DNA of 64,000 bases, taken from Bacteroidales bacterium. GTDB lineage: Bacteria > Bacteroidota > Bacteroidia > Bacteroidales > BM520. Below are positions 1 to 64,000 of the stretch, piece after piece (within the stretch, counting starts at the first letter, position 1; every line of letters begins with the position of its first letter). The stretch lies in NCBI GenBank assembly GCA_016285515.1, contig JAEEQW010000009.1, forward strand, positions 5,561 to 69,560, in the 5' to 3' direction. The notes beneath the pieces were generated by a model that was not told where the DNA came from, searched no databases, and saw nothing but the letters and a program-made list of their open reading frames with translations. The translations under genes and the position numbers were made by a program.

Positions 1-1
1 T

Positions 2-310
2 CTTGACACAATAGGTATGGTTAGTGTACTCGACACAATCTTCAAGAACCGCACTGATTTCAATCCTGACAATATGAAATATATTCCTCACTCAGGAGGT
101 CAGATATTCAAACTTGAAGCAGGTCATGTTGAGAAGAGTAAAATTCAAATACCAGTATTCCAATGCTCTGCTCTCAATACACAGATCCTTCTCGGTATGG
201 ATGAACAGTCCATTATTAACGAAGACGCAAAACTGACAGTCAATGACAAGTTCCCAGGACTGATGGTTGGCTCAATGGAAGAACCTTCAACTGATGGAAA
301 CTGGGAATAA
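2..310 (+). CDS. 3' end of an unidentified protein (ORF open to the window edge)
   Basis: Frame is open from nt 2 (LDTIG precedes the ATG at 17). Stop TAA at 308-310. Overlaps the next gene start by 17 nt. No family recognised by eye. Confidence 0.4.
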   Translation, partial: LDTIGMVSVLDTIFKNRTDFNPDNMKYIPHSGGQIFKLEAGHVEKSKIQIPVFQCSALNTQILLGMDEQSIINEDAKLTVNDKFPGLMVGSMEEPSTDGNWE

Positions 311-1028
311 TTTGCCTTTCAGCAAACCATATTCCGAATGTAAAATATCCGTCTTTTTTTCAAAAGACGGATATTCTTTTATTGTGTCGGATCTGAATGA
401 CGGCTCCACTCTTTATGAGAGTCAGTATATTGCCTTCAAAAAGAATTCTTCCTATCAGCTTTCTTTTGAGGAGTCGCTGATGTCATATCCTTATCTTAGA
501 AATGAATTCGGTGATGAGGAACTGATACTCAACGTTGAGAGATACACTTTTGTTCCAAGCGAGTTTTTCTCCGTTGATATGGTCAACAAATATTATACGT
601 TCAATCTCGGTGAACCTGACAGCAAGGAGGGGGTGTTCTACTCTTTGGTCGATTCTCTCCAGATGTACGTCATATTCGCTTACGACAAAGCTTTTATCGA
701 CCTTTTGGAAAATATCTTTCCTCAGGCTCAGTTTACGCCAGGAATATCGTTGCTCATCGACAGGTGCGATGAAAAAGGCAGGGAGTTGATGAATGCTGTT
801 TTTGCAAGGATAAAGAAAAATGTCCTTGAGGTGGTTGTCTATAAATCAACAAAATTCGCAATGGCAAACACTTTCCGTTTCGTCAATGTGAAAGATGCCG
901 AATATTTTCTTTTGAGAGCATATTATAATTTCGGATTCGACAATTCCATAGTCCCTGTTTATCTTGAATCTGACATGGAACTTCCTGATATTGGGGATTT
1001 TGTAAAAACGATTAATTTTGAAAGATGA
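294..1028 (+). CDS. DUF3822-like protein
   Basis: ATG at 294 (the track start at 267 is a TTG). The N-terminal ISVFFSKDGYSFIVSD motif and ~245 aa size resemble Bacteroidota DUF3822 proteins, which usually sit directly upstream of rsmD. Its stop overlaps the rsmD start (ATGA at 1025-1028). Confidence 0.6.
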   Translation: METGNNLPFSKPYSECKISVFFSKDGYSFIVSDLNDGSTLYESQYIAFKKNSSYQLSFEESLMSYPYLRNEFGDEELILNVERYTFVPSEFFSVDMVNKYYTFNLGEPDSKEGVFYSLVDSLQMYVIFAYDKAFIDLLENIFPQAQFTPGISLLIDRCDEKGRELMNAVFARIKKNVLEVVVYKSTKFAMANTFRFVNVKDAEYFLLRAYYNFGFDNSIVPVYLESDMELPDIGDFVKTINFER

Positions 1029-1558
1029 GAATTATAAGCGGTTATTATAGAGGTCGCCGGATTCTGCCGCCGACCAATTTGCCTGTGAGACCGACTACCG
1101 ATATGGCAAAAGAGGCACTGTTCAATATACTTACCAACACTGTTGATTATGAGTCAACGAGAGCGTTGGACTTGTTCGCGGGGGTGGGTAACATTTCGTT
1201 TGAACTGATTTCGCGAGGCTGTCCGTATGTTCTGGCAATTGACCATAATTTGGACTGCATAAAATTCATCAAGGAGACTGCCAAAAAATTTGATATGTCA
1301 GGACTTCTGGCAATGAAGGCAGATGTTTTCAAGTTTCTTGACCAGAGCAAGGCAAAATTCGATTTGATTTTTGCGGATCCGCCATACGACAATCCTGACA
1401 TTTCAAAGATACCAGGTCTGGTGTTTGAGAAGGGACTTCTTAACGAAGGCGGTATCTTCATCCTTGAGCATCCCAAGGAATGCCATTTTGAGGCTGACCC
1501 GCTTTGTTATGATCATAGGGTTTATTCAAGGGTTAATTTTTCCTTTTTCAAGCAATAA
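1025..1558 (+). CDS. rsmD: 16S rRNA (guanine966-N2)-methyltransferase RsmD
   Basis: 177 aa. N-terminal RIISGYYRGRRI, SAM-binding LDLFAGVGNISFE and catalytic DPPY (FADPPYD). Confidence 0.9.
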   Translation: MRIISGYYRGRRILPPTNLPVRPTTDMAKEALFNILTNTVDYESTRALDLFAGVGNISFELISRGCPYVLAIDHNLDCIKFIKETAKKFDMSGLLAMKADVFKFLDQSKAKFDLIFADPPYDNPDISKIPGLVFEKGLLNEGGIFILEHPKECHFEADPLCYDHRVYSRVNFSFFKQ

Positions 1559-1595
1559 ATTGCTGAAAGGGTGGCAAAAAAGCAATTTCAAAGTC

Positions 1596-1800
1596 GGTTA
1601 TGTTAAACCCCTATAGGGGTTGTGTAGGGCTGTCGTACTACGGCAGCCGCTGTAAGCGTTTCGCGCAAACATCGGGTGTCCGATGAAATGCGTTCCTTTA
1701 CCCATCGTTATTCCTGTTTCTTCACGTATCACCATCGCCAGCTCCACTATCCGTATAAACAACCTATTAATTGCGGGCATGGCGAGGGTAGGGATTGTCG
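1596..1800 (-). other. GC-rich hairpin-dense non-coding element, possibly the 5' remnant of an IS4-family (DUF4372-type) transposase gene
   Basis: Convergent intergenic region with four consecutive stem-loops: AACCCC-TATA-GGGGTT, GGCTGCCG-TAGTA-CGACAGCC, GCG-CGAAA-CGC and CATCGG-ACAC-CCGATG. The 60-aa minus ORF contains MGKGTHFIGHPMF, which resembles the M.K.T.F.GQP.F N-terminus of DUF4372/IS4 transposases from memory and then degenerates. Imperfect direct repeats GTAGGGCTGTCGT (1624-1636) and GTAGGGATTGTCGT (1788-1801) are present. Confidence 0.25.
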
Positions 1801-4800
1801 TTAGCTTTCTTTGCTGAAAATTAGATTAATGATGACAACAATATCCAGAGCATTGACAGCTCCGTCTCCGTTTACATCGGCGTTGTCAAAGAAAAATTCT
1901 TCTGGGGTTTCACCGAAGATGTAATTGACAATGATGACGATGTCAAGTGCATTCACCATTCCGTCGCCATTGGCATCACCAGGCACGCCTTCAAAGTTGG
2001 CCACATAACTTGCGTTTTCGGTCACAGTGAAACTGTATGTCGGATTGGTTGAGACGATTGAGCCGTTCTTTGTCCAGTTGATGAAGGTGTAGCCGGTGTT
2101 GGTTGTTGCCGTCAATGTTGCTGTTGTACCGTGATTGTAGGTTCCGCCACCTGTTACAGTTCCACCTTCTGTCGGGTTGGCAGTGGCTGTGATGGTGTAG
2201 TTGTTCAACTCGAAGTTGGCCACATAACTTGCGTTTTCGGTCACGGTGAAACTGTATGTCGGGTTGGTTGAGACGACTGTGCCGTTCTTTGTCCAGTTGA
2301 TGAATGTGTAGCCGGTGTTGGCAGTCGCTGTCAATGTTGCTGTTGCACCATGGTTGTAGGTGCCTGCGCCTGTAACAGTACCGCCTTGTGTCGGGTTGGC
2401 AGTGGCTGTGATGGTGTAGCTGTTCAACTCAAAGTTGGCTACATAATTTGCGTCCTCAGTCACTGTGAAACTGTATGTCGGATTGGTCGAGACGACTGAG
2501 CCGTTCTTTGTCCAGTTGATGAAGGTGTAGCCGGTGTTGGCAGTGGCGGTCAGGGTTGCTGTCGCGCCGTGATTGTAGGTTCCTGCTCCTGTAACAGTAC
2601 CGCCTTGTGTCGGGTTGGCAGTGGCTGTGATGGTGTAGCTGTTCAGGCTAAAGTTGGCAACATAACTTGCGTTTTCGGTCACTGTGAAACTGTATGTAGG
2701 GTTGGTCGAGACAACTGTACCGTTCTTTGTCCAGTTGATGAAGGTGTATCCGGTGTTGGCTGTTGCGGTCAGGGTTGCTGTTGCACCATGGTTGTAGGTT
2801 CCGCCACCTGTAACAATACCACCTGCAGCTGGATTTGCTGACACTGTGACAGTGTGTGTTCCGCCACCACCTATTACAACTGTAGCAGTATTGGATGCTC
2901 CTGACTCTCCGCCATAGAAGTTTGTGGTCGCGTAATAAATATATGAACCGGAGGACAGACCGGAATCTGTGTAAGCTGTGGTTGATATACTGCTTGCTAT
3001 TTTAACACTGTTCCTGTAAATATTATATGTGTAATCACCGCTTTTCACAAATAATTTTATTAGCCATGAATATGTAGCCCCGTCTCCATTATATGTGAAC
3101 CAGCTCGTACCATTATTTGAGGCATAACAAGCTTCCTCACTGTCAGCATATTCGCATAAAACAATCTGATAAATGTTTGACGGTGCCTTAATATAAACCA
3201 TTAATGGTAATGATGGATCGTAGTAAGCCGGCTCGCTGAGGGTTATCTCTTTCCAGCCTTGTGAGGTGACAGCAAAATCAATTGTGCTGCATATACTTGT
3301 TCCTGGAAAATCATCGCCTTGTGTCAGAAACAGTTGATAGCTACCTGTTTGGTAGAAATATACGGATACTTTATAAACAGCCATACCTGCATATTGTTCG
3401 AGCATTGAAACAGGGAATTTCTCTCCGAAATATTGGATTGTGGTTAAATATTGAAGAGTTGTCCCGTAGTTCAACTGACCTTCTCCACCTGTCGGAGCTG
3501 TCCATGAGAGAACGGCGCTTGAACCTGATGCTGAACCTGTAAAATTCTGAGGTACAGGTCCCCAAAAAATGACATCAGCCGAGGCGATGTTTGAACGAAC
3601 AGATGTTCCGCTTGAATTCACGGCTTTCACAAAATAATAATGACTGCCATAACTGACGTCAGAATCAGTATAATCCAGGTCGGTTACATTTGAAGCAATA
3701 AGCACATTGTCTCTGTAAACCTTATATGACGTGGCAGCGCTGACACCTGTCCAGGATAATGACACTTCCTTTCCATTGACTTCTGCCATCAGGTTGGTCG
3801 GAGCATCTATGATTTCTGAAACAGGCTCAATTAAAATCGCAGCATTGTCTGAATTAAACGGATAGTTGTTCGGATTAAGATTGCCTATGGCAAAATATCC
3901 GTTGGCATTGCCACTCCATCCCCAGTTGAAATGGAATTTGTTGTCTGAATCATAACCATCGCATACAAATGCATGACCGCCGTAAATTCCTGAGCCACAG
4001 TAATAAATCGGACGATACGCATCAAGTTCGCTTTTTAGTAAAGAAATCCATGCAGAATTGCTATAATTGCTTTTATATAAGATATTGCTTGCGTTGTAGC
4101 CGAAATAAGACTCTATTGCATAAGGAACATCTTCTGAATATGCACTACTTGCCTCAGTGCCGTAAATCATATTTACTGAGACACCACAATGAAACATCAG
4201 TGTTGCCACTGCAAGTTGTTCGGCATACGGGCTGGCAACAGTAACAGTTCCATGCATGTTGTCCCAATCGTATGTGGTGTTGCCAAAATTGGCTGATAAT
4301 GTACCGTATGTCGGGTGGATATAGGAATGTGAACCTGTACCGTGAACCGGATGTTCCCAGTATTTCATAATCTGTGCCATTGCCGTTGCAACACAACCGG
4401 TTAAAGTTCCAGACGGACATAGATTGTTGTAAGGTGCATGTTGGTCCCATTTGGTTGATAATAATTCTGGAATCACAACATTTTTCTGCTGCGGAAGATT
4501 GCCTTCCAACATTTCCTGCCATTGCCGCACTATCTCTTCTGATGGGTCAGCCTGCTCGTCAATTATTGCCTGGATAGCTTGCTCATAACCGCTTAACCAG
4601 TATGCAAGATTTTCAGGAATGCTTTCTGATTCAAAGGTCCCCTCTGTGGAATATGCAAGAATAGGAATAGTTCTGTCGTCAGCTGAAACAATTACAAACC
4701 CTTCATCATTTTTAAAGATGTAGAAATTGTTGTAAAGCGGTTGCTTTGAATAATCAAGCAGTAATTCCAGTGAATAACCGCCTTTGCCGATGAGGCTTTC

Positions 4801-4932
4801 ATAAAAGTTGTTCGCAACTTTCTGGGCATCATTTTGTCCGACATGTTTGCCAAAGCTAATGAAACACAATGTCATTAGAATAACTGACAATGACAATTTT
4901 TGGACTAATCCTGAATTCGTATATCTTCTCAT
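1801..4932 (-). CDS. Secreted multidomain C10-family (streptopain/SpeB-like) cysteine peptidase with FN3-like modules, four InlB-B/Listeria-Bacteroides-type repeats and a C-terminal dockerin
   Basis: Signal peptide and an N-terminal Spi-inhibitor-like propeptide (AQKVANNFY...FYIFKNDEGFVIVSADD). Catalytic Cys in GCVATAMAQIMKYW (C180), catalytic His in GGHAFVCDGYD (H320), followed by NWGWSG. FN3-like segment at aa ~376-455. 4 x 73-aa repeats at aa 693-981. Paired EF-hand dockerin loops DANGDGMVNALD and DVNGDGAVNALD at the C-terminus. Confidence 0.85.
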   Translation of the reverse strand: MRRYTNSGLVQKLSLSVILMTLCFISFGKHVGQNDAQKVANNFYESLIGKGGYSLELLLDYSKQPLYNNFYIFKNDEGFVIVSADDRTIPILAYSTEGTFESESIPENLAYWLSGYEQAIQAIIDEQADPSEEIVRQWQEMLEGNLPQQKNVVIPELLSTKWDQHAPYNNLCPSGTLTGCVATAMAQIMKYWEHPVHGTGSHSYIHPTYGTLSANFGNTTYDWDNMHGTVTVASPYAEQLAVATLMFHCGVSVNMIYGTEASSAYSEDVPYAIESYFGYNASNILYKSNYSNSAWISLLKSELDAYRPIYYCGSGIYGGHAFVCDGYDSDNKFHFNWGWSGNANGYFAIGNLNPNNYPFNSDNAAILIEPVSEIIDAPTNLMAEVNGKEVSLSWTGVSAATSYKVYRDNVLIASNVTDLDYTDSDVSYGSHYYFVKAVNSSGTSVRSNIASADVIFWGPVPQNFTGSASGSSAVLSWTAPTGGEGQLNYGTTLQYLTTIQYFGEKFPVSMLEQYAGMAVYKVSVYFYQTGSYQLFLTQGDDFPGTSICSTIDFAVTSQGWKEITLSEPAYYDPSLPLMVYIKAPSNIYQIVLCEYADSEEACYASNNGTSWFTYNGDGATYSWLIKLFVKSGDYTYNIYRNSVKIASSISTTAYTDSGLSSGSYIYYATTNFYGGESGASNTATVVIGGGGTHTVTVSANPAAGGIVTGGGTYNHGATATLTATANTGYTFINWTKNGTVVSTNPTYSFTVTENASYVANFSLNSYTITATANPTQGGTVTGAGTYNHGATATLTATANTGYTFINWTKNGSVVSTNPTYSFTVTEDANYVANFELNSYTITATANPTQGGTVTGAGTYNHGATATLTATANTGYTFINWTKNGTVVSTNPTYSFTVTENASYVANFELNNYTITATANPTEGGTVTGGGTYNHGTTATLTATTNTGYTFINWTKNGSIVSTNPTYSFTVTENASYVANFEGVPGDANGDGMVNALDIVIIVNYIFGETPEEFFFDNADVNGDGAVNALDIVVIINLIFSKES
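1816..1980 (-). other. Type-I-like dockerin module (C-terminus of the C10 peptidase)
   Basis: Two 12-residue Ca-binding loops matching DxNxDGxxxxxD, each followed by an (I/V)xxIxNxIF helix and separated by ~20 aa. Confidence 0.75.
1990..2856 (-). repeat. Four tandem, near-identical, in-frame 219-bp (73-aa) repeats inside the C10 peptidase gene
   Basis: Repeated unit YTITATANPTQGGTVTGAGTYNHGATATLTATANTGYTFINWTKNGxVVSTNPTYSFTVTExAxYVANFELNS. The DNA copies differ at only a few positions and the segment is noticeably more GC-rich than its surroundings. Confidence 0.9.
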
Positions 4933-4947
4933 GATTCTTTTGAAAAA

Positions 4948-6162
4948 TTAATCTATAACCTTACCTTGTCCGTCAATAGTGACGACAAAAGGATATTCTC
5001 TGATATTAAGCTCTTTATGAAGCTGATATGTATTGACTGCGTGAAATTTGGCTTTCCTGTGACTCTCCGCATCATCACTTATTTCAATAGGTATCAGTGT
5101 CAGATGATGACGATGCAGATATGTGTTGTTTTCAAGGGTGTCAAGTGCGTACAGATTCTGACTTATGCAGCTTTTATAGAAAAACAGGTACTTTGCATTG
5201 TTGTCAATCGATTGAATATCAACCAGATTACCGTCTTTGTCGCTTATTTCTATGTCTGGGAAAACTGTGCCTGCAGCGAGCAACATTTCAGAATTGAGCA
5301 GATTGTTACAGATGTTTCTGACATCGGGTGAACTGGCTGCATCGGCAGCTTTTTTCAATATTGCTACTGCATAGTCATGGCTGTATATTCCTGCACTGAT
5401 TTGAGATGCTATGTTAATAATTGAAACAAGCTCAATAAGTTCCACGTTCTTTGTGTCTTTGGCTGTAGGTGAGAAACCGGTCTTTTCTGCAAATTCCATC
5501 AGGAACTCCATGTACATCGGATTTCGCATTTCAATATTGTTATCGAATATGTATGTGTCGGCGAGTGCTTGTTTGGATTTTGACAGAAATGACAGTTCGG
5601 TGAGTGCAAAACTGTATCTTATGTATGTTTCGAGAAATGGGTTGTGATATTTTTTGATTCCATTCAATACGCTGGTTTTGAAGTTGTTGTGTATGGCATG
5701 ATTTCCCCTTATGATGCTGCCTGAATTGGCATACAGGAAATCGTCATACGACCCGTTGAAATCCGATATTGTCTGGTTTATATCGTCAATATCCGAGGAT
5801 GTGATGTCAACATTAAGATACTGTATATTGGTGAATGGATTCTGAGTCGGATCAGATTCCGGCACCGTAACGAATATGTCGTATATGACATCGGGTGACA
5901 GATAAATTGTGCTCTTTGCAAAATTTACGTATAGAGTGTATTCTTCAGTTTCCTTTTCACTGAAAGTGAAGTTAATGGAATTTGTGACAGGAATGTAATC
6001 CGCGAAAACGACTTCATCTGCATTTGACACATAATCTGATTTCCTTTCGAGTCGGAGATATTTGCCGTAACCGTTTTTGACTGTGCAGTTTACGGTAATA
6101 GTCTGAGCTGAAATACTACCGATAATCAGACATAGTATCAATGTAATTGAAAGGCGTTTCAT
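4948..6162 (-). CDS. Secreted protein with a C-terminal thioredoxin-fold (TlpA/AhpC-TSA-like) domain and a degenerate active site
   Basis: Signal peptide MKRLSITLILCLIIGSISAQ. The C-terminal ~110 aa (GTVFPDIEISDKDGNLVDIQSI...KYLFFYKSCISQN...) aligns by eye with TlpA-like domains, but WCxPC is replaced by SCISQ (second Cys lost). Lies 15 nt upstream of the C10 gene and 4 nt downstream of coaD. Confidence 0.5.
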   Translation of the reverse strand: MKRLSITLILCLIIGSISAQTITVNCTVKNGYGKYLRLERKSDYVSNADEVVFADYIPVTNSINFTFSEKETEEYTLYVNFAKSTIYLSPDVIYDIFVTVPESDPTQNPFTNIQYLNVDITSSDIDDINQTISDFNGSYDDFLYANSGSIIRGNHAIHNNFKTSVLNGIKKYHNPFLETYIRYSFALTELSFLSKSKQALADTYIFDNNIEMRNPMYMEFLMEFAEKTGFSPTAKDTKNVELIELVSIINIASQISAGIYSHDYAVAILKKAADAASSPDVRNICNNLLNSEMLLAAGTVFPDIEISDKDGNLVDIQSIDNNAKYLFFYKSCISQNLYALDTLENNTYLHRHHLTLIPIEISDDAESHRKAKFHAVNTYQLHKELNIREYPFVVTIDGQGKVID

Positions 6163-6166
6163 AAAG

Positions 6167-6631
6167 TTATAATTTTATGTCAAGCTTGGACGGGACGAAC
6201 TGCGACACGTCACCGCCGTTGCTGAGCAGATCTCTGACAATCGATGAATTGAGGGATGAATATTCGTTGGCAGATAGAAGGTAAATGGTTTCTATTTCCG
6301 GATAGAGCTGTTTGTTAACCTGCCCTATAATCCTTTCGAACTCGAAATCGGCAGAGGTGCGTAACCCTCTGATAATGAATTTTGCACCAACATTTCTGCA
6401 TAAATCTACGGTCAGTCCCTTGTAACCTACCACTTCGATGTTTTTGTATTCTTTGAACACCTGCTGAATCCATTTTACACGTTGTTCCAAGGTGAACATA
6501 TATTTTTTGTCGATGTTGACACCTACACCTATATAAAGTTTGTCGAAGAAAGGAAGTGCACGGGTTATAATATCCTGATGTCCTAATGTGATAGGATCGA
6601 AAGAACCAGGAAAAACTGCTATTTTGCTCAT
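6167..6631 (-). CDS. coaD: Phosphopantetheine adenylyltransferase
   Basis: MSKIAVFPGSFDPITLGHQDII (nucleotidyltransferase TxGH motif) and ~155 aa size. The ATG at 6631 is preferred over the upstream start at 6667. Confidence 0.9.
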   Translation of the reverse strand: MSKIAVFPGSFDPITLGHQDIITRALPFFDKLYIGVGVNIDKKYMFTLEQRVKWIQQVFKEYKNIEVVGYKGLTVDLCRNVGAKFIIRGLRTSADFEFERIIGQVNKQLYPEIETIYLLSANEYSSLNSSIVRDLLSNGGDVSQFVPSKLDIKL

Positions 6632-6692
6632 AGTTTTTTTGAATTGTTCAGGTAAATAAAATTTCAAACCACAAATATATTAAATATTTAAT

Positions 6693-6700
6693 TACCTTTG
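6693..6700 (+). promoter_or_regulatory. Bacteroidota -7 promoter box TACCTTTG (TAnnTTTG)
   Basis: Exact match to the TAnnTTTG consensus, 62 nt upstream of the EF-G paralog ATG. Confidence 0.45.
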
Positions 6701-6761
6701 CAACCTGCAAAAAAATCATTTTAATTAATTATAAGACATTGATAATCAAAAGCGTATAACG

Positions 6762-8828
6762 ATGGCTCAGAATATTTCAAAACTTCGGAACATAGGAATA
6801 GCAGCACATATAGATGCTGGAAAGACTACGGTATCGGAAAGAATATTATATTTTACAGGAGTGAACAGAAAGGTGGGAGAGACTCATGACGGTCAGGCCA
6901 CCATGGATTTCATGAAGCAGGAACAGGAGAGGGGTATCACCATTGCATCAGCTGCAATAACGACCCATTGGAAAGATCATCAGATAAATTTGATTGACAC
7001 TCCGGGACACGTTGATTTCACCATAGAAGTGGAGCGTTCCCTTAGGGTAATTGACGGCATGGTTGCTGTGTTCTGTGCTGTTGGCGGAGTCGAGCCACAG
7101 AGTGAGACAGTATGGAATCAGGCTGACAAGTACCGTGTCCCGCGTATTGCCTTTGTCAACAAAATGGATCGTGTGGGTGCCGATTTCAATGAGGTTGTCT
7201 CACAGATGAACAAGTATCTTGGCGCTAACGCTGTTCCAATACAACTGCCTGTCGGTGTGGAGGATAGTTTCCAGGGCATGATTGACCTTGTGAATATGAA
7301 GTCGGTGATGTTTAAGGACAAGGAGAGAATAGTCGGTGACATTCCTGAAGATTTGCGGGAACCGGCTGAGGCTGCAAGACGCTATATGATTGAGAAAATT
7401 GCTGATGTTGACGATGATATCGCGACTCTTTATCTCGAAGATGCTGAAATTTCAGAGGAACAGATTATGACAGCCATCAGAAAGGCCACCATTCATCTGC
7501 TTATGACACCTGTCCTGTGTGGTGCGGCTTATAAGAATAAAGGTATCCAGTTGGTTCTTGATGCCATAGTGAATTATCTGCCTTCTCCTCTTGATATTGG
7601 TGCAGTGATTGCCCACGACCCAAGCAACGAAGAAAAGACTTATCAGCGTAATCCGAGCAATAACGAGACTTTCACGGCACTTGCCTTCAAACTTATTAAT
7701 GACCCGTTTGTCGGACAGCAGACTTTTATCCGTATATTCAGCGGAAAGCTCACCAGCAACATGAGTCTGTATAACTCCAATAAAGGAAAGTATGAGAGGG
7801 CAGGACGAATTTATCGTATTAAAGCCAAGGAACGTGAGGAAATATCGGAGGCTGGTGCAGGTGAAATCGTGGCACTTATAGGTATGAAATATACACGTAC
7901 CGGAGATACGCTGTGTGATGAAAAACAGCCTGTTCTGTTGGAGTCCATCAACGTTCCGCCGGCTGTGATTGAAATGAAGGTCATGCTTGATGACCGCAAG
8001 AATAGGGACAAACTCGGAGAGGCACTTGCAAAATTGTGTAACGAGGACCCGTCATTCCATGCTCATTACGATGATGAAACTGAAGAAACAATAATTGCCG
8101 GTATGGGCGAACTTCATCTTGAAATAATAGTTGACAGGCTGAAGGACGAATTCAAAGTGCCTGTTTCTGTTGGGAAACCGTCTGTTTCCTTCAGGGAAAC
8201 CATCACCTCAGCATTCGAGTGCAATTATAAATATGTGAAGCAGACTGGCGGTAAGGGACAGTACGCACAAACAGTCATCCGTTTCGAACCGAATCCAGGC
8301 AAGGGCTTTGAGTTTGTTGATGTCACGAAGGGTGGCGTGATACCAAAGGAATTTATCCCTTCCGTTGAAAAGGGATTGCGCAAGGCTATGGACAAGGGAC
8401 CACTGGCAGGCTATCCTGTCCTGGATGTCAAATGTGTTCTTGTTGACGGTAGTCATCACCCGGTCGATTCCAGTGACATGGCATTCCAGGTTTGTGCCCA
8501 GATGTGCTTCAAGCAGGCTTTCATGAAGGCTGATCCTATCCTTCTTGAGCCTGTAATGAAAGTTGAAATCAACACTCCTGATGAATACATCGGCAATGTG
8601 ACAGGCGACTTGAACAAGCGTAGAGGCAGGATAGAAGACATGAGACGTTTTAGAAAGGGCTCACAGAAACTTGACTCATTCATTCCGCTTGCTGAGATGT
8701 TTGGCTATGCCACCGCCTTGAGAAACATCACCAGCGGTAGGGCAAACTATTCCATGGAGTTCAGCCAATATTCGCCTATGTCGGCTGCAAGCCAGGAGGA
8801 AATTCTCAAATTAACATCCCATTGTTAA
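6762..8828 (+). CDS. Elongation factor G family translational GTPase (paralog located outside an rpsL-rpsG-fusA context)
   Basis: G1 [10 protein letters not shown]2 RGITI, G3 DTPGH, G4 NKMD. 688 aa with EF-G domains II-V visible (for example the [12 protein letters not shown] motif). Confidence 0.9.
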
Positions 8829-8871
8829 TATGTCTCCTGAAATAATATGTGATATTAATAATTTTTGCCAT

Positions 8872-8879
8872 TATTTTTG
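8872..8879 (+). promoter_or_regulatory. Bacteroidota -7 promoter box TATTTTTG
   Basis: TAnnTTTG match 35 nt upstream of the ATG at 8914. Confidence 0.45.
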
Positions 8880-8913
8880 CGTTCTAGTATAGAATTGTAT
8901 AAATCAATAAATT

Positions 8914-10047
8914 ATGAAAAAGTTAACCAGCATATTTTTATGTGCTTTGCTTTTGGTGTTAAGCACATTCAATAGTCTCAATGCACAGACTAAGTCTATA
9001 TCATCCTTGAAAGGCGACCTCAATAACGATGGGATGGTTAATACTCTTGATGTCGTCATGCTTATTAATATTATTTTTGGTGGGGACCAAGGTATTATGT
9101 ACGCTGATGTCAACGGAGATGGTGTGGTAAACACTCTTGATCTCGTCATGACTGTAAACATTATTTTCTACGGACAGCCATCGGAATTGACTGTTTCTAC
9201 CAGTGAAGTAAGCGGCATTACTTATTTCTCCGCTTTCTGTGGCGGAAATGTTTCAGATGATGGCGGACTGGATTTGGTGTCACGCGGTATATGCTGGAGC
9301 ACTTCCGAATCCCCGACAGTGTTTGACAACGTAATATCCAATGGCAGTGAAACCGGTGAGTTTGCCTGTGTTATGACTGACCTTGCGAGTGCAACAACTT
9401 ATTATGTCCGTGCGTTTGCAATCAATACCGCTGACACTGCATACGGTGAACAGAGGGTTTATACCACTGATGTATATAATGCTACTGGACAAAGCGTGGA
9501 TTTGGGACTGCCTTCAGGAACTAAGTGGGCTGACCGCAATATCGGCGCTTCTCTGGCTTCTGAATATGGCAGCTATTATTCATGGGGAGAGACAGCAACA
9601 AAGGTGGATTATTCATGGAACACTTATCTCTGTACCCAGGACCAGTGCGATACCTCTGAAGATCCAATATTTGCTGCTGGCCTTACTAATATTGCCGGAA
9701 CAGATTTTGATGCTGCCCATGTGATTTGGGGTGGAACATGGCAGATGCCAACTGATGAACAACTGAGTGAATTGTTGGACAATTGTACGTGGATTTGGAG
9801 TACACAAGGTGGGGTTGACGGTTATTTCGTTATTGGCCCTAACGGTAATTGCATATTCCTTCCTTCAACAGGTTGCTTTGACGGCACAGAGTTAACCTTC
9901 TGCGGGTTTATGGGCTTTTATTGGACATCAACTCATTGCATTTATAATACAACGAATGCAAACCATCTGCTATTCAATCTATTACACTCATTCGAAAATT
10001 TCCTCTACCGTTACTACGGACAAACTATACGTCCTATTACATTCTAA
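8914..10047 (+). CDS. Secreted protein: signal peptide, N-terminal dockerin, Ig/FN3-like module, C-terminal lectin-like (DUF1566/FISUMP-type) domain
   Basis: Signal peptide ending SLNA-QT. Dockerin loops DLNNDGMVNTLD and DVNGDGVVNTLD. Middle module GICWSTSESPT...TTYYVRAFAINTADTAYGEQ. C-terminal motifs YGSYYSWGET, WQMPTDEQLSELL, IFLPSTG, FYWTST, IRPI. Confidence 0.7.
   Translation: MKKLTSIFLCALLLVLSTFNSLNAQTKSISSLKGDLNNDGMVNTLDVVMLINIIFGGDQGIMYADVNGDGVVNTLDLVMTVNIIFYGQPSELTVSTSEVSGITYFSAFCGGNVSDDGGLDLVSRGICWSTSESPTVFDNVISNGSETGEFACVMTDLASATTYYVRAFAINTADTAYGEQRVYTTDVYNATGQSVDLGLPSGTKWADRNIGASLASEYGSYYSWGETATKVDYSWNTYLCTQDQCDTSEDPIFAAGLTNIAGTDFDAAHVIWGGTWQMPTDEQLSELLDNCTWIWSTQGGVDGYFVIGPNGNCIFLPSTGCFDGTELTFCGFMGFYWTSTHCIYNTTNANHLLFNLLHSFENFLYRYYGQTIRPITF
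9010..9171 (+). other. Type-I-like dockerin module placed immediately after the signal peptide
   Basis: aa 33-86. Two DxNxDGxVNxLD loops, each followed by a (L/V)xNIIF helix, closely resembling the module at 1816-1980. Confidence 0.75.
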
Positions 10048-10062
10048 AGGATAGATTTTACC

Positions 10063-10095
10063 ATAACCGACCGACCATATAGGGTCGGCGGTTAT
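10063..10095. terminator. Bidirectional hairpin between convergent genes
   Basis: ATAACCG(A)CCGACC-ATATAG-GGTCGGCGGTTAT: 13-bp stem with one bulge, followed by TTTG. Lies between the stop at 10047 (+) and the parC stop at 10120 (-). Confidence 0.5.
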
Positions 10096-10119
10096 TTGAT
10101 TGTCATAGTCAATTGTCTG

Positions 10120-12792
10120 TTAAAACAGTGAAGTCTGCCCGTCAGACTCAACGTTGTTTGTAACATCGTCTCCGCCATTGTTTTCTTCATTTTCAGCGGT
10201 GACTGTCATTTCGCTTTGAATTTCATTATTGTCTTGATTCTCATTGCTTTGGCTTTCGCCATTATTCTGACTTTCTTCCTTTGTTTCTTCAGCATTGTAT
10301 TCTTTGTCGGGATAATATGGCTGTAGGATCAGGATTTCATCAAAACTCTTGGTGGTAAGTCGTTTTCCTTTGGCGGTGATGCCCTTGGAATCTATGAAAG
10401 AATCAAGTTCCACCATTTCATAATAGGTTGGTATGTCGTTCTTGTCAGGATATGCCAAAGCAATTCGCGGATGGTCCTCGATAAAGATGTTCACCAGTTT
10501 CGAGCCGGGATCTTTGTCGAGCATGGTGCCGAAGAATTCGTTGTTGTCGAGCTGGAAGCGTTTCACGTAGTATTGCCCCTTGTCGCCTGCATAATAAATT
10601 ACGCTGTAAATCCTGTCTGTGTAATGTTTGCAGATGACAACGGGGTCGTTTTCAAAATGGTTTGACAGGTCAAAGTTTATGACATGGCAGTTGCCGTCAG
10701 GAGTTGCATAGAATATTTTGTCATCGGCTTCAAAAGCACCCAGAAGCGTGCCTCTGCCTTCGGTGTTTAGCCGTCTTACAGTTTCATCGTACCATATTTT
10801 GCGTGCTGCCAGCGTTGAAACCCCTTCGTCTTTGAGAGTTATCCTGTTAATCGGGTTTTTGGTGAGCAGATTGCCTTTTGAATTTCTACCCTTGATGGTC
10901 AGTTTGCTGAAATCGTATTCTATTGACTGATTTTTCATTTTCGGACGAGGACGCAGGAAGACCTTTATAGTCTCAGCTTCACCGTTAGGCCGTACATTCA
11001 GATAAATTATTTTTGAGTCAGGCTTTCCGTTTGTTATGTCATATTCCTTGTCAAGCACGATGCCTGAAATAGAGAAGCGTTTCACATAGTATGCGCCGCC
11101 TCTTCCATCTTGATATACAACATTATAGATGGTCCTGTCATCGTTTTTGCGGAAGACGTTGATATACTTCACGTCATTGCCGACGAAGAACTTGTCGCTC
11201 ACTTTTCGGATTTCGTATTTTCCTGATTTGTGTATCGTGAGAATCTGGTCGATGTCGGAGCAGTCGCAAACATACTCGTCTTTCTTCAGCGCTGTTCCTG
11301 CAAAGCCTTCGGCTCTGTTGATGTAAAGTTTTGACGACTGTGCAACGGCCTTGATGGCATCTATGTCATCAAGTGAAACTATTTCTGTCTTGCGTTCCTT
11401 GCCTTTGCCGTATTTTTCCTGTATGTGCAGGAAGTATTTTATGGCATAGCCGACTATGTCGTTCATATTGGCTTCGACCTGTTTCAGCTCATTCTCCAAC
11501 CCTCTTGCTTTTTCCTCCTCGCGGTTCAGGTCGTATTTTGAGATTTTCTTGATCTTTATTTCTGTAAGTTTGATGATGTCATCGGTGGTGATTTCGCGGT
11601 AAAATGACGATTTGAATGGCTCAAGTCCTTTGTCGATGGTCGAAAGCACCGATTCCCACGTTTTGCATTCCTCTATCTTGCGGTAAATTCTATTCTCGAT
11701 GAAAATGCGCTCGAGCGACATGTAAAGAATTTGTTCGAGAAGTTCCGCTTTGCGTATAAGTTGCTCTTTATAAAGTAGTTCCACTGTGTTGTCGGTGGAA
11801 ATCTTTAGGATGTCAGAAACGCCGATGATTTCAGGCTTTTCGTTGTGGATGACACAGGTGTTTGGAGATATTGTTGACTGGCATTCGGTGAAGGCGTACA
11901 GTCCGTCGATGGTTTTGTCCGGACTGACACCTGATGCGAGTTGTATGATTATTTCAACGTTGCTTGCGGTGTTGTCGTCAATTTTTTTGATTTTGATTTT
12001 TCCCTTGTTGTTGGCATCGACGATGCTGTCTATCAGTTTGTCGGTTGTGGTGCCCCAAGGTATCTCACTAATGACGAGAGTCCTGTTGTCGAGTTTGGAT
12101 ATTTTGGCACGGATTTTCAGTTTGCCTCCGCGCTTGCCGTCGTTGTATTTTGAGACATCGATTTTGCCTCCGGTAGGAAAGTCTGGATATAGGACGAAGT
12201 CTTCTTTTTTCAGATAAGCTATGGAAGCGTTGATGAGTTCGTTGAAGTTGTGAGGCATGATGTCGCAGGCGAGACCTACTGCAATGCCCTTTGCGCCTTG
12301 TGCGAGCAGCAGTGGAAACTTCACAGGCAGTGTTACCGGCTCCTTGTTTCTTCCATCGTAAGATGGCGTCCATTCGGTGGTTTTGGGGTTGAACACCACT
12401 TCCTTTGCAAAAGGAGTGAGGCGGGCTTCAATGTAACGCGGAGCTGCTGCACCGTCTCCTGTGAGAATATTGCCCCAGTTTCCTTGAGTGTCAATGAGCA
12501 ACTCCTTCTGTCCGAGCTGGACTATCGCATTGCCAATGGCGGCATCACCATGAGGGTGGTATTTCATGGTGTTGCCAACAATGTTGGCAACCTTGTTATA
12601 CCTTCCGTCATCCAGTTCATACATTGAGTGGAGAATGCGCCTCTGTACCGGCTTCAATCCGTCAATTACCTCTGGCACTGCCCTGTCGAGAATTACGTAC
12701 GAAGCGTAATCAAGAAACCAGTTTTCGTACATGTCGGCTATGTGCAGCGTTTTCTGAGTCTTTTCTTCTTTGTTTTGTTCTTCCTGTTCCAT
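10120..12792 (-). CDS. parC: Type IIA topoisomerase subunit A, topoisomerase IV ParC-like
   Basis: LKPVQRRILHSM, YHPHGD, catalytic-Tyr region AAPRYIEARLT. 890 aa with an acidic C-terminal tail. The size and sequence style match Bacteroidota ParC rather than GyrA (assignment from memory). Confidence 0.8.
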   Translation of the reverse strand: MEQEEQNKEEKTQKTLHIADMYENWFLDYASYVILDRAVPEVIDGLKPVQRRILHSMYELDDGRYNKVANIVGNTMKYHPHGDAAIGNAIVQLGQKELLIDTQGNWGNILTGDGAAAPRYIEARLTPFAKEVVFNPKTTEWTPSYDGRNKEPVTLPVKFPLLLAQGAKGIAVGLACDIMPHNFNELINASIAYLKKEDFVLYPDFPTGGKIDVSKYNDGKRGGKLKIRAKISKLDNRTLVISEIPWGTTTDKLIDSIVDANNKGKIKIKKIDDNTASNVEIIIQLASGVSPDKTIDGLYAFTECQSTISPNTCVIHNEKPEIIGVSDILKISTDNTVELLYKEQLIRKAELLEQILYMSLERIFIENRIYRKIEECKTWESVLSTIDKGLEPFKSSFYREITTDDIIKLTEIKIKKISKYDLNREEEKARGLENELKQVEANMNDIVGYAIKYFLHIQEKYGKGKERKTEIVSLDDIDAIKAVAQSSKLYINRAEGFAGTALKKDEYVCDCSDIDQILTIHKSGKYEIRKVSDKFFVGNDVKYINVFRKNDDRTIYNVVYQDGRGGAYYVKRFSISGIVLDKEYDITNGKPDSKIIYLNVRPNGEAETIKVFLRPRPKMKNQSIEYDFSKLTIKGRNSKGNLLTKNPINRITLKDEGVSTLAARKIWYDETVRRLNTEGRGTLLGAFEADDKIFYATPDGNCHVINFDLSNHFENDPVVICKHYTDRIYSVIYYAGDKGQYYVKRFQLDNNEFFGTMLDKDPGSKLVNIFIEDHPRIALAYPDKNDIPTYYEMVELDSFIDSKGITAKGKRLTTKSFDEILILQPYYPDKEYNAEETKEESQNNGESQSNENQDNNEIQSEMTVTAENEENNGGDDVTNNVESDGQTSLF

Positions 12793-12810
12793 CTGTCAAT
12801 TTTGATTCTG

Positions 12811-12818
12811 CAAAAATA
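12811..12818 (-). promoter_or_regulatory. Bacteroidota -7 promoter box TATTTTTG (minus strand)
   Basis: TAnnTTTG match 19 nt upstream of the parC ATG. Confidence 0.45.
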
Positions 12819-12845
12819 ATCAAATCATGACGAATGAGCACTATA

Positions 12846-14879
12846 TTATATTTTAAATAATCTCAACAGCACCATTTCACAAATCAAGAGACATAGTGCT
12901 ATTATCAGGAATGTTTTCCACAATTCTTTGTTGTTGAGAGTTGAAGCAAGCGTCTTCTCGAAATCCTTGTTGTCGGCCTGAATTATGGAAACATCCTCCG
13001 CTCCGTCTATCAACTTTTCAATATCATCCTTGGTGTAAAAATCCAGCTCGGATTCTTCCCTGTCATTGTTGACAGAGAAACCGTCGACTACTTTTGAATT
13101 GCTGATTACTGAATAGTTTCCAGCAACAGGTTCGTTGAAACTGCCAAGTATTGCGTATGTTTTGCCATTGATGTATTCAAAGGAATAGTCGCTGTAAGTG
13201 GAGTCCTCCGAACAACTCAGACTTAAATTCTCCAGATTTGTATTTGGGACCGAAAGCGGTATCATTTTCTGTGACGATGTGTAGTTCAAGTTATTGGCAG
13301 TCTGTCCGTAAAGAACTATCCTGTACATGATAGGAACAAACAATGCGTTGAACTGTAAGTCCGAATAGTCACTGTCGAGTATTGTGGTGAGAATGAATGC
13401 GTTGCCGCTGCCTGCTGATGACCGGCTGAGAATAGAGGAACGTGAATCAGTGAGCCTGATGAGGGGTGTAGAAACCGGCATAATGGGATAGTAACTCTTT
13501 ATGGTTGGAAGTTCTATGTTGTCTTTGGCAGGGTCGGGTGTGTCTGAAAAAACCCCGTCAAAAAACGATGACGTAAACGCAAAACTGACGTTTTTGTCCT
13601 CTGTAGGTATCATTTCCGATATTTTTCCGCAGTTTATCATCGGTAAGAAATCATTGTATGATTGAAGGTCAATGTTTTCCGGAGTAAGTATCAGACAGTT
13701 TTTGCCGCTGTTGATGAAATTGACGATTTCATTGCTGATGCCGCTTGAAATGGATTCAATATTATCAAGAATGATTAAATCATAATTGCCAAGTTCATCA
13801 TATCTTATTGACTTATAGTTGGTTGTTCTGAATTGGAAAAGCGAGTCATTGCCGAACAACGCTTTTATGTACTTGTTAGGCTGTCCGCTGTTGATGTCAA
13901 GAATCTTTATGTTGTCGTTAATTCTGTACGTAAAGAAAAACTTGTTATCGAAAGTTATGGGTCGGTCATCAACTTCAACATATCCGTGCTTGAATCCCGG
14001 TTCATTGTCAGGGAAAAACAGCGAAATTGTCTGGGATGATTTTCCGGGAAAGTTGAATGACGAGGATGATATCAGTTTTTTTGACAGAAGCAGATTAACC
14101 GGAACTTTGTCATAATCGACTGCAGATTCGTTGACAATGTTGATGTTTATTTTGTGTAATTCGTTGATTAGGTTTACGGGAGTTTCGAAGGATGCATCGG
14201 AAATGTTGAGGTTATCGCTCATGTCATTTGCGAGAGGAATCAGCAAGGTCTTGTGATTCAGCTGTTTGAATCCGTTTGTGTCTATGTTGTATTTCTGGAA
14301 ATCTGACAGATAGTAGTTGGTTACAGTGAAGTCTGTTGCTTCATCGGTATTGGTGTTGAATGACGAGATTATTGACTTTGAGTTTCTTTTGCTGAATGAG
14401 GTTGCAATCTGGTTGACTGCGGTTATTGCATCGTCTTTGTTTAGCAACGGCGGATTAATCGGCGAGTTGTTGGAGAAGATTCTGTACAGGGTGTTGTCAT
14501 CGTAGAAGTAAATGATTTGTTTTGCGCGGTTTTTCGCATCGTCGGACAAGGTTAGGGAGCCGTTTTTGCCTTCCATGCTCGGCGAGTTGTCAATGTATAT
14601 GTTGATCAGGTTGCTGCCGGAAGTGTTTATGACGTTGTCTTTGGGTATGTATGGACATGCAAATACAAAGACAAGGGCGATGATGGCCAATATCCTTAAA
14701 CACAAAATAATAAGCTGTTTTAACCGTGATACTTTTCTGCGTTCGACATTCAGTTCCTTCAACAAATCAACGTTGGTGAAATAGGTGTTTTTCAGTTTCC
14801 TGAACTGAAATATATGTACAATGATTGGTATCAGTATGGCTGATAAAGCCCATAAATAATTAGGATTTGCAAACTGCAT
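12846..14879 (-). CDS. BatA_N (aerotolerance-regulator N-terminal double-TM) domain membrane protein
   Basis: N-terminus MQFANPNYLWALSAILIPIIVHIFQFRK, then a second TM helix, a large extracytoplasmic region and a C-terminal TM helix (WKTFLIIALCLLICEMVLL). Confidence 0.6.
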   Translation of the reverse strand: MQFANPNYLWALSAILIPIIVHIFQFRKLKNTYFTNVDLLKELNVERRKVSRLKQLIILCLRILAIIALVFVFACPYIPKDNVINTSGSNLINIYIDNSPSMEGKNGSLTLSDDAKNRAKQIIYFYDDNTLYRIFSNNSPINPPLLNKDDAITAVNQIATSFSKRNSKSIISSFNTNTDEATDFTVTNYYLSDFQKYNIDTNGFKQLNHKTLLIPLANDMSDNLNISDASFETPVNLINELHKININIVNESAVDYDKVPVNLLLSKKLISSSSFNFPGKSSQTISLFFPDNEPGFKHGYVEVDDRPITFDNKFFFTYRINDNIKILDINSGQPNKYIKALFGNDSLFQFRTTNYKSIRYDELGNYDLIILDNIESISSGISNEIVNFINSGKNCLILTPENIDLQSYNDFLPMINCGKISEMIPTEDKNVSFAFTSSFFDGVFSDTPDPAKDNIELPTIKSYYPIMPVSTPLIRLTDSRSSILSRSSAGSGNAFILTTILDSDYSDLQFNALFVPIMYRIVLYGQTANNLNYTSSQKMIPLSVPNTNLENLSLSCSEDSTYSDYSFEYINGKTYAILGSFNEPVAGNYSVISNSKVVDGFSVNNDREESELDFYTKDDIEKLIDGAEDVSIIQADNKDFEKTLASTLNNKELWKTFLIIALCLLICEMVLLRLFKI

Positions 14880-14902
14880 CTTTGTTTTTTTTGTTAGTTG
14901 TG

Positions 14903-15523
14903 TTAATCCGTCTTTAAGGCTGTTTCAATGCTGTTAAGAAGAGTGTCAATTCCGGACTTCCTCTCGGCGGAGGTTGGGATTATCTCCGGTTTGTCGGAAA
15001 CGGATGTTTCACCTCTGCCGTTAAACAGTCTTGTCAGCGACTTCTGAAATGATGCGACACTGCGGTCAACAGCGGCATTGGATATCTTGTCGCATTTGGT
15101 CAGTACGAAGGCAACCGGCAGGTTAAGGTCAAGGACATTGTCAATGAATATTGAATCTATTTTCATCATTTCGTGTCGGGAATCGAGGAGAATGAACAGT
15201 TTTCTCAGTTGTTTTCGGCCGATTATGTAAGAGGAAATCATCCGTTCGATTTTATTTCTTTCACTCTGTGGCACTTTGGCAAAGCCATATCCGGGAAGAT
15301 CGACGATATACCATTCTTTGTTGATGAGAAAATGATTTATGAGTCGTGTCTTTCCGGGAGTGGAAGATGTCTTGCAGAGGTTTTTGTTGTTGACTAATGC
15401 ATTGATTAATGACGATTTGCCCACATTTGACCTTCCGATGAAGGCGAATTCGGGAAGATTGTCGTCAGGACACTGCGACACCTTGTCGGAACTACGGGAA
15501 AACTCAGCTTGCTTGATGGTCAT
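14903..15523 (-). CDS. engB: Ribosome-biogenesis GTPase YihA/EngB
   Basis: G1 GRSNVGKSSLINAL, G3 DLPGYG, G4 TKCD. 206 aa. Confidence 0.9.
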   Translation of the reverse strand: MTIKQAEFSRSSDKVSQCPDDNLPEFAFIGRSNVGKSSLINALVNNKNLCKTSSTPGKTRLINHFLINKEWYIVDLPGYGFAKVPQSERNKIERMISSYIIGRKQLRKLFILLDSRHEMMKIDSIFIDNVLDLNLPVAFVLTKCDKISNAAVDRSVASFQKSLTRLFNGRGETSVSDKPEIIPTSAERKSGIDTLLNSIETALKTD

Positions 15524-16457
15524 CGTTGGATTGAAGACTGCTTGTTATGTACCTGTCATACATTTTTTGGGATATGTCGTCAATGGTAATCAATATACCT
15601 GACTCTTCAACATCACCAAACCCCGGGTTAAGAGAGGTTCCGAAGTATTTCATGGTCGGAGAGAGATTGGCATATGAGCTGACAAGAGGAGGGATGTTTT
15701 CGTTCTGTTGTTTGCACAGTCCTATCAACGTTTTGAAGTCCTCGTTAAAGTTGTCCCCTTTGAAATGCTGGTCAAGCATCTCGTTAGGATATTGACGGCA
15801 TATGGATTCTTTCGGAGTGCATAAATGCTCAGTGTCAGGGAAATATATTTCGAGCAGACGGAGAATAAGGTCACGTGCATAGGTGTTGTATGACCTGTAC
15901 ATGGTGAATTTTCCGAACAGATATTTGATTTGCTCTAAATTTTCTGCAATTATGCTTCCGATGCCGACCCATAGGCTGTTGAGTGCGCTTATGCCTTTGC
16001 GGACATTGCCTGTCGCCTGATATTCTGGAATCACGAAAGACCTGCCGAGTTCTATCATGTGGGGCGTGTATTTTTCATGGAACTGTGGAGAGAAGTTGAA
16101 GAGTTCTCCTGCCGGGGTGAGCAGCTCACCATTGTCTCTGACAATTATGTCTTTTCCAAGTTGGTATCTGTATCCGCCGATGATTTCCTCAGTTACGGGA
16201 TTCCATATTATCAACTGTTTGAAAGGTTTCTCGCACAGGTCGAAATAGTCTAAGTCGCAGGAAAGCCCCGTGCCACCGCCAGATGCGCGAAAAGTCTTTT
16301 CACGCAAACGTCCGACTTCCTTCATGAGTTCAGGAGAATCCTGGTTTTCAAATTCATATATCTCATTCTTGACGTAGTCGGTTGTCCTTATAAATCTGAT
16401 TTTGCTTAATTCCGACTTCAATGTCGGAATGTCCAAAGGTTTAATTAATTCTTGCAT
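15504..16457 (-). CDS. glsB: GNAT-type N-acyl amino acid synthase (hemolysin-like, OlsB/GlsB-like)
   Basis: ~317 aa. Sequence style of Acetyltransf_5 N-acyltransferases (WNPVTEEIIGGYRYQLG...ELGRSFV). Sits directly downstream of a PlsC-type acyltransferase, as in the Bacteroides glycine-lipid locus. The symbol is by analogy only. Confidence 0.65.
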   Translation of the reverse strand: MQELIKPLDIPTLKSELSKIRFIRTTDYVKNEIYEFENQDSPELMKEVGRLREKTFRASGGGTGLSCDLDYFDLCEKPFKQLIIWNPVTEEIIGGYRYQLGKDIIVRDNGELLTPAGELFNFSPQFHEKYTPHMIELGRSFVIPEYQATGNVRKGISALNSLWVGIGSIIAENLEQIKYLFGKFTMYRSYNTYARDLILRLLEIYFPDTEHLCTPKESICRQYPNEMLDQHFKGDNFNEDFKTLIGLCKQQNENIPPLVSSYANLSPTMKYFGTSLNPGFGDVEESGILITIDDISQKMYDRYITSSLQSNDDHQAS

Positions 16458-16459
16458 TC

Positions 16460-17287
16460 TTAAAACTCATTATTGGGATTGTCTCTGAGAGTGTATATGA
16501 ACTCTCTGACTGCATCCGCCCATTGCTGATGGTTCTTCGAATCGTCGAAACGCTCCCAGCTGATGGGCTTTCCGAATGTGATGTTAAGTATTTTGCTCTT
16601 TTGTCTGAACATTTCTCTCGGAAGCATCGTCATTTCAAAGTTGAATTTCATCTTCAGAAACTTGCGAATGTTAGCAATGTTGTAGAAAGAATTTGAATTG
16701 CGACCATCGATGTAGGTCGGAATGACAGTCCTTTCATTTTTCACAGCCTGCTTTATAAAGGTTTTTTTCCATGGCAAATCCACAATTTTACCATTAATTT
16801 TCCTTGAACACAAGCCGGCAGGAAAATATAGCAGAGCATTGTCGGCAGCAAATGTGGTTTCAAGCGTCTTGGCATATTCCCTGCTGTTTGCTCCCACTTT
16901 GTTGATCGGAATGAACAGGTCTTTGAAATTTGGAATATATGTCAGAAAGTCATTGACCGGGAAAATGATGTCTTTGCGGCTTCTTCCGGCAGCGGATATC
17001 AGTGCGATTCCATCGAAACCACCAAGAGGATGATTGCTTGCGATGGTTATTTTTCCACTTTTGGGTATGTTTTCTCCACCAATTACATTCACCGTCATGT
17101 GCGAATGGTCGTAAAGAAAAGCTTCTGCAAATTCAATCCCCGTCTTGTCCTCATATTTTGCGAGCACTTCGTTTATTTCATCGACACACAACCACCTGTG
17201 TGCAATCTTATAGACGAATCCGGGTATTTTGTCTGCTGTCTCCTGAGATTTTGAAGCTATTATTTCCTTTAAATCTATTTGAAACAT
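16460..17287 (-). CDS. glsA: Lysophospholipid/PlsC-family O-acyltransferase (GlsA-like)
   Basis: Acyltransferase HX4D-type motif NHPLGGFDG and the FPAGLCSR motif. The ATG at 17287 is preferred (the track start at 17305 is a TTG). The symbol is by analogy only. Confidence 0.65.
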   Translation of the reverse strand: MFQIDLKEIIASKSQETADKIPGFVYKIAHRWLCVDEINEVLAKYEDKTGIEFAEAFLYDHSHMTVNVIGGENIPKSGKITIASNHPLGGFDGIALISAAGRSRKDIIFPVNDFLTYIPNFKDLFIPINKVGANSREYAKTLETTFAADNALLYFPAGLCSRKINGKIVDLPWKKTFIKQAVKNERTVIPTYIDGRNSNSFYNIANIRKFLKMKFNFEMTMLPREMFRQKSKILNITFGKPISWERFDDSKNHQQWADAVREFIYTLRDNPNNEF

Positions 17288-17309
17288 TTGCTCAACTTTT
17301 ATCAAACTG

Positions 17310-17317
17310 CAAAGATA
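17310..17317 (-). promoter_or_regulatory. Bacteroidota -7 promoter box TATCTTTG (minus strand)
   Basis: TAnnTTTG match 22 nt upstream of the ATG at 17287. Confidence 0.5.
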
Positions 17318-17408
17318 ATATTTTTTACCAAAATGTTAAAAACTTGTTCCTGATTCTGACTCTTGTAAAATTATTTCGCATTTAAGATGTTGTTAAGATA
17401 TTGTTTGT

Positions 17409-17502
17409 CAATGTGTTAGAAGGATTGTTAATAAAATGTGGGAATTTGGGTAAATTTTGTGTCTATTTTGTGTAGAAATGTGGGAAAATTTAATTACTTT
17501 AG
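17409..17502 (+). promoter_or_regulatory. Putative MraZ operator array plus the mraZ promoter
   Basis: Six GTG(G/T)-type boxes at 17413, 17438, 17446 (TTGGG), 17459, 17470 and 17480. AAATGTGGGAA occurs twice exactly, 42 bp apart. ATTTTGTGT occurs twice exactly, 11 bp apart. A near-consensus -7 box TACTTTAG lies at 17495-17502. Confidence 0.45.
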
Positions 17503-17520
17503 CGAAAAATTTTACAGGCG

Positions 17521-18003
17521 ATGTTTTTGGGCTTTGAAACATATAATTGCAAACTGGACAACAAGTTCAGAATCCTTGTCCCTACAAAGTTTCGCAAGGA
17601 CAATGAGGAGCTGATACGTGAAGGTTTTGTGATTAAGAGAAGTTTGTCATTCCAATGCCTTGAACTGTATCCTTATTCCGAATGGAAGAATCAGGTTGCT
17701 ATGTTGAACAGACTTAATCCATTTGACAAGCGTGCCACTGATTTCAAGATACTTTATACAGCAGGCGTGAGGACAGTGGAACTTGACGGAAGCAACAGAA
17801 TCCTGATTCCGAAGGAACTGGTTAACGCAGGCAATTTGCAGAAAGAGGTGTATCTCATCCCTTTAGGCACTTATTATCAGATATGGGATAAGGATGCTTA
17901 TGAACAGCATCTTGCCGGTAACAAGGGTGTTAACCTCAACGATGCATACAGTGATGTGATTAGTGAATTGGGCGCAATAAACGATAATCTCAACAACAAA
18001 TAA
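17521..18003 (+). CDS. mraZ: Transcriptional regulator MraZ
   Basis: KLDNKFRILVPTKFR and a second SpoVT/AbrB-like half (DGSNRILIPKEL). First gene of the dcw cluster. Confidence 0.95.
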   Translation: MFLGFETYNCKLDNKFRILVPTKFRKDNEELIREGFVIKRSLSFQCLELYPYSEWKNQVAMLNRLNPFDKRATDFKILYTAGVRTVELDGSNRILIPKELVNAGNLQKEVYLIPLGTYYQIWDKDAYEQHLAGNKGVNLNDAYSDVISELGAINDNLNNK

Positions 18004-18013
18004 ATTCACTTTA

Positions 18014-18952
18014 ATGGAGAAGCAGGCTGCAAATATTGAATTTGATGACGGAATGACATATCACAATCCGGTAATGCTCAGTGAAAGCATTGACTATCTT
18101 ATCACTGATCCGGATGGGATATATGTTGATGTCACATACGGCGGAGGCGGACACTCACGTGAGATCCTCAAAAGACTCGGAGAAAATGGCCGTCTTATAG
18201 TCTTCGATATTGACAGTGACGCTTTTATGAACCGTCCTGACGACAGCCGGCTGACCTTCGTAAATCAGAACTATCGCTATCTTTGGAATTATCTCAAATA
18301 TTATGATGCGATTCCGGTCAACGGTGTCCTCGCTGACCTCGGCGTTTCATCACACCAGATTGACGATTATGAACGCGGTTTTGCAATTCGCAAGGACGGC
18401 GAGCTTGACATGAGAATGAACAACCAGTCTGGCAAAACTGCAAAAGATATACTTAACACATATTCCGAAGAGGAACTGACACACATCTTCAAGGATTATG
18501 GTGAAATAGAAAAACCTTATTTTCTCATAAGAGACATATTGAATTTCAGGGAAGACAACTTTTTTGAAACTACTGCCGACCTCAAGGCGGTAGCTATGAA
18601 ATCGGCGCCCCGTAACAAGGAATTCAAATATCTGTCACAGGTTTTCCAGGCAGTAAGAATAGAGGTCAACTCCGAACTTGATGCTTTGGGTGAAATGTTG
18701 CGGCAGATAGCCGTCATTTTGAAATCAGGTGGCAGGGTGGCTGTCATCAGCTATCATTCACTTGAGGACAGAATGGTCAAAAACCTTTTCAAGACCGGTA
18801 ATATAGAAGGTGTGGAACAGAAGGATTTCTATGGAAACAAGATAACCCCATTTGAGGTCATCACCCGCAAACCTGTTGTTCCTTCCGATGACGAAATAAC
18901 TTTAAATGGCAGGGCAAGAAGCGCAAAACTGCGCGTTGCACAAAAAATATAG
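18014..18952 (+). CDS. rsmH: 16S rRNA (cytosine1402-N4)-methyltransferase RsmH
   Basis: HNPVML...YVDVTYGGGGHS, DLGVSSHQID, SYHSLEDR motifs. Confidence 0.95.
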   Translation: MEKQAANIEFDDGMTYHNPVMLSESIDYLITDPDGIYVDVTYGGGGHSREILKRLGENGRLIVFDIDSDAFMNRPDDSRLTFVNQNYRYLWNYLKYYDAIPVNGVLADLGVSSHQIDDYERGFAIRKDGELDMRMNNQSGKTAKDILNTYSEEELTHIFKDYGEIEKPYFLIRDILNFREDNFFETTADLKAVAMKSAPRNKEFKYLSQVFQAVRIEVNSELDALGEMLRQIAVILKSGGRVAVISYHSLEDRMVKNLFKTGNIEGVEQKDFYGNKITPFEVITRKPVVPSDDEITLNGRARSAKLRVAQKI

Positions 18953-18956
18953 TATC

Positions 18957-19364
18957 ATGGCTAATAAACTGAAAGAACAGAAGACAGAACAGCCCGAACG
19001 TAAGGCTCCTTCACCAAAGAAAGCGTCTAACGGCCGTGCCAACAAAATCGCCAAATCATTCTTCTCCGGCGATTTTCTGTTCTCCGGTAATTTCAGAAGA
19101 AGTCCGATTTGGTTCATTTTGTACTGCGTACTGCTTATACTTATATATATAGGTATGCGCTATGAACCGGTGAAGAGATATAACACCATGGTAAGGCTTA
19201 ACAAGGAACTTGACAAGTGCAATTACAGAAATAATGATGTAAAGGCACAACTTCAAAAGTATCAGAGTTCCAGTGTTCTAATGAAACAGCTGTCACCGCA
19301 GGGCTTCCAACAAACCCTTGAACAGCCTCACGTAATTATCGTAGAAAAAAATGGGAGACATTAA
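18957..19364 (+). CDS. ftsL: FtsL-like cell-division protein
   Basis: Position between rsmH and ftsI. Basic N-terminus, a single TM helix (IWFILYCVLLILIYIGM), then a coiled-coil-like segment. ATG at 18957 preferred. Confidence 0.6.
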   Translation: MANKLKEQKTEQPERKAPSPKKASNGRANKIAKSFFSGDFLFSGNFRRSPIWFILYCVLLILIYIGMRYEPVKRYNTMVRLNKELDKCNYRNNDVKAQLQKYQSSSVLMKQLSPQGFQQTLEQPHVIIVEKNGRH

Positions 19365-21135
19365 CAAGAGAATGATTATCATGTGCCTTGTCGCATTCGT
19401 GGTGGTGATTGCCGCAATGCTCAAACTGTGCTTTATTTCTCTTGCGCATGGTCAGAAGATACGTGAGGCCGTTGACAATAAAGCGTATATCACCGATGTC
19501 GTAACCGCTTTCGGTGGCAACCTTCTCGGTGATAATGCCAATGACCTTCTGGCCTATTGCTATCCTTCATGTGACATAAGATGGAATGCTGTTACGGCAA
19601 AGAAGAATATTCCCAATCTCACTCTTGACACACTTAAATATTTAGCCGATGATTTCGACAAATATTTCCTCGAAAAGAATGGCGGCAAGTCATATTATCC
19701 GCTTTTTAAGAAGGCTTATCAGAATGGTCTTACCAATCAGCTGATAATGAGGGATGTGCACAAGGAAGAGGAGACAAGGGTGTCACATTTCAGAATCCTG
19801 CGTGAATCCAAAGGCGGTCTTGTCATTGACCATCATACGGATATGATTTTCACAAGTGACAAGATAAGTACGAGAACACTTGGGAAGACCAATCTTGACG
19901 ATGAATCCAATAAAGTTGGAATTATTGGGGCTTACAGGGACACTCTGATGGGCAAGACAATGAAACGCGATATGTTTCATGGTAACGTCCTTCCTGCTGA
20001 GATTAGCGACCAGATATTTCCTGACAAGGGAAGGGATGTGGTGTCCACCATCAATTACAATCTTAGCGAGAGTGTCTATGATGCTTTGTATGCTGAGATG
20101 AAACGCGTGAAGGCTGGAAAAGGTTGCGCTATAGTGATGGATGTAGAAACCGGTGATGTGAAGGCTATGATAAACCTGACGAAAAGTTATCGTAGTGACA
20201 CCGTTTTCAGCGAACAGACAAACATAGCTTTTGCTAACACATACGAACCGGGCTCCGTTTTCAAACTCGCTTCGTTTGTGGTGGCTCTTAAGGATGGGGT
20301 TATCAATCTTGATGACGAAATGTCGATAGGCACCGGCAGGATGCATTTCCCGGGCAAGGATGTCGTTGATTCCCACATATACAGTTCAGAACAAGTATGG
20401 TCGCTGCGCAAGATATTCGCAATGTCATCGAATATTGGTGCAGCCAAAGTGGTTTATAACAATTACAAGTCGAATCCACAGAAATTCGTTGACGGGCTTC
20501 ATGCTCTTCATCTTGATGATTATGTGAAAACCGACATACTGAGTTCCTCAAGGTCTCAGATAAAAAACACAGACAGTGAAAACTGGTGGCAGACGAGTTT
20601 GTATCAGATGGCTCAAGGATACGAAGTTATGATTACTCCTATCAACCTGGCAATGTTTTACAATGCCATTGCCAACGGAGGAGTAATGATGAGACCGCGT
20701 TTCGTGAGCTGTATTATTGATAATGAACATGATAAGGTGATAAACTTTGACCCTGTGGTTGTCGATACCATCTGCAACGATTCCATTGCGCGGCTGGCAA
20801 AAAGTATTCTCAGGGAGGTGGTAACAACAGGTACTGCTGCCAATGTCTTTAAAAATGCTAAGTATGCTTTCTGTGGGAAGACAGGTACTGCCCAGATTAG
20901 GGCCAGCAAAGTTTACAGTGCGACATTCATCGGTTTCTTCCCGGAAGAAAAGCCGAAATATACAATCTATGTCATGCTGAGTGATTTATATGGCGAATAT
21001 TATGCTGCCTCAGTTGCCGCTCCGGTAGTAAGAAGGATTGCCGATGTTTTGTATGAGACGACTCCGTGTTTTTATGAAACCATGATGGTTGACATTAAGA
21101 CACCTAACGTATGGAATGAGCTAAGTAAAAAATAA
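19351..21135 (+). CDS. ftsI: Penicillin-binding protein, FtsI/PBP3-type transpeptidase
   Basis: N-terminal TM helix. SxxK = SVFK, SxN = SSN, KTG = KTGTA. Confidence 0.9.
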   Translation: MGDINKRMIIMCLVAFVVVIAAMLKLCFISLAHGQKIREAVDNKAYITDVVTAFGGNLLGDNANDLLAYCYPSCDIRWNAVTAKKNIPNLTLDTLKYLADDFDKYFLEKNGGKSYYPLFKKAYQNGLTNQLIMRDVHKEEETRVSHFRILRESKGGLVIDHHTDMIFTSDKISTRTLGKTNLDDESNKVGIIGAYRDTLMGKTMKRDMFHGNVLPAEISDQIFPDKGRDVVSTINYNLSESVYDALYAEMKRVKAGKGCAIVMDVETGDVKAMINLTKSYRSDTVFSEQTNIAFANTYEPGSVFKLASFVVALKDGVINLDDEMSIGTGRMHFPGKDVVDSHIYSSEQVWSLRKIFAMSSNIGAAKVVYNNYKSNPQKFVDGLHALHLDDYVKTDILSSSRSQIKNTDSENWWQTSLYQMAQGYEVMITPINLAMFYNAIANGGVMMRPRFVSCIIDNEHDKVINFDPVVVDTICNDSIARLAKSILREVVTTGTAANVFKNAKYAFCGKTGTAQIRASKVYSATFIGFFPEEKPKYTIYVMLSDLYGEYYAASVAAPVVRRIADVLYETTPCFYETMMVDIKTPNVWNELSKK

Positions 21136-21145
21136 AAAATTAGTT

Positions 21146-22597
21146 ATGATTGATGTTTTGTTAAACGGTGTAAAGGTGGTAGAGATTGCTGGTAAGATGC
21201 CTTCAAAAGTTTCTGCGGTGTGCATTGATTCCAGACAAGTCACGAAGGGTTCGCTGTTTGTAGCTATTAAGGGCTATTTGCAGGATGGTCATTCGTTTAT
21301 CAGAAATGCTGTTAATTTGGGTAGTGCTGTGATTGTCTGCGAAGTCTTGCCTTCTGACATGGCTGATGACGTATGTTATGTCAAAGTGAAGGACTCCGCA
21401 GCCGCAGCATCTATTATCGCTTCGAATTTCTATGACAATCCGTCTTCAAAGATGAAGCTTGTAGGTGTTACCGGCACTAACGGAAAAACCACGACAGTCA
21501 CACTCCTCTATAATCTTTTCACTTCGCTTGGCTATTGCTGCGGACTTCTTTCTACTGTGCAGAACATCATCGGGAAAAGGGTGCTTGAGACCGACCACAC
21601 AACTCCCGATCCAATCACTCTAAATCGTCTTATGTCGGAAATGGTTGACTGCGGATGCGAATTCTGCTTTATGGAAGTGAGTTCCCATGCCGCTGACCAG
21701 AAACGAATTGCCGGACTGACTTTCGCTGGCGGAATCTTTTCCAATATTACTCACGACCATCTTGATTATCATGGGACTTTTGTCAACTATATAGCTGCGA
21801 AAAAGAGTTTCTTCACATTGTTGCCTCCGGAATCATTCGCACTGACTAATGTTGATGACCGCAATGGAATGGTTATGGTGGAGAACACTAAAGCAAAGAT
21901 ATATACATACGGAGTCAAGGAAATGGCTGATTTCCATGCCAAGATACTTGAATTCAAGATATATGGAACTCTGATAAAAATCAATAATGAGGACGATTTC
22001 TGGCTTCCGCTGCCTTGCATGTACAATGTGTATAATCAACTTGCGGTATATGCTGCTGCCGTCCTTTTAGGTGCCGACAAGGAAGAGATGAAGGTTGCCC
22101 TCAGTGCTGTAAAAGGTGCAAAAGGCAGATTCCAGCTTGTCCCGAACAATGACGGAAAGAATGTCATTGTGGATTATGCCCATACTCCTGATGCTCTTGA
22201 AAATGTGCTTTCGGCAGTCAAGGAGCTTACTGAAGACGACAGACGTGTGATATGCGTTTTCGGTGCCGGTGGCGACAGAGATACCACAAAACGTCCTGAA
22301 ATGGGGGCTGTGAGCGTGAAATATTCCGATTTGGTAATCATCACTTCTGACAACCCACGTTCCGAGGAGCCCAACTCTATAATTGACCAGATTGCTGCCG
22401 GTATTGATGAGGCCAATATGAAAAAGGTAATGCGCATACCTGACAGAAAGGAAGCCATCAATGTGGCCATCAATCTGATGCAGCCTGATGACGTGCTCGT
22501 TATTGCTGGCAAAGGCCATGAGAATTATCAGGAGATAAAAGGTGTAAAACATCATTTCGATGATGTTGAAATTGTTAAAGAACTCATTAACAGATAA
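21146..22597 (+). CDS. murE: UDP-MurNAc-L-Ala-D-Glu:meso-diaminopimelate ligase MurE
   Basis: P-loop [11 protein letters not shown] and the DNPR motif (TSDNPRSE). Confidence 0.95.
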
Positions 22598-22602
22598 ATG
22601 AT

Positions 22603-23886
22603 ATGTTATACTATTTGGCGAAATATTTGGACAATGTTTATGATTTTCCTGGAGCAGGTGTCTTTAACTACATTTCTTTCAGGTCAGCGATGACATTCAT
22701 CACATCGTTGATAATATCATTGATATTCGGTAAAAATATCATCAAAAAGTTGAGAGAAAAACAAATAGGGGAGACGGTCAGGAATCTCGGACTTCCTGGT
22801 CAGAAGGAAAAAGAGGGCACTCCAACCATGGGTGGTATCATCATAATCTTGTCAATAATCGTTCCCACATTACTTTTCGCCGATATAGCCAACATATACA
22901 TAATTGTCCTGCTAATCACCACTATGTGGCTTGGCACCATGGGCTTTCTGGACGATTACATCAAGGTTTTCAAAAAGAACAAGAATGGTCTTGCTGGCAA
23001 GTTTAAAATCATGGGGCAGATTATACTTGGAATTTTTGTCGGAGTGATAATGTGCTGTCATCCTGATGTGGTCATTAGGGAAAAAACCTCGGAGCACAAT
23101 TCAATAACAATTGATTCTGAAATCAATGCTGCAAATCAGGCAGTTACATATTACAAATATTCCTCACCAGAACAGTCTTTGAAGACTACTATTCCATTTT
23201 TGAAACATCATCAGCTTGATTACGGCAAAATAATACCGGAAAACATGAAAAACCACAGGTTATGGACTTGTGTGATTTTCATTGTAATAGTCACTTTCAT
23301 AATAACTGCTGTGTCGAACTGCTGCAATCTGACAGACGGCATGGATGGGTTGGCCACGGGCACGTCTTCCTCAGTCGGTGCGGTATTGGCCATTTTCTCC
23401 TGGGTATCCGGCAACATCATTTTTGCCGACTATCTGAACATTATGATGATACCGTCGGTAGGCGAGCTGACAGTTTTTATAATGGCGTTTGTCGGTGCCT
23501 GCGTAGGGTTTATGTGGTATAACACATTTCCGGCTCAGATATTCATGGGAGATACCGGCAGTCTTACAATCGGTGGCATCATTGCGGTTTATGCCATAAT
23601 GATTCGCAAGGAACTGCTTCTCCCTGTGCTTTGTGGAATTTTCCTGGTTGAAGGTTGCTCCGTAATCATTCAGAGAGTATGGTTCAAAATCACGAAGAAA
23701 ATATACGGCGAAGGGCGAAGAGTATTTCTGATGGCTCCTTTGCATCATCATTATCAGATACTTGAAGGGAGAAAATATACTACTGAAGAAGGCAAGAAAC
23801 GCAGTGAGGCAAAAATCGTCACCCGTTTCATCATCGTCAGCATTCTGCTCGCCTTCATATCAATCGTAACATTGAAACTTAGATAG
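22603..23886 (+). CDS. mraY: Phospho-N-acetylmuramoyl-pentapeptide transferase MraY
   Basis: Polytopic membrane protein with [17 protein letters not shown] and APLHHH motifs. Confidence 0.95.
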
Positions 23887-23927
23887 TCTTAAACTTAAAA
23901 TATAGAACGAACAAAAAACTTAAAATC

Positions 23928-24473
23928 ATGAACTTAGAAAAATTAGCAACACAGGGAAGGACAAAGGTTCCAAGGTCAACTGCCGCATCAATACTCAGTC
24001 AGCAGCTTCTTGAAATGAGAAAAGAATCATTAAAGACCTGTTTCGAAAACTTTTTCAGCCGCGATCACAGACTTGAGACAGTCGCTTCAATTCACAACGT
24101 TGAATTCATCGATGATTCAAAAGCTGAAAATGTAAATGCAACCTGGTATTCTCTGGAGTCTTTCAACGATCCTGTCATCTGGATTGTCGCAGCAAACAAG
24201 GATGACTCAGGATTTGAAAAGATTACTGAGTTAATCATGAAAAAAGTCAAATCGATTATCTGCGTGGGAAACGACTGCAGCGTAATGCGTGACACCTTAA
24301 GTGGATATGTCAAGACTTTTATAGAGGCATCCACTATAAACGATGCCGTATTATATGCATTCAACATCAGCAGAAGAGGGGACAAAGTACTGTTTTCACC
24401 GGCAGGATTATTGGGAAACAAAACGTATGCTGAAGCAGGTGATGAATTTAAGAGAGCTGTAAACAGAATATGA
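23928..24473 (+). CDS. murD: Truncated MurD: Mur-ligase C-terminal domain only (181 aa; may be a relic or pseudogene)
   Basis: Occupies the murD slot between mraY and ftsW. Carries HRLE, FIDDSKAENV (family NDSKATN), VLFSPAG and GDEFK motifs of the MurD C-terminal domain. No P-loop and no N-terminal domain. The intergenic gap to mraY is only 41 nt. The stop overlaps the ftsW ATG (ATGA). Confidence 0.8.
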   Translation: MNLEKLATQGRTKVPRSTAASILSQQLLEMRKESLKTCFENFFSRDHRLETVASIHNVEFIDDSKAENVNATWYSLESFNDPVIWIVAANKDDSGFEKITELIMKKVKSIICVGNDCSVMRDTLSGYVKTFIEASTINDAVLYAFNISRRGDKVLFSPAGLLGNKTYAEAGDEFKRAVNRI

Positions 24474-25612
24474 TCAGAAAGCTTTTCATAGGAGACAAGG
24501 GGTTGTATGCAATATTGACGATATTGTTTCTGTTGTCATTGATTGCCACTTTTTCCACTATTCCGTATAAGGAAGTTGTCGGAAATGGCGGAACCATATC
24601 CCATCTTATGAAACAACTGCTATTTATAGTAATAGGTGTATTCTTGATATTCATTGTCGGAAGAATTGATTATCAGGGACGGTTCTTTAAGATTGGTGCT
24701 ATAACAATCTATGTCCTGTCAGTTGTCCTTTGTGTGATAATGCTGGCAAAAGGAGTTTCAAGCAATCAGTCAATAAGGGATCTCAGATTATTGGGTGTTT
24801 CGATACAGCCGTTTGAGTTTGTGAAAGTCACGTTCGTTCTGTATCTGTGTATGGCTTTATCGAAAGGTTATGAGCTGCTCAATTCTTCATTGAAATACTT
24901 CATTCTGTATTTGGGATTACCTATTATAATTACTTGCGGACTATGCTTTACCCAGAAGTTGTCATCAGCGTTTATCATGCTGGTGATTGCTTTGATTTTA
25001 CTGTTTGTTGTAAAGATGAACTGGAAGTATGTTCTCGGACTGGTTGGCGTAATTGTAGCTGCAGCCGTGCTGTATATGGCTATTGACAGAGTCTCGAGAG
25101 TCAATACGACTGGAAAGAGCAGAATCAAGACATACGTTGAGAATTTGTTTTCAGGCAGCGAACAATACCATGAAATTGACAGTCCGATGATAGCCATTGG
25201 CAATGGTGGATTAATCGGCACATTCCCGGGTAATAGCGAAGTGAAATATTATCTGATTAATTCCGAGTCGGATTTCATTTTCTCCATTCTTGTAGAGGAG
25301 GGTGGAATGCTGACAGGATTGTTTATAATCATAGTATATACGTTGTTTTTCCTCAGGGTTATGGTTATAGCCTTGAAGAGTGACAACATATTGGGTAGGG
25401 TGCTCGCTTTCGGTTTGGGCTCAGTTGTTTTGGTGCAGGCACTTGTGCATATTTCCGTGGCAGTAGGCCTTATGCCTATTACGGGCGAACAGTTGCCGTT
25501 TGTAAGCAAAGGTGGCTCTTCGCTAATTGCGTACTGTTTCCTGTCCGGAATAGTTCAAAGCATTGCATCGCATCATGTTACAATAAAAGAGGAGGCTGCT
25601 TATGAAGAATAA
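24470..25612 (+). CDS. ftsW: SEDS-family cell-division protein FtsW
   Basis: Polytopic membrane protein in the conserved position between murD and murG. C-terminal motif PITGEQLPFVSKGGSS. Confidence 0.85.
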   Translation: MIRKLFIGDKGLYAILTILFLLSLIATFSTIPYKEVVGNGGTISHLMKQLLFIVIGVFLIFIVGRIDYQGRFFKIGAITIYVLSVVLCVIMLAKGVSSNQSIRDLRLLGVSIQPFEFVKVTFVLYLCMALSKGYELLNSSLKYFILYLGLPIIITCGLCFTQKLSSAFIMLVIALILLFVVKMNWKYVLGLVGVIVAAAVLYMAIDRVSRVNTTGKSRIKTYVENLFSGSEQYHEIDSPMIAIGNGGLIGTFPGNSEVKYYLINSESDFIFSILVEEGGMLTGLFIIIVYTLFFLRVMVIALKSDNILGRVLAFGLGSVVLVQALVHISVAVGLMPITGEQLPFVSKGGSSLIAYCFLSGIVQSIASHHVTIKEEAAYEE

Positions 25613-26720
25613 TGATACTATTAAGGTTATTGTCAGTGGGGGAGGAACAGGAGGGCATATATTTCCGGCAATAGCAATTGCAAATGGAATAAGGGACAGA
25701 TATCCGAATTCCGACATTCTCTTCATAGGTGCCAACGGAAGAATGGAAATGGAAAAAGTCCCTAAGGCCGGGTATAAGATTATCGGGCTTAATGTGCAGG
25801 GACTTAGCAGAAAATCTATGCTGAAAAACATACCTATCCTTGTAAAGTTCTTCTTGAGCATGAAGAAGGCAAAAAAGATTATTAAGAACTTTAAGCCTGA
25901 TTTTGTTGTCGGAGTCGGTGGGTATGCAAGTGGTGCCGTTTTGAAAGCGGCAGTTTCGCAACATATTCCTGCCATAATACAGGAACAGAATTCGTTTCCT
26001 GGCAAAACCAATATAATGCTGAGCAAGAATGTGGATGCTATATGTGTGGCTTACAGTGGTTTGGAAAAATATTTCCCTAAGGAGAAAATAGTCATGACCG
26101 GTAATCCAATCAGAAAAGAATTTCTGAATATAACACCGAAAGCTGATGAGGCATTCGAGTATTTCGGAATTAAAGACAGAAGCAAACCTGTTGTGCTCAT
26201 TGTCGGCGGAAGTCAGGGAGCTCTTGCAATTAACAATGCGATTGCCAAGGACTTGCAGAAGTATGTGGATGCAGGGTGTTTTGTGATTTGGCAGGTTGGA
26301 AAAACCTATTTGCCCACTGCCAAAGAACAGTTGAATGATAACTATGGGGATTCTGTCTGGTGTTCTGATTTCATATATAGAATGGACTTGGCATACAGTG
26401 TTGCCGACATGGTGATTTCGAGAGCTGGTGCCATAGCCATTTCCGAACTCTGTGCAGTCGGACTTCCTGCGATTCTGATACCGCTGCCGACTGCTGCTGA
26501 AAATCATCAGATGAAAAATGCCCAGGCACTTGCTGACAAGGGAGCGGCATTGATTGTTGAAAATGACAAAGCAGAACAGGAGCTTTCAAATGTCGCAATC
26601 AGCTTGTTGAATGACGGGGAAAAGCTCCAGTCGCTTGGAACAAATATCAAGAAATTGGCTATTACTGATGCTGTTGATAGAATATTGAATATAATAGAAA
26701 CTAAAATTTTGAATAAATAA
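25602..26720 (+). CDS. murG: UDP-GlcNAc:lipid I N-acetylglucosaminyltransferase MurG
   Basis: SGGGTGGHIFPAIAIA, GGSQGA, and the C-terminal AENHQMKNA motif. Confidence 0.95.
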   Translation: MKNNDTIKVIVSGGGTGGHIFPAIAIANGIRDRYPNSDILFIGANGRMEMEKVPKAGYKIIGLNVQGLSRKSMLKNIPILVKFFLSMKKAKKIIKNFKPDFVVGVGGYASGAVLKAAVSQHIPAIIQEQNSFPGKTNIMLSKNVDAICVAYSGLEKYFPKEKIVMTGNPIRKEFLNITPKADEAFEYFGIKDRSKPVVLIVGGSQGALAINNAIAKDLQKYVDAGCFVIWQVGKTYLPTAKEQLNDNYGDSVWCSDFIYRMDLAYSVADMVISRAGAIAISELCAVGLPAILIPLPTAAENHQMKNAQALADKGAALIVENDKAEQELSNVAISLLNDGEKLQSLGTNIKKLAITDAVDRILNIIETKILNK

Positions 26721-26740
26721 TAAACAATTAATGAGTGAAG

Positions 26741-28105
26741 ATGTCTGAAGGGATAAACATAAATAAACTTAAAAAGCTGTATTTCATAGGAATAGGTGGT
26801 ATTGGGATGAGCTCTCTTGCCCAGTATTTCTATAATCGCGGCTGCAAGGTTTCGGGATATGACAAAGCTCACTCTGCTGTTACTGAAATGCTCGAAAATA
26901 TCGGGATAGTTGTCAACTATTTTGAGAATGAGGCTAATATAAGCGATGATACTGATTTGGTCGTTTATACTCCAGCTATAAATATAACCAACAAGGAACT
27001 TGCATACGCCATGAATAATGGCTTCAATGTTGTTAAACGTTCGGATCTTCTGGCAGCCGTTTGCGAGGGCAAATATTGCATTGCAGCTGCCGGAACCCAC
27101 GGCAAGACTACCGTTACTGCAATGATTGCCAATATCTTCGATGGATGCGGTATCCCCATGGAGGCTTTCGTCGGCGGTATTTGCAAATCAACGGGCAGCA
27201 ATCTTTATTCCTCAAATGGCGCAAGAATAGTTGTGGTCGAGGCAGATGAATATGACAGATCATTCCTTAAACTCAAGCCGGATATCTCAGTGGTCACTTC
27301 CGTGGAAATCGACCATCTCGATATATATGGTGAAAAGGTACAACTGGTCGATGCTTTCAGGGAGTTTTCATCGATCGCCAAACCTTCTAACAGAATAGTA
27401 AATTACAAGTATAAAGATATACTTCCAACATACAATACTTATGGTTTCGATAAGAATGCAAAATGCAGAATTGTTGAGTATTCTTATCATAACGGATTGG
27501 CTGACATCATAATAAATGATGGCAATAGAGATGTGAAGTTTACCGATATGCCTATTCGCGGAAGATTCAATATGGAAAACTTCTGTGCTGCCTTTTCAGT
27601 AGCTGCCTTGCTTAAACTCGATTATAGCAAGGTTGAATTGGCAATGAGAAACTATAAGGGTGTTTCCCGCAGGTTCGATGTTCTTTATCAGGATGACAAA
27701 GTGGTTTACATTGATGACTATGCTCACCATCCGGAGCAGGTTGAAACTCTTCTTGATGCAATTCATGAAGTGTATCCTGGCAAGAAGATATGCGGATTCT
27801 TCCAGCCGCATCTCTATTCGAGGACTAAATTGTTTATGGACCAGTTTGCAGATGTCCTTTCCAAATTCGATGAGATGTATTTGCTTGACATATATCCTGC
27901 TCGTGAACTGCCTATTGAAGGCGTAACTTCGCATGAGTTGTTCTTTAGGATGAATGTCAGTAAGGGCAGTGTCATTTTGAGAAACACTATCGCACAGGTT
28001 GCAAGGAAAACAGATGCCGAAATTATCGTAACTATAGGTGCAGGCAATATTGATAGGAGTTGCAATGAAATTGTTGAAATGTTAAAGGAGAAACGCAATG
28101 AGTAA
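26741..28105 (+). CDS. murC: UDP-N-acetylmuramate:L-alanine ligase MurC
   Basis: YFIGIGGIGMSSLA and P-loop AAGTHGKTT. ATG at 26741 preferred (the track start at 26735 is a GTG). Confidence 0.95.
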   Translation: MSEGININKLKKLYFIGIGGIGMSSLAQYFYNRGCKVSGYDKAHSAVTEMLENIGIVVNYFENEANISDDTDLVVYTPAINITNKELAYAMNNGFNVVKRSDLLAAVCEGKYCIAAAGTHGKTTVTAMIANIFDGCGIPMEAFVGGICKSTGSNLYSSNGARIVVVEADEYDRSFLKLKPDISVVTSVEIDHLDIYGEKVQLVDAFREFSSIAKPSNRIVNYKYKDILPTYNTYGFDKNAKCRIVEYSYHNGLADIIINDGNRDVKFTDMPIRGRFNMENFCAAFSVAALLKLDYSKVELAMRNYKGVSRRFDVLYQDDKVVYIDDYAHHPEQVETLLDAIHEVYPGKKICGFFQPHLYSRTKLFMDQFADVLSKFDEMYLLDIYPARELPIEGVTSHELFFRMNVSKGSVILRNTIAQVARKTDAEIIVTIGAGNIDRSCNEIVEMLKEKRNE

Positions 28106-28865
28106 AGCAGGCAACATAATAATAACTGTTCTGATATGGCTGTTCGTGGCATCAGCTGTTGTTGCGTCTGTATTCTGCATTCGCTATTACAACAGAAAGA
28201 CTGTTAATGGTGTGGAAGTCAAGGTACTTGTCCCTGAAGGTAAGGAAATGCTTACCGACAGTATCATAAAAGATTTCATTTCAAGCGAAATCAACTCTGT
28301 TAAATCGAAGAAATTCAGCAGTGTCAATGATTCACTTTTCACCACAAAACTTATGAGGATACATTCGGTAAAGTCTGTGAGAGTCACTCCGTTGGTCAAC
28401 GGCAACATATTGTTGTCGGTGGTGCAGAAGGACCCGGTGGCAAAGGTGAATATTAAGGACAATAATAATTTATATATGACATTGGAGGGTGACATATTCT
28501 ATTCAGACAGATATGATGGCAGCTATAAATTATTAACAGTCAATGGATTGAAAGAACTGGATATAAATAAGCATTCCACAAGAACCGATAATTTGTCGGC
28601 TGTTGTTTCATATATTCTCAATGAGAGTAAGCATTTTCTTTACGACATTACAGAATCGGTCAGTGTGGTGGGAAAGGATGAAATGATAGAGTTGCAGAGC
28701 AGGTATGGAGTGAAGCGGATAATAATCGGCACACCAGAGAATCTGGAAGTCAAGTCATTCAATCTGAGAATGTTCTGTGAGGCAATGCATGAGCGTGACT
28801 TGTCGGTGTATGAGGCTTTGAATCTTAATTTTGAAAATCAGGTAATAGCAATAACAAAAAATTAA
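28098..28865 (+). CDS. ftsQ: FtsQ-like cell-division protein
   Basis: Position between murC and ftsA. N-terminal TM helix (IIITVLIWLFVASAVVASVF) followed by a POTRA-sized domain. Confidence 0.65.
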   Translation: MSKAGNIIITVLIWLFVASAVVASVFCIRYYNRKTVNGVEVKVLVPEGKEMLTDSIIKDFISSEINSVKSKKFSSVNDSLFTTKLMRIHSVKSVRVTPLVNGNILLSVVQKDPVAKVNIKDNNNLYMTLEGDIFYSDRYDGSYKLLTVNGLKELDINKHSTRTDNLSAVVSYILNESKHFLYDITESVSVVGKDEMIELQSRYGVKRIIIGTPENLEVKSFNLRMFCEAMHERDLSVYEALNLNFENQVIAITKN

Positions 28866-28870
28866 TTATT

Positions 28871-30145
28871 ATGACAGATTACATTGTTGGACTCGATATA
28901 GGAACTACTAAAATAGCAGTGGTGGTTGGCAGGAGAGCTGAATCCGGTAAGATTGAGATTGCAGGATATGGCAAAACAGAATCCTTAGGCGTGAAACGGG
29001 GATTCGTCTCCAATATTGAATTAACGATACAATCGATACAGAAGGCGGTAAAGGAGGCCGAGGAAAACTCAAATGTGGAGATAAAGGAGGTTTTTGTTGG
29101 CATCGCCGGACAGTATGTGAAAAGTATCCAACAACGTGGGCACTATATGAAGCAAGTGAGGGATGAGGAAATATCTCAGGAGGATATTGACAAGCTAACT
29201 GCGAGCATGTATAATCTTGCAATAAATCCGGGAGAACAGATTATTGCCGTCATTCCGCAGGAATATACCATTGATGGCGAACCGGGTATAAAGGAGCCGG
29301 TAGGCATGGTCGGCACTCTGATAGAAACCAACTTCCATGTTATTACTGCACAGATAGCGGCTGTAAGGAATATAAAGAAATGTGTCGAGAGAGCCGGATT
29401 GGAGCTTAAGGGTCTTATACTCGAGCCTATTGCATCTTCAAGCGCAGCGGTAAGCGAAGAGGAAAAAGAGGCAGGTGTTGCGCTTGTGGATATAGGTGGC
29501 GGCACCACTGATATTGCTATTTTCCAGGATGGATTTCTCAGACATTCTTCCGTGATACCTTTCGGCGGCGAAGTTATAACAGAAGACATTAAGGAAGGAT
29601 GCACAATCATAAAGAAATATGCTGAAGACCTGAAGGTGAAGTTTGGCTCGGCAATGGCTGTAAAGAACAAGGCAGAGGAAATAGTTTCCATCCCTGGTCT
29701 TCGCGGACGTCCGCCAAGAGAAATATCGTTGAAGAATCTTGCTTCCATCATTCAGGCAAGAATGGAAGAAATCCTTGAACAGGTTAATTTCAATATCAGA
29801 AATTCGGGCTATGAGAAGAAACTTATTGCAGGAATAATCATAACTGGCGGTGGCTCTTTGCTGAATCATGTTATTCAGCTTACTGAATATGTCACCGGCA
29901 AAGAGACACGCATTGGCTATCCTAACGAATTTCTGGAAAACGGTACAGACAGAGAATTGTCAAACCCGATATATTCCACGGCTGTGGGACTTCTTAAGAT
30001 AGGTATTGAGAAAGCCGAGGAGGAAGAATTGGAGGCAACACAATCAGATAAGGACAATCCTGAGGAAGAACTGAAACCAGAAGTCAAGGATAAAAAGAAG
30101 AGAAGACTGCTGGATATGTTCGAATCATTTTTGACATCAGAATAA
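28871..30145 (+). CDS. ftsA: Cell-division protein FtsA
   Basis: Actin-fold motifs GLDIGTTKIAVVVG and DIGGGTTDIA. C-terminal amphipathic tail. Confidence 0.95.
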   Translation: MTDYIVGLDIGTTKIAVVVGRRAESGKIEIAGYGKTESLGVKRGFVSNIELTIQSIQKAVKEAEENSNVEIKEVFVGIAGQYVKSIQQRGHYMKQVRDEEISQEDIDKLTASMYNLAINPGEQIIAVIPQEYTIDGEPGIKEPVGMVGTLIETNFHVITAQIAAVRNIKKCVERAGLELKGLILEPIASSSAAVSEEEKEAGVALVDIGGGTTDIAIFQDGFLRHSSVIPFGGEVITEDIKEGCTIIKKYAEDLKVKFGSAMAVKNKAEEIVSIPGLRGRPPREISLKNLASIIQARMEEILEQVNFNIRNSGYEKKLIAGIIITGGGSLLNHVIQLTEYVTGKETRIGYPNEFLENGTDRELSNPIYSTAVGLLKIGIEKAEEEELEATQSDKDNPEEELKPEVKDKKKRRLLDMFESFLTSE

Positions 30146-30162
30146 GAGAAAATATAGTAATT

Positions 30163-30206
30163 ATAAATAACTAAACACAAACGAATAAATAACTAAATAC
30201 AAACGA
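30163..30206 (+). repeat. Tandem 22-nt direct duplication ending 2 nt before the ftsZ start codon
   Basis: ATAAATAACTAAACACAAACGA (30163-30184) is followed directly by ATAAATAACTAAATACAAACGA (30185-30206). The copies differ by one C/T. Confidence 0.9.
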
Positions 30207-30208
30207 TT

Positions 30209-31648
30209 ATGGTAGGGAATATAGACTTTAATTTACCAAAGGACAAATCATCGATTATTAAGGTGATAGGAGTAGGCGGCGGCGGCTGCAACGCAGTAAA
30301 CTATATGTACAGTCAGGGTATCACTGATGTTGACTTTGTAGTTTGTAATACTGATAATCAGGCACTTGACTCAAGTGATGTTCCTGTCAAAATACGTCTT
30401 GGCAGTACCGGTCTTGGTGCGGGATCAATACCTGAGGTCGGACGTCAGCTTGCGATTGAAAGCAAGGAACAGCTTGTCGATGCGATACAGGCAAACACCA
30501 AGATGCTGTTCATAACGGCAGGAATGGGCGGTGGCACAGGAACGGGTGCGGCTCCTGTAATAGCCCAATTGGCTAGGGAACATGGAATCCTTACGGTTGC
30601 TATTGTCACTACTCCTTTTAAATGGGAAGGCAAAAAAAGAGAAAATCAGGCCAAAGAAGGTATTGCCAGATTAAGAGAAAACGTCGATACAATGATTGTT
30701 GTCGCAAACCAGAAACTCAAGGAATCATACGGGACATTAGGCCTGAAGGATTCTTTCGCCATGGCTGATAAAGTGCTTGCAACGGCGGCCAAAAGCATTT
30801 CCGAAATGATTACAAAATCCGGATATGTGAATGTTGACTTTCAGGATGTGAGAACCGTTCTCTCCAACAGCGGAACATCACTTGTAGGTTATGGCATTGC
30901 TGAAGGTGAAAACAGAGCAAAGGATGCTGTTGATGCAGCTTTGGATTCCCCTCTGCTCAATGACGGCGACATCAAAGGCGCAAGCAACATATTGCTCAAT
31001 ATCGTCAGCGGCAGCGAACAGATTACCACCGATGAACTTGATGAACTTGCTGAATATGTTCAGGTATTTGCCGGCGGCGATGCCGACATCATATTCGGTC
31101 AAAGTTTTGATGAGTCTCTTGGAAACCAGTTGTCTGTAACCATCATTGCTACGGGATTTCCATCAACAAGTGTGCAGCCGGAAAAGAAGGTTATCAATCT
31201 GGGTGATGTAAACAGTGATATGGGCTCGACTAACTCTGTGAAAACCAATAATGATTCCGAAACCGGCGAGATTATCCTCAACACTAATAACTCCGGAAGA
31301 ATTATACGTACTCTGTACGATGAAGATAGCAGACACAACAGTGCAGACACCGAATCTCTGGGAAGCAGTGAGCCGTATGCTGGTTACCAAGATGAACCTT
31401 TGGGAAGTGAAGAGATGGATAAGAAGCATGAGGAACGTTACAAAAACATACGCAGCTTCTCTCTTAATCTTTCGTCAAGCGAACAGGTCGAAAGAATGGA
31501 AAAAGAACCTGCTTACATGAGAAAGGAAGTTGAATTTGCGGATGTTCCATCTTCTGCTGAGCCTATCATGTCTTCGTCTTCAGTCAACTGCAATACCTAT
31601 GTGTTGAGACGTAATAACAATAGGTTCCTTAATCCCAACGTTGACTGA
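30209..31648 (+). CDS. ftsZ: Cell-division GTPase FtsZ
   Basis: [13 protein letters not shown] and the tubulin signature [13 protein letters not shown]. Long disordered C-terminal linker. Confidence 0.97.
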
Positions 31649-31660
31649 TTTAGTTTGAAT

Positions 31661-31692
31661 TTGTAGGAGCGAACAATTATTCGCCCCTACAA
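31661..31692. terminator. Long hairpin between convergent ftsZ and HAD genes (REP-like or bidirectional terminator)
   Basis: TTGTAGGAGCGAA-CAATTA-TTCGCCCCTACAA: 13-bp stem with one mismatch. No flanking T-tract. Confidence 0.45.
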
Positions 31693-31695
31693 TCG

Positions 31696-32580
31696 TCACA
31701 TATCGTACAGATTAGAGATCTGATTTAACTTGATGTCGTTTAGCTCGTGTTCGGCGGCGATGCGATCAATCAGTCGCTTAAGAATTGTATCTAAAGTCTT
31801 TCCCTCCCTGTAGTCGGCAGGAGCTATGTAATCGGCACGGTTATCCTTAATCAGTTCCAGGCATATTTCTCTCGAAGTGGATGTGCCGCTTCCTGAATGC
31901 TTGGTTTCTGGATTGTACACGGCAATGGCCGTACCTTCGCGGTATTTTATCATTTTCATTGCTGGCACGTCGGTCTCACCATCACCGATATAAATCATGT
32001 CGGAAAACGGTATGGGACGAAGATGGTCAGGAACGTATTTGTTGATGAGTGTGTCATCCCAGCTGTTGTAAATACCTTTGTTGATACGATAAAGATACTG
32101 TGTCTTGTTAGTGTAGTTGATGGCTACGGCAGGCCATTCAGCGATTCCTTCGTCATTGTACTTGAACCCTGAGGCAAATATTCTCTTGAAATATTTGGCG
32201 ATGCTTGTTCCGCTGACAAATTCCCTCAACCCTGAAGAAATGATGTAATGCTCGATAATCAGATTCTTTGCTCTTGCGTATTCGTTTATTCTGTCGAAAT
32301 AACTTTCAACGCCGTCGAAAAACCTTATCGATTTGCCGTAGTTCTCAAATGACTCACGTTTGATGGATATGTGTGCCTCCCTGGCCTTGTTGAGCATAAG
32401 CTGCATGTAGGCGAGGATGCCGTCCATATCGTTTTTGGCGGCTAACTGGTTGGCTTCCATCCAGAATTCCTTGTTGCCGATGCCGAGTTCAGGAATGAAT
32501 TCGTGTTCCTGCATGTTTCCTGGCGCAAGCGTACCATCGAAGTCATACGCTATTGCCATCTTAGAAGGTTTCATTGACAT
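31696..32580 (-). CDS. HAD-superfamily hydrolase
   Basis: Motif I YDFDGTL and motif IV GDGETD. 294 aa. Starts 3 nt after the purL stop. Confidence 0.7.
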   Translation of the reverse strand: MSMKPSKMAIAYDFDGTLAPGNMQEHEFIPELGIGNKEFWMEANQLAAKNDMDGILAYMQLMLNKAREAHISIKRESFENYGKSIRFFDGVESYFDRINEYARAKNLIIEHYIISSGLREFVSGTSIAKYFKRIFASGFKYNDEGIAEWPAVAINYTNKTQYLYRINKGIYNSWDDTLINKYVPDHLRPIPFSDMIYIGDGETDVPAMKMIKYREGTAIAVYNPETKHSGSGTSTSREICLELIKDNRADYIAPADYREGKTLDTILKRLIDRIAAEHELNDIKLNQISNLYDM

Positions 32581-32583
32581 GAA

Positions 32584-35500
32584 TTATATTTTTAAGATGT
32601 TGGCTATCCATTCCTTTGCGCTTACAAAGGCGAGGAACCACGGTGTGATTTCGTCATTGTTGCGGTTGTAGTAAGGCCATTGCCACGGCAGGAATGATCT
32701 TTCAAGATGAGGCATCATTGCGAGATGACGGCCATCCTTTGAACAGATACCGGCTGCATCGTAACTGGAACCGTTTGGATTGCCCGGATATTCCGAATAT
32801 GAATATTTAAGAGGGATATAATAAGCCTTTTCCTCTTCGCTGAGCATAAACTTGCCTTCTCCATGTGCAATCCATACGCCGAGTCTGCATCCTGCAAGGG
32901 CACGCAGCATTATTGAGTTGTTCGGCTGAATGGTGACATTTACGAAACCTGATTCAAATTTCTGGGAATCGTTAGGCAACATCTTAGGCTTGTTTTCCAT
33001 TTCCGGGTAGATGAGCCCAAGTTCCACCATAACCTGACATCCGTTGCATACACCTAAACTCAGAGTGTCGTCGCGCTTGTAGAAATTCTGAAGTGCAGTC
33101 CTTGCCTTTTCGTTGTATTTCAGGGCACCAGCCCAGCCTTTTGCTGAACCGAGTACGTCAGAATTGGAGAATCCGCCGACAAATACAATCATGTTGACAT
33201 CTTCGAGATTTTCCCTGCCCGACATGAGGTCGGTGGTATGGATGTCCTTCACATCGAAATCGGCAAGATAAAGTGCGTATGCCATTTCGCGGTCGCACTG
33301 ACAACCTTTTTCACGTATGATGGCCGCTTTTATTCCTGAAGGTTTGCGACGGTGAGGGTCAATTCCATAGCTTGAGAACTTGCCTGTGAACACTTGTCCG
33401 AACCTGTATTTCAGAGGCTGTTCAAAGACATTCATATATCTTTCGCTTGCCAAGTCACCGGCTATCTGCTCCATGTTGAAAAGCAGTGACGGATGGTTCC
33501 AGATATCTCTGAAATCAGCAATGTCTAGTTTGAAAGTCTCCCCTTCGTAATTGATTTTTACTGTATCTGATTCCACCACATCACCGAGGATGTAAAATTC
33601 TATTCCCCTGTCGAACAGATAGGAGGCAATTTTGTTGTAATCAGTGACTTGAATGACAAGTCCCGGTTTTTCACTGAAAGCCGAGTTGAACAGATAAACC
33701 CCTTCGAACACATCGAAAAGCAGTTCCATTCCGAGACCTTCCGTGCTGAAAGTCATCTCTAACAGTGTGGTTATCAGACCACCTGAGGAAACATCATGAC
33801 CAGCGAGAATATAACCTTTGTTGATTAAATCCTGAATGGCATTGAAAGTCTTTTTGACGTATTCAGCTGATTGCACGGTAGGAGTTTTGTCACCCAATGA
33901 GTTCAGTGTCTGTGCAAAGGCACTTCCGCCAAGGTTGAAGTCCGATTTTGCAAAATCGATGTATATCAGTTTGCTGTCTTCTGCGTATTTCACAACTGGG
34001 GTAACTGCTTTCTTGACGTCGGTGACCTCGCCTGCGGCTGAAACGATAACAGTACCTGGGGCGTAAACCATATCGCCATTAGGATATTTTTGTGTCATGG
34101 AGAGAGAGTCCTTGCCGGTCGGGATGTTTATACCGAGTTCAATGCAGAAGTCGCTAATAGCTTTCACTGCTGAGTAAAGTCTTGCATTTTCGCCTTCCAC
34201 CTTGGCGGGCCACATCCAGTTTGCACTCAATGAAACGCCTTTCAGACCGTCTTTTATCGGTGCCCAGATGATATTTGTCAGTGCTTCACATACGGAAAGT
34301 CTTGACGCTTCAGCAGGGTCTAGCAGTCCGGCTATAGGGGCATGACCTATTGCTGATGCGACACCGGTGGTGCCAGTATAGTCTAATGCCATGATACCCA
34401 AGTCGTTGAGGGGCAGTTGGTAGATGCCTGTACATTGCTGCATTGCGACTTTGCCAGTTACGGAGCGGTCCACTTTGTTGGTCAGCCAGTCCTTGCTGCC
34501 GACTGATTCGAGCGACAGGACGTTTTCAACGTGAGTCTCGAAATCGTCAAGCGACAGGTCAATGTTTTCGTCCTGTTCCACTATGGATTTGCCCACTGTA
34601 TATTCCTTGGTGTCGGTGAGGATGGTCTTCGGAGGATTGCCAAAGAAGTCGTTAAGCCTCATGTCTATTGGCTTTATTCCGCTCTTTCTGTCAATAACTT
34701 CAAATTTCATGTCATCTGTGACTTCACCGACAACATAGAACGGAGCTCTTTCTCTTTTGGCGATTTTCTGCAACAATGGAAGATGTTCGCTTTTGATGAC
34801 AATTCCCATTCGTTCCTGAGATTCGTTTCCGATTATTTCCTTGATTGAAAGGGTAGGGTCTCCGATAGGCAATGTGTCGAGATATATTATTCCGCCGTTT
34901 TTTTCGACTAATTCGGAGAAGCAGTTGAGGTGGCCGCCAGCGCCATGGTCGTGTATGGAAATTATCGGGTTGTCGGTCATTTCCACGAATGCACGGATAA
35001 CGTTCGACACTCTTTTCTGCATTTCCGGGTTGGAACGCTGAACGGCGTTGAGTTCAATGGCATTTTCGTATTCGCCTGTATTTACGGAAGATACTGATGC
35101 ACCGCCGAGACCGATTCTGTAGTTGTCGCCGCCGAGCAGAACTATCATGTCACCTTTTTGTGGAATGGCTTTTTTGCTTTCATTTTCCTTTGCGAAGCCT
35201 ATACCTCCGGCAAGCATGATAACCTTGTCGTAGCCGTATTTTCTGTCTTCGGTGAAATGTTCGAAAGTGAGCAGGCTGCCGTTAATCAGCGGCTGACCGA
35301 ATTTGTTGCCAAAATCACTTGCGCCGTTTGAGGCCTTGATGAGAATGTCGTTTGGGGTCTGATAGAGCCAAGGTCTTTCAGGCAGGTTCTTTTCCCAGTT
35401 TTTGAGTTCACCGTGGCGCGGATAAGAGGTCATATAGACAGCTGTACCTGCTAGTGGCAAAGAGCCTCTGCCTCCGCCGAGACGGTCTCTGATTTCGCCA

Positions 35501-36297
35501 CCGCTGCCTGTGGCAGCTCCGTTAAACGGTTCGACTGTAGTTGGAAAATTGTGAGTTTCGGCTTTAAGTGAAATGACAGACTGAATGTCATCAACCCTGA
35601 AAAATGACGCTTCATCCTGTCTCTCAGGTGCAAACTGCTCAATGACCGGGCCTTCGATGAAGGCTACGTTGTCTTTGTATGCCGATACTATGCCATTGGG
35701 ATTTTCTTTGGATGTTTTCTTTATCATTCCGAACAGTGAAGATGGCATTTCCTTGCCGTCAATAATGAAAGTGCCGTTGAAGATTTTATGACGGCAGTGT
35801 TCCGAGTTGATTTCAGAGAATCCGAAGACTTCACTGTCAGTGAGTTTTCTGCCAAGGTTTTTGCTCAGGTCCTTGAGGTAAGTGATTTCCTCTTTACTGA
35901 GTGCGAGACCTTCTTCTATATTGTATGCTTCGAGGTCGTCAATGTAACGTATTTCTTCAGGTTTGCGGTCGATGAAAAACACATTTTGGTCAAGACCGTC
36001 ATACACCTGTTGAAGCATCTTGTCATATTTTTCTTTTTTAACCGAGTAAATTTCGGTGAACATTTCAATACGTCTGATGCCACTAATCCCCATGTTTTGG
36101 GTTATCTCCACCGCATTGGTGCTCCATGGGGTTATCATTTCTTTTCTTGGGCCGATGAAAGTGCCGTCAAGTTTGTCGGCATCTTCATATTTGGCGTTTC
36201 CGAAAAGCCATATCAGCTTTTCTATTGTGTCTTTTGACAGTGGTTCTATGCTGTCAACGGCATAAATAATTCTCTCTTTTTTGAAAAAAGCTGTCAT
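32584..36297 (-). CDS. purL: Phosphoribosylformylglycinamidine synthase (single-chain large PurL)
   Basis: 1237 aa. FGAM synthase AIR-synthase-like repeats and a C-terminal glutaminase domain with GVCNGCQ. Confidence 0.95.
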   Translation of the reverse strand: MTAFFKKERIIYAVDSIEPLSKDTIEKLIWLFGNAKYEDADKLDGTFIGPRKEMITPWSTNAVEITQNMGISGIRRIEMFTEIYSVKKEKYDKMLQQVYDGLDQNVFFIDRKPEEIRYIDDLEAYNIEEGLALSKEEITYLKDLSKNLGRKLTDSEVFGFSEINSEHCRHKIFNGTFIIDGKEMPSSLFGMIKKTSKENPNGIVSAYKDNVAFIEGPVIEQFAPERQDEASFFRVDDIQSVISLKAETHNFPTTVEPFNGAATGSGGEIRDRLGGGRGSLPLAGTAVYMTSYPRHGELKNWEKNLPERPWLYQTPNDILIKASNGASDFGNKFGQPLINGSLLTFEHFTEDRKYGYDKVIMLAGGIGFAKENESKKAIPQKGDMIVLLGGDNYRIGLGGASVSSVNTGEYENAIELNAVQRSNPEMQKRVSNVIRAFVEMTDNPIISIHDHGAGGHLNCFSELVEKNGGIIYLDTLPIGDPTLSIKEIIGNESQERMGIVIKSEHLPLLQKIAKRERAPFYVVGEVTDDMKFEVIDRKSGIKPIDMRLNDFFGNPPKTILTDTKEYTVGKSIVEQDENIDLSLDDFETHVENVLSLESVGSKDWLTNKVDRSVTGKVAMQQCTGIYQLPLNDLGIMALDYTGTTGVASAIGHAPIAGLLDPAEASRLSVCEALTNIIWAPIKDGLKGVSLSANWMWPAKVEGENARLYSAVKAISDFCIELGINIPTGKDSLSMTQKYPNGDMVYAPGTVIVSAAGEVTDVKKAVTPVVKYAEDSKLIYIDFAKSDFNLGGSAFAQTLNSLGDKTPTVQSAEYVKKTFNAIQDLINKGYILAGHDVSSGGLITTLLEMTFSTEGLGMELLFDVFEGVYLFNSAFSEKPGLVIQVTDYNKIASYLFDRGIEFYILGDVVESDTVKINYEGETFKLDIADFRDIWNHPSLLFNMEQIAGDLASERYMNVFEQPLKYRFGQVFTGKFSSYGIDPHRRKPSGIKAAIIREKGCQCDREMAYALYLADFDVKDIHTTDLMSGRENLEDVNMIVFVGGFSNSDVLGSAKGWAGALKYNEKARTALQNFYKRDDTLSLGVCNGCQVMVELGLIYPEMENKPKMLPNDSQKFESGFVNVTIQPNNSIMLRALAGCRLGVWIAHGEGKFMLSEEEKAYYIPLKYSYSEYPGNPNGSSYDAAGICSKDGRHLAMMPHLERSFLPWQWPYYNRNNDEITPWFLAFVSAKEWIANILKI

Positions 36298-37220
36298 TGC
36301 TTGAGGAATTTTTCGAGTTCGATTGCTGCCATGCAGCCTGTGCCGGCAGCGGTGATGGCCTGTTTGAATCTTGTATCTTGAACGTCACCTGCGGCAAAGA
36401 TGCCAGGAATGTTTGTCTGGGTTGTGCCAGGCTTGGTGATGATATAACCTTCTTTGTCACATTCGATGAAATCCTTGAAGACTTCTGTGTTTGGATGATG
36501 TCCTATTGCAACGAAGAAACCTGAAATGTCGTATTTTTCTTTCTGATTGGTTTTCAAGTTGTTGAGGATAATCCCTGTGACACCGTCATCATCTCCTACT
36601 ATTTCATCGGTGGTGCGGCTCCATAGGATTTCTATGTTTGGGGTTTTGAAAACTCTTTCTTGCATTGCCTTTGAAGCGCGGAGTTCGTCTCTGCGGTGGA
36701 TGAGATATACCTTTTTGGCGATGCCGGCGAGATATACTGCCTCTTCGCATGCTGTGTCGCCGCCGCCGGCAACTGCAACAATCTGATTGCGGTAGAAAAA
36801 TCCGTCACAAGTGGCACATGCTGAAACTCCCATGCCTTTGAATCTTTCTTCAGATTCAAGTCCGAGGTAGCGTGCTGAAGCACCGGTGGCTATGATTACT
36901 GCATCGGCAATGATTTCTTTGCCGTCATCGGCCCATGCTTTGAATGGACGTGAGCTGAAATCGACTTTCTCTACGATTCCCTGACGGATGTCAGCACCGA
37001 AACGGGCAGCCTGTAATTCCATGTCCTCCATGAGTTTAGGCCCCTGGATTCCGTTCGGATGTCCTGGAAAATTGTCGATTGCAGTGGTTATTGTAAGTTG
37101 ACCGCCTCTTTGAATACCTGTATAAACGACAGGATGGAGGTTGGCTCTTGAAGTGTATATTGCTGCAGTGTATCCTGCAGGACCTGAACCTATAATCAGG
37201 CATTGAATCTTTTCTGTCAT
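36294..37220 (-). CDS. trxB: Thioredoxin-disulfide reductase
   Basis: GSGPAGYTAA, redox-active CATCDG, GGGDTACEEA. The stop overlaps the purL ATG by 4 nt. Confidence 0.95.
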   Translation of the reverse strand: MTEKIQCLIIGSGPAGYTAAIYTSRANLHPVVYTGIQRGGQLTITTAIDNFPGHPNGIQGPKLMEDMELQAARFGADIRQGIVEKVDFSSRPFKAWADDGKEIIADAVIIATGASARYLGLESEERFKGMGVSACATCDGFFYRNQIVAVAGGGDTACEEAVYLAGIAKKVYLIHRRDELRASKAMQERVFKTPNIEILWSRTTDEIVGDDDGVTGIILNNLKTNQKEKYDISGFFVAIGHHPNTEVFKDFIECDKEGYIITKPGTTQTNIPGIFAAGDVQDTRFKQAITAAGTGCMAAIELEKFLKQ

Positions 37221-37239
37221 GATTTTTCTGTTAAAACTA

Positions 37240-37247
37240 CAAAGATA
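37240..37247 (-). promoter_or_regulatory. Bacteroidota -7 promoter box TATCTTTG (minus strand)
   Basis: TAnnTTTG match 20 nt upstream of the trxB ATG. Confidence 0.5.
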
Positions 37248-37364
37248 TAAAAAATAGTTGATAATTGGTATTTGATTTTTTGTAGATATTTGCGGATAGT
37301 TTTCAAGAGTTGGTTTTTATGGATGTGGCAAGAGCTAATCGGATGTTTTCACGTCTCTTGTCTT

Positions 37365-39011
37365 CTATTTCTTGGAAACTTTTGTCTTCTTCAAATCAAC
37401 CAGATTGATAGGATTGCTGCCTAATCCGCTAACATTTTTGCTGACGAAACGCAAAACCTTGTCATAGAACAACACTATGCATGGCGGCTCAGTCATGATA
37501 AGACTGTCCATTTGCGAATACAATTCCATACGCCTGTCGTTGTCGGTTTCCGAAATGGCCATCTCGTACATGGCATCGAATTTGTCATTCTTCCAATGAA
37601 AATAATTCGGTCCCGTCGGACAGAAATTCTTGCTGTAGAATAGTGACAGATAATTTTCGGCATCGGAATAGTCGGCCACCCATGACCCTCTGAAACACTG
37701 TAATTTGGATGTCGAACGCATGTCCTTTATAACTGCTGCTGAATATACGTCAACTTTTACTGGTATGCCGATAAATGACAGTCTGCTTTGGATGTAATTG
37801 CACAGGTCCGAATATTCCATCGTTGTGGCTATTCTTATTTCCGGGAAATTGCCGTTGTTGTAGAATTTTGATTTTTTGATCAGTTCGGCAGCCTTAATCG
37901 GGTCATATTCGTACTGTGGGGTGGTGATATGTCCTGGAAGTGCGGTTGGGATGAATCCGTATATGCCTGGAGTGCCGACATTGGAGCGCAAATGACGCAA
38001 CATCTTAGGCTTGTCTATTGCATAGTTGACTGCTTGACGTACAATTGGATCCGAAAGCGGACTCGTTTCGTCTTCAACATTGAAACCTATATATTCGGTG
38101 TTAAGATATGGCTCGGAAATGAGCTCAAATTTGTCGCGGTATTTTTCATTCAGTGTCCCTTCAGGGGTTATCAATTCCCGCATGTATGCAGGGTCAACGC
38201 CTGACATGTAATCGAAATTGTCTTTGACAAATTCGAGGAAGACAGTCTGTTTGTCCTTTATGAATGAAATCGCCACATAGTCAAGATATGGGTATCTGTT
38301 GCCGGCTGAATCTGTCTCGAAATAGTTTTCATTTCTTTCAAGGACCAATTTTTCATCTTCTTTCCAGTATTTGAATTTGAAGGGACCGGTGCCGATAGGA
38401 TTTTTCCTGAAGTCCTTGCCGTAGTGTTCAACCACTTCGCGGGGAACTACGGAGCAGTATTTCATGGCGAGTATGCTCAGAAACGGGGAGAATGGCTGTG
38501 ACAACTCTATTTGCAGGGTTGTGTCGTTTAATGCTGTAACAGCAAGTGGTATGAAGTCTTTGTCTGCTGGCTGTTTGTCCATACGTTTGACATTGGCCAT
38601 AATCCATCCGCCAGGTGAAGCACATGCCGGGTCAATGACGCGGTTGAGGCTATATACAAAATCATCGGCTATGACTTTGCGGGTGCTGTCGCTGCCGAAC
38701 AGTTCGGATTTATGGAAATACACATCGTTGCGCAGTGTGAAAGTATAGGTGAGCGCATCATCGCTTATAGTCCAACTCTTTGCAATGCAAGGTGTTACGT
38801 TCATCTTGTCATCGTACTGAACCAGGCCGTTGAACAGCTGGTTGCATCCGTTGATGTTTGAAAGGTTGCGGGAATAAATAGGGTCGAGGGAGTTTATTCC
38901 ATCGACCTCATTATAACGAAAAACAGAATGACCATTGCTATGGTCATCTGTTTTGCAGCTTACGAGAAGCAATAATATTATTGTTGGTATGATGAGTCGG
39001 AAACGCATCAT
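37365..39011 (-). CDS. Family-5 (peptide/nickel, OppA/DppA-like) ABC substrate-binding lipoprotein, orphan
   Basis: Lipoprotein signal LLLLVSC. The overall sequence style matches SBP_bac_5 ([25 protein letters not shown]...GTGPFKF). The start overlaps the lon stop by 4 nt. No permease or ATPase genes are nearby. Confidence 0.75.
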
Positions 39012-41431
39012 TCTAAAGCGATATTCATGATGTCACGCATTTCATCGATGTATATGAAATTCAGCCCTTCGATGTATTCAGGCTTGATTTCGTCAATATC
39101 GCCCTTGTTGAATTTCGAAAGGACGATGGTGTCGATGTGGGAACGCTTTGCTGCCAATATCTTTTCTTTTATTCCTCCTACCGGAAGGACTTTGCCTCGC
39201 AGTGTGATTTCACCTGTCATGGCGATGTTGTTCTTCACTTTTTTGTTGGTGATGATTGAAACGAGGGCTGTGAATATGGTGATGCCTGCAGACGGTCCGT
39301 CCTTTGGTGTTGCCCCTTCCGGAACGTGGATGTGAATGTTGTGTTTCTTGATGATTTTTTCATCAATACCCAAAGATTTGGCATGGGACTTTATGTATTC
39401 GAAGGCAAGTGTTGCCGATTCTTTCATGACATCACCGAGGTTGCCTGTCATGGTGAATTTTCCGTCTCCTGGTGAGAGGCTGGTTTCTGTGAACAGCATT
39501 TCTCCGCCGACAGCAGTCCATGCAAGTCCTGTTACCACGCCCACGGTAGGCTCAGGCAATGCGTCCTCTCGCATGAACTTCGGTTGGCCGAGCATGTTCA
39601 CGAGGTCTTTCTTGGTGATACGTTTGGAGAACGGTTCCTCCATGACTATCTGTTTTGCCCTGTTGCGTATGATGGTGGCAATGTTTTTTTCGAGGACTCT
39701 CACGCCGGATTCGCGGGTGTATTCGTTGATGATTTGATTGATGATATCATCGGTTAATTCAACCTGTGAAGCCTTGACGCCATGTTCCTGACGTTGTTTG
39801 GGGATAAGATGCCGTTTGGCAATTTCGCGTTTTTCGTCAATAAGATAGCCGCTTATGTCGATGATTTCCATTCTGTCGCGCAAGGCAGGATGTACCGATT
39901 GCAGCGAATTGGCGGTAGCGACAAACAACACTTTCGACAGGTCGAATTCTATTTCAACGTAGTTGTCGTAGAATGTGTTGTTCTGTTCAGGGTCAAGGAG
40001 TTCCAGAAGAGCTGCCGACGGGTCGCCGTTGACGCTCATTCCACCTACTTTGTCTATTTCATCAAGGATGAAGACAGGGTTGGCTGACTTTGCCTTGATG
40101 AGGCTTTGGATGACACGGCCCGGCATTGCGCCTATGTATGTCTTTCTGTGTCCTCTGATTTCGGATTCATCGTGCAGACCGCCCAATGACATGCGGACAT
40201 ATTTTCGTCCAATTGCCTTGGCGATGGATTTGCCCAATGAAGTCTTGCCGACTCCCGGAGGACCGACGAGACAGATGATGGGCGAACGCATGTTCTTCTT
40301 CAACTTCAGTACCGAGATGAATTCTATGATTCTTTTCTTCACGGTTTCAAGTCCGTAGTGGTCGGCATCAATTATCTTCTGTGCCTTGTGCGGGTCGAAA
40401 TCGTCTTCAGTATATTCGTTCCATGGTATATCAACGAGAGTGTCGAGATATGTCTTCTGGATGCTGTATTCCATAGACATCGGATTGAGTCTCTGTAACT
40501 TGCCGAGTTCTTTCTCGAAAGCATCTTTTACGTTGTCAGCCCATTTTTTCTTGCTGGCCTTCTTTTTCAGATCATCGATATCCTGTGCGTTCGAATTGTC
40601 GCCCAGCTCCTCCTGAATGGTTTTAAGTTGCTGGTTCAGGATGTAATCGCGCTGCTGTTTGTCGATGTCAACTTTAACCTTCTTTTCGATTTGTTTCTTG
40701 ACTTCAAGGACTTTAAGTTCATTGGTCAAGTATTCCATGAGGGCATTGGCCTGGTCTGTGATATCCTTCATCTCAAGCAATTTCTGCTTGTCTTCAACGC
40801 TGATGTCCAAGTAGTTGGATATGTAGTTGATGATGAATTTGGGCTGGTCGATGTTTTGAAGGGCGAAATTAGTCTCGTTAGGGATATTCGGAGATTTCTC
40901 GATAACCTGCTCTGCGAGGCTCTTCAGTGTGCTTATCTGAGCGTTGAGTTCAGTGTTTTTCTTCAGGGAAGTCTTTTGTACGATAGGTGTTATTCTTGCT
41001 ACAAAATACGGTTCACTTTGAATCAGTTCCTCGAGATGGAATTTCGATTTGCCTTGTATGATGGCAGTGATGCTTCCATCAGGCATGTTGAGAACCTTTA
41101 GGATTACAGCCACAGTACCTATTTCATATAGATCTTTGAATGTCGGTGACGCTTCATCCCCGTTCATCTGGGTTACAACGCCGAGCATCTTGCTGGTTTT
41201 GTTGATATCCTCAATAAGTTTCAGGGATTTTTCCCTTCCGACTGCTATCGGTATTATGACGTCAGGGAAAAGGACAGTGTTCCTGAGCGGTAAAATTGGC
41301 AGAGAATCCGGAATTTTTGTGTCTTCCTTCAAATTACCAACAATATCAATCACTGGAAATATGTCATTATTGTCATTTGACGTGTTTTCGGAGATTAGAA
41401 CGTCTTTGTTTATTTCATCAAATTTACTCAT
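39008..41431 (-). CDS. lon: ATP-dependent Lon protease
   Basis: LON N-domain, AAA+ P-loop GPPGVGKTS, and the protease serine in PKDGPSAG. Confidence 0.95.
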
Positions 41432-41504
41432 ATATCTGACAATTTGTCAAAAAGTCCACTTTAAATAATTTAAGGTACACTATGGACAATAACCATGCCA
41501 CAAA

Positions 41505-41538
41505 TAAAAAAAGCTGCTTGACAGCAGCCTTTTTTTTA
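41505..41538 (-). terminator. Rho-independent terminator downstream of rpmE (bidirectional shape)
   Basis: AAAAAAAGCTGCT-TGAC-AGCAGCCTTTTTTTT: GC-rich stem flanked by A- and T-tracts, immediately after the rpmE stop. Confidence 0.75.
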
Positions 41539-41799
41539 TTCATGTTTTTGATAACGTTTACCGTATTTGCTCATGAACTTGTCAACACGTCCTGCGGTGT
41601 CGATAAGTTTAACCTTACCGGTAAAGAACGGGTGCGAAGCACTCGATATTTCAAGTTTGATAAGTGGATATTCTTTACCATCTTCCCAAACGATGGTGTC
41701 TTTTGTTTTGGCAGCTGACCTGCACATAAACATATAGTCGTTTGACATATCCTTGAAAACGACGAGTCTGTAATCTTTTGGATGGATATCAGCTTTCAT
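41536..41799 (-). CDS. rpmE: 50S ribosomal protein L31, type B (zinc-independent form)
   Basis: [10 protein letters not shown]...[10 protein letters not shown]. The CxxC zinc-binding pairs are absent. Confidence 0.9.
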
Positions 41800-41835
41800 T
41801 ATTTGTGGTTTTATTAATTATTCATTTTGAGCCTG

Positions 41836-41843
41836 CAAAAATA
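41836..41843 (-). promoter_or_regulatory. Bacteroidota -7 promoter box TATTTTTG (minus strand)
   Basis: TAnnTTTG match 37 nt upstream of the rpmE ATG. Confidence 0.45.
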
Positions 41844-41923
41844 GTACATTTTTATTAAAACAAAACATTTTTGGAAAATAATTTTTTATTTGCTATTTAT
41901 TCGCTAATATCAAAAATAATACG

Positions 41924-41931
41924 TACTTTTG
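41924..41931 (+). promoter_or_regulatory. Bacteroidota -7 promoter box TACTTTTG
   Basis: TAnnTTTG match 23 nt upstream of the ATG at 41954. Confidence 0.5.
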
Positions 41932-41953
41932 CTAAATTTAAAAAACTGGAATT

Positions 41954-42157
41954 ATGAAAGTATCACATGTAGTCGCATTCCTTGGCGGAGCCGCAGTTGC
42001 AGCTGGAATCACGCTCCTTTTTACAACTGAAAAAGGTGGCGAAATTCGCACAAAAGCACAAAAGTTGTCTAAAGAAGAAATTGACAAGATCATTGCCAAA
42101 CTGAAAAAGGAGAAGGAAATATTAGAAGAGGAAGAAGCAGCAGCTGAAGAGATTTAG
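41954..42157 (+). CDS. YtxH-like small membrane-anchored protein
   Basis: 67 aa. N-terminal hydrophobic helix (VVAFLGGAAVAAGITLLF), then a charged helix and an acidic tail, typical of YtxH-domain proteins. Confidence 0.55.
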   Translation: MKVSHVVAFLGGAAVAAGITLLFTTEKGGEIRTKAQKLSKEEIDKIIAKLKKEKEILEEEEAAAEEI

Positions 42158-42158
42158 T

Positions 42159-42551
42159 ATGGGCGTGTTTTCAAGATTCGTTGACAATAACGGAAAGATA
42201 GCAAAGGACGTCAGGTCGTATTTTTCACAGAGATACGATTTGTTGAAGGTGGAACTGCTTGAAAAGTCCTCAAGGATTCTTGCAGTTTTATTTTCAATGC
42301 TGGTAATTCTCGTGTGTGCGCTGGCTGTCCTTATTTATCTTTCGTTTGCCTTTATCTCATGGATTAATGCTTCATTGAACAGCACTGTGGCAGGATATCT
42401 TATCGTGGCTTTATTGTTTCTTGTCCTGCTTTTAGTCATAATCGTTTTCAATGAAAAATTGTTCCTCAATCCAATAATAAGAAAATTAGGTAAGATTCTT
42501 TATGAGGAAAAGGACGATGATGGTGAAGAGGAGGATGACAATGAAGAGTAA
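42159..42551 (+). CDS. Holin-X/DUF1469-like two-TM membrane protein (often annotated as phage holin family)
   Basis: 130 aa. Amphipathic N-terminal helix (DLLKVELLEKSSR), two TM helices and an acidic tail EEKDDDGEEEDDNEE. Starts 1 nt after the previous stop. Confidence 0.5.
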   Translation: MGVFSRFVDNNGKIAKDVRSYFSQRYDLLKVELLEKSSRILAVLFSMLVILVCALAVLIYLSFAFISWINASLNSTVAGYLIVALLFLVLLLVIIVFNEKLFLNPIIRKLGKILYEEKDDDGEEEDDNEE

Positions 42552-42840
42552 AGGTTTCGAAAATATCGATGAAGTGCTGACTTATAAGGCTTCTCTCAAA
42601 AAGAAAGTAAAACGAAAAGAGAAGAAATTCAAAAAGACGATTCAACTTGTCCGCAACGACAGGAACTCATCGAACAACCTGCTGAATATACTTAATTTCA
42701 GCAATAAATCAACAAAGGATGACAACAACATATCATTTCGTGAAGTCATCATCTGTTGTGTCGCAGGATATTATATCATATCCAAAATAGTTAAAAAATT
42801 GAAAATCAATAAAGTGAAAAAAGATAGTTCACAAAAGTAA
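42541..42840 (+). CDS. Small lysine-rich protein with a C-terminal TM helix, unknown function
   Basis: The ATG at 42541 overlaps the upstream stop. AGGAGG lies ~10 nt upstream. K-rich segment (KKKVKRKEKKFKK) and TM segment VIICCVAGYYIISKIV. The start is ambiguous, with several in-frame ATGs from 42502. Confidence 0.4.
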   Translation: MKSKGFENIDEVLTYKASLKKKVKRKEKKFKKTIQLVRNDRNSSNNLLNILNFSNKSTKDDNNISFREVIICCVAGYYIISKIVKKLKINKVKKDSSQK

Positions 42841-42860
42841 AAGTATAATAAATTTAAGAA

Positions 42861-43967
42861 ATGAAAAAGGTACATAATTTTAATGCAGGACCATGTCCTC
42901 TTCCAAAACAGGTTGTTGATTCAACAATCGATGCAATTCGTAATTTTGATAACACAGGTGTAGGTTTAATGGAGATTTCACACCGTACTCCGGGTTGGGA
43001 ACGCACTATGGCTGAAACACGTCAGCTTTGGCGTGACCTTTTCAATATTCCTGCTGAATATGAGATTCTGTTCCTTGGCGGTGGTGCAAGCACCCAGTTC
43101 TTCACAATTCCTGCCAACTTCTTGATTCACAAGGCTGCGTATCTGCAGACCGGTGTTTGGGCAAAGAAGGCTGCAAAGGAAGCAAAACTGTTTGGTGAGA
43201 CCGTTATAGTAGCTTCCAGCGAAGACAAGAATTACACATATATTCCTAAAGGATACACCATCCCTGCTGATGCCGACTATTTCCACATCACAACCAACAA
43301 CACTATCTATGGTACTGAAATAAAGTACGATATGGACAATGTACCGGTAAAGTTGATTGCTGATATGTCATCTGATATCATGAGCCGTCCGGTCGATGTC
43401 AAGAAGTATGCATGCATCTATGGCGGTGCTCAGAAGAACGTCGGCCCTGCCGGTGTCACTTTCGTCATCGTACGCAAGGACCTTCTCGGCAACATTGGTG
43501 ACCGCGCATATATGAACCCATTGCCAACGATGGTTGACTATCGCACTCACGCTGCAGAAGAAGCCAAGAACATTTCCATGTTCAACACTCCACCTGTACT
43601 GCCTATCTTTGTTATGCATGAAACATTGAAATGGGTGAAGGAAACCATAGGCGGTGTGGAAGCTATGCATAAGTTCAATCAGAAAAAGTCAGATATGCTT
43701 TACGAAGAAATCGACCGTAACAGCATGTTCGTAGGTACAGCTGTCAAGGAAGACCGTTCCATCATGAACCACTGCTGGGTTATGGCTCCTGGTTATGAGG
43801 ACAAACAGGATGCTTTCATGGCTTACGCTAAAGAATGCGGCATGGTCGGAATCAAGGGCCATCGTTCAGTCGGCGGTTTCCGCGCATCTCTTTACAACGC
43901 TGTCACTCTCGAAGATGTTGAAGCTCTCGTTGACTGCATGCAGAAATTTGAAAAACTTAATAAATAA
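42861..43967 (+). CDS. serC: Phosphoserine aminotransferase
   Basis: [11 protein letters not shown]-terminus and overall SerC-like sequence. 368 aa. Confidence 0.93.
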
Positions 43968-43986
43968 TCTAAAAACTAATTAATAT

Positions 43987-44907
43987 ATGAAAGTATTAAT
44001 TGCAACAGAAAAACCTTTCGCAAAAGTTGCTGTTGACGGCATTCGCGAAGTTGTTGAAAAGAACGGCTATGAACTTGCCCTTCTTGAAAAATATACCGAT
44101 GTCAACCAGTTTTATGATGCAGTGGCTGATGCTGATGCATTGATAGTGCGTTCCGACAAAGTCACAAAGGAAGTCATCGACCATGCTAAGAATCTTAAGA
44201 TAGTTGTCCGCGCAGGTGCGGGTTTCGACAATCTCGACCTTGCAGCATGCACTGCTCGCGGCATAGTTGCAATGAACACACCAGGACAAAACTCCAACGC
44301 TGTCGCAGAACTCGTCATGGGTATGCTCGTTTATGCTGTTCGTAATTTCTATAACGGCAAGTCAGGTTCAGAACTCAAGGGCAAGAAGCTTGGTCTTCTC
44401 GCATACGGTAACGTGGGCCGTAACGTGGCTCGTATCGCCAAAGGTTTCGGCATGGACATCTACGCTTTCGACGAATTCCTCACAAAGGAAATGATTGAAG
44501 CTGACGGTGTGGCACACGCAGTTGCCAATCGTGACGCACTCTTTGAAACTTGTGATATCGTTTCCCTTCACATCCCGGCAACACCGGAGACAAAGCAGAG
44601 CATTAACTATGCTGTGGTCAACAAACTGCACAAGAACGGTATCCTCATCAATACAGCCCGCAAGGAAGTCATCAATGAACCTGAACTCCTCAAATTGCTG
44701 GCTGACCGTACCGACCTTAAATATATCACTGACATCATGCCTGATGCTCACGATGAATTTGCCAAATTAGAAGGCCGCTACTTCGCAACACCTAAGAAAA
44801 TGGGCGCACAGACAGAAGAAGCTAATATCAATGCCGGAATCGCTGCTGCTAACCAGATAGCTGATTTCTTCAAAACAGGTAACAAGAGATTCCAAGTCAA
44901 CAAATAA
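43987..44907 (+). CDS. serA: D-3-phosphoglycerate dehydrogenase (short form, no ACT domain)
   Basis: D-2-hydroxyacid dehydrogenase fold with NAD motif GLLAYGNVGRNVA. Adjacent to serC. Confidence 0.85.
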   Translation: MKVLIATEKPFAKVAVDGIREVVEKNGYELALLEKYTDVNQFYDAVADADALIVRSDKVTKEVIDHAKNLKIVVRAGAGFDNLDLAACTARGIVAMNTPGQNSNAVAELVMGMLVYAVRNFYNGKSGSELKGKKLGLLAYGNVGRNVARIAKGFGMDIYAFDEFLTKEMIEADGVAHAVANRDALFETCDIVSLHIPATPETKQSINYAVVNKLHKNGILINTARKEVINEPELLKLLADRTDLKYITDIMPDAHDEFAKLEGRYFATPKKMGAQTEEANINAGIAAANQIADFFKTGNKRFQVNK

Positions 44908-44918
44908 TACTAAATATT

Positions 44919-46178
44919 ATGGCAATTATAAAACCATTCAAAGGCTTACGCCCTCCAGTAGAACTTATTGAAAAGGTCGCTTCAAGACCTTACGATGTTC
45001 TCAATACCGAAGAGGCAAGAAAGGAATGCGAAGGCAACCCTTACTCACTTCTCCATATTACCAAAGCCGAAATCGACCTCCCGGAAGGCATCAGCGACCA
45101 TGATCCTCTCGTATATCTCAAAGTGGTTGAAAACTTCAACAAATTCAAGGATTACGGATGGCTTGTTCCCGACAAGGAAGAGAAACTCTATATCTATGCC
45201 CAGAGCATGGACCTCAAGAAATGGCAGTATGGCATAGTGGCTTGCGCTTGGAGCGAAGACTATGTCAACAAAGTCATCAAGAAACACGAACTTACTCGTA
45301 AGGACAAAGAGGAAGACCGCATGAAACACGTTCGCATCACTAATGCCAATGTGGAACCTGTATTCTTCGCTTATCCTGCAAACAGGAAGATCGATGACAT
45401 CGTTGCTAAAATCATCAAGGAAAAACCATTATATGATTTTGTGGCCAAGGAAGACGGCTTCGGCCATCGTTTCTGGGTTATCGATGACAAGAAAACCATT
45501 GATGAAATTGTCAGGATATTCAAGGAAGAAATTCCTTCAATGTACATCGCTGACGGTCATCACCGTAGCGCTGCCGCTGCACTCGTGGGACAAGAAAAGA
45601 AAGAAAACAATCCTCACCATACTGGAAAAGAGGAATATAACTATTTCATGACAGTGATATTCCCTGACAATCAGCTCAATGTAATCGATTACAACAGAGT
45701 GGTGAAAGACTTGAACGGACTTTCCAAGGAACAGTTCCTCGATGCACTGAAGGATTCCTTCGAAGTCAAGGATATGGGCACTGAAATATTTAAGCCATCA
45801 AAACTGCACGAATTCAGCGTATATCTTGACGGTCACTGGTACAAACTCAATGCTAAGAATGGTACTTACAACGACAGTGATCCAATAGGTGTACTCGATG
45901 TCACCATCCTTTCAAACCTTGTTCTTGACAAAATATTGGGAATAAAGGATTTGCGTACAGACAAACGAATTGATTTCGTTGGCGGCATACGTGGTCTCGG
46001 CGAACTGAAACGTCGTGTTGATAACGGTGAAATGAAGGTTGCATTTGCACTCTATCCTGTTTCAATGCAGCAGATTATCAATATTGCCGACACAGGCAAC
46101 ATCATGCCTCCAAAGACAACTTGGTTTGAACCTAAGTTGCGCAGCGGACTTGTCATTCACACATTGGAGAACTATTAA
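44919..46178 (+). CDS. DUF1015 family protein
   Basis: N-terminus MAIIKPFKGLRPP...VASRPYDVL and the internal YIADGHHR motif, typical of DUF1015. 419 aa. Confidence 0.8.
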   Translation: MAIIKPFKGLRPPVELIEKVASRPYDVLNTEEARKECEGNPYSLLHITKAEIDLPEGISDHDPLVYLKVVENFNKFKDYGWLVPDKEEKLYIYAQSMDLKKWQYGIVACAWSEDYVNKVIKKHELTRKDKEEDRMKHVRITNANVEPVFFAYPANRKIDDIVAKIIKEKPLYDFVAKEDGFGHRFWVIDDKKTIDEIVRIFKEEIPSMYIADGHHRSAAAALVGQEKKENNPHHTGKEEYNYFMTVIFPDNQLNVIDYNRVVKDLNGLSKEQFLDALKDSFEVKDMGTEIFKPSKLHEFSVYLDGHWYKLNAKNGTYNDSDPIGVLDVTILSNLVLDKILGIKDLRTDKRIDFVGGIRGLGELKRRVDNGEMKVAFALYPVSMQQIINIADTGNIMPPKTTWFEPKLRSGLVIHTLENY

Positions 46179-46196
46179 TTTCAAACACTAAATATT

Positions 46197-47189
46197 ATGG
46201 TAAGTTACAAAGAATTAGGGTTGGTAAACTCAAGGGAGATTTTCAAGAAAGCTATGGCTGGCGGTTATGCCATTCCTGCTTTCAATTTTAATAACATGGA
46301 ACAGATGCAGGCAATCATCCAGGCTTGCGTTGAGATGAAATCACCTGTAATCCTTCAGGTTTCAAGTGGTGCAAGAAAGTATGCTAATCAAACGCTCCTC
46401 CGCTATATGGCTCAGGGTGCTGTTGAATATGCAAAGGAACTTGGCTGCAATATTCCTATCGTTCTTCACCTTGACCACGGTGACACATTCGAACTCTGCA
46501 AATCCTGCATCGAACTCGGATTTTCATCTGTTATGATTGACGGTTCAGCACTTCCTTACGATGAGAACGTCGCTCTGACAAAGAAAGTGGTTGACTATGC
46601 TCATCAGTATGATGTTACAGTTGAAGGTGAATTGGGCGTTCTTGCAGGCATCGAAGATGATGTTCACGCTGAGACACACACCTACACACGTCCTGAAGAT
46701 GTTGAGGATTTCGTGAAGAAAACCGGTGTTGATTCATTGGCTATCAGTATCGGCACCTCTCACGGTGCAAACAAGTTCAAACCTGAACAGTGCCAGAGAA
46801 ATGCTGACGGCATTCTTGTACCACCACCACTTAGATTTGACATCCTCGAAGAAATCCAGAAACGTATTCCTGGTTTCCCGATAGTTCTTCATGGCTCATC
46901 ATCCGTACCACAAGATCTCGTAAAGATAATCAACACCCACGGTGGCAAACTGAAAGATGCTGTCGGAATTCCTGAAGAACAGCTTCGTCAGGCAGCAAAG
47001 ACCAATGTTTGCAAGGTCAATATCGACTCCGACGGACGTCTTGCCATGACAGCTGCTATCCGAAAGGTTTTCGTTGACTCACCAGAGGTGTTTGACCCTC
47101 GTAAATATCTGGGCCCGGCACGTGATTCCCTGAGAGAACTCTACAAACATAAAATTAAAGAGGTATTAGGCAGCGATAATAAAGCGTAA
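46197..47189 (+). CDS. fba: Class II fructose-1,6-bisphosphate aldolase
   Basis: PAFNFNNMEQ, LHLDHG, EGELG, SIGTSHG motifs. Confidence 0.95.
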   Translation: MVSYKELGLVNSREIFKKAMAGGYAIPAFNFNNMEQMQAIIQACVEMKSPVILQVSSGARKYANQTLLRYMAQGAVEYAKELGCNIPIVLHLDHGDTFELCKSCIELGFSSVMIDGSALPYDENVALTKKVVDYAHQYDVTVEGELGVLAGIEDDVHAETHTYTRPEDVEDFVKKTGVDSLAISIGTSHGANKFKPEQCQRNADGILVPPPLRFDILEEIQKRIPGFPIVLHGSSSVPQDLVKIINTHGGKLKDAVGIPEEQLRQAAKTNVCKVNIDSDGRLAMTAAIRKVFVDSPEVFDPRKYLGPARDSLRELYKHKIKEVLGSDNKA

Positions 47190-47212
47190 TTGAAAGTTAT
47201 ATTATTGTTAAA

Positions 47213-47237
47213 GGCGGGAGCAATCCCGCCTTTTTTT
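47213..47237 (+). terminator. Rho-independent terminator after fba
   Basis: GGCGGGA-GCAA-TCCCGCC followed by TTTTTTT. Confidence 0.8.
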
Positions 47238-47249
47238 ATATAAAATTTT

Positions 47250-47257
47250 TATCTTTG
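47250..47257 (+). promoter_or_regulatory. Bacteroidota -7 promoter box TATCTTTG, 4 nt before the ATG (predicts a leaderless mRNA)
   Basis: TAnnTTTG match ending at 47257. The glycosyltransferase ATG is at 47262. Confidence 0.5.
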
Positions 47258-47261
47258 CAAC

Positions 47262-48401
47262 ATGAAAATTGCAGTGAATACACGATTGCTTCTTCATGGA
47301 CGTCTTGAGGGTATCGGCTGGGTTTCCTATGAAATCCTCAGCAGAATCACGAAAGCACATCCCGAACACCAGTTCTACTTCCTCTTCGACAGGAAATATT
47401 CAGATGAATTCGTGTTCTCCGACAATGTGACGCCTGTGGTGGTTCACCCGCAATCACGACTTCCGGTACTCTGGTATCTGTTTTTCGAATGGGGAATACC
47501 TCACGCCGTCAGAAAGATTCAAGCTGACTTGCTGGTTTCCCCCGACGGCTGGACCTCTTTGCGTGCAAAAATTCCAAAACTGACTGTCTTCCATGATTTG
47601 AATTTCGAGTATTATCCGCAGTTCATGCCTAAACGAAATCTCAGGTATGTCCGTCATTATGTCCCCAAATATGCGGAACAGTCTGACAGGATAATTGCAG
47701 TCTCGCAATTTACCAAGGATGATATTGTTAAATTGTATAATGTTGATAGTGAGAAGATTGATGTTGTATATAATGCTGCTAATCCGATATATAAGCCTTT
47801 AAGTGAGGTTGAAAGGACATCTGTGAGAGATAAGTATTCTGAAGGTTGCGAGTACTTTCTTTTCGTGGGGTCACTCCACAAACGCAAGAATCTGATTAAT
47901 TTGCTTATGGCATTTGACAAATTCAAGGAGCATGACAAAAATAAAGTGAAGATGTTGATAGTCGGTACAAAGATGTGGCGCCGTCCCGATTTCGAAGACA
48001 CATATAATGCTATGAAACACAAGGATGACGTGAAATTCATCGGATACCTTTCATCCGAAGAATTGTCAAAGGTCATGGCGTCATCGTTGGCATTGACATA
48101 CGTGTCTGTTTTTGAAGGATTTGGCATACCTATAGTGGAGGCATTTGAATCTGATACCGCAGTCATTACATCCAACACGAGCTCTATGCCCGAAATAGCC
48201 GGTGATGCCGCCCTGTTGGTTGACCCGTTCAGCATTGATGATATTGCCGAGGCGATGGAAAAAGTTGCCATCAATCCGGAACTGCGTAAATCGTTGATAG
48301 AAAAGGGAAGAGTCAGACGTAAGATGTTCAATTGGGACAAAAGTGCTGATGAATTCTGGAAAATAATAGAAAAAATGATTAAAAACCATAACTATGAATA
48401 A
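47262..48401 (+). CDS. GT4-family (GT-B fold, group 1) glycosyltransferase
   Basis: C-terminal half with FVGSLHKRKN, EGFGIPIVEA and SSMPEIAGDAALLVDP motifs. Confidence 0.8.
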   Translation: MKIAVNTRLLLHGRLEGIGWVSYEILSRITKAHPEHQFYFLFDRKYSDEFVFSDNVTPVVVHPQSRLPVLWYLFFEWGIPHAVRKIQADLLVSPDGWTSLRAKIPKLTVFHDLNFEYYPQFMPKRNLRYVRHYVPKYAEQSDRIIAVSQFTKDDIVKLYNVDSEKIDVVYNAANPIYKPLSEVERTSVRDKYSEGCEYFLFVGSLHKRKNLINLLMAFDKFKEHDKNKVKMLIVGTKMWRRPDFEDTYNAMKHKDDVKFIGYLSSEELSKVMASSLALTYVSVFEGFGIPIVEAFESDTAVITSNTSSMPEIAGDAALLVDPFSIDDIAEAMEKVAINPELRKSLIEKGRVRRKMFNWDKSADEFWKIIEKMIKNHNYE

Positions 48402-49755
48402 GAAGATATACCTTTTAATTTGTGTCATACTAATGTCACAATCCCTTAAGGCTCAATACATTGCTGAGGGAGGTGCACAGTTCAGGAACTATGGTTTCGA
48501 AAACTGGGAATATTTCGACACATCAGATACCAACAGTTTGGAACCTGTATTTTGGCACGCATGGATGTCGGCGTATGGTGCGTATAATCCATTGCAGAAT
48601 GCCAAGTATCAACAGATATGGAAGTCGCCGCATACCCGTCCTGGTTCAGATGGAAATGTAAGTGTGAAGTTAACTGCCCGCGATGTTTTGGGACTGATAA
48701 CCGCAAACGGTGGAATCACCAACGGCAGGATTCATGTGGGAAGCACTTCAGTGACAGATACCACAAATTTTAACATTACGCTTCGTGAGTACGACTCATT
48801 CAACACTCCGCTTGGAATGTATCCCGATTCTCTGACTGTATGGGTCGCTTTCGTGTGCGAGTATTCGAACCAGTTAGCGCGCGTGAGAGCTATTGTACAC
48901 GGTGACGACAATTTCTGTGAACGTGCCAACGGTACATTCAACCATCCTGACATGTACTGTGGTGAGGCCGTGCAGGTATTTCCAAGAACCAATAACATTT
49001 ATGACACGCTCAATTATCATTGGACGCGTTTTTCAATACCTTTTAATTATACAGGTCCGTGTGATAATCCGGCATACGTGCTTTTTACAGCTGGGACGAA
49101 TCAGTTTCCCGGGCAGGGTGCAGGCAACGAATATGTTTTGATTGATGATATTCTGCTGATATATAACCCTACGCTAACACTTGGTCAGATACCGGTTTCA
49201 AAGATAAATGTTCCGGAAGAGGGCTATCCAATCGATATTCCTTTTATTGTGGAAGGTACAATGTCACCATCGAACCTTTCGGCTGAACCGAACGTTGTAA
49301 TCGCCCAGTTGTCAGACAAATACGGCAGTTTTGCCAATCCTGTCACAATCGGAACCCTGACCACGGATGTAAGCGGAACAATTAACGCTGTGATTCCTTA
49401 TTCAACTCCTTCAGGAAGCAAGTATAGAATCAGAGTCGTATCGACAAATTATCCGCTTGTTTCGGAGGATAACGGCAGCAACATTATCATTGTTCCGGAG
49501 GAGGGAATTGATGAACATGACGACCTGTTGAAATTGTATCCTACTGTTTCGGATGATTTTGTGAGGATTGAGGCAGATGATGTTGTCAAATGCGTTATGC
49601 TGTTTTCGGCAGATGGCAGACTTGTAAGAAAGATTGACTATAATGGCAGTGAAAAGAGTATCGTTTTGCATATAGGTGATTTGCATAGCGGTCATTACAG
49701 TGTTTTGGTTAATACCGAACATAACTTATATAAGTCGGCACTTATAAAAAAATAA
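48394..49755 (+). CDS. Secreted T9SS cargo protein, N-terminal PCMD-like (putative carbohydrate-binding) domain
   Basis: Signal peptide. YGFENWEY near the N-terminus. C-terminal ~75 aa sorting-domain-like segment (LYPTVSDDFVRIEADD...GHYSVLVNTEHNLYKSALIKK). The start overlaps the GT4 stop by 8 nt. Confidence 0.55.
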   Translation: MNKKIYLLICVILMSQSLKAQYIAEGGAQFRNYGFENWEYFDTSDTNSLEPVFWHAWMSAYGAYNPLQNAKYQQIWKSPHTRPGSDGNVSVKLTARDVLGLITANGGITNGRIHVGSTSVTDTTNFNITLREYDSFNTPLGMYPDSLTVWVAFVCEYSNQLARVRAIVHGDDNFCERANGTFNHPDMYCGEAVQVFPRTNNIYDTLNYHWTRFSIPFNYTGPCDNPAYVLFTAGTNQFPGQGAGNEYVLIDDILLIYNPTLTLGQIPVSKINVPEEGYPIDIPFIVEGTMSPSNLSAEPNVVIAQLSDKYGSFANPVTIGTLTTDVSGTINAVIPYSTPSGSKYRIRVVSTNYPLVSEDNGSNIIIVPEEGIDEHDDLLKLYPTVSDDFVRIEADDVVKCVMLFSADGRLVRKIDYNGSEKSIVLHIGDLHSGHYSVLVNTEHNLYKSALIKK

Positions 49756-49786
49756 AAAATAGTTCTAGTATTTGAAAAAAATAATA

Positions 49787-49794
49787 TACTTTTG
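49787..49794 (+). promoter_or_regulatory. Bacteroidota -7 promoter box TACTTTTG
   Basis: TAnnTTTG match 76 nt upstream of the ATG at 49870. Confidence 0.45.
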
Positions 49795-49869
49795 TAAGAT
49801 TAAGATATTTAGATGAATTTCAAGAGAAGAACAATAATAGTAATGTTTAACTAATTAAAAATCAAGCTT

Positions 49870-52800
49870 ATGAAAAAATTTTTCAAATTATTCTCATTAG
49901 TGCTTTTTGTAACCGTATTATTTGGCGGTTCATACGCACTTAATGCTCAAAAATCCGTCATTGCTGAATCACAGGACATTGAAGACGTTCAGATCAGCGG
50001 TGTAAAGGACGGATGGATGACATGGTATCTGGAGGATGGCGACGGTCATGTTCTCGGTAATACCAGTTCCGGTGATAAAGAGTGGGGAATTTACAATCGT
50101 TTCACTCCATCAGATTTCGCACAGTTTGACGCAGTAGGCAAACAGATTACTCAGATTAAATGTTATCCTTACAGCCATTCCTCATCACCTTCAGTGATAA
50201 CAGGCCTTACAGCTGTTGTTTATCAAGGTGGTTCAGTATCAGGTTCCACATTTAATCCTGGTACATTGGTATCAAGTCAGGTATATCCATGGGATAATGT
50301 CTATAATGAAGAAAAGGTCATCGATCTCGACAACCCTGTAACCATTGACGGCACACAGGAAATTTGGATTGGTGTTGTAATCAACTTCACATCAGGTTAT
50401 GTTGCAGTGACAGATGCAGGTACAGTATATCAATCAGACAAGGGCGACATCATGTCCATGACTTCTAATGGTACAACTGAATTCTTCAAGGCAGCTGATG
50501 CATTATCATCAGGCGAATGGCCATATAACTGGTTCGTACAAGCATACGTTGAAGAAGGCGGTTCTTCTTCTTCAGAACTCATCAATGCTGATTTCGAAAT
50601 TGGTAGAGATGGTGCAAAGGTAGCTCAGACTTACGCAGCAGCTGGTTATGATTTCTTCACAACATGGAGCAGCGCTCCAGGTGGAGCTGAAGATGCTGCG
50701 TTCTCTAATGAACAGGCTTACGAAGGCTCACTTTCAGCTAAATTAACCTATGACAATGACTTTGTAATGCTTCTCGGTGACAAGACATCAGGTCACTATG
50801 GCATAGACTTCAAAGCTTATGTTCCAGCAGGCAAAGATGCTTATTTCAATGTTCTTCATGTATTTGCAAATACAAGCAGTGAATGGGCTTGCGAAGTTTA
50901 TATCAACCATTCAACCAGCGGCACATCAATCAATGTAGCTGGTGTGGCTTATGATTTCACATGGCCTATGGACGCTTGGAATGATGTTTATTTTGATATT
51001 GACCTTGACAATGACGTTATGACTTTCTACGTTAACAGCGAACAGATTTATGAAGGCCAGTTCAGTCTCGATGCTTCAAAGGGTACACGTCAGCTTGCAG
51101 CTATGGACTTCTTTCCTCCAACAAGTGCAGCCAAGTCACAATATTATGTGGATAATATAGTGGTTACAGATCTCAATGCAGGTGGCGGTACAATTTTCGG
51201 AACCGACTTTGACGATGTTGCAGTTGGCAGCCGCGTTGCCGCATCATATCCTGATTATTGGACAACATGGAGCAGCCAACCAGGCGGTTCAGAAGATGGT
51301 ACCATCTCCAATGAACAGGCTTTATCAGGCAGACAGTCAGCAAAATTCTCATACGGCAATGACTGTGTTTTCCTCGCAGGTGACAAGACATCAGGTGAAT
51401 ACACTATTGACTTCAACATCTATGTCGCTAACGGTATGGATGCTTATTTCAATGTTCTTCACGTGTTTGCAGGTACAAGCAGTGAATGGGCTTGCGAAAT
51501 TTACATCAACCATTCAACCAATGGTACGTCAATTAACGTAGCCGGTGAAGCATATACATTCTCTTACAATGCAGATGCATGGAACAGTGTTCATTTTGAT
51601 ATTGACCTTGACAATGACCTTGCTGATTTCTATTTCAATGATGTATTGGTTCACGAGTGGCAGTTCAGCCTTGATGCTTCAAAGGGCAGAGGCACTCGCC
51701 AATTGGCAGCTATGGACTTCTACCCACCAACAAGTGCAGCAAAGTCAACATTCTATATTGATGACTTTGTATATGCAGAAGTTGGCGGCGGTGCAACGTA
51801 TCCTATCATGAACGTTGACGTAACATCAATTTCAGAAACACTTAACCATGACCAGACTGCAAGCGAAGACGTAACAATTTCCAATACCGGTACAAGTATT
51901 GGTGACTATTCAGCTTGGGTTAGTTACACTTCCGCAAAGGGTGGTGATGAAAACTTCATCTTCTCATACTGTGGTGAGAATAAAACTGGTGTTGGTTTCT
52001 CAAGTGGAACTCCATTAGTTGAATGTGGTGCAAGATTCCCATTTGACTACTATTCATCATTCTTGGGCACCCAACTTACTCAGGTGACTTATTATTGTGG
52101 TGCTTACGATGTTATTGACAATAGCATCACCATGAGAGTTTATGGTCAGGGTACTTCTCAAACCCCAGGTGCATTATTGGCAGAAAAGACTATTACATAT
52201 CAGCAGAGTTATTGGGTTACAGCTACTTTTGACACACCCGTACAGTTAAACGGTGGTGACATTTGGATCACAGCTGAATTTACTCAGACTGAAGGATCAT
52301 ATCCAATCTCATTCGACGGTGGCAATGCTCCTTACAATGAAGACGGTGACTGGTTCCGCACTAACGGTGGCGCATGGCAGCGTTTTGAAAACAGCGAATA
52401 TGGTAACATTTGCATTAGAGCATACGCTTCAGGTACTCCTGCTCCTGCATGGGTATATCTGTCAGGCGCAACAGAAGGCTCACTTAAGGGCGGTGAATCA
52501 GAAGGATTCACAGTCATGATTGATCCTTCCGTATTCAATGCTCATTCAGATTTCGGCACATATAATGCTAATCTCTTTATCGCTACAAACGATGACAAGA
52601 ACCCATTATTCACAATTCCTGTAACATTGAATTATTTTGATGGTATTGAAAACAATGAAGCTGCTTTCACAATGTATCCTAATCCTGCTGCTGGTACTGT
52701 CAATGTAAAGGCAGAGACAGCAATCAACAATGTGGTTGTTTACAATGAAATCGGTCAGGTTGTTTATTCTGCAAAGGCTAATGGCAATACCGCTTCCTTC

Positions 52801-52887
52801 TCAGTTGATGGTTTCGGCTCAGGAGTCTATTTCGTTAGAATTGACACTGCAAACGGTATCAATATCTCAAAACTCATAGTTAGATAA
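49870..52887 (+). CDS. Large secreted T9SS cargo protein with repeated beta-sandwich modules
   Basis: Signal peptide ending LNA-QK. Two ~195-aa duplicated modules, two further related ~160-aa modules, and a C-terminal Por-secretion tail (MYPNPAAGTVNVKAE...GVYFVRIDTANGINISKLIVR). Confidence 0.7.
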   Translation: MKKFFKLFSLVLFVTVLFGGSYALNAQKSVIAESQDIEDVQISGVKDGWMTWYLEDGDGHVLGNTSSGDKEWGIYNRFTPSDFAQFDAVGKQITQIKCYPYSHSSSPSVITGLTAVVYQGGSVSGSTFNPGTLVSSQVYPWDNVYNEEKVIDLDNPVTIDGTQEIWIGVVINFTSGYVAVTDAGTVYQSDKGDIMSMTSNGTTEFFKAADALSSGEWPYNWFVQAYVEEGGSSSSELINADFEIGRDGAKVAQTYAAAGYDFFTTWSSAPGGAEDAAFSNEQAYEGSLSAKLTYDNDFVMLLGDKTSGHYGIDFKAYVPAGKDAYFNVLHVFANTSSEWACEVYINHSTSGTSINVAGVAYDFTWPMDAWNDVYFDIDLDNDVMTFYVNSEQIYEGQFSLDASKGTRQLAAMDFFPPTSAAKSQYYVDNIVVTDLNAGGGTIFGTDFDDVAVGSRVAASYPDYWTTWSSQPGGSEDGTISNEQALSGRQSAKFSYGNDCVFLAGDKTSGEYTIDFNIYVANGMDAYFNVLHVFAGTSSEWACEIYINHSTNGTSINVAGEAYTFSYNADAWNSVHFDIDLDNDLADFYFNDVLVHEWQFSLDASKGRGTRQLAAMDFYPPTSAAKSTFYIDDFVYAEVGGGATYPIMNVDVTSISETLNHDQTASEDVTISNTGTSIGDYSAWVSYTSAKGGDENFIFSYCGENKTGVGFSSGTPLVECGARFPFDYYSSFLGTQLTQVTYYCGAYDVIDNSITMRVYGQGTSQTPGALLAEKTITYQQSYWVTATFDTPVQLNGGDIWITAEFTQTEGSYPISFDGGNAPYNEDGDWFRTNGGAWQRFENSEYGNICIRAYASGTPAPAWVYLSGATEGSLKGGESEGFTVMIDPSVFNAHSDFGTYNANLFIATNDDKNPLFTIPVTLNYFDGIENNEAAFTMYPNPAAGTVNVKAETAINNVVVYNEIGQVVYSAKANGNTASFSVDGFGSGVYFVRIDTANGINISKLIVR
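50581..51780 (+). repeat. Internal tandem duplication of a ~195-aa module (aa 238-435 and 443-637)
   Basis: Long stretches are shared, for example DAYFNVLHVF..TSSEWACE.YINHST.GTSINVAG and FSLDASKG..TRQLAAMDF.PPTSAAKS. The core DNA is also highly similar between copies. Confidence 0.8.
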
Positions 52888-52910
52888 TTTATTTTAAAAC
52901 CAATGATAAA

Positions 52911-52938
52911 GACTGCCTTCCCAAAGGCAGTCTTTTTT
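52911..52938 (+). terminator. Rho-independent terminator
   Basis: GACTGCCTT-CCCA-AAGGCAGTC followed by TTTTTT, 24 nt after the stop at 52887. Confidence 0.75.
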
Positions 52939-52940
52939 AT

Positions 52941-53297
52941 ATGATTATGGCAAACAAAACATTAAGTGAATTTAAGCAATTCATTCTAAAGGGCAACGTC
53001 CTTGACATGGCTGTTGGTATCATCGTTGGCGGTGCATTCAACAAGATAGTCAGTTCATTAGTCAATGATATTATCATGCCGCCGATAGGATATCTTATTG
53101 GTGGAGTTAACTTCACGGAACTTAAGGCGCGCGTAGGCGGTCCGGAATCTGAGGTATTCATTAATTATGGAAACTTTATTCAGGAGATAATTAATTTCCT
53201 GATAATAGCCCTCACAGTCTTCATTGTTGTAAAGGCTGTAACGAAGATGTCAAAGCTGAGAAATGGCGAAGCAGTGGAAGGTGACGCGAAGAAATAG
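52941..53297 (+). CDS. mscL: Large-conductance mechanosensitive channel MscL
   Basis: FKQFILKGNVLDMAVGIIVGGAF...IIMPPIG. The start is at 52941 or 52947. Confidence 0.9.
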   Translation: MIMANKTLSEFKQFILKGNVLDMAVGIIVGGAFNKIVSSLVNDIIMPPIGYLIGGVNFTELKARVGGPESEVFINYGNFIQEIINFLIIALTVFIVVKAVTKMSKLRNGEAVEGDAKK

Positions 53298-54077
53298 TTA
53301 AAGAGCTATTTCCATCTCATCTTCGATGGCTATTGTGTTTTCAAACACTTCCTTAGCCTCGTTGACAAGTACGGAGGGGTCGTTAAACCTCTTTGAAAAA
53401 TGACCAATCAGAAGTCTTTCTGCATTGGTCATTTTTGCTATATTAGCAGCATCCTTTGCAGTGGAATGAAATTTCTCTATGGCCTGTTTTCTGAACTCTT
53501 CAGTGAATGTTGCCTCATGATATATGAGGGTGGCATCTTTAATGACAGGTATTATGTCGGGTTTGTATATTGTGTCTGAAATGAAAGCGTAGCGGAAAGG
53601 CTTGTTCCTCATCGTGGATTTGAAGAAGAAACCTGTAGTTGGGATTCTATGGCTGAGCGGTACGGAATACACTTCAAAGTCTTGTGCTTTTGTGAGGAGC
53701 CGGGATTCATTGGGGTCGGTCAATGTGTAACTGCATTCGAACTGCAGTTCGGTGAGAGATGCCTCAAGCTGCATCTCAATAATTTCCTTCAGCTTGTCGG
53801 GACAATATATGTGCAGGGGCTGGTGACGGCTCTGCATGTTCATGGTGGAAATCAGCCCAACCAGTCCGAAGAAGTGATCACCATGCAGATGACTTATATA
53901 GATGTTGTCTATTGAGTTAATCTTTATGCCTTTGGACTGCATTCTTATCTGAGCCCCTTCGCCGCAGTCGATAAGGTTATTTATACCGTTGATGTTGATA
54001 ACCTGTGAAGTGGTGAATCTGTGTATATTAGGTATTGCGGAATTGGATCCTAAGATTAGTAAACTGTTTGTATTCAT
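53298..54077 (-). CDS. MBL-fold metallo-hydrolase, RNase Z/BN-like
   Basis: HxHxDH motif (SHLHGDHFFGL) and a C-terminal HFS motif. At 259 aa it is shorter than typical RNase Z (no obvious flexible-arm insert). Confidence 0.7.
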   Translation of the reverse strand: MNTNSLLILGSNSAIPNIHRFTTSQVININGINNLIDCGEGAQIRMQSKGIKINSIDNIYISHLHGDHFFGLVGLISTMNMQSRHQPLHIYCPDKLKEIIEMQLEASLTELQFECSYTLTDPNESRLLTKAQDFEVYSVPLSHRIPTTGFFFKSTMRNKPFRYAFISDTIYKPDIIPVIKDATLIYHEATFTEEFRKQAIEKFHSTAKDAANIAKMTNAERLLIGHFSKRFNDPSVLVNEAKEVFENTIAIEDEMEIAL

Positions 54078-54090
54078 GGTATTAGTTGTT

Positions 54091-54122
54091 AAAAAAAAGG
54101 CGGAATCGCTTCCGCCTTTTTT
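54091..54122 (-). terminator. Rho-independent terminator downstream of rpsA (bidirectional shape)
   Basis: AAAAAAAA-GGCGGAA-TCGC-TTCCGCC-TTTTTT. Confidence 0.75.
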
Positions 54123-54141
54123 AGAGTGTTTTTATTGTTTT

Positions 54142-55989
54142 TTATTCGGTCTTAACTTCTTCAGTTGCTTGATTTTCCAGGTTTTTGTTGTTTTCTTCCA
54201 TTTCATTTTTCAGGTCAACAAGTTCCTGGAGGTCGCCTAAAGTGGCAACTTCGTTACTTTCGTTAAGTTCCTGTATTGGGGATTTAGCTTTGGTCTTAGC
54301 CTTGTTCATTTCGTATTCCTTAGCTTTTTCTGCTGCAGCTATATCCTGGAAAATCTTGGAGTGTGAGACCACGATACGTTTGTTGGACTTATTGAATTCA
54401 ATGACTTTGAATTCGAGGGTTTCACCTACCTGGGCAGTGGTTCCGTCTTCCTTTTGAGCATGGCGGGAAGGACAGAAACTTTCAACATCACCATCGAGGT
54501 TGACGATGTAGCCTTTGTCTTTAGCTGCTGTGATGGTACCAGTGTGGATGGAGCCTTCGTAATAAGTTGTGGCGTAGGTTTCCCAAGGATTTTCTTCAAG
54601 CTGTTTGTGACCCAAGCTGAAGCGGCGGTTTTCGGTGTCAACATCGAGAACGACAACTTCGAGAGGTTCGCCTATCTTGGTGAATTCAGCAGGGTGTTTG
54701 ATTTTCTTTGACCATGAGAGGTCTGAAATGTGAACGAGGCCGTCAACTCCTTCTTCAAGTTCGACGAAAATGCCGAATGAAGTGAAGTTTCTGACGATAG
54801 CAGTATGTTTGGATCCGATAGGATATTTTTCAACGATGTTGAGCCATGGATCCGGAACAAGTTGTTTCATGCCGAGAGACATCTTGCGGTTTTCCTTGTC
54901 GAATTTAAGGATGACAGCTTCCACTTCGTCACCTACCTTAAGGAAATCCTGAGCGGTGCGGAGATGCTGTGACCAGCTCATTTCTGAAACGTGGATAAGA
55001 CCTTCGACACCAGGAGCGATTTCGATGAATGCACCGTAGTCGGCGATGACAACGACTTTACCTTTAACCTTGTCGCCAACCTTAAGGTTAGGATCAAGTG
55101 AATCCCACGGATGTGGGGTGAGTTGTTTGAGACCGAGGGCAATGCGTTTTTTGTTGTCATCGAAGTCGAGGATAACCACCTGAATCTTTTGGTCAAGCTG
55201 AACGACTTCTGTAGGATTTGAAATTCTGCCCCAACTTAAGTCTGTGATGTGAATCAAACCGTCAACACCGCCCAAGTCAACGAATACGCCATAAGGGGTG
55301 ATGTTCTTGACGATACCTTCGAGTACTTGTCCTTTTTCGAGGTGAGAGATGATTTCAACCTTCTGTGCTTCAAGTTCGTCTTCAATAAGAGCCTTATGGG
55401 ATACAACCACGTTCTTGTAGGTCTGGTTGATTTTCACAACCTTGAATTCCATGGTCTTGTCGACGAATACATCATAGTCTCTGATAGGTTTGACATCGAT
55501 TTGTGAGCCCGGAAGGAAAGATTCTATTCCGAAAACGTCAACTATGAGACCGCCTTTTGTGCGACATTTGACATAACCTTTGACGATTTCACCTGTGTTG
55601 TAAGCTTCGTTGACTCTGTCCCAAGCCTTGAGTAATTTTGCTTTTTTATGTGACAAAATCAGCTGGCCGGAAGAATCTTCCTGGCTTTCCACATAAACTT
55701 CGACAGAATCGCCAATCTGAGGCTGTGTTTCATATCTGAATTCTGACAATGGAACAACGCCGTCGGATTTGAAACCTATGTTGATTATGACTTCGCGGGA
55801 GTTGATTCCGACTACAGTACCCTGAATTACATCGTGGTCTGTAATCTGATTTAATGTGTTACCATAGAGATTTTCCAGGTTTTCACGCTCTTCTTTTGAA
55901 TAAATGTCTTTGCCTGAACCTAAAGTATTCCAATCAACTCTTGGCTTCTCAACTGATTCTGCAGCAAAATTTTTGTTTTCTTCTGACAT
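54142..55989 (-). CDS. rpsA: 30S ribosomal protein S1
   Basis: Six consecutive S1/OB repeats (G.V..G.V......G.FV.L pattern). ATG at 55989 preferred. An upstream in-frame ATG at 56022 is possible. Confidence 0.95.
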   Translation of the reverse strand: MSEENKNFAAESVEKPRVDWNTLGSGKDIYSKEERENLENLYGNTLNQITDHDVIQGTVVGINSREVIINIGFKSDGVVPLSEFRYETQPQIGDSVEVYVESQEDSSGQLILSHKKAKLLKAWDRVNEAYNTGEIVKGYVKCRTKGGLIVDVFGIESFLPGSQIDVKPIRDYDVFVDKTMEFKVVKINQTYKNVVVSHKALIEDELEAQKVEIISHLEKGQVLEGIVKNITPYGVFVDLGGVDGLIHITDLSWGRISNPTEVVQLDQKIQVVILDFDDNKKRIALGLKQLTPHPWDSLDPNLKVGDKVKGKVVVIADYGAFIEIAPGVEGLIHVSEMSWSQHLRTAQDFLKVGDEVEAVILKFDKENRKMSLGMKQLVPDPWLNIVEKYPIGSKHTAIVRNFTSFGIFVELEEGVDGLVHISDLSWSKKIKHPAEFTKIGEPLEVVVLDVDTENRRFSLGHKQLEENPWETYATTYYEGSIHTGTITAAKDKGYIVNLDGDVESFCPSRHAQKEDGTTAQVGETLEFKVIEFNKSNKRIVVSHSKIFQDIAAAEKAKEYEMNKAKTKAKSPIQELNESNEVATLGDLQELVDLKNEMEENNKNLENQATEEVKTE

Positions 55990-56102
55990 AATAATACTTT
56001 GCGACTGATTGGCAACAGTCATGTTAAACTTTATAAGTTATTAATAATCACGTTAATAAAAAGAGCAGACGCCAATAAATCCACTCTTTCTAAAAACGGT
56101 TG

Positions 56103-56110
56103 CAAAATTA
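56103..56110 (-). promoter_or_regulatory. Bacteroidota -7 promoter box TAATTTTG (minus strand)
   Basis: TAnnTTTG match in the dusB-rpsA intergenic region, upstream of rpsA. Confidence 0.4.
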
Positions 56111-56128
56111 CAATAATTTTTTTGATTT

Positions 56129-57106
56129 TCAGCTATTTGCAGAAATTATTTTGTCTAAAATTTTTAGCAGTTCATCTACACTCATAGCCTTCATCAATTC
56201 CATCTTGAAGGGCTTGAAATTTCTGATTGCCCGGAAGTAACATCCGTAGTGGTGCCTCATTTCGAGAATGGAGCGTTTTTCACCCTTGTAATCCACTGAC
56301 ATCAGGATATGGCGGCGGCACATTTCCACTCTTTGCTCTATTGATGGAGGGGCGATGATGCTTCCGTCTTTCAGGTAGGCCTTTATTTGATTGAAAATCC
56401 ACGGGTTGCCTATTGCTGCACGTCCTATCATCAGACCGTCAACGTGGCTCATGTCGAGACATTGTTTTGCCTTTTCACCGCTGTCAATGTCGCCATTGCC
56501 TATTATCGGAATGGTTATGGCAGGATTGTTCTTCACTGAGGCTATGACGTTCCAGTCGGCTGCACCTGTGTACATCTGACAGCGCGTGCGACCATGAATG
56601 GTAAGAGCGGAGATCCCGACATCCTGCAGCCGCAGGGCTATGTCCATGATGTTGATTGAATCCTGGTCCCATCCGATGCGGGTTTTCACGGTGACGGGAA
56701 TATCGCCGCATACCTTGACGATTTCTCCAGCGGCTTTGACCATCTTGTCGGGATTGCGCAGCATGGCGGCGCCACCGCCTTTGTTCACCACTTTCTTTAC
56801 AGGACATCCGCAGTTGAGGTCAATGATGTCGGGATTGCTTTCAAGCGCTTTTTCGGCGGCTTTGACCAACGAATCTGTTTCCCCGCCGAATATCTGAATC
56901 GCTATGGGACGTTCCTTTTCGGAAATTCTGAGTTTGATGATGCTTTTTTCAGCATCACGTATCAGCCCTTCCGAGGCAATGAACTCCGAAAACACGAGGT
57001 CGGCACCCATTTCCTTGCATAATATCCTGAAAGGCAACTCGCTGACATCCTCCATAGGAGCCAGTATTACCGGCACTCCGTCGAATGTAATCTTACCTGT
57101 TTTCAT
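56129..57106 (-). CDS. dusB: tRNA-dihydrouridine synthase (DusB-like)
   Basis: LAPMEDVSELPFR, catalytic region DLNCGCP, and a C-terminal helical domain. Confidence 0.9.
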   Translation of the reverse strand: MKTGKITFDGVPVILAPMEDVSELPFRILCKEMGADLVFSEFIASEGLIRDAEKSIIKLRISEKERPIAIQIFGGETDSLVKAAEKALESNPDIIDLNCGCPVKKVVNKGGGAAMLRNPDKMVKAAGEIVKVCGDIPVTVKTRIGWDQDSINIMDIALRLQDVGISALTIHGRTRCQMYTGAADWNVIASVKNNPAITIPIIGNGDIDSGEKAKQCLDMSHVDGLMIGRAAIGNPWIFNQIKAYLKDGSIIAPPSIEQRVEMCRRHILMSVDYKGEKRSILEMRHHYGCYFRAIRNFKPFKMELMKAMSVDELLKILDKIISANS

Positions 57107-57114
57107 GTTGTTTG

Positions 57115-57122
57115 CAAAAGTA
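57115..57122 (-). promoter_or_regulatory. Bacteroidota -7 promoter box TACTTTTG (minus strand), 8 nt before the dusB ATG
   Basis: TAnnTTTG match. The geometry predicts a leaderless or near-leaderless transcript. Confidence 0.45.
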
Positions 57123-57164
57123 GATTATTTTTTTAAAAAATTGTATCAGTTATCAAAAATGTTG

Positions 57165-57172
57165 TATCTTTG
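57165..57172 (+). promoter_or_regulatory. Bacteroidota -7 promoter box TATCTTTG for the tRNA gene
   Basis: TAnnTTTG match 29 nt upstream of the tRNA 5' end. Confidence 0.5.
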
Positions 57173-57200
57173 CAGGCTGAAAACAATTGATATTGTTTTT

Positions 57201-57274
57201 GGGCCCATAGCTCAGTTGGTTAGAGCATCTGACTCATAATCAGAGGGTCCCTGGTTCGAGCCCAGGTGGGCCCA
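57201..57274 (+). tRNA. tRNA with anticodon CAT (elongator Met or lysidine-modified Ile2)
   Basis: 74-nt cloverleaf folded by hand: acceptor GGGCCCA/TGGGCCC, D arm GCTC-AGTTGGTTA-GAGC, anticodon arm TCTGA-CTCATAA-TCAGA, variable loop GGGTC, T arm CCTGG-TTCGAGC-CCAGG, discriminator A. No encoded CCA. Confidence 0.9.
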
Positions 57275-57308
57275 CAAAAATATATTTAATTTGTGACTTT
57301 TGTAGTTT

Positions 57309-57336
57309 GGGATGGTTTTCTTGCCGTCCCTTTTTT
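57309..57336 (+). terminator. Rho-independent terminator after the tRNA
   Basis: GGGATGG-TTTTCTTG-CCGTCCC (one G-U pair) followed by TTTTTT. Lies inside the 5' extension of the track ORF 57312..58835. Confidence 0.65.
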
Positions 57337-57350
57337 CTAATATTGAGATT

Positions 57351-58835
57351 ATGGAATATGTAATATCAACAAATCTTCTCACGATAGATGACATTGACTC
57401 TATCATTACTGAACATAAAACTCTTAAACTGTCGGATGAATGCATCAGCCTTGTCAACAAGTGCAGGGAATATCTTGACCGAAAACTGAAAACGAGGAAA
57501 GAGCCTGTTTACGGACTTAACACAGGATTCGGTTCGTTATGTGACAAACGCATCAGCAATGATGATTTGTCAACCTTGCAGACCAACCTTGTGATGTCGC
57601 ACGCATGCGGCTGTGGTGCAGAGGTCGAACCCGAGGTGGTGAAAATAATGCTGCTTCTCAAAGCAAAATCACTGTCGTTCGGACATTCGGGAGTGCAACT
57701 CGCCACTGTCCAGCGACTTATTGATTTTTTCAACAACGATATATTGCCAGTGGTCTATAAGCAGGGTTCACTCGGCGCATCGGGCGACCTGGCTCCATTG
57801 GCTCATCTGTCACTTCCTATACTTGGACTCGGTGAGGTATATTATAAAGGTATAAGGAGAGATTCAGCGTCGGTACTTGCGGAATTGGGCTGGAAACCTT
57901 TGACATTGCAGTCAAAGGAGGGACTCGCATTGCTCAACGGCACTCAGTTCATGCAGTCATACGGTGTGTATAGTCTCATCAAGGGCCGTAAACTGAGCCG
58001 CCTTGCTGATGAAATAGCGTGTGTCTCCCTCGAAGGCTTTGACGGGCTCGCCGAACCGTTTGACCACCTGCTTCATGATATCCGCCATCATAACGGCCAG
58101 ATTGAAACAGCAGAACACATCAGCAGAATCATCAGCGACAGCGGCATTGTCAATCGTCCCAAGTCGCAGGTTCAGGACCCATATTCCTTCAGATGTATCC
58201 CTCAGGTTCACGGCGCATCGAAGGATGCCATTGATTACGTGCTGAAGGTTTTCACAGAGGAAATCAATGCTGTTACTGATAATCCCACTATTTTCCCTGA
58301 TGAGGATAAAATCTTGTCAGGCGGTAACTTCCACGGTCAGCCGATTGCCATTGCCATGGACTTTCTTGCAATTGCACTCGCTGAACTTGCAAATATTTCA
58401 GAGAGAAGGACCTATCAGCTCATTTCAGGCAAGAGGGGACTGCCGAGTTTCTTGGTGATGAATCCGGGATTGAATTCCGGTTTCATGATCCCTCAATATG
58501 CGGCTGCATCCATCGTAAGCCAGAACAAGCAATTGTGTACGCCTGCATCCGTTGATTCCATCGAGTCATCACAAGGTCAGGAGGACCATGTGAGCATGGG
58601 TGCCAATGCGGCAACAAAGCTGTTTCAGGTGGTCAATAATGTCGAGACTGTTCTCGCAATTGAGCTGTTCAATGCAGCTCAGGCATGGGACATCCGTCTG
58701 CATGACGGGGCAAAGCCGAGTTCGTTCACGGCTTCATTCATGAAGGATTACCGCAAGGTCGTTCCGTTTGTGGATAACGACAAGTATATGCACCCTGAAA
58801 TCATGAAGTCTGTCGAATTCTTGAGAATGCGATAG
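57351..58835 (+). CDS. hutH: Histidine ammonia-lyase (MIO-dependent aromatic amino acid lyase family)
   Basis: MIO triad ASG in GSLGASGDLAPLAH, plus YGLNTGFG and NPTIF..GGNFHGQP motifs. The ATG at 57351 is preferred because the longer ORF would include the tRNA terminator. Confidence 0.9.
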   Translation: MEYVISTNLLTIDDIDSIITEHKTLKLSDECISLVNKCREYLDRKLKTRKEPVYGLNTGFGSLCDKRISNDDLSTLQTNLVMSHACGCGAEVEPEVVKIMLLLKAKSLSFGHSGVQLATVQRLIDFFNNDILPVVYKQGSLGASGDLAPLAHLSLPILGLGEVYYKGIRRDSASVLAELGWKPLTLQSKEGLALLNGTQFMQSYGVYSLIKGRKLSRLADEIACVSLEGFDGLAEPFDHLLHDIRHHNGQIETAEHISRIISDSGIVNRPKSQVQDPYSFRCIPQVHGASKDAIDYVLKVFTEEINAVTDNPTIFPDEDKILSGGNFHGQPIAIAMDFLAIALAELANISERRTYQLISGKRGLPSFLVMNPGLNSGFMIPQYAAASIVSQNKQLCTPASVDSIESSQGQEDHVSMGANAATKLFQVVNNVETVLAIELFNAAQAWDIRLHDGAKPSSFTASFMKDYRKVVPFVDNDKYMHPEIMKSVEFLRMR

Positions 58836-58891
58836 TTGTTTTATTTTTTTCCCATTTTTATTTTTTTTCCATTTAAGAAATAAAAAATGAT

Positions 58892-58899
58892 TATATTTG
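58892..58899 (+). promoter_or_regulatory. Bacteroidota -7 promoter box TATATTTG
   Basis: TAnnTTTG match 96 nt upstream of the ATG at 58995, flanked by the 12-nt direct repeats TTAAGAAATAAA (58873-58884 and 58934-58945). Confidence 0.45.
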
Positions 58900-58994
58900 C
58901 AGGTTGATAATAAATGGGCTATTTGTAAATCAATTAAGAAATAAAGGTTTATTAATCAAAATTTTATATTAATTAAAAATTTAAATTAACGACT

Positions 58995-60995
58995 ATGAAG
59001 AAATTATTACTTCTTGCAGCAGCATTCGCAGTAACATTTGCTGCTGTTGCTCAAAAGCCGGTTGTAAAAACACAGGACTATAAGTCAGTTGTTGCAACTG
59101 CAAACATGAATCAGGATCTTAGGGGCGACAATGCACCTGCATTACCAGTAAAGGTATCCAAAGGTATGACAGCTCCTGCATACGATCAGGAAATGGAAGT
59201 CATGCATACTTATTATGATCTCCAGTCCAACAGTGGTTTGTCAAGCAGATTCTATCGTTTTAGCTCTCCAGAATCAAAGTCAGGTCACATTGGCGCTACA
59301 TGTACAGGCGGTATTCAAAATCCAGGTGCTAGTGGTTTCCCAGACCGTGGCTCTTTCTACAACTATTTCAATGGTTCCGAATGGGTAATTAATCCAGCAG
59401 ATGTAGTTAGAATTGAAGAGCAAAGACGTGGTTGGCCTACATACACAGGTGACAATAACGGCGGTGAATGGCTTGCTTCCCACTCTGCAGGTATTGACCT
59501 CTATCACAGAGAAGTTGCAGGTCAGGGTGACTGGAGAGAGGTTGCATATCCTGTGTCAAGTGCTGAAAACACATGGCCTCGTATATGCATTAATCCTGAA
59601 ACAGGTACTATCCATCTTATTGAATGTGAACAAAGAGTTGGAGATCAGAATGAAAACTACATTTATTATTCAAGATCAACAGATGGCGGTAAGACATGGG
59701 ATCCACAGGGAGAACAATTTGCTCAAATCGAAGGTCACTATTCCACAGTAGCATACGCAGCTGATGATTATATTTGGGCTACACCAAGAGCTGGTGTTAT
59801 TGCTTTTGCATTACTTTCTTCGACAGCTGATGCTATCATCATGAAATCAACAGATGATGGTAACACATGGGAAAAGATTACAGTTTGGGAACACCCTGTT
59901 CCAATGTTTGACTATTACACAATGACAATGGATGACACATGTTTTGCTCCAACAGGTGCAGGTGGTCTTGCAATTGATGAGAACGGAATGTGCCATATCA
60001 TGTTCGGTGTCTGCGCAGTCCTTTACGATGAACAAGGTGGCTCATACCATTATTTCCCAAAGTGGGGTGGTATGCGTTACTGGAATGAAGATATGGATAC
60101 ATACTCTGGTTATGACGGTCTTAGAATGTCAGAAGACTTCGAAACATTTCTTGCTGAATTAAAGTGCGAAATGCCTATGGCATACGGTTTCTGCTTTGAC
60201 GGTGATGCTGATGCAGTTCACGGTGGTGATATCGCTGTCTGCGCTTATTACAGAACATTTGGTCCTGCAAAATTTGTTGACATTGAAATGGCTGGTCCTA
60301 ACAGACTGCTTTGCGCTGTTTCTTCATGGGATGAAAGACGTGATTCTCCAAAAGGTTTCGTTATGACTCAGATTTACCTCACTTCATACATTTTCAGCGA
60401 TGAAGATGACAGATGGGAACAGGATACTACATGGGTTATTGATCGTAATATGGCTGGTTATATCTGTGGTTGGACAGCAGGCGGTGAAGCTATTGAAACA
60501 GATTGGGCTGGCTGGTTCAGAATGAATAGCAGCTATTTGCATGAATATGATGAATGTATCTATCCACAGATTCTTACTCAATATTCAGATAATGAATCGG
60601 CTAACTTCTATGTGTTCTATCAGATGGATGAAGCTTGCGGTCTTGCTATGGATACTGAAGCCGGAGATCAGACAGAGTTTACCGACAACACAATAATGAT
60701 GTATTACAACGACAGACAATTCAATGGCGGTAATATCCCAGAGATATATCTCGGTATCAACGACCCAGTTGAAGAAGAAGTTGCTTCTATGACAGTATAT
60801 CCAAATCCTGCTTCAGACATGATTACAATTGAACTCAAAGACGCTTCAAACGTAAGAGTTTACAATGTTCTCGGTCAGGTAATGGATTCATTCAAGGTTA
60901 ACGGAAGACATACTCTCAATGTTGCTTCCTACAAACCTGGTGTATATTTCGTTTCAACTGAAAATGGTCTTACACAGAAGTTTATTGTTAAATAA
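58995..60995 (+). CDS. Secreted BNR/Asp-box (sialidase-like beta-propeller) protein with a T9SS C-terminal sorting domain
   Basis: Signal peptide. Asp-boxes SRSTDGGKTW and KSTDDGNTW. C-terminal VYPNPASDMITIELKD...GVYFVSTENGLTQKFIVK. Confidence 0.65.
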   Translation: MKKLLLLAAAFAVTFAAVAQKPVVKTQDYKSVVATANMNQDLRGDNAPALPVKVSKGMTAPAYDQEMEVMHTYYDLQSNSGLSSRFYRFSSPESKSGHIGATCTGGIQNPGASGFPDRGSFYNYFNGSEWVINPADVVRIEEQRRGWPTYTGDNNGGEWLASHSAGIDLYHREVAGQGDWREVAYPVSSAENTWPRICINPETGTIHLIECEQRVGDQNENYIYYSRSTDGGKTWDPQGEQFAQIEGHYSTVAYAADDYIWATPRAGVIAFALLSSTADAIIMKSTDDGNTWEKITVWEHPVPMFDYYTMTMDDTCFAPTGAGGLAIDENGMCHIMFGVCAVLYDEQGGSYHYFPKWGGMRYWNEDMDTYSGYDGLRMSEDFETFLAELKCEMPMAYGFCFDGDADAVHGGDIAVCAYYRTFGPAKFVDIEMAGPNRLLCAVSSWDERRDSPKGFVMTQIYLTSYIFSDEDDRWEQDTTWVIDRNMAGYICGWTAGGEAIETDWAGWFRMNSSYLHEYDECIYPQILTQYSDNESANFYVFYQMDEACGLAMDTEAGDQTEFTDNTIMMYYNDRQFNGGNIPEIYLGINDPVEEEVASMTVYPNPASDMITIELKDASNVRVYNVLGQVMDSFKVNGRHTLNVASYKPGVYFVSTENGLTQKFIVK

Positions 60996-61013
60996 TTGAC
61001 ATAAATACTTCGA

Positions 61014-61050
61014 TAAAAAAAAGCTGTCCTTGCGGGCAGCTTTTTTTTTT
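61014..61050. terminator. Bidirectional rho-independent terminator between convergent genes
   Basis: AAAAAAAA-AGCTGTCC-TTGC-GGGCAGCT-TTTTTTTTTT. Confidence 0.75.
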
Positions 61051-62566
61051 ATGCTATGTGCATGGGGCGGAACAGATCGTTCACCGTTTTCACGGGATTG
61101 AAGGTTTCAGCGGGCACTTCCACGAAAAGCGTTATCCATCCGCTCATGGCACCGTTCCAAAGTCCAGGCAACTCAAGAACTTTAATTGGCTTGCCGTTTT
61201 TCGATTTGTTGGAAATGAAGGATGTGGCTTTGTCAATGTATTTGGTGAGGTCGTACCTGTTCCCATTCAAGTCCTTTGTCATGCAGACTATGTCAACTGG
61301 ATTGAAATGAGTGGAGGAGCGGAAGATTTTTTCCTGCTGCTCGTCATTGTGATTGATTTGTGAACTTTCGACAATCTGTTTTGACAGGTTGCCTTTCTCA
61401 TCTTTTACTATGAAAGGTCCGCCACCGGGCTCACCGGAGTTTTTCACCATGCCGCAGATTCTTATCGGTCTGTCGAGCGTTTCTTTGATTATGTTGGTTT
61501 TATCAGCCTTCGAAAGATTTTTGAAATCTTGGTCTATGTTGAGATTTAATTCATCTTTAATGAAAGTTACAGCTTCGTCAATGAGTTTGTCGTCTTCAGA
61601 ACCTGTATTGATTTTCCTAAGAATATCGTTGCGCTTTTCAAAGAGATATTTAATGTGGCTGATGAATTTCTTGCGGCATTCGACAATTGTGTCCCTTTTG
61701 CTTTGCGGTACAACATTGTCGATGTTTTTTATGAGAATGATGTCGGAGTCAATGTTGTTCAGGTTGTATATAAGTGAGCCATGACCGCCCGGACGGAAAA
61801 GAATGCTTCCATCATCGTTGCGGAAAAGTGTGTTGTCCGGATTTACTGCAATAGTGTCAGTCGATGGTGACTGTATTGAAGTGGAAATGTGAATCTTGCA
61901 GCCGTATTTTGATTCGAATTCCGGAATGACTTTTTTTGCTGCTTCTAAAAATCTGTCGATATGTTCGGGTGACAAAGTGTAATGGAGATAGACATTTTTG
62001 TTGTCAGTGTAGTTTATTGCTTCGCTGATATGCTCCTCGAAGGCATAGTGATAACCGTCGGTGTCATGGTGGAATTCTATAAGGGCCTTAGGTGTATTGC
62101 CAAAGTTGAGTCCCTTGTCGGTCAGAAGGTATTCCAGAATTGTTTTATAGTCTTTGTTGCCAAGCAGCCAATCAAGATTCAGACCGTCTTTCTCAAGTGC
62201 TTGCTGAAGAGAATGGCATAGTGCGAGTTCTTTCAGATGACTGAAGAAATATGCGGGTGATTGGAAAGTTCCATCGTCCGGGAGGACATAGTCGGCATTA
62301 CTGTTTATTCTGTCGAGTGTTTCGAAAAGTGATTTGAACATTCTTGATGCTGCCCCGCTGGCAGGAATGAAACTGTACAGTTTATATTGCTTATTGTCAG
62401 TGTGTTCTGTGTGTAATGATGAAATATCGATAATGTCATCGGGTTTTGTTGCCGCTTTATACAGATTTATGAATTTACTGCCTTGCTGGAAGGTGTTTAT
62501 TTGTGATTCAACGGCTTCAATGCTTGAGCCATGTTCCTGAATCTGTTTCAAGTCTTGAGCGTTCAT
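61049..62566 (-). CDS. DUF4301-like protein
   Basis: 505 aa. N-terminus (DLKQIQEHGSSIEAVESQINTFQQGSKFINL) and size resemble Bacteroidota DUF4301 proteins from memory. No catalytic motif confidently recognised. Confidence 0.55.
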   Translation of the reverse strand: MNAQDLKQIQEHGSSIEAVESQINTFQQGSKFINLYKAATKPDDIIDISSLHTEHTDNKQYKLYSFIPASGAASRMFKSLFETLDRINSNADYVLPDDGTFQSPAYFFSHLKELALCHSLQQALEKDGLNLDWLLGNKDYKTILEYLLTDKGLNFGNTPKALIEFHHDTDGYHYAFEEHISEAINYTDNKNVYLHYTLSPEHIDRFLEAAKKVIPEFESKYGCKIHISTSIQSPSTDTIAVNPDNTLFRNDDGSILFRPGGHGSLIYNLNNIDSDIILIKNIDNVVPQSKRDTIVECRKKFISHIKYLFEKRNDILRKINTGSEDDKLIDEAVTFIKDELNLNIDQDFKNLSKADKTNIIKETLDRPIRICGMVKNSGEPGGGPFIVKDEKGNLSKQIVESSQINHNDEQQEKIFRSSTHFNPVDIVCMTKDLNGNRYDLTKYIDKATSFISNKSKNGKPIKVLELPGLWNGAMSGWITLFVEVPAETFNPVKTVNDLFRPMHIA

Positions 62567-62577
62567 GGTGATTGTCT

Positions 62578-64000
62578 TTAAGTTAAACTATAATGAGGTA
62601 TAAGAGTCTGATAAGGGTAGATGGCTATTTTGACATTATCCTTAAAAGATTTTTCGATTTTAAAAGGAAGGTTGTCAAAATAGGTGTTTGATGAAATATA
62701 GTCTTTGCGTGACATGATTATTATAATGATGTCATTTTCAGTGATTTGGCTTTCGATATAAGTGTAGTTGCCCCAATCTTTGAATTCGTGCAGTCTCATG
62801 AAACTGACTTTACGTCCGTTGTTGACGGATTTCAGCATGCTGTCGTATTCGGAACTTGTGCAATATACATCGATTGGAATGGAAAGTTCCTGTGACAGGG
62901 TTACAACTTTCTTGAGCCACAATTCAAAGCCCAGCTCGAGGTTGCAGAGCGGAGGAGCGAACAGCTTGATGCTTTTGCTGCCGATGAGCTGGTGTTCAAG
63001 ATAGCATACATAGACTGATTTGTCAACTGAGGCGGTGACATCTCTGATGCGTTCTTCGCGCAGAGTTGCGAGTGAAAATGTCTTTTCCCAAGGAATGATG
63101 ATGGGGTAGGCGGATTTTTCAAGCGAAGTCCTCGCCAGAGCTGAAACCACATTGTTGTCGATGGCATAGATTTCTTCAATATCCAATTCGGAATCGGAGC
63201 CGAGCGACATTATGTTTTTGGTGTTGTTTTTTATTGAGGAGATGTTTTGTTCGGCATATTTGTTATTTGGTATAACATACAGAACGCTTACGGGGTTAGG
63301 AGATTTTCTGTTCTTGATCAGGGAGACAAACTTCACTTGTTTTGAAAACAGGTCGGTGTTTATGAAAGGTATGAGAAAATGTTCTTCAGGGAGTTTCTGG
63401 CTGTCTTTGCGGGTGTTATCTGAATCTTTGTTGATGATTGCGACCTGCTTTGAAGCGTGATGAGTTATCAGTGAGGATATTATGCAGGAAAGAAGCATGA
63501 AAATTATTGTTGCGTTCAGGAGGGTGTTGTTGACGAGTCCGATTCTTTGTCCTGCGAGTATGATTGCGAGTGTTCCGGCTGTGTGGGATGAACTGAGGCC
63601 TGTCATCAGTTGTCCCTGAAATCTGTTGAACCCGCATATCCATTGTGTCGTCTTGGCCGCTAACCATTTTGCAGAAGTGCCTGCCACAGTGAATATTATA
63701 GCCATAATTATGATGCTGTACCCTTTGAAAATCACTTGGACGTCAAAGAGCATACCTACCGAAATAAGGAATATCGGAATGAACAGGGAATTACCAACGA
63801 ATTCGATTTTGTTCATCAGATTGGAGGATTTCGGGATGAATTTGTTCAGTGCAATACCGGAAATGAACGCGCCTATTATTGCTTCCATACCAAGTGCTTC
63901 GGCAAGCCATGACGATAAAAACAGTACCGACAGAACAAAGATATAGTGGGAATATCGTTCACCTGCGAATTTTCTGAAAAACCATTTGGCGATAATCGGC
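62578..64000 (-). CDS. Cation:proton antiporter (CPA family) with a large cytoplasmic C-terminal domain; 5' end lies beyond the window
   Basis: The reading frame is open from 64000 (…PIIAKWFFRKFAGERYSHYIFVLSVLFLSSWLAEALGMEAIIGAFISG…). Na+/H+-exchanger-like TM helices are followed by a ~290-aa soluble region. Confidence 0.75.
   Translation of the reverse strand, partial: PIIAKWFFRKFAGERYSHYIFVLSVLFLSSWLAEALGMEAIIGAFISGIALNKFIPKSSNLMNKIEFVGNSLFIPIFLISVGMLFDVQVIFKGYSIIIMAIIFTVAGTSAKWLAAKTTQWICGFNRFQGQLMTGLSSSHTAGTLAIILAGQRIGLVNNTLLNATIIFMLLSCIISSLITHHASKQVAIINKDSDNTRKDSQKLPEEHFLIPFINTDLFSKQVKFVSLIKNRKSPNPVSVLYVIPNNKYAEQNISSIKNNTKNIMSLGSDSELDIEEIYAIDNNVVSALARTSLEKSAYPIIIPWEKTFSLATLREERIRDVTASVDKSVYVCYLEHQLIGSKSIKLFAPPLCNLELGFELWLKKVVTLSQELSIPIDVYCTSSEYDSMLKSVNNGRKVSFMRLHEFKDWGNYTYIESQITENDIIIIIMSRKDYISSNTYFDNLPFKIEKSFKDNVKIAIYPYQTLIPHYSLT

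Follow-up and report, generated by a model that had tools for sequence, protein, structure and literature searches.

To our knowledge, MurD is regarded as a universal and essential enzyme made as a single polypeptide, and as an antibiotic target. Natural fusions of MurD to FtsW exist, though the two proteins catalyse no consecutive steps, and the Mur ligases interact among themselves at a sub-micromolar KD (PMC10214165). A different route for the addition of D-Glu is known from Xanthomonas, where it consists of the full-length ligase MurD2 and the epimerase MurL; this route has been reported for some Gamma- and Alphaproteobacteria as well as rare actinobacteria, and not for Bacteroidota (PMC8788868). 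Our search of the literature for truncated or stand-alone versions of MurD found nothing relevant. Here we describe a 64-kb stretch of DNA from an uncultured Bacteroidales bacterium of gut or rumen (the window, by which we mean the whole of the sequence analysed) in which the murD slot of the dcw cluster codes for a protein of 181 aa, henceforth X, and we consider what such a protein is likely to do.

The murD slot of a Bacteroidales dcw cluster

The genes of the cluster follow the order mraZ-rsmH-ftsL-ftsI-murE-mraY-X-ftsW-murG-murC-ftsQ-ftsA-ftsZ (the ftsQ being an ftsQ-like gene), which confirms the order given in the initial annotation of this DNA. The features of relevance to the present study are:

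17521..31648, + strand: whole dcw cluster from mraZ to ftsZ, complete and of the Bacteroidota type
21146..22597, + strand: murE (NF001126, 623 bits against a cutoff of 373)
22603..23886, + strand: mraY, 427 aa, of the usual length and without fused Mur domains (Pfam)
23887..23927, + strand: spacer between mraY and X, 41 nt, AT-rich, with 2 copies of AACTTAAAAT
23928..24473, + strand: ORF of X (short murD), 181 aa, ATG start
23928..24065, + strand: X residues 1-46, a remnant of the MurD central-domain tail (MNLEKLATQGRTK...)
24066..24470, + strand: X residues 47-181, a complete MurD domain 3 with the Mur_ligase_C fold
24470..24473, + strand: ATGA overlap of the X stop and the ftsW start, which could permit translational coupling
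24470..25612, + strand: ftsW, 380 aa, of the usual length (Pfam)
26735..28105, + strand: murC, 456 aa, canonical and not Mpl-like (TIGR01082, 366 bits against a cutoff of 335)

X is present in GenBank as MBR0122907.1, 'hypothetical protein IJM12_03570 [Bacteroidales bacterium]'. As had been annotated, its ORF is intact, is separated by 41 nt from the end of mraY at 23886, and closes with a TGA (24471-24473) that overlaps the ATG of ftsW (24470-24472). Ahead of the ATG the frame contains no other start codon and meets a TAG at 15 codons, so that a hidden N-terminal extension of X is absent. The ATGA overlap recurs at one related locus (L019), and gaps of 2-52 nt separate the two genes in other relatives.

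In a comparison with Pfam the sole match of X was to Mur_ligase_C (PF02875), over residues 47-160, with 36.7 bits against a gathering score of 28.4. The NCBIfam profile for MurD (TIGR01087) was matched over positions 278-440 of its 441 positions only, and with 102.2 bits against a cutoff of 211.95. The confinement of both matches to this region upholds the earlier reading that the murD slot holds the C-terminal part of MurD alone, and the profile search likewise places X in the Mur-ligase C-domain family. X thus has the score and the domain-3 fold of a Mur_ligase_C protein, and shares with MurD the position between mraY and ftsW, but departs from the TIGR01087 equivalog in its lack of the three-domain architecture, its score below the curated cutoff, its invariant residues and its D-Glu contacts. 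No GxxGK[ST] P-loop is present in X, whereas the neighboring MurE and MurC do have one, as first noted (GTNGKT at residue 110 and GTHGKT at residue 120, respectively). Furthermore, no other Mur-ligase-like ORF was recovered when MurE and MurC were run as phmmer queries on the six-frame translation of the 64-kb window, and Pfam scans of the other large ORFs in the window detected no Mur-ligase domains; hence the N-terminal and central domains of MurD are indeed missing from every frame of the window, as the initial annotation had it.

In alignments with PDB structures X corresponds to residues ~257-437 of E. coli MurD, a span that takes in the final strand and helices of the central domain and the entire domain 3. 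Its residues 1-46 (MNLEKLATQGR...), which are invariant across the close subfamily, line up with the G-x-H-N-x-x-N stretch of the full-length enzyme and carry K in place of N268 and R in place of N271. An AF2 model of X, computed from an alignment of 47 sequences, displayed pLDDT values of 96-98 at residues 50-181 and of 53-76 at residues 1-48. Foldseek superimposed the core of this model on P. aeruginosa MurD at 2.0 Å over 141 columns (E 1.6e-12), and all 33 of the best matches were MurD.

Spread, constraint and origin of the short form

We define the short MurD-C family as proteins of ~177-187 aa which are encoded in the mraY-ftsW slot and start at the equivalent of an internal Met ahead of the G-x-H-N motif; X has this length, start point and slot. 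Among public assemblies, 63 indexed blocks contain a protein identical to X. We read 19 contigs that encode it, drawn from Logan, ENA and NCBI (e.g. GCA_017437995.1), and the gene order around it was the same at all 4 of the 4 places shown; the identical 181-aa gene with the same 41-nt junction occurs in independent assemblies from the three sources. A 93%-identical X is encoded by L006, a GTDB MAG with the label uncultured Marinilabiliales, and homologues of 177-187 aa, with identities from 62% down to ~30%, lie in the mraY-X-ftsW slot at every locus examined. Comparison of the locus in related genomes, as proposed in the initial annotation, accordingly places the short form in this slot at 13 distinct loci, namely the window and 12 others (L001, L002, L005, L006, L007, L009, L019, L020, L030, L047, L068 and L071). 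L001 is a 508-kb scaffold, L019 is a JGI metagenome contig labelled MamHS_LCS_72C and L020/21 belong to "Bacteroidetes bacterium 4572_112"; further homologues in the slot are seen at L002-5 and L007-9.

An exhaustive profile search of 1.84 billion representatives recovered 54 proteins of 170-192 aa among its best 150 matches. Four of these 54 keep every canonical residue and were treated as fragments of full-length genes, the cluster of one of them (P0044) also holding a 444-aa member. The short proteins fall into at least 50 clusters at 50% identity. X is a member of a large family of short forms that we have not found described in the literature. A word-indexed search yielded 118 matches, mostly of 177-193 aa, and a scan of JGI metagenomes with the short-form profile added few new short-form loci, 69 of the 80 genes returned being canonical full-length versions. 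Every named entry of the family comes from an uncultured MAG, "Bacteroidales bacterium" or "Bacteroidetes bacterium", and neither isolates nor RefSeq WP_ entries were seen among the short-form matches. The habitats of the clade include rumen, gut, digesters, sediments and hot springs. At NCBI the short-form proteins are recorded as 'hypothetical', and at IMG as UDP-N-acetylmuramoylalanine--D-glutamate ligase.

We then estimated dN/dS by the Nei-Gojobori method between the window and L006, a measure that the initial annotation had suggested for the 181-aa ORF. X displayed a dN of 0.030, a dS of 0.446 and an omega of 0.067, as compared to 0.068 for murE, 0.075 for mraY, 0.076 for ftsW, 0.070 for murG, 0.077 for murC, 0.053 for ftsA and 0.175 for the ftsQ-like gene. 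In identity to the L001 lineage X (62%) stands between FtsW (51%) and MurE (72%). The loci L010-L013 show zero non-synonymous differences in X, an observation of no weight because an exact match of the protein was the basis on which these loci were retrieved. All relatives have an intact ORF, and the omega of X is not near 1, which speaks against a pseudogene or relic; X is a genuine, selectively maintained protein. The strong conservation of the short form across a large family of uncultured relatives therefore points to a working protein.

The start of the short form coincides with an internal Met of related full-length MurDs, as in "PFKMTIQELALQGKHN"; Met occupies this position in 20 of 42 full-length MurDs, and another hydrophobic residue does so in the rest. 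In a neighbor-joining tree 46 of 50 short forms group in one pure clade, suggesting one main origin of these proteins through a single ancient loss of the N-terminal part, to which a few separate events may have added. The tree is crude, and both long-branch effects and the choice of its sequences as matches to the short-form profile limit what can be drawn from it. In sister lineages, the normal murD slot is occupied by the full-length MurDs that most resemble the short forms. We considered the two closest of them, P0013 and P0020, as potential extra-cluster paralogues and rejected this, as both are in the normal slot in other lineages. The initial annotation had drawn attention to a repeated 10-mer in the spacer upstream of X as compatible with a deletion scar formed by microhomology. 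The repeat itself is real, with exactly two copies of AACTTAAAAT at 23892 and 23917, but it is missing from all relatives, including even the closest, L006, with its 93%-identical X; hence it has no weight as a deletion scar, and we reject that interpretation. The truncation of X is ancient rather than recent. X consists of the end of the MurD central domain and the whole C-terminal domain. We propose that the mraY-ftsW slot was ancestrally occupied by a full-length murD whose first ~270 codons were lost, and that translation now begins at the Met which full-length relatives carry internally.

Ligand-site residues and the D-glutamate step

Our audit of functional residues covered 11 positions, numbered as in E. 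coli MurD without the initiator Met, in Bacteroidota sequences of which 54 were short and 42 full-length. Based on mutagenesis and structures of E. coli MurC and MurD, we take K115, E157, H183, N268, N271, R302 and D317 to be invariant across Mur ligases, and T321, K348, S415, L416 and F422 to be the residues of MurD that contact D-Glu. X keeps 5 of the 11 audited positions. R302 and D317 alone are kept among the Mur-ligase invariants, K115, E157 and H183 having gone with their domain, and the D-Glu contacts show the replacements T321 to E, K348 to D, S415 to L, L416 to G and F422 to Y. The motif departures initially annotated in X (DSKAEN, AANKDD and SPAGLLGN) are all as described, and the audit substantiates the drift of ligand-binding motifs that they had been taken to indicate. 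Among the 54 short forms D317 is kept in all 54, R302 in 48, H301 in 39, K319 in 31, S415 in 24, T321 in 22, position 416 in 18, N271 in 11, and N268 and K348 in 10 each; each of these positions is retained by 38-42 of the 42 full-length MurDs. Retention per short-form protein is a continuum, from 1 to 9 of the 11 positions, and some short forms hold 8-9 of them, including most D-Glu contacts, such that a portion of these proteins may still bind ligand. The near-invariant residues of the short forms (D63, W85, V107, A140, S157, P158 and F174) are core residues common to MurD, beyond which we found no new family-wide invariants in the short forms. Conservation of the short form thus extends to its fold but not to the sites for ATP and D-Glu.

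Based on the absence of the UDP-substrate and ATPase domains, together with the replacement of the residues contacting ATP and D-Glu, it is implausible that X is an active D-Glu ligase by itself. MurC scores 366 bits with TIGR01082 (cutoff 335) and 116 bits with the mpl profile (cutoff 389), and an Mpl-like or bifunctional MurC was rejected as it lies above the former cutoff and far below the latter. As MurC and MurE are canonical, retained and equally constrained, we infer that ligation of D-Glu would still be required in these organisms. An HMM of the N-terminal and central (N+M) domains of MurD, run on the six frames of the window and of the 12 other short-form loci, recovered cross-matches to MurC and MurE only. 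No N+M fragment of MurD was found within ±10 kb at the 13 short-form loci, nor any alternative murD in the 64-kb window or the ±10 kb flanks of those 13 loci. A database search with a six-region N+M profile was dominated by canonical MurDs of 444-449 aa and showed no N+M-only protein on a long contig among its best 120 matches, which constitutes weak evidence because this list was saturated with the canonical versions. The MurD2/MurL route was rejected, given that both its taxa and its architecture are wrong for this case.

A stand-alone C-terminal domain with a new role emerges as the best supported of the five explanations that the initial annotation had listed. In particular, we would give an even chance to the proposal that X is a non-enzymatic adaptor or scaffold in the Mur ligase/MraY/MurG/FtsW machinery, with catalysis provided from elsewhere. 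X would thereby retain a non-enzymatic function of the MurD C-terminal domain in the cytoplasmic machinery for peptidoglycan precursors; its partner would most plausibly be FtsW, encoded adjacent to it and sometimes translationally coupled; and the D-Glu-adding activity needed by the intact MurC and MurE would be supplied by a gene outside the cluster. Set against an adaptor of FtsW is the observation that the ATGA overlap is not universal in the family, and the conserved, low-confidence N-terminal 45 residues would also suit docking onto a separate N+M fragment. The likelihood of an assembly or gene-calling artefact, i.e. a deletion or frameshift in this single assembly, is virtually nil: although a few 'short MurDs' in the databases that keep all canonical residues do derive as fragments from 444-aa genes (the P0044 cluster), the same gene and 41-nt junction recur in independent Logan, ENA and NCBI assemblies, the stop-to-stop frame has space for just 15 extra codons, and mraY ends 41 nt upstream. 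The suspected assembly deletion is thus refuted by an identical gene in dozens of independent assemblies as well as by distant relatives. Exceedingly improbable, too, is a murD relic decaying neutrally after the functional copy moved elsewhere; such a relic would account for the drifted ligand-binding motifs, but this earlier suggestion is contradicted by an omega equal to that of the essential neighbors, by an ORF that stays intact and keeps its length (177-187 aa) even in lineages with as little as 30% identity, and by a fold predicted at very high confidence.

Three further readings leave X with a function and differ in its nature. In a split MurD the N-terminal and central domains would be encoded by a separate gene elsewhere, the two polypeptides together forming an active D-Glu ligase, and the conserved N-terminal strand and helix of X may complete the central domain of the partner. 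The position of the break inside the central domain, with a retained MNLEKLATQGR... segment that is invariant in the close subfamily and of low confidence alone, would fit such an arrangement, as would the almost universal retention of R302 and D317, the retention of T321, S415, F416 and Y422 by some members, and that of GNHN by L071. However, catalytic residues would be expected to be fixed across the whole family, and yet N268 and N271, which lie on the fragment, are replaced in ~80% of the members (by K and R in the window) and K348 is lost in 44 of 54; moreover, no N+M fragment was detected in the window or within 10 kb at 13 loci, to which the saturated list of the best 120 matches adds weak evidence in the same direction. 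With N268, N271, T321, K348, S415 and L416 all replaced in X itself, we regard the split gene raised in the initial annotation as unlikely. It is unlikely that a whole, widespread clade of uncultured Bacteroidales is without a canonical MurD, with D-Glu being added by an unrecognised enzyme or route to which X is an accessory. The enzyme may be another ligase, MurC with the X domain acting in trans, or a trans-assembled ligase that uses this domain. That neither the window nor the ±10 kb flanks of the 13 loci yielded any N+M domains would be compatible with this, as would the retained and constrained MurC and MurE, which imply that the step is needed, and the fact that all named members are uncultured MAGs would fit an unusual dependency for the cell wall. 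Nevertheless, the searches covered the neighborhood of the cluster, amounting to <3% of a genome, and it is simpler to assume that a full-length murD has moved elsewhere; nor is X well suited to present D-Glu to another ligase, because the D-Glu contacts of the short form are not conserved. Distinctly unlikely, finally, is a ligand sensor or regulator in which X would bind nucleotide, D-Glu or UDP-MurNAc-peptide and thereby tune FtsW or precursor synthesis. The best-kept functional residues, D317 (54 of 54), R302 (48 of 54) and H301 (39 of 54), line the nucleotide side of MurD domain 3, and many members have basic residues in place of N268 and N271 (a QGR-x-K motif); however, the retention of R302 and D317 may serve folding alone, and our comparisons showed neither a conserved pocket nor any new family-wide invariants beyond the MurD core.

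Comparison with known Mur-ligase systems

The homology of X to canonical MurD is specific to MurD as opposed to MurC, MurE or MurF. X shares with it the mraY-ftsW slot, the domain-3 fold, R302, D317, the SP motif and the core tryptophans, and differs in the absence of domain 1, which binds UDP-MurNAc-L-Ala, and of nearly all of domain 2, along with the P-loop K115, E157 and H183. The family of X is a MurD-derived, pseudoenzyme-like domain that has taken the place of murD in the dcw cluster across a broad clade of uncultured bacteria. A large and abundant group of uncultured Bacteroidales from gut, rumen and environmental sources has only the C-terminal domain in its murD slot, and this domain is constrained as strongly as mraY or ftsW while its substrate-binding residues drift. 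For the ligation of D-Glu these organisms must rely on a gene that has moved elsewhere, on a split partner or on something new. In light of the ligase label attached to the short forms at IMG, pathway reconstructions would score the D-Glu step as present by virtue of a protein that is most likely incapable of it.

There are precedents for non-catalytic Mur-ligase homologues with a structural or altered role in the MurE-like protein of the plastid PEP complex (PDB 8QMA/8RAS) and, likewise as a repurposed fold, in MurT of MurT/GatD. Both of these are weaker structural neighbors of X; they are, however, full-length or multi-domain proteins of the MurE and MurT lineages, and neither is a stand-alone C-terminal domain in a dcw cluster. 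The MurD2/MurL pair (PMC8788868) offers a precedent for a lineage-specific rewiring of the D-Glu step, but nothing resembling its arrangement was found here. The present case may also be compared with the MurD-FtsW fusions (Shirakawa et al., PNAS 2023, PMC10214165), in which the C-terminal domain of MurD adjoins FtsW, as it does in the case of X. The link is made by fusion in these chimeras, and by adjacency and the ATGA overlap in X; furthermore, the chimeras contain a full three-domain MurD and come from Proteobacteria and Actinobacteria, whereas X is a separate C-terminal domain from Bacteroidales. Taken together, the X locus and the fusions suggest, by analogy, a functional link of FtsW with the MurD C-terminal domain which does not stem from consecutive catalysis. 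A second, non-catalytic role of this domain is therefore probable, in agreement with the MurD-FtsW fusions, and merits a search in model bacteria.

Internal methionines and variant MurD C-domain proteins

Comparison of the stand-alone MurD C-domain protein (short MurD) with related full-length Bacteroidota MurDs revealed that about half of the latter (20 of 42) carry a methionine at the exact position at which the short form starts. These include the database proteins P0013, P0020, P0021, P0024 and P0028, among others, with examples at L015:6001-7344 and L017:6001-7371. Given the placement of this residue, internal initiation might possibly serve as an additional source of a C-domain product in ordinary species.

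The short-MurD family itself displays some variation: a 182-aa form (L071:8120-8665) retains the G-N-H-N ATP-site motif, and a 195-aa form, found at two loci (L030 and L068), bears 13 extra N-terminal residues ahead of the usual MTLETLASQG start. Four further MurD C-domain proteins from the database (P0045, P0070, P0066 and P0151) possess unrelated C-terminal extensions of 100-180 aa, which may represent either fusions or gene-calling artefacts.

Other genes of the dcw cluster

The ftsQ slot (28098-28865, plus strand) is occupied by a 255-aa ORF for which no Pfam family was matched. Its dN/dS (Nei-Gojobori, against the 93%-identical relative L006) is 0.175, as against 0.05-0.10 in its neighbours, pointing to an approximately twofold faster evolution. 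The start call of ftsL differs between assemblies of one organism, being 152 aa in the window (18906-19364) versus 135 aa in the other (L010:5030-5437); the 152-aa form overlaps rsmH by 47 nt.

Unmatched reading frames and secreted proteins

Two longer ORFs of the window lack domain matches:

4948-6162, minus: 404-aa ORF without a Pfam or NCBIfam match
48394-49755, plus: 453-aa ORF with a signal-peptide-like start, without a Pfam match

A 1.4-kb stretch (41431-42861) contains only small ORFs and matched no Rfam family; one of these ORFs, on the minus strand, looks from its sequence like ribosomal protein L31.

Dockerin-bearing and secreted proteins are also encoded in the window:

49870-52887, plus: large secreted protein with a T9SS C-terminal sorting domain (Por_Secre_tail)
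58995-60995, plus: large secreted protein with a T9SS C-terminal sorting domain (Por_Secre_tail)
1801-4932, minus: 1043-aa protein in which a Spi inhibitor domain and Peptidase_C10 occur together with InlB-type B repeats and, at the C-terminus, a type I dockerin
8914-10047, plus: 377-aa protein with an N-terminal dockerin

Within the Por_Secre_tail pair, a lectin-like region is present in one protein, and BNR repeats are present in the other. The two dockerin proteins are encoded near each other, and such modules are unusual in Bacteroidales.
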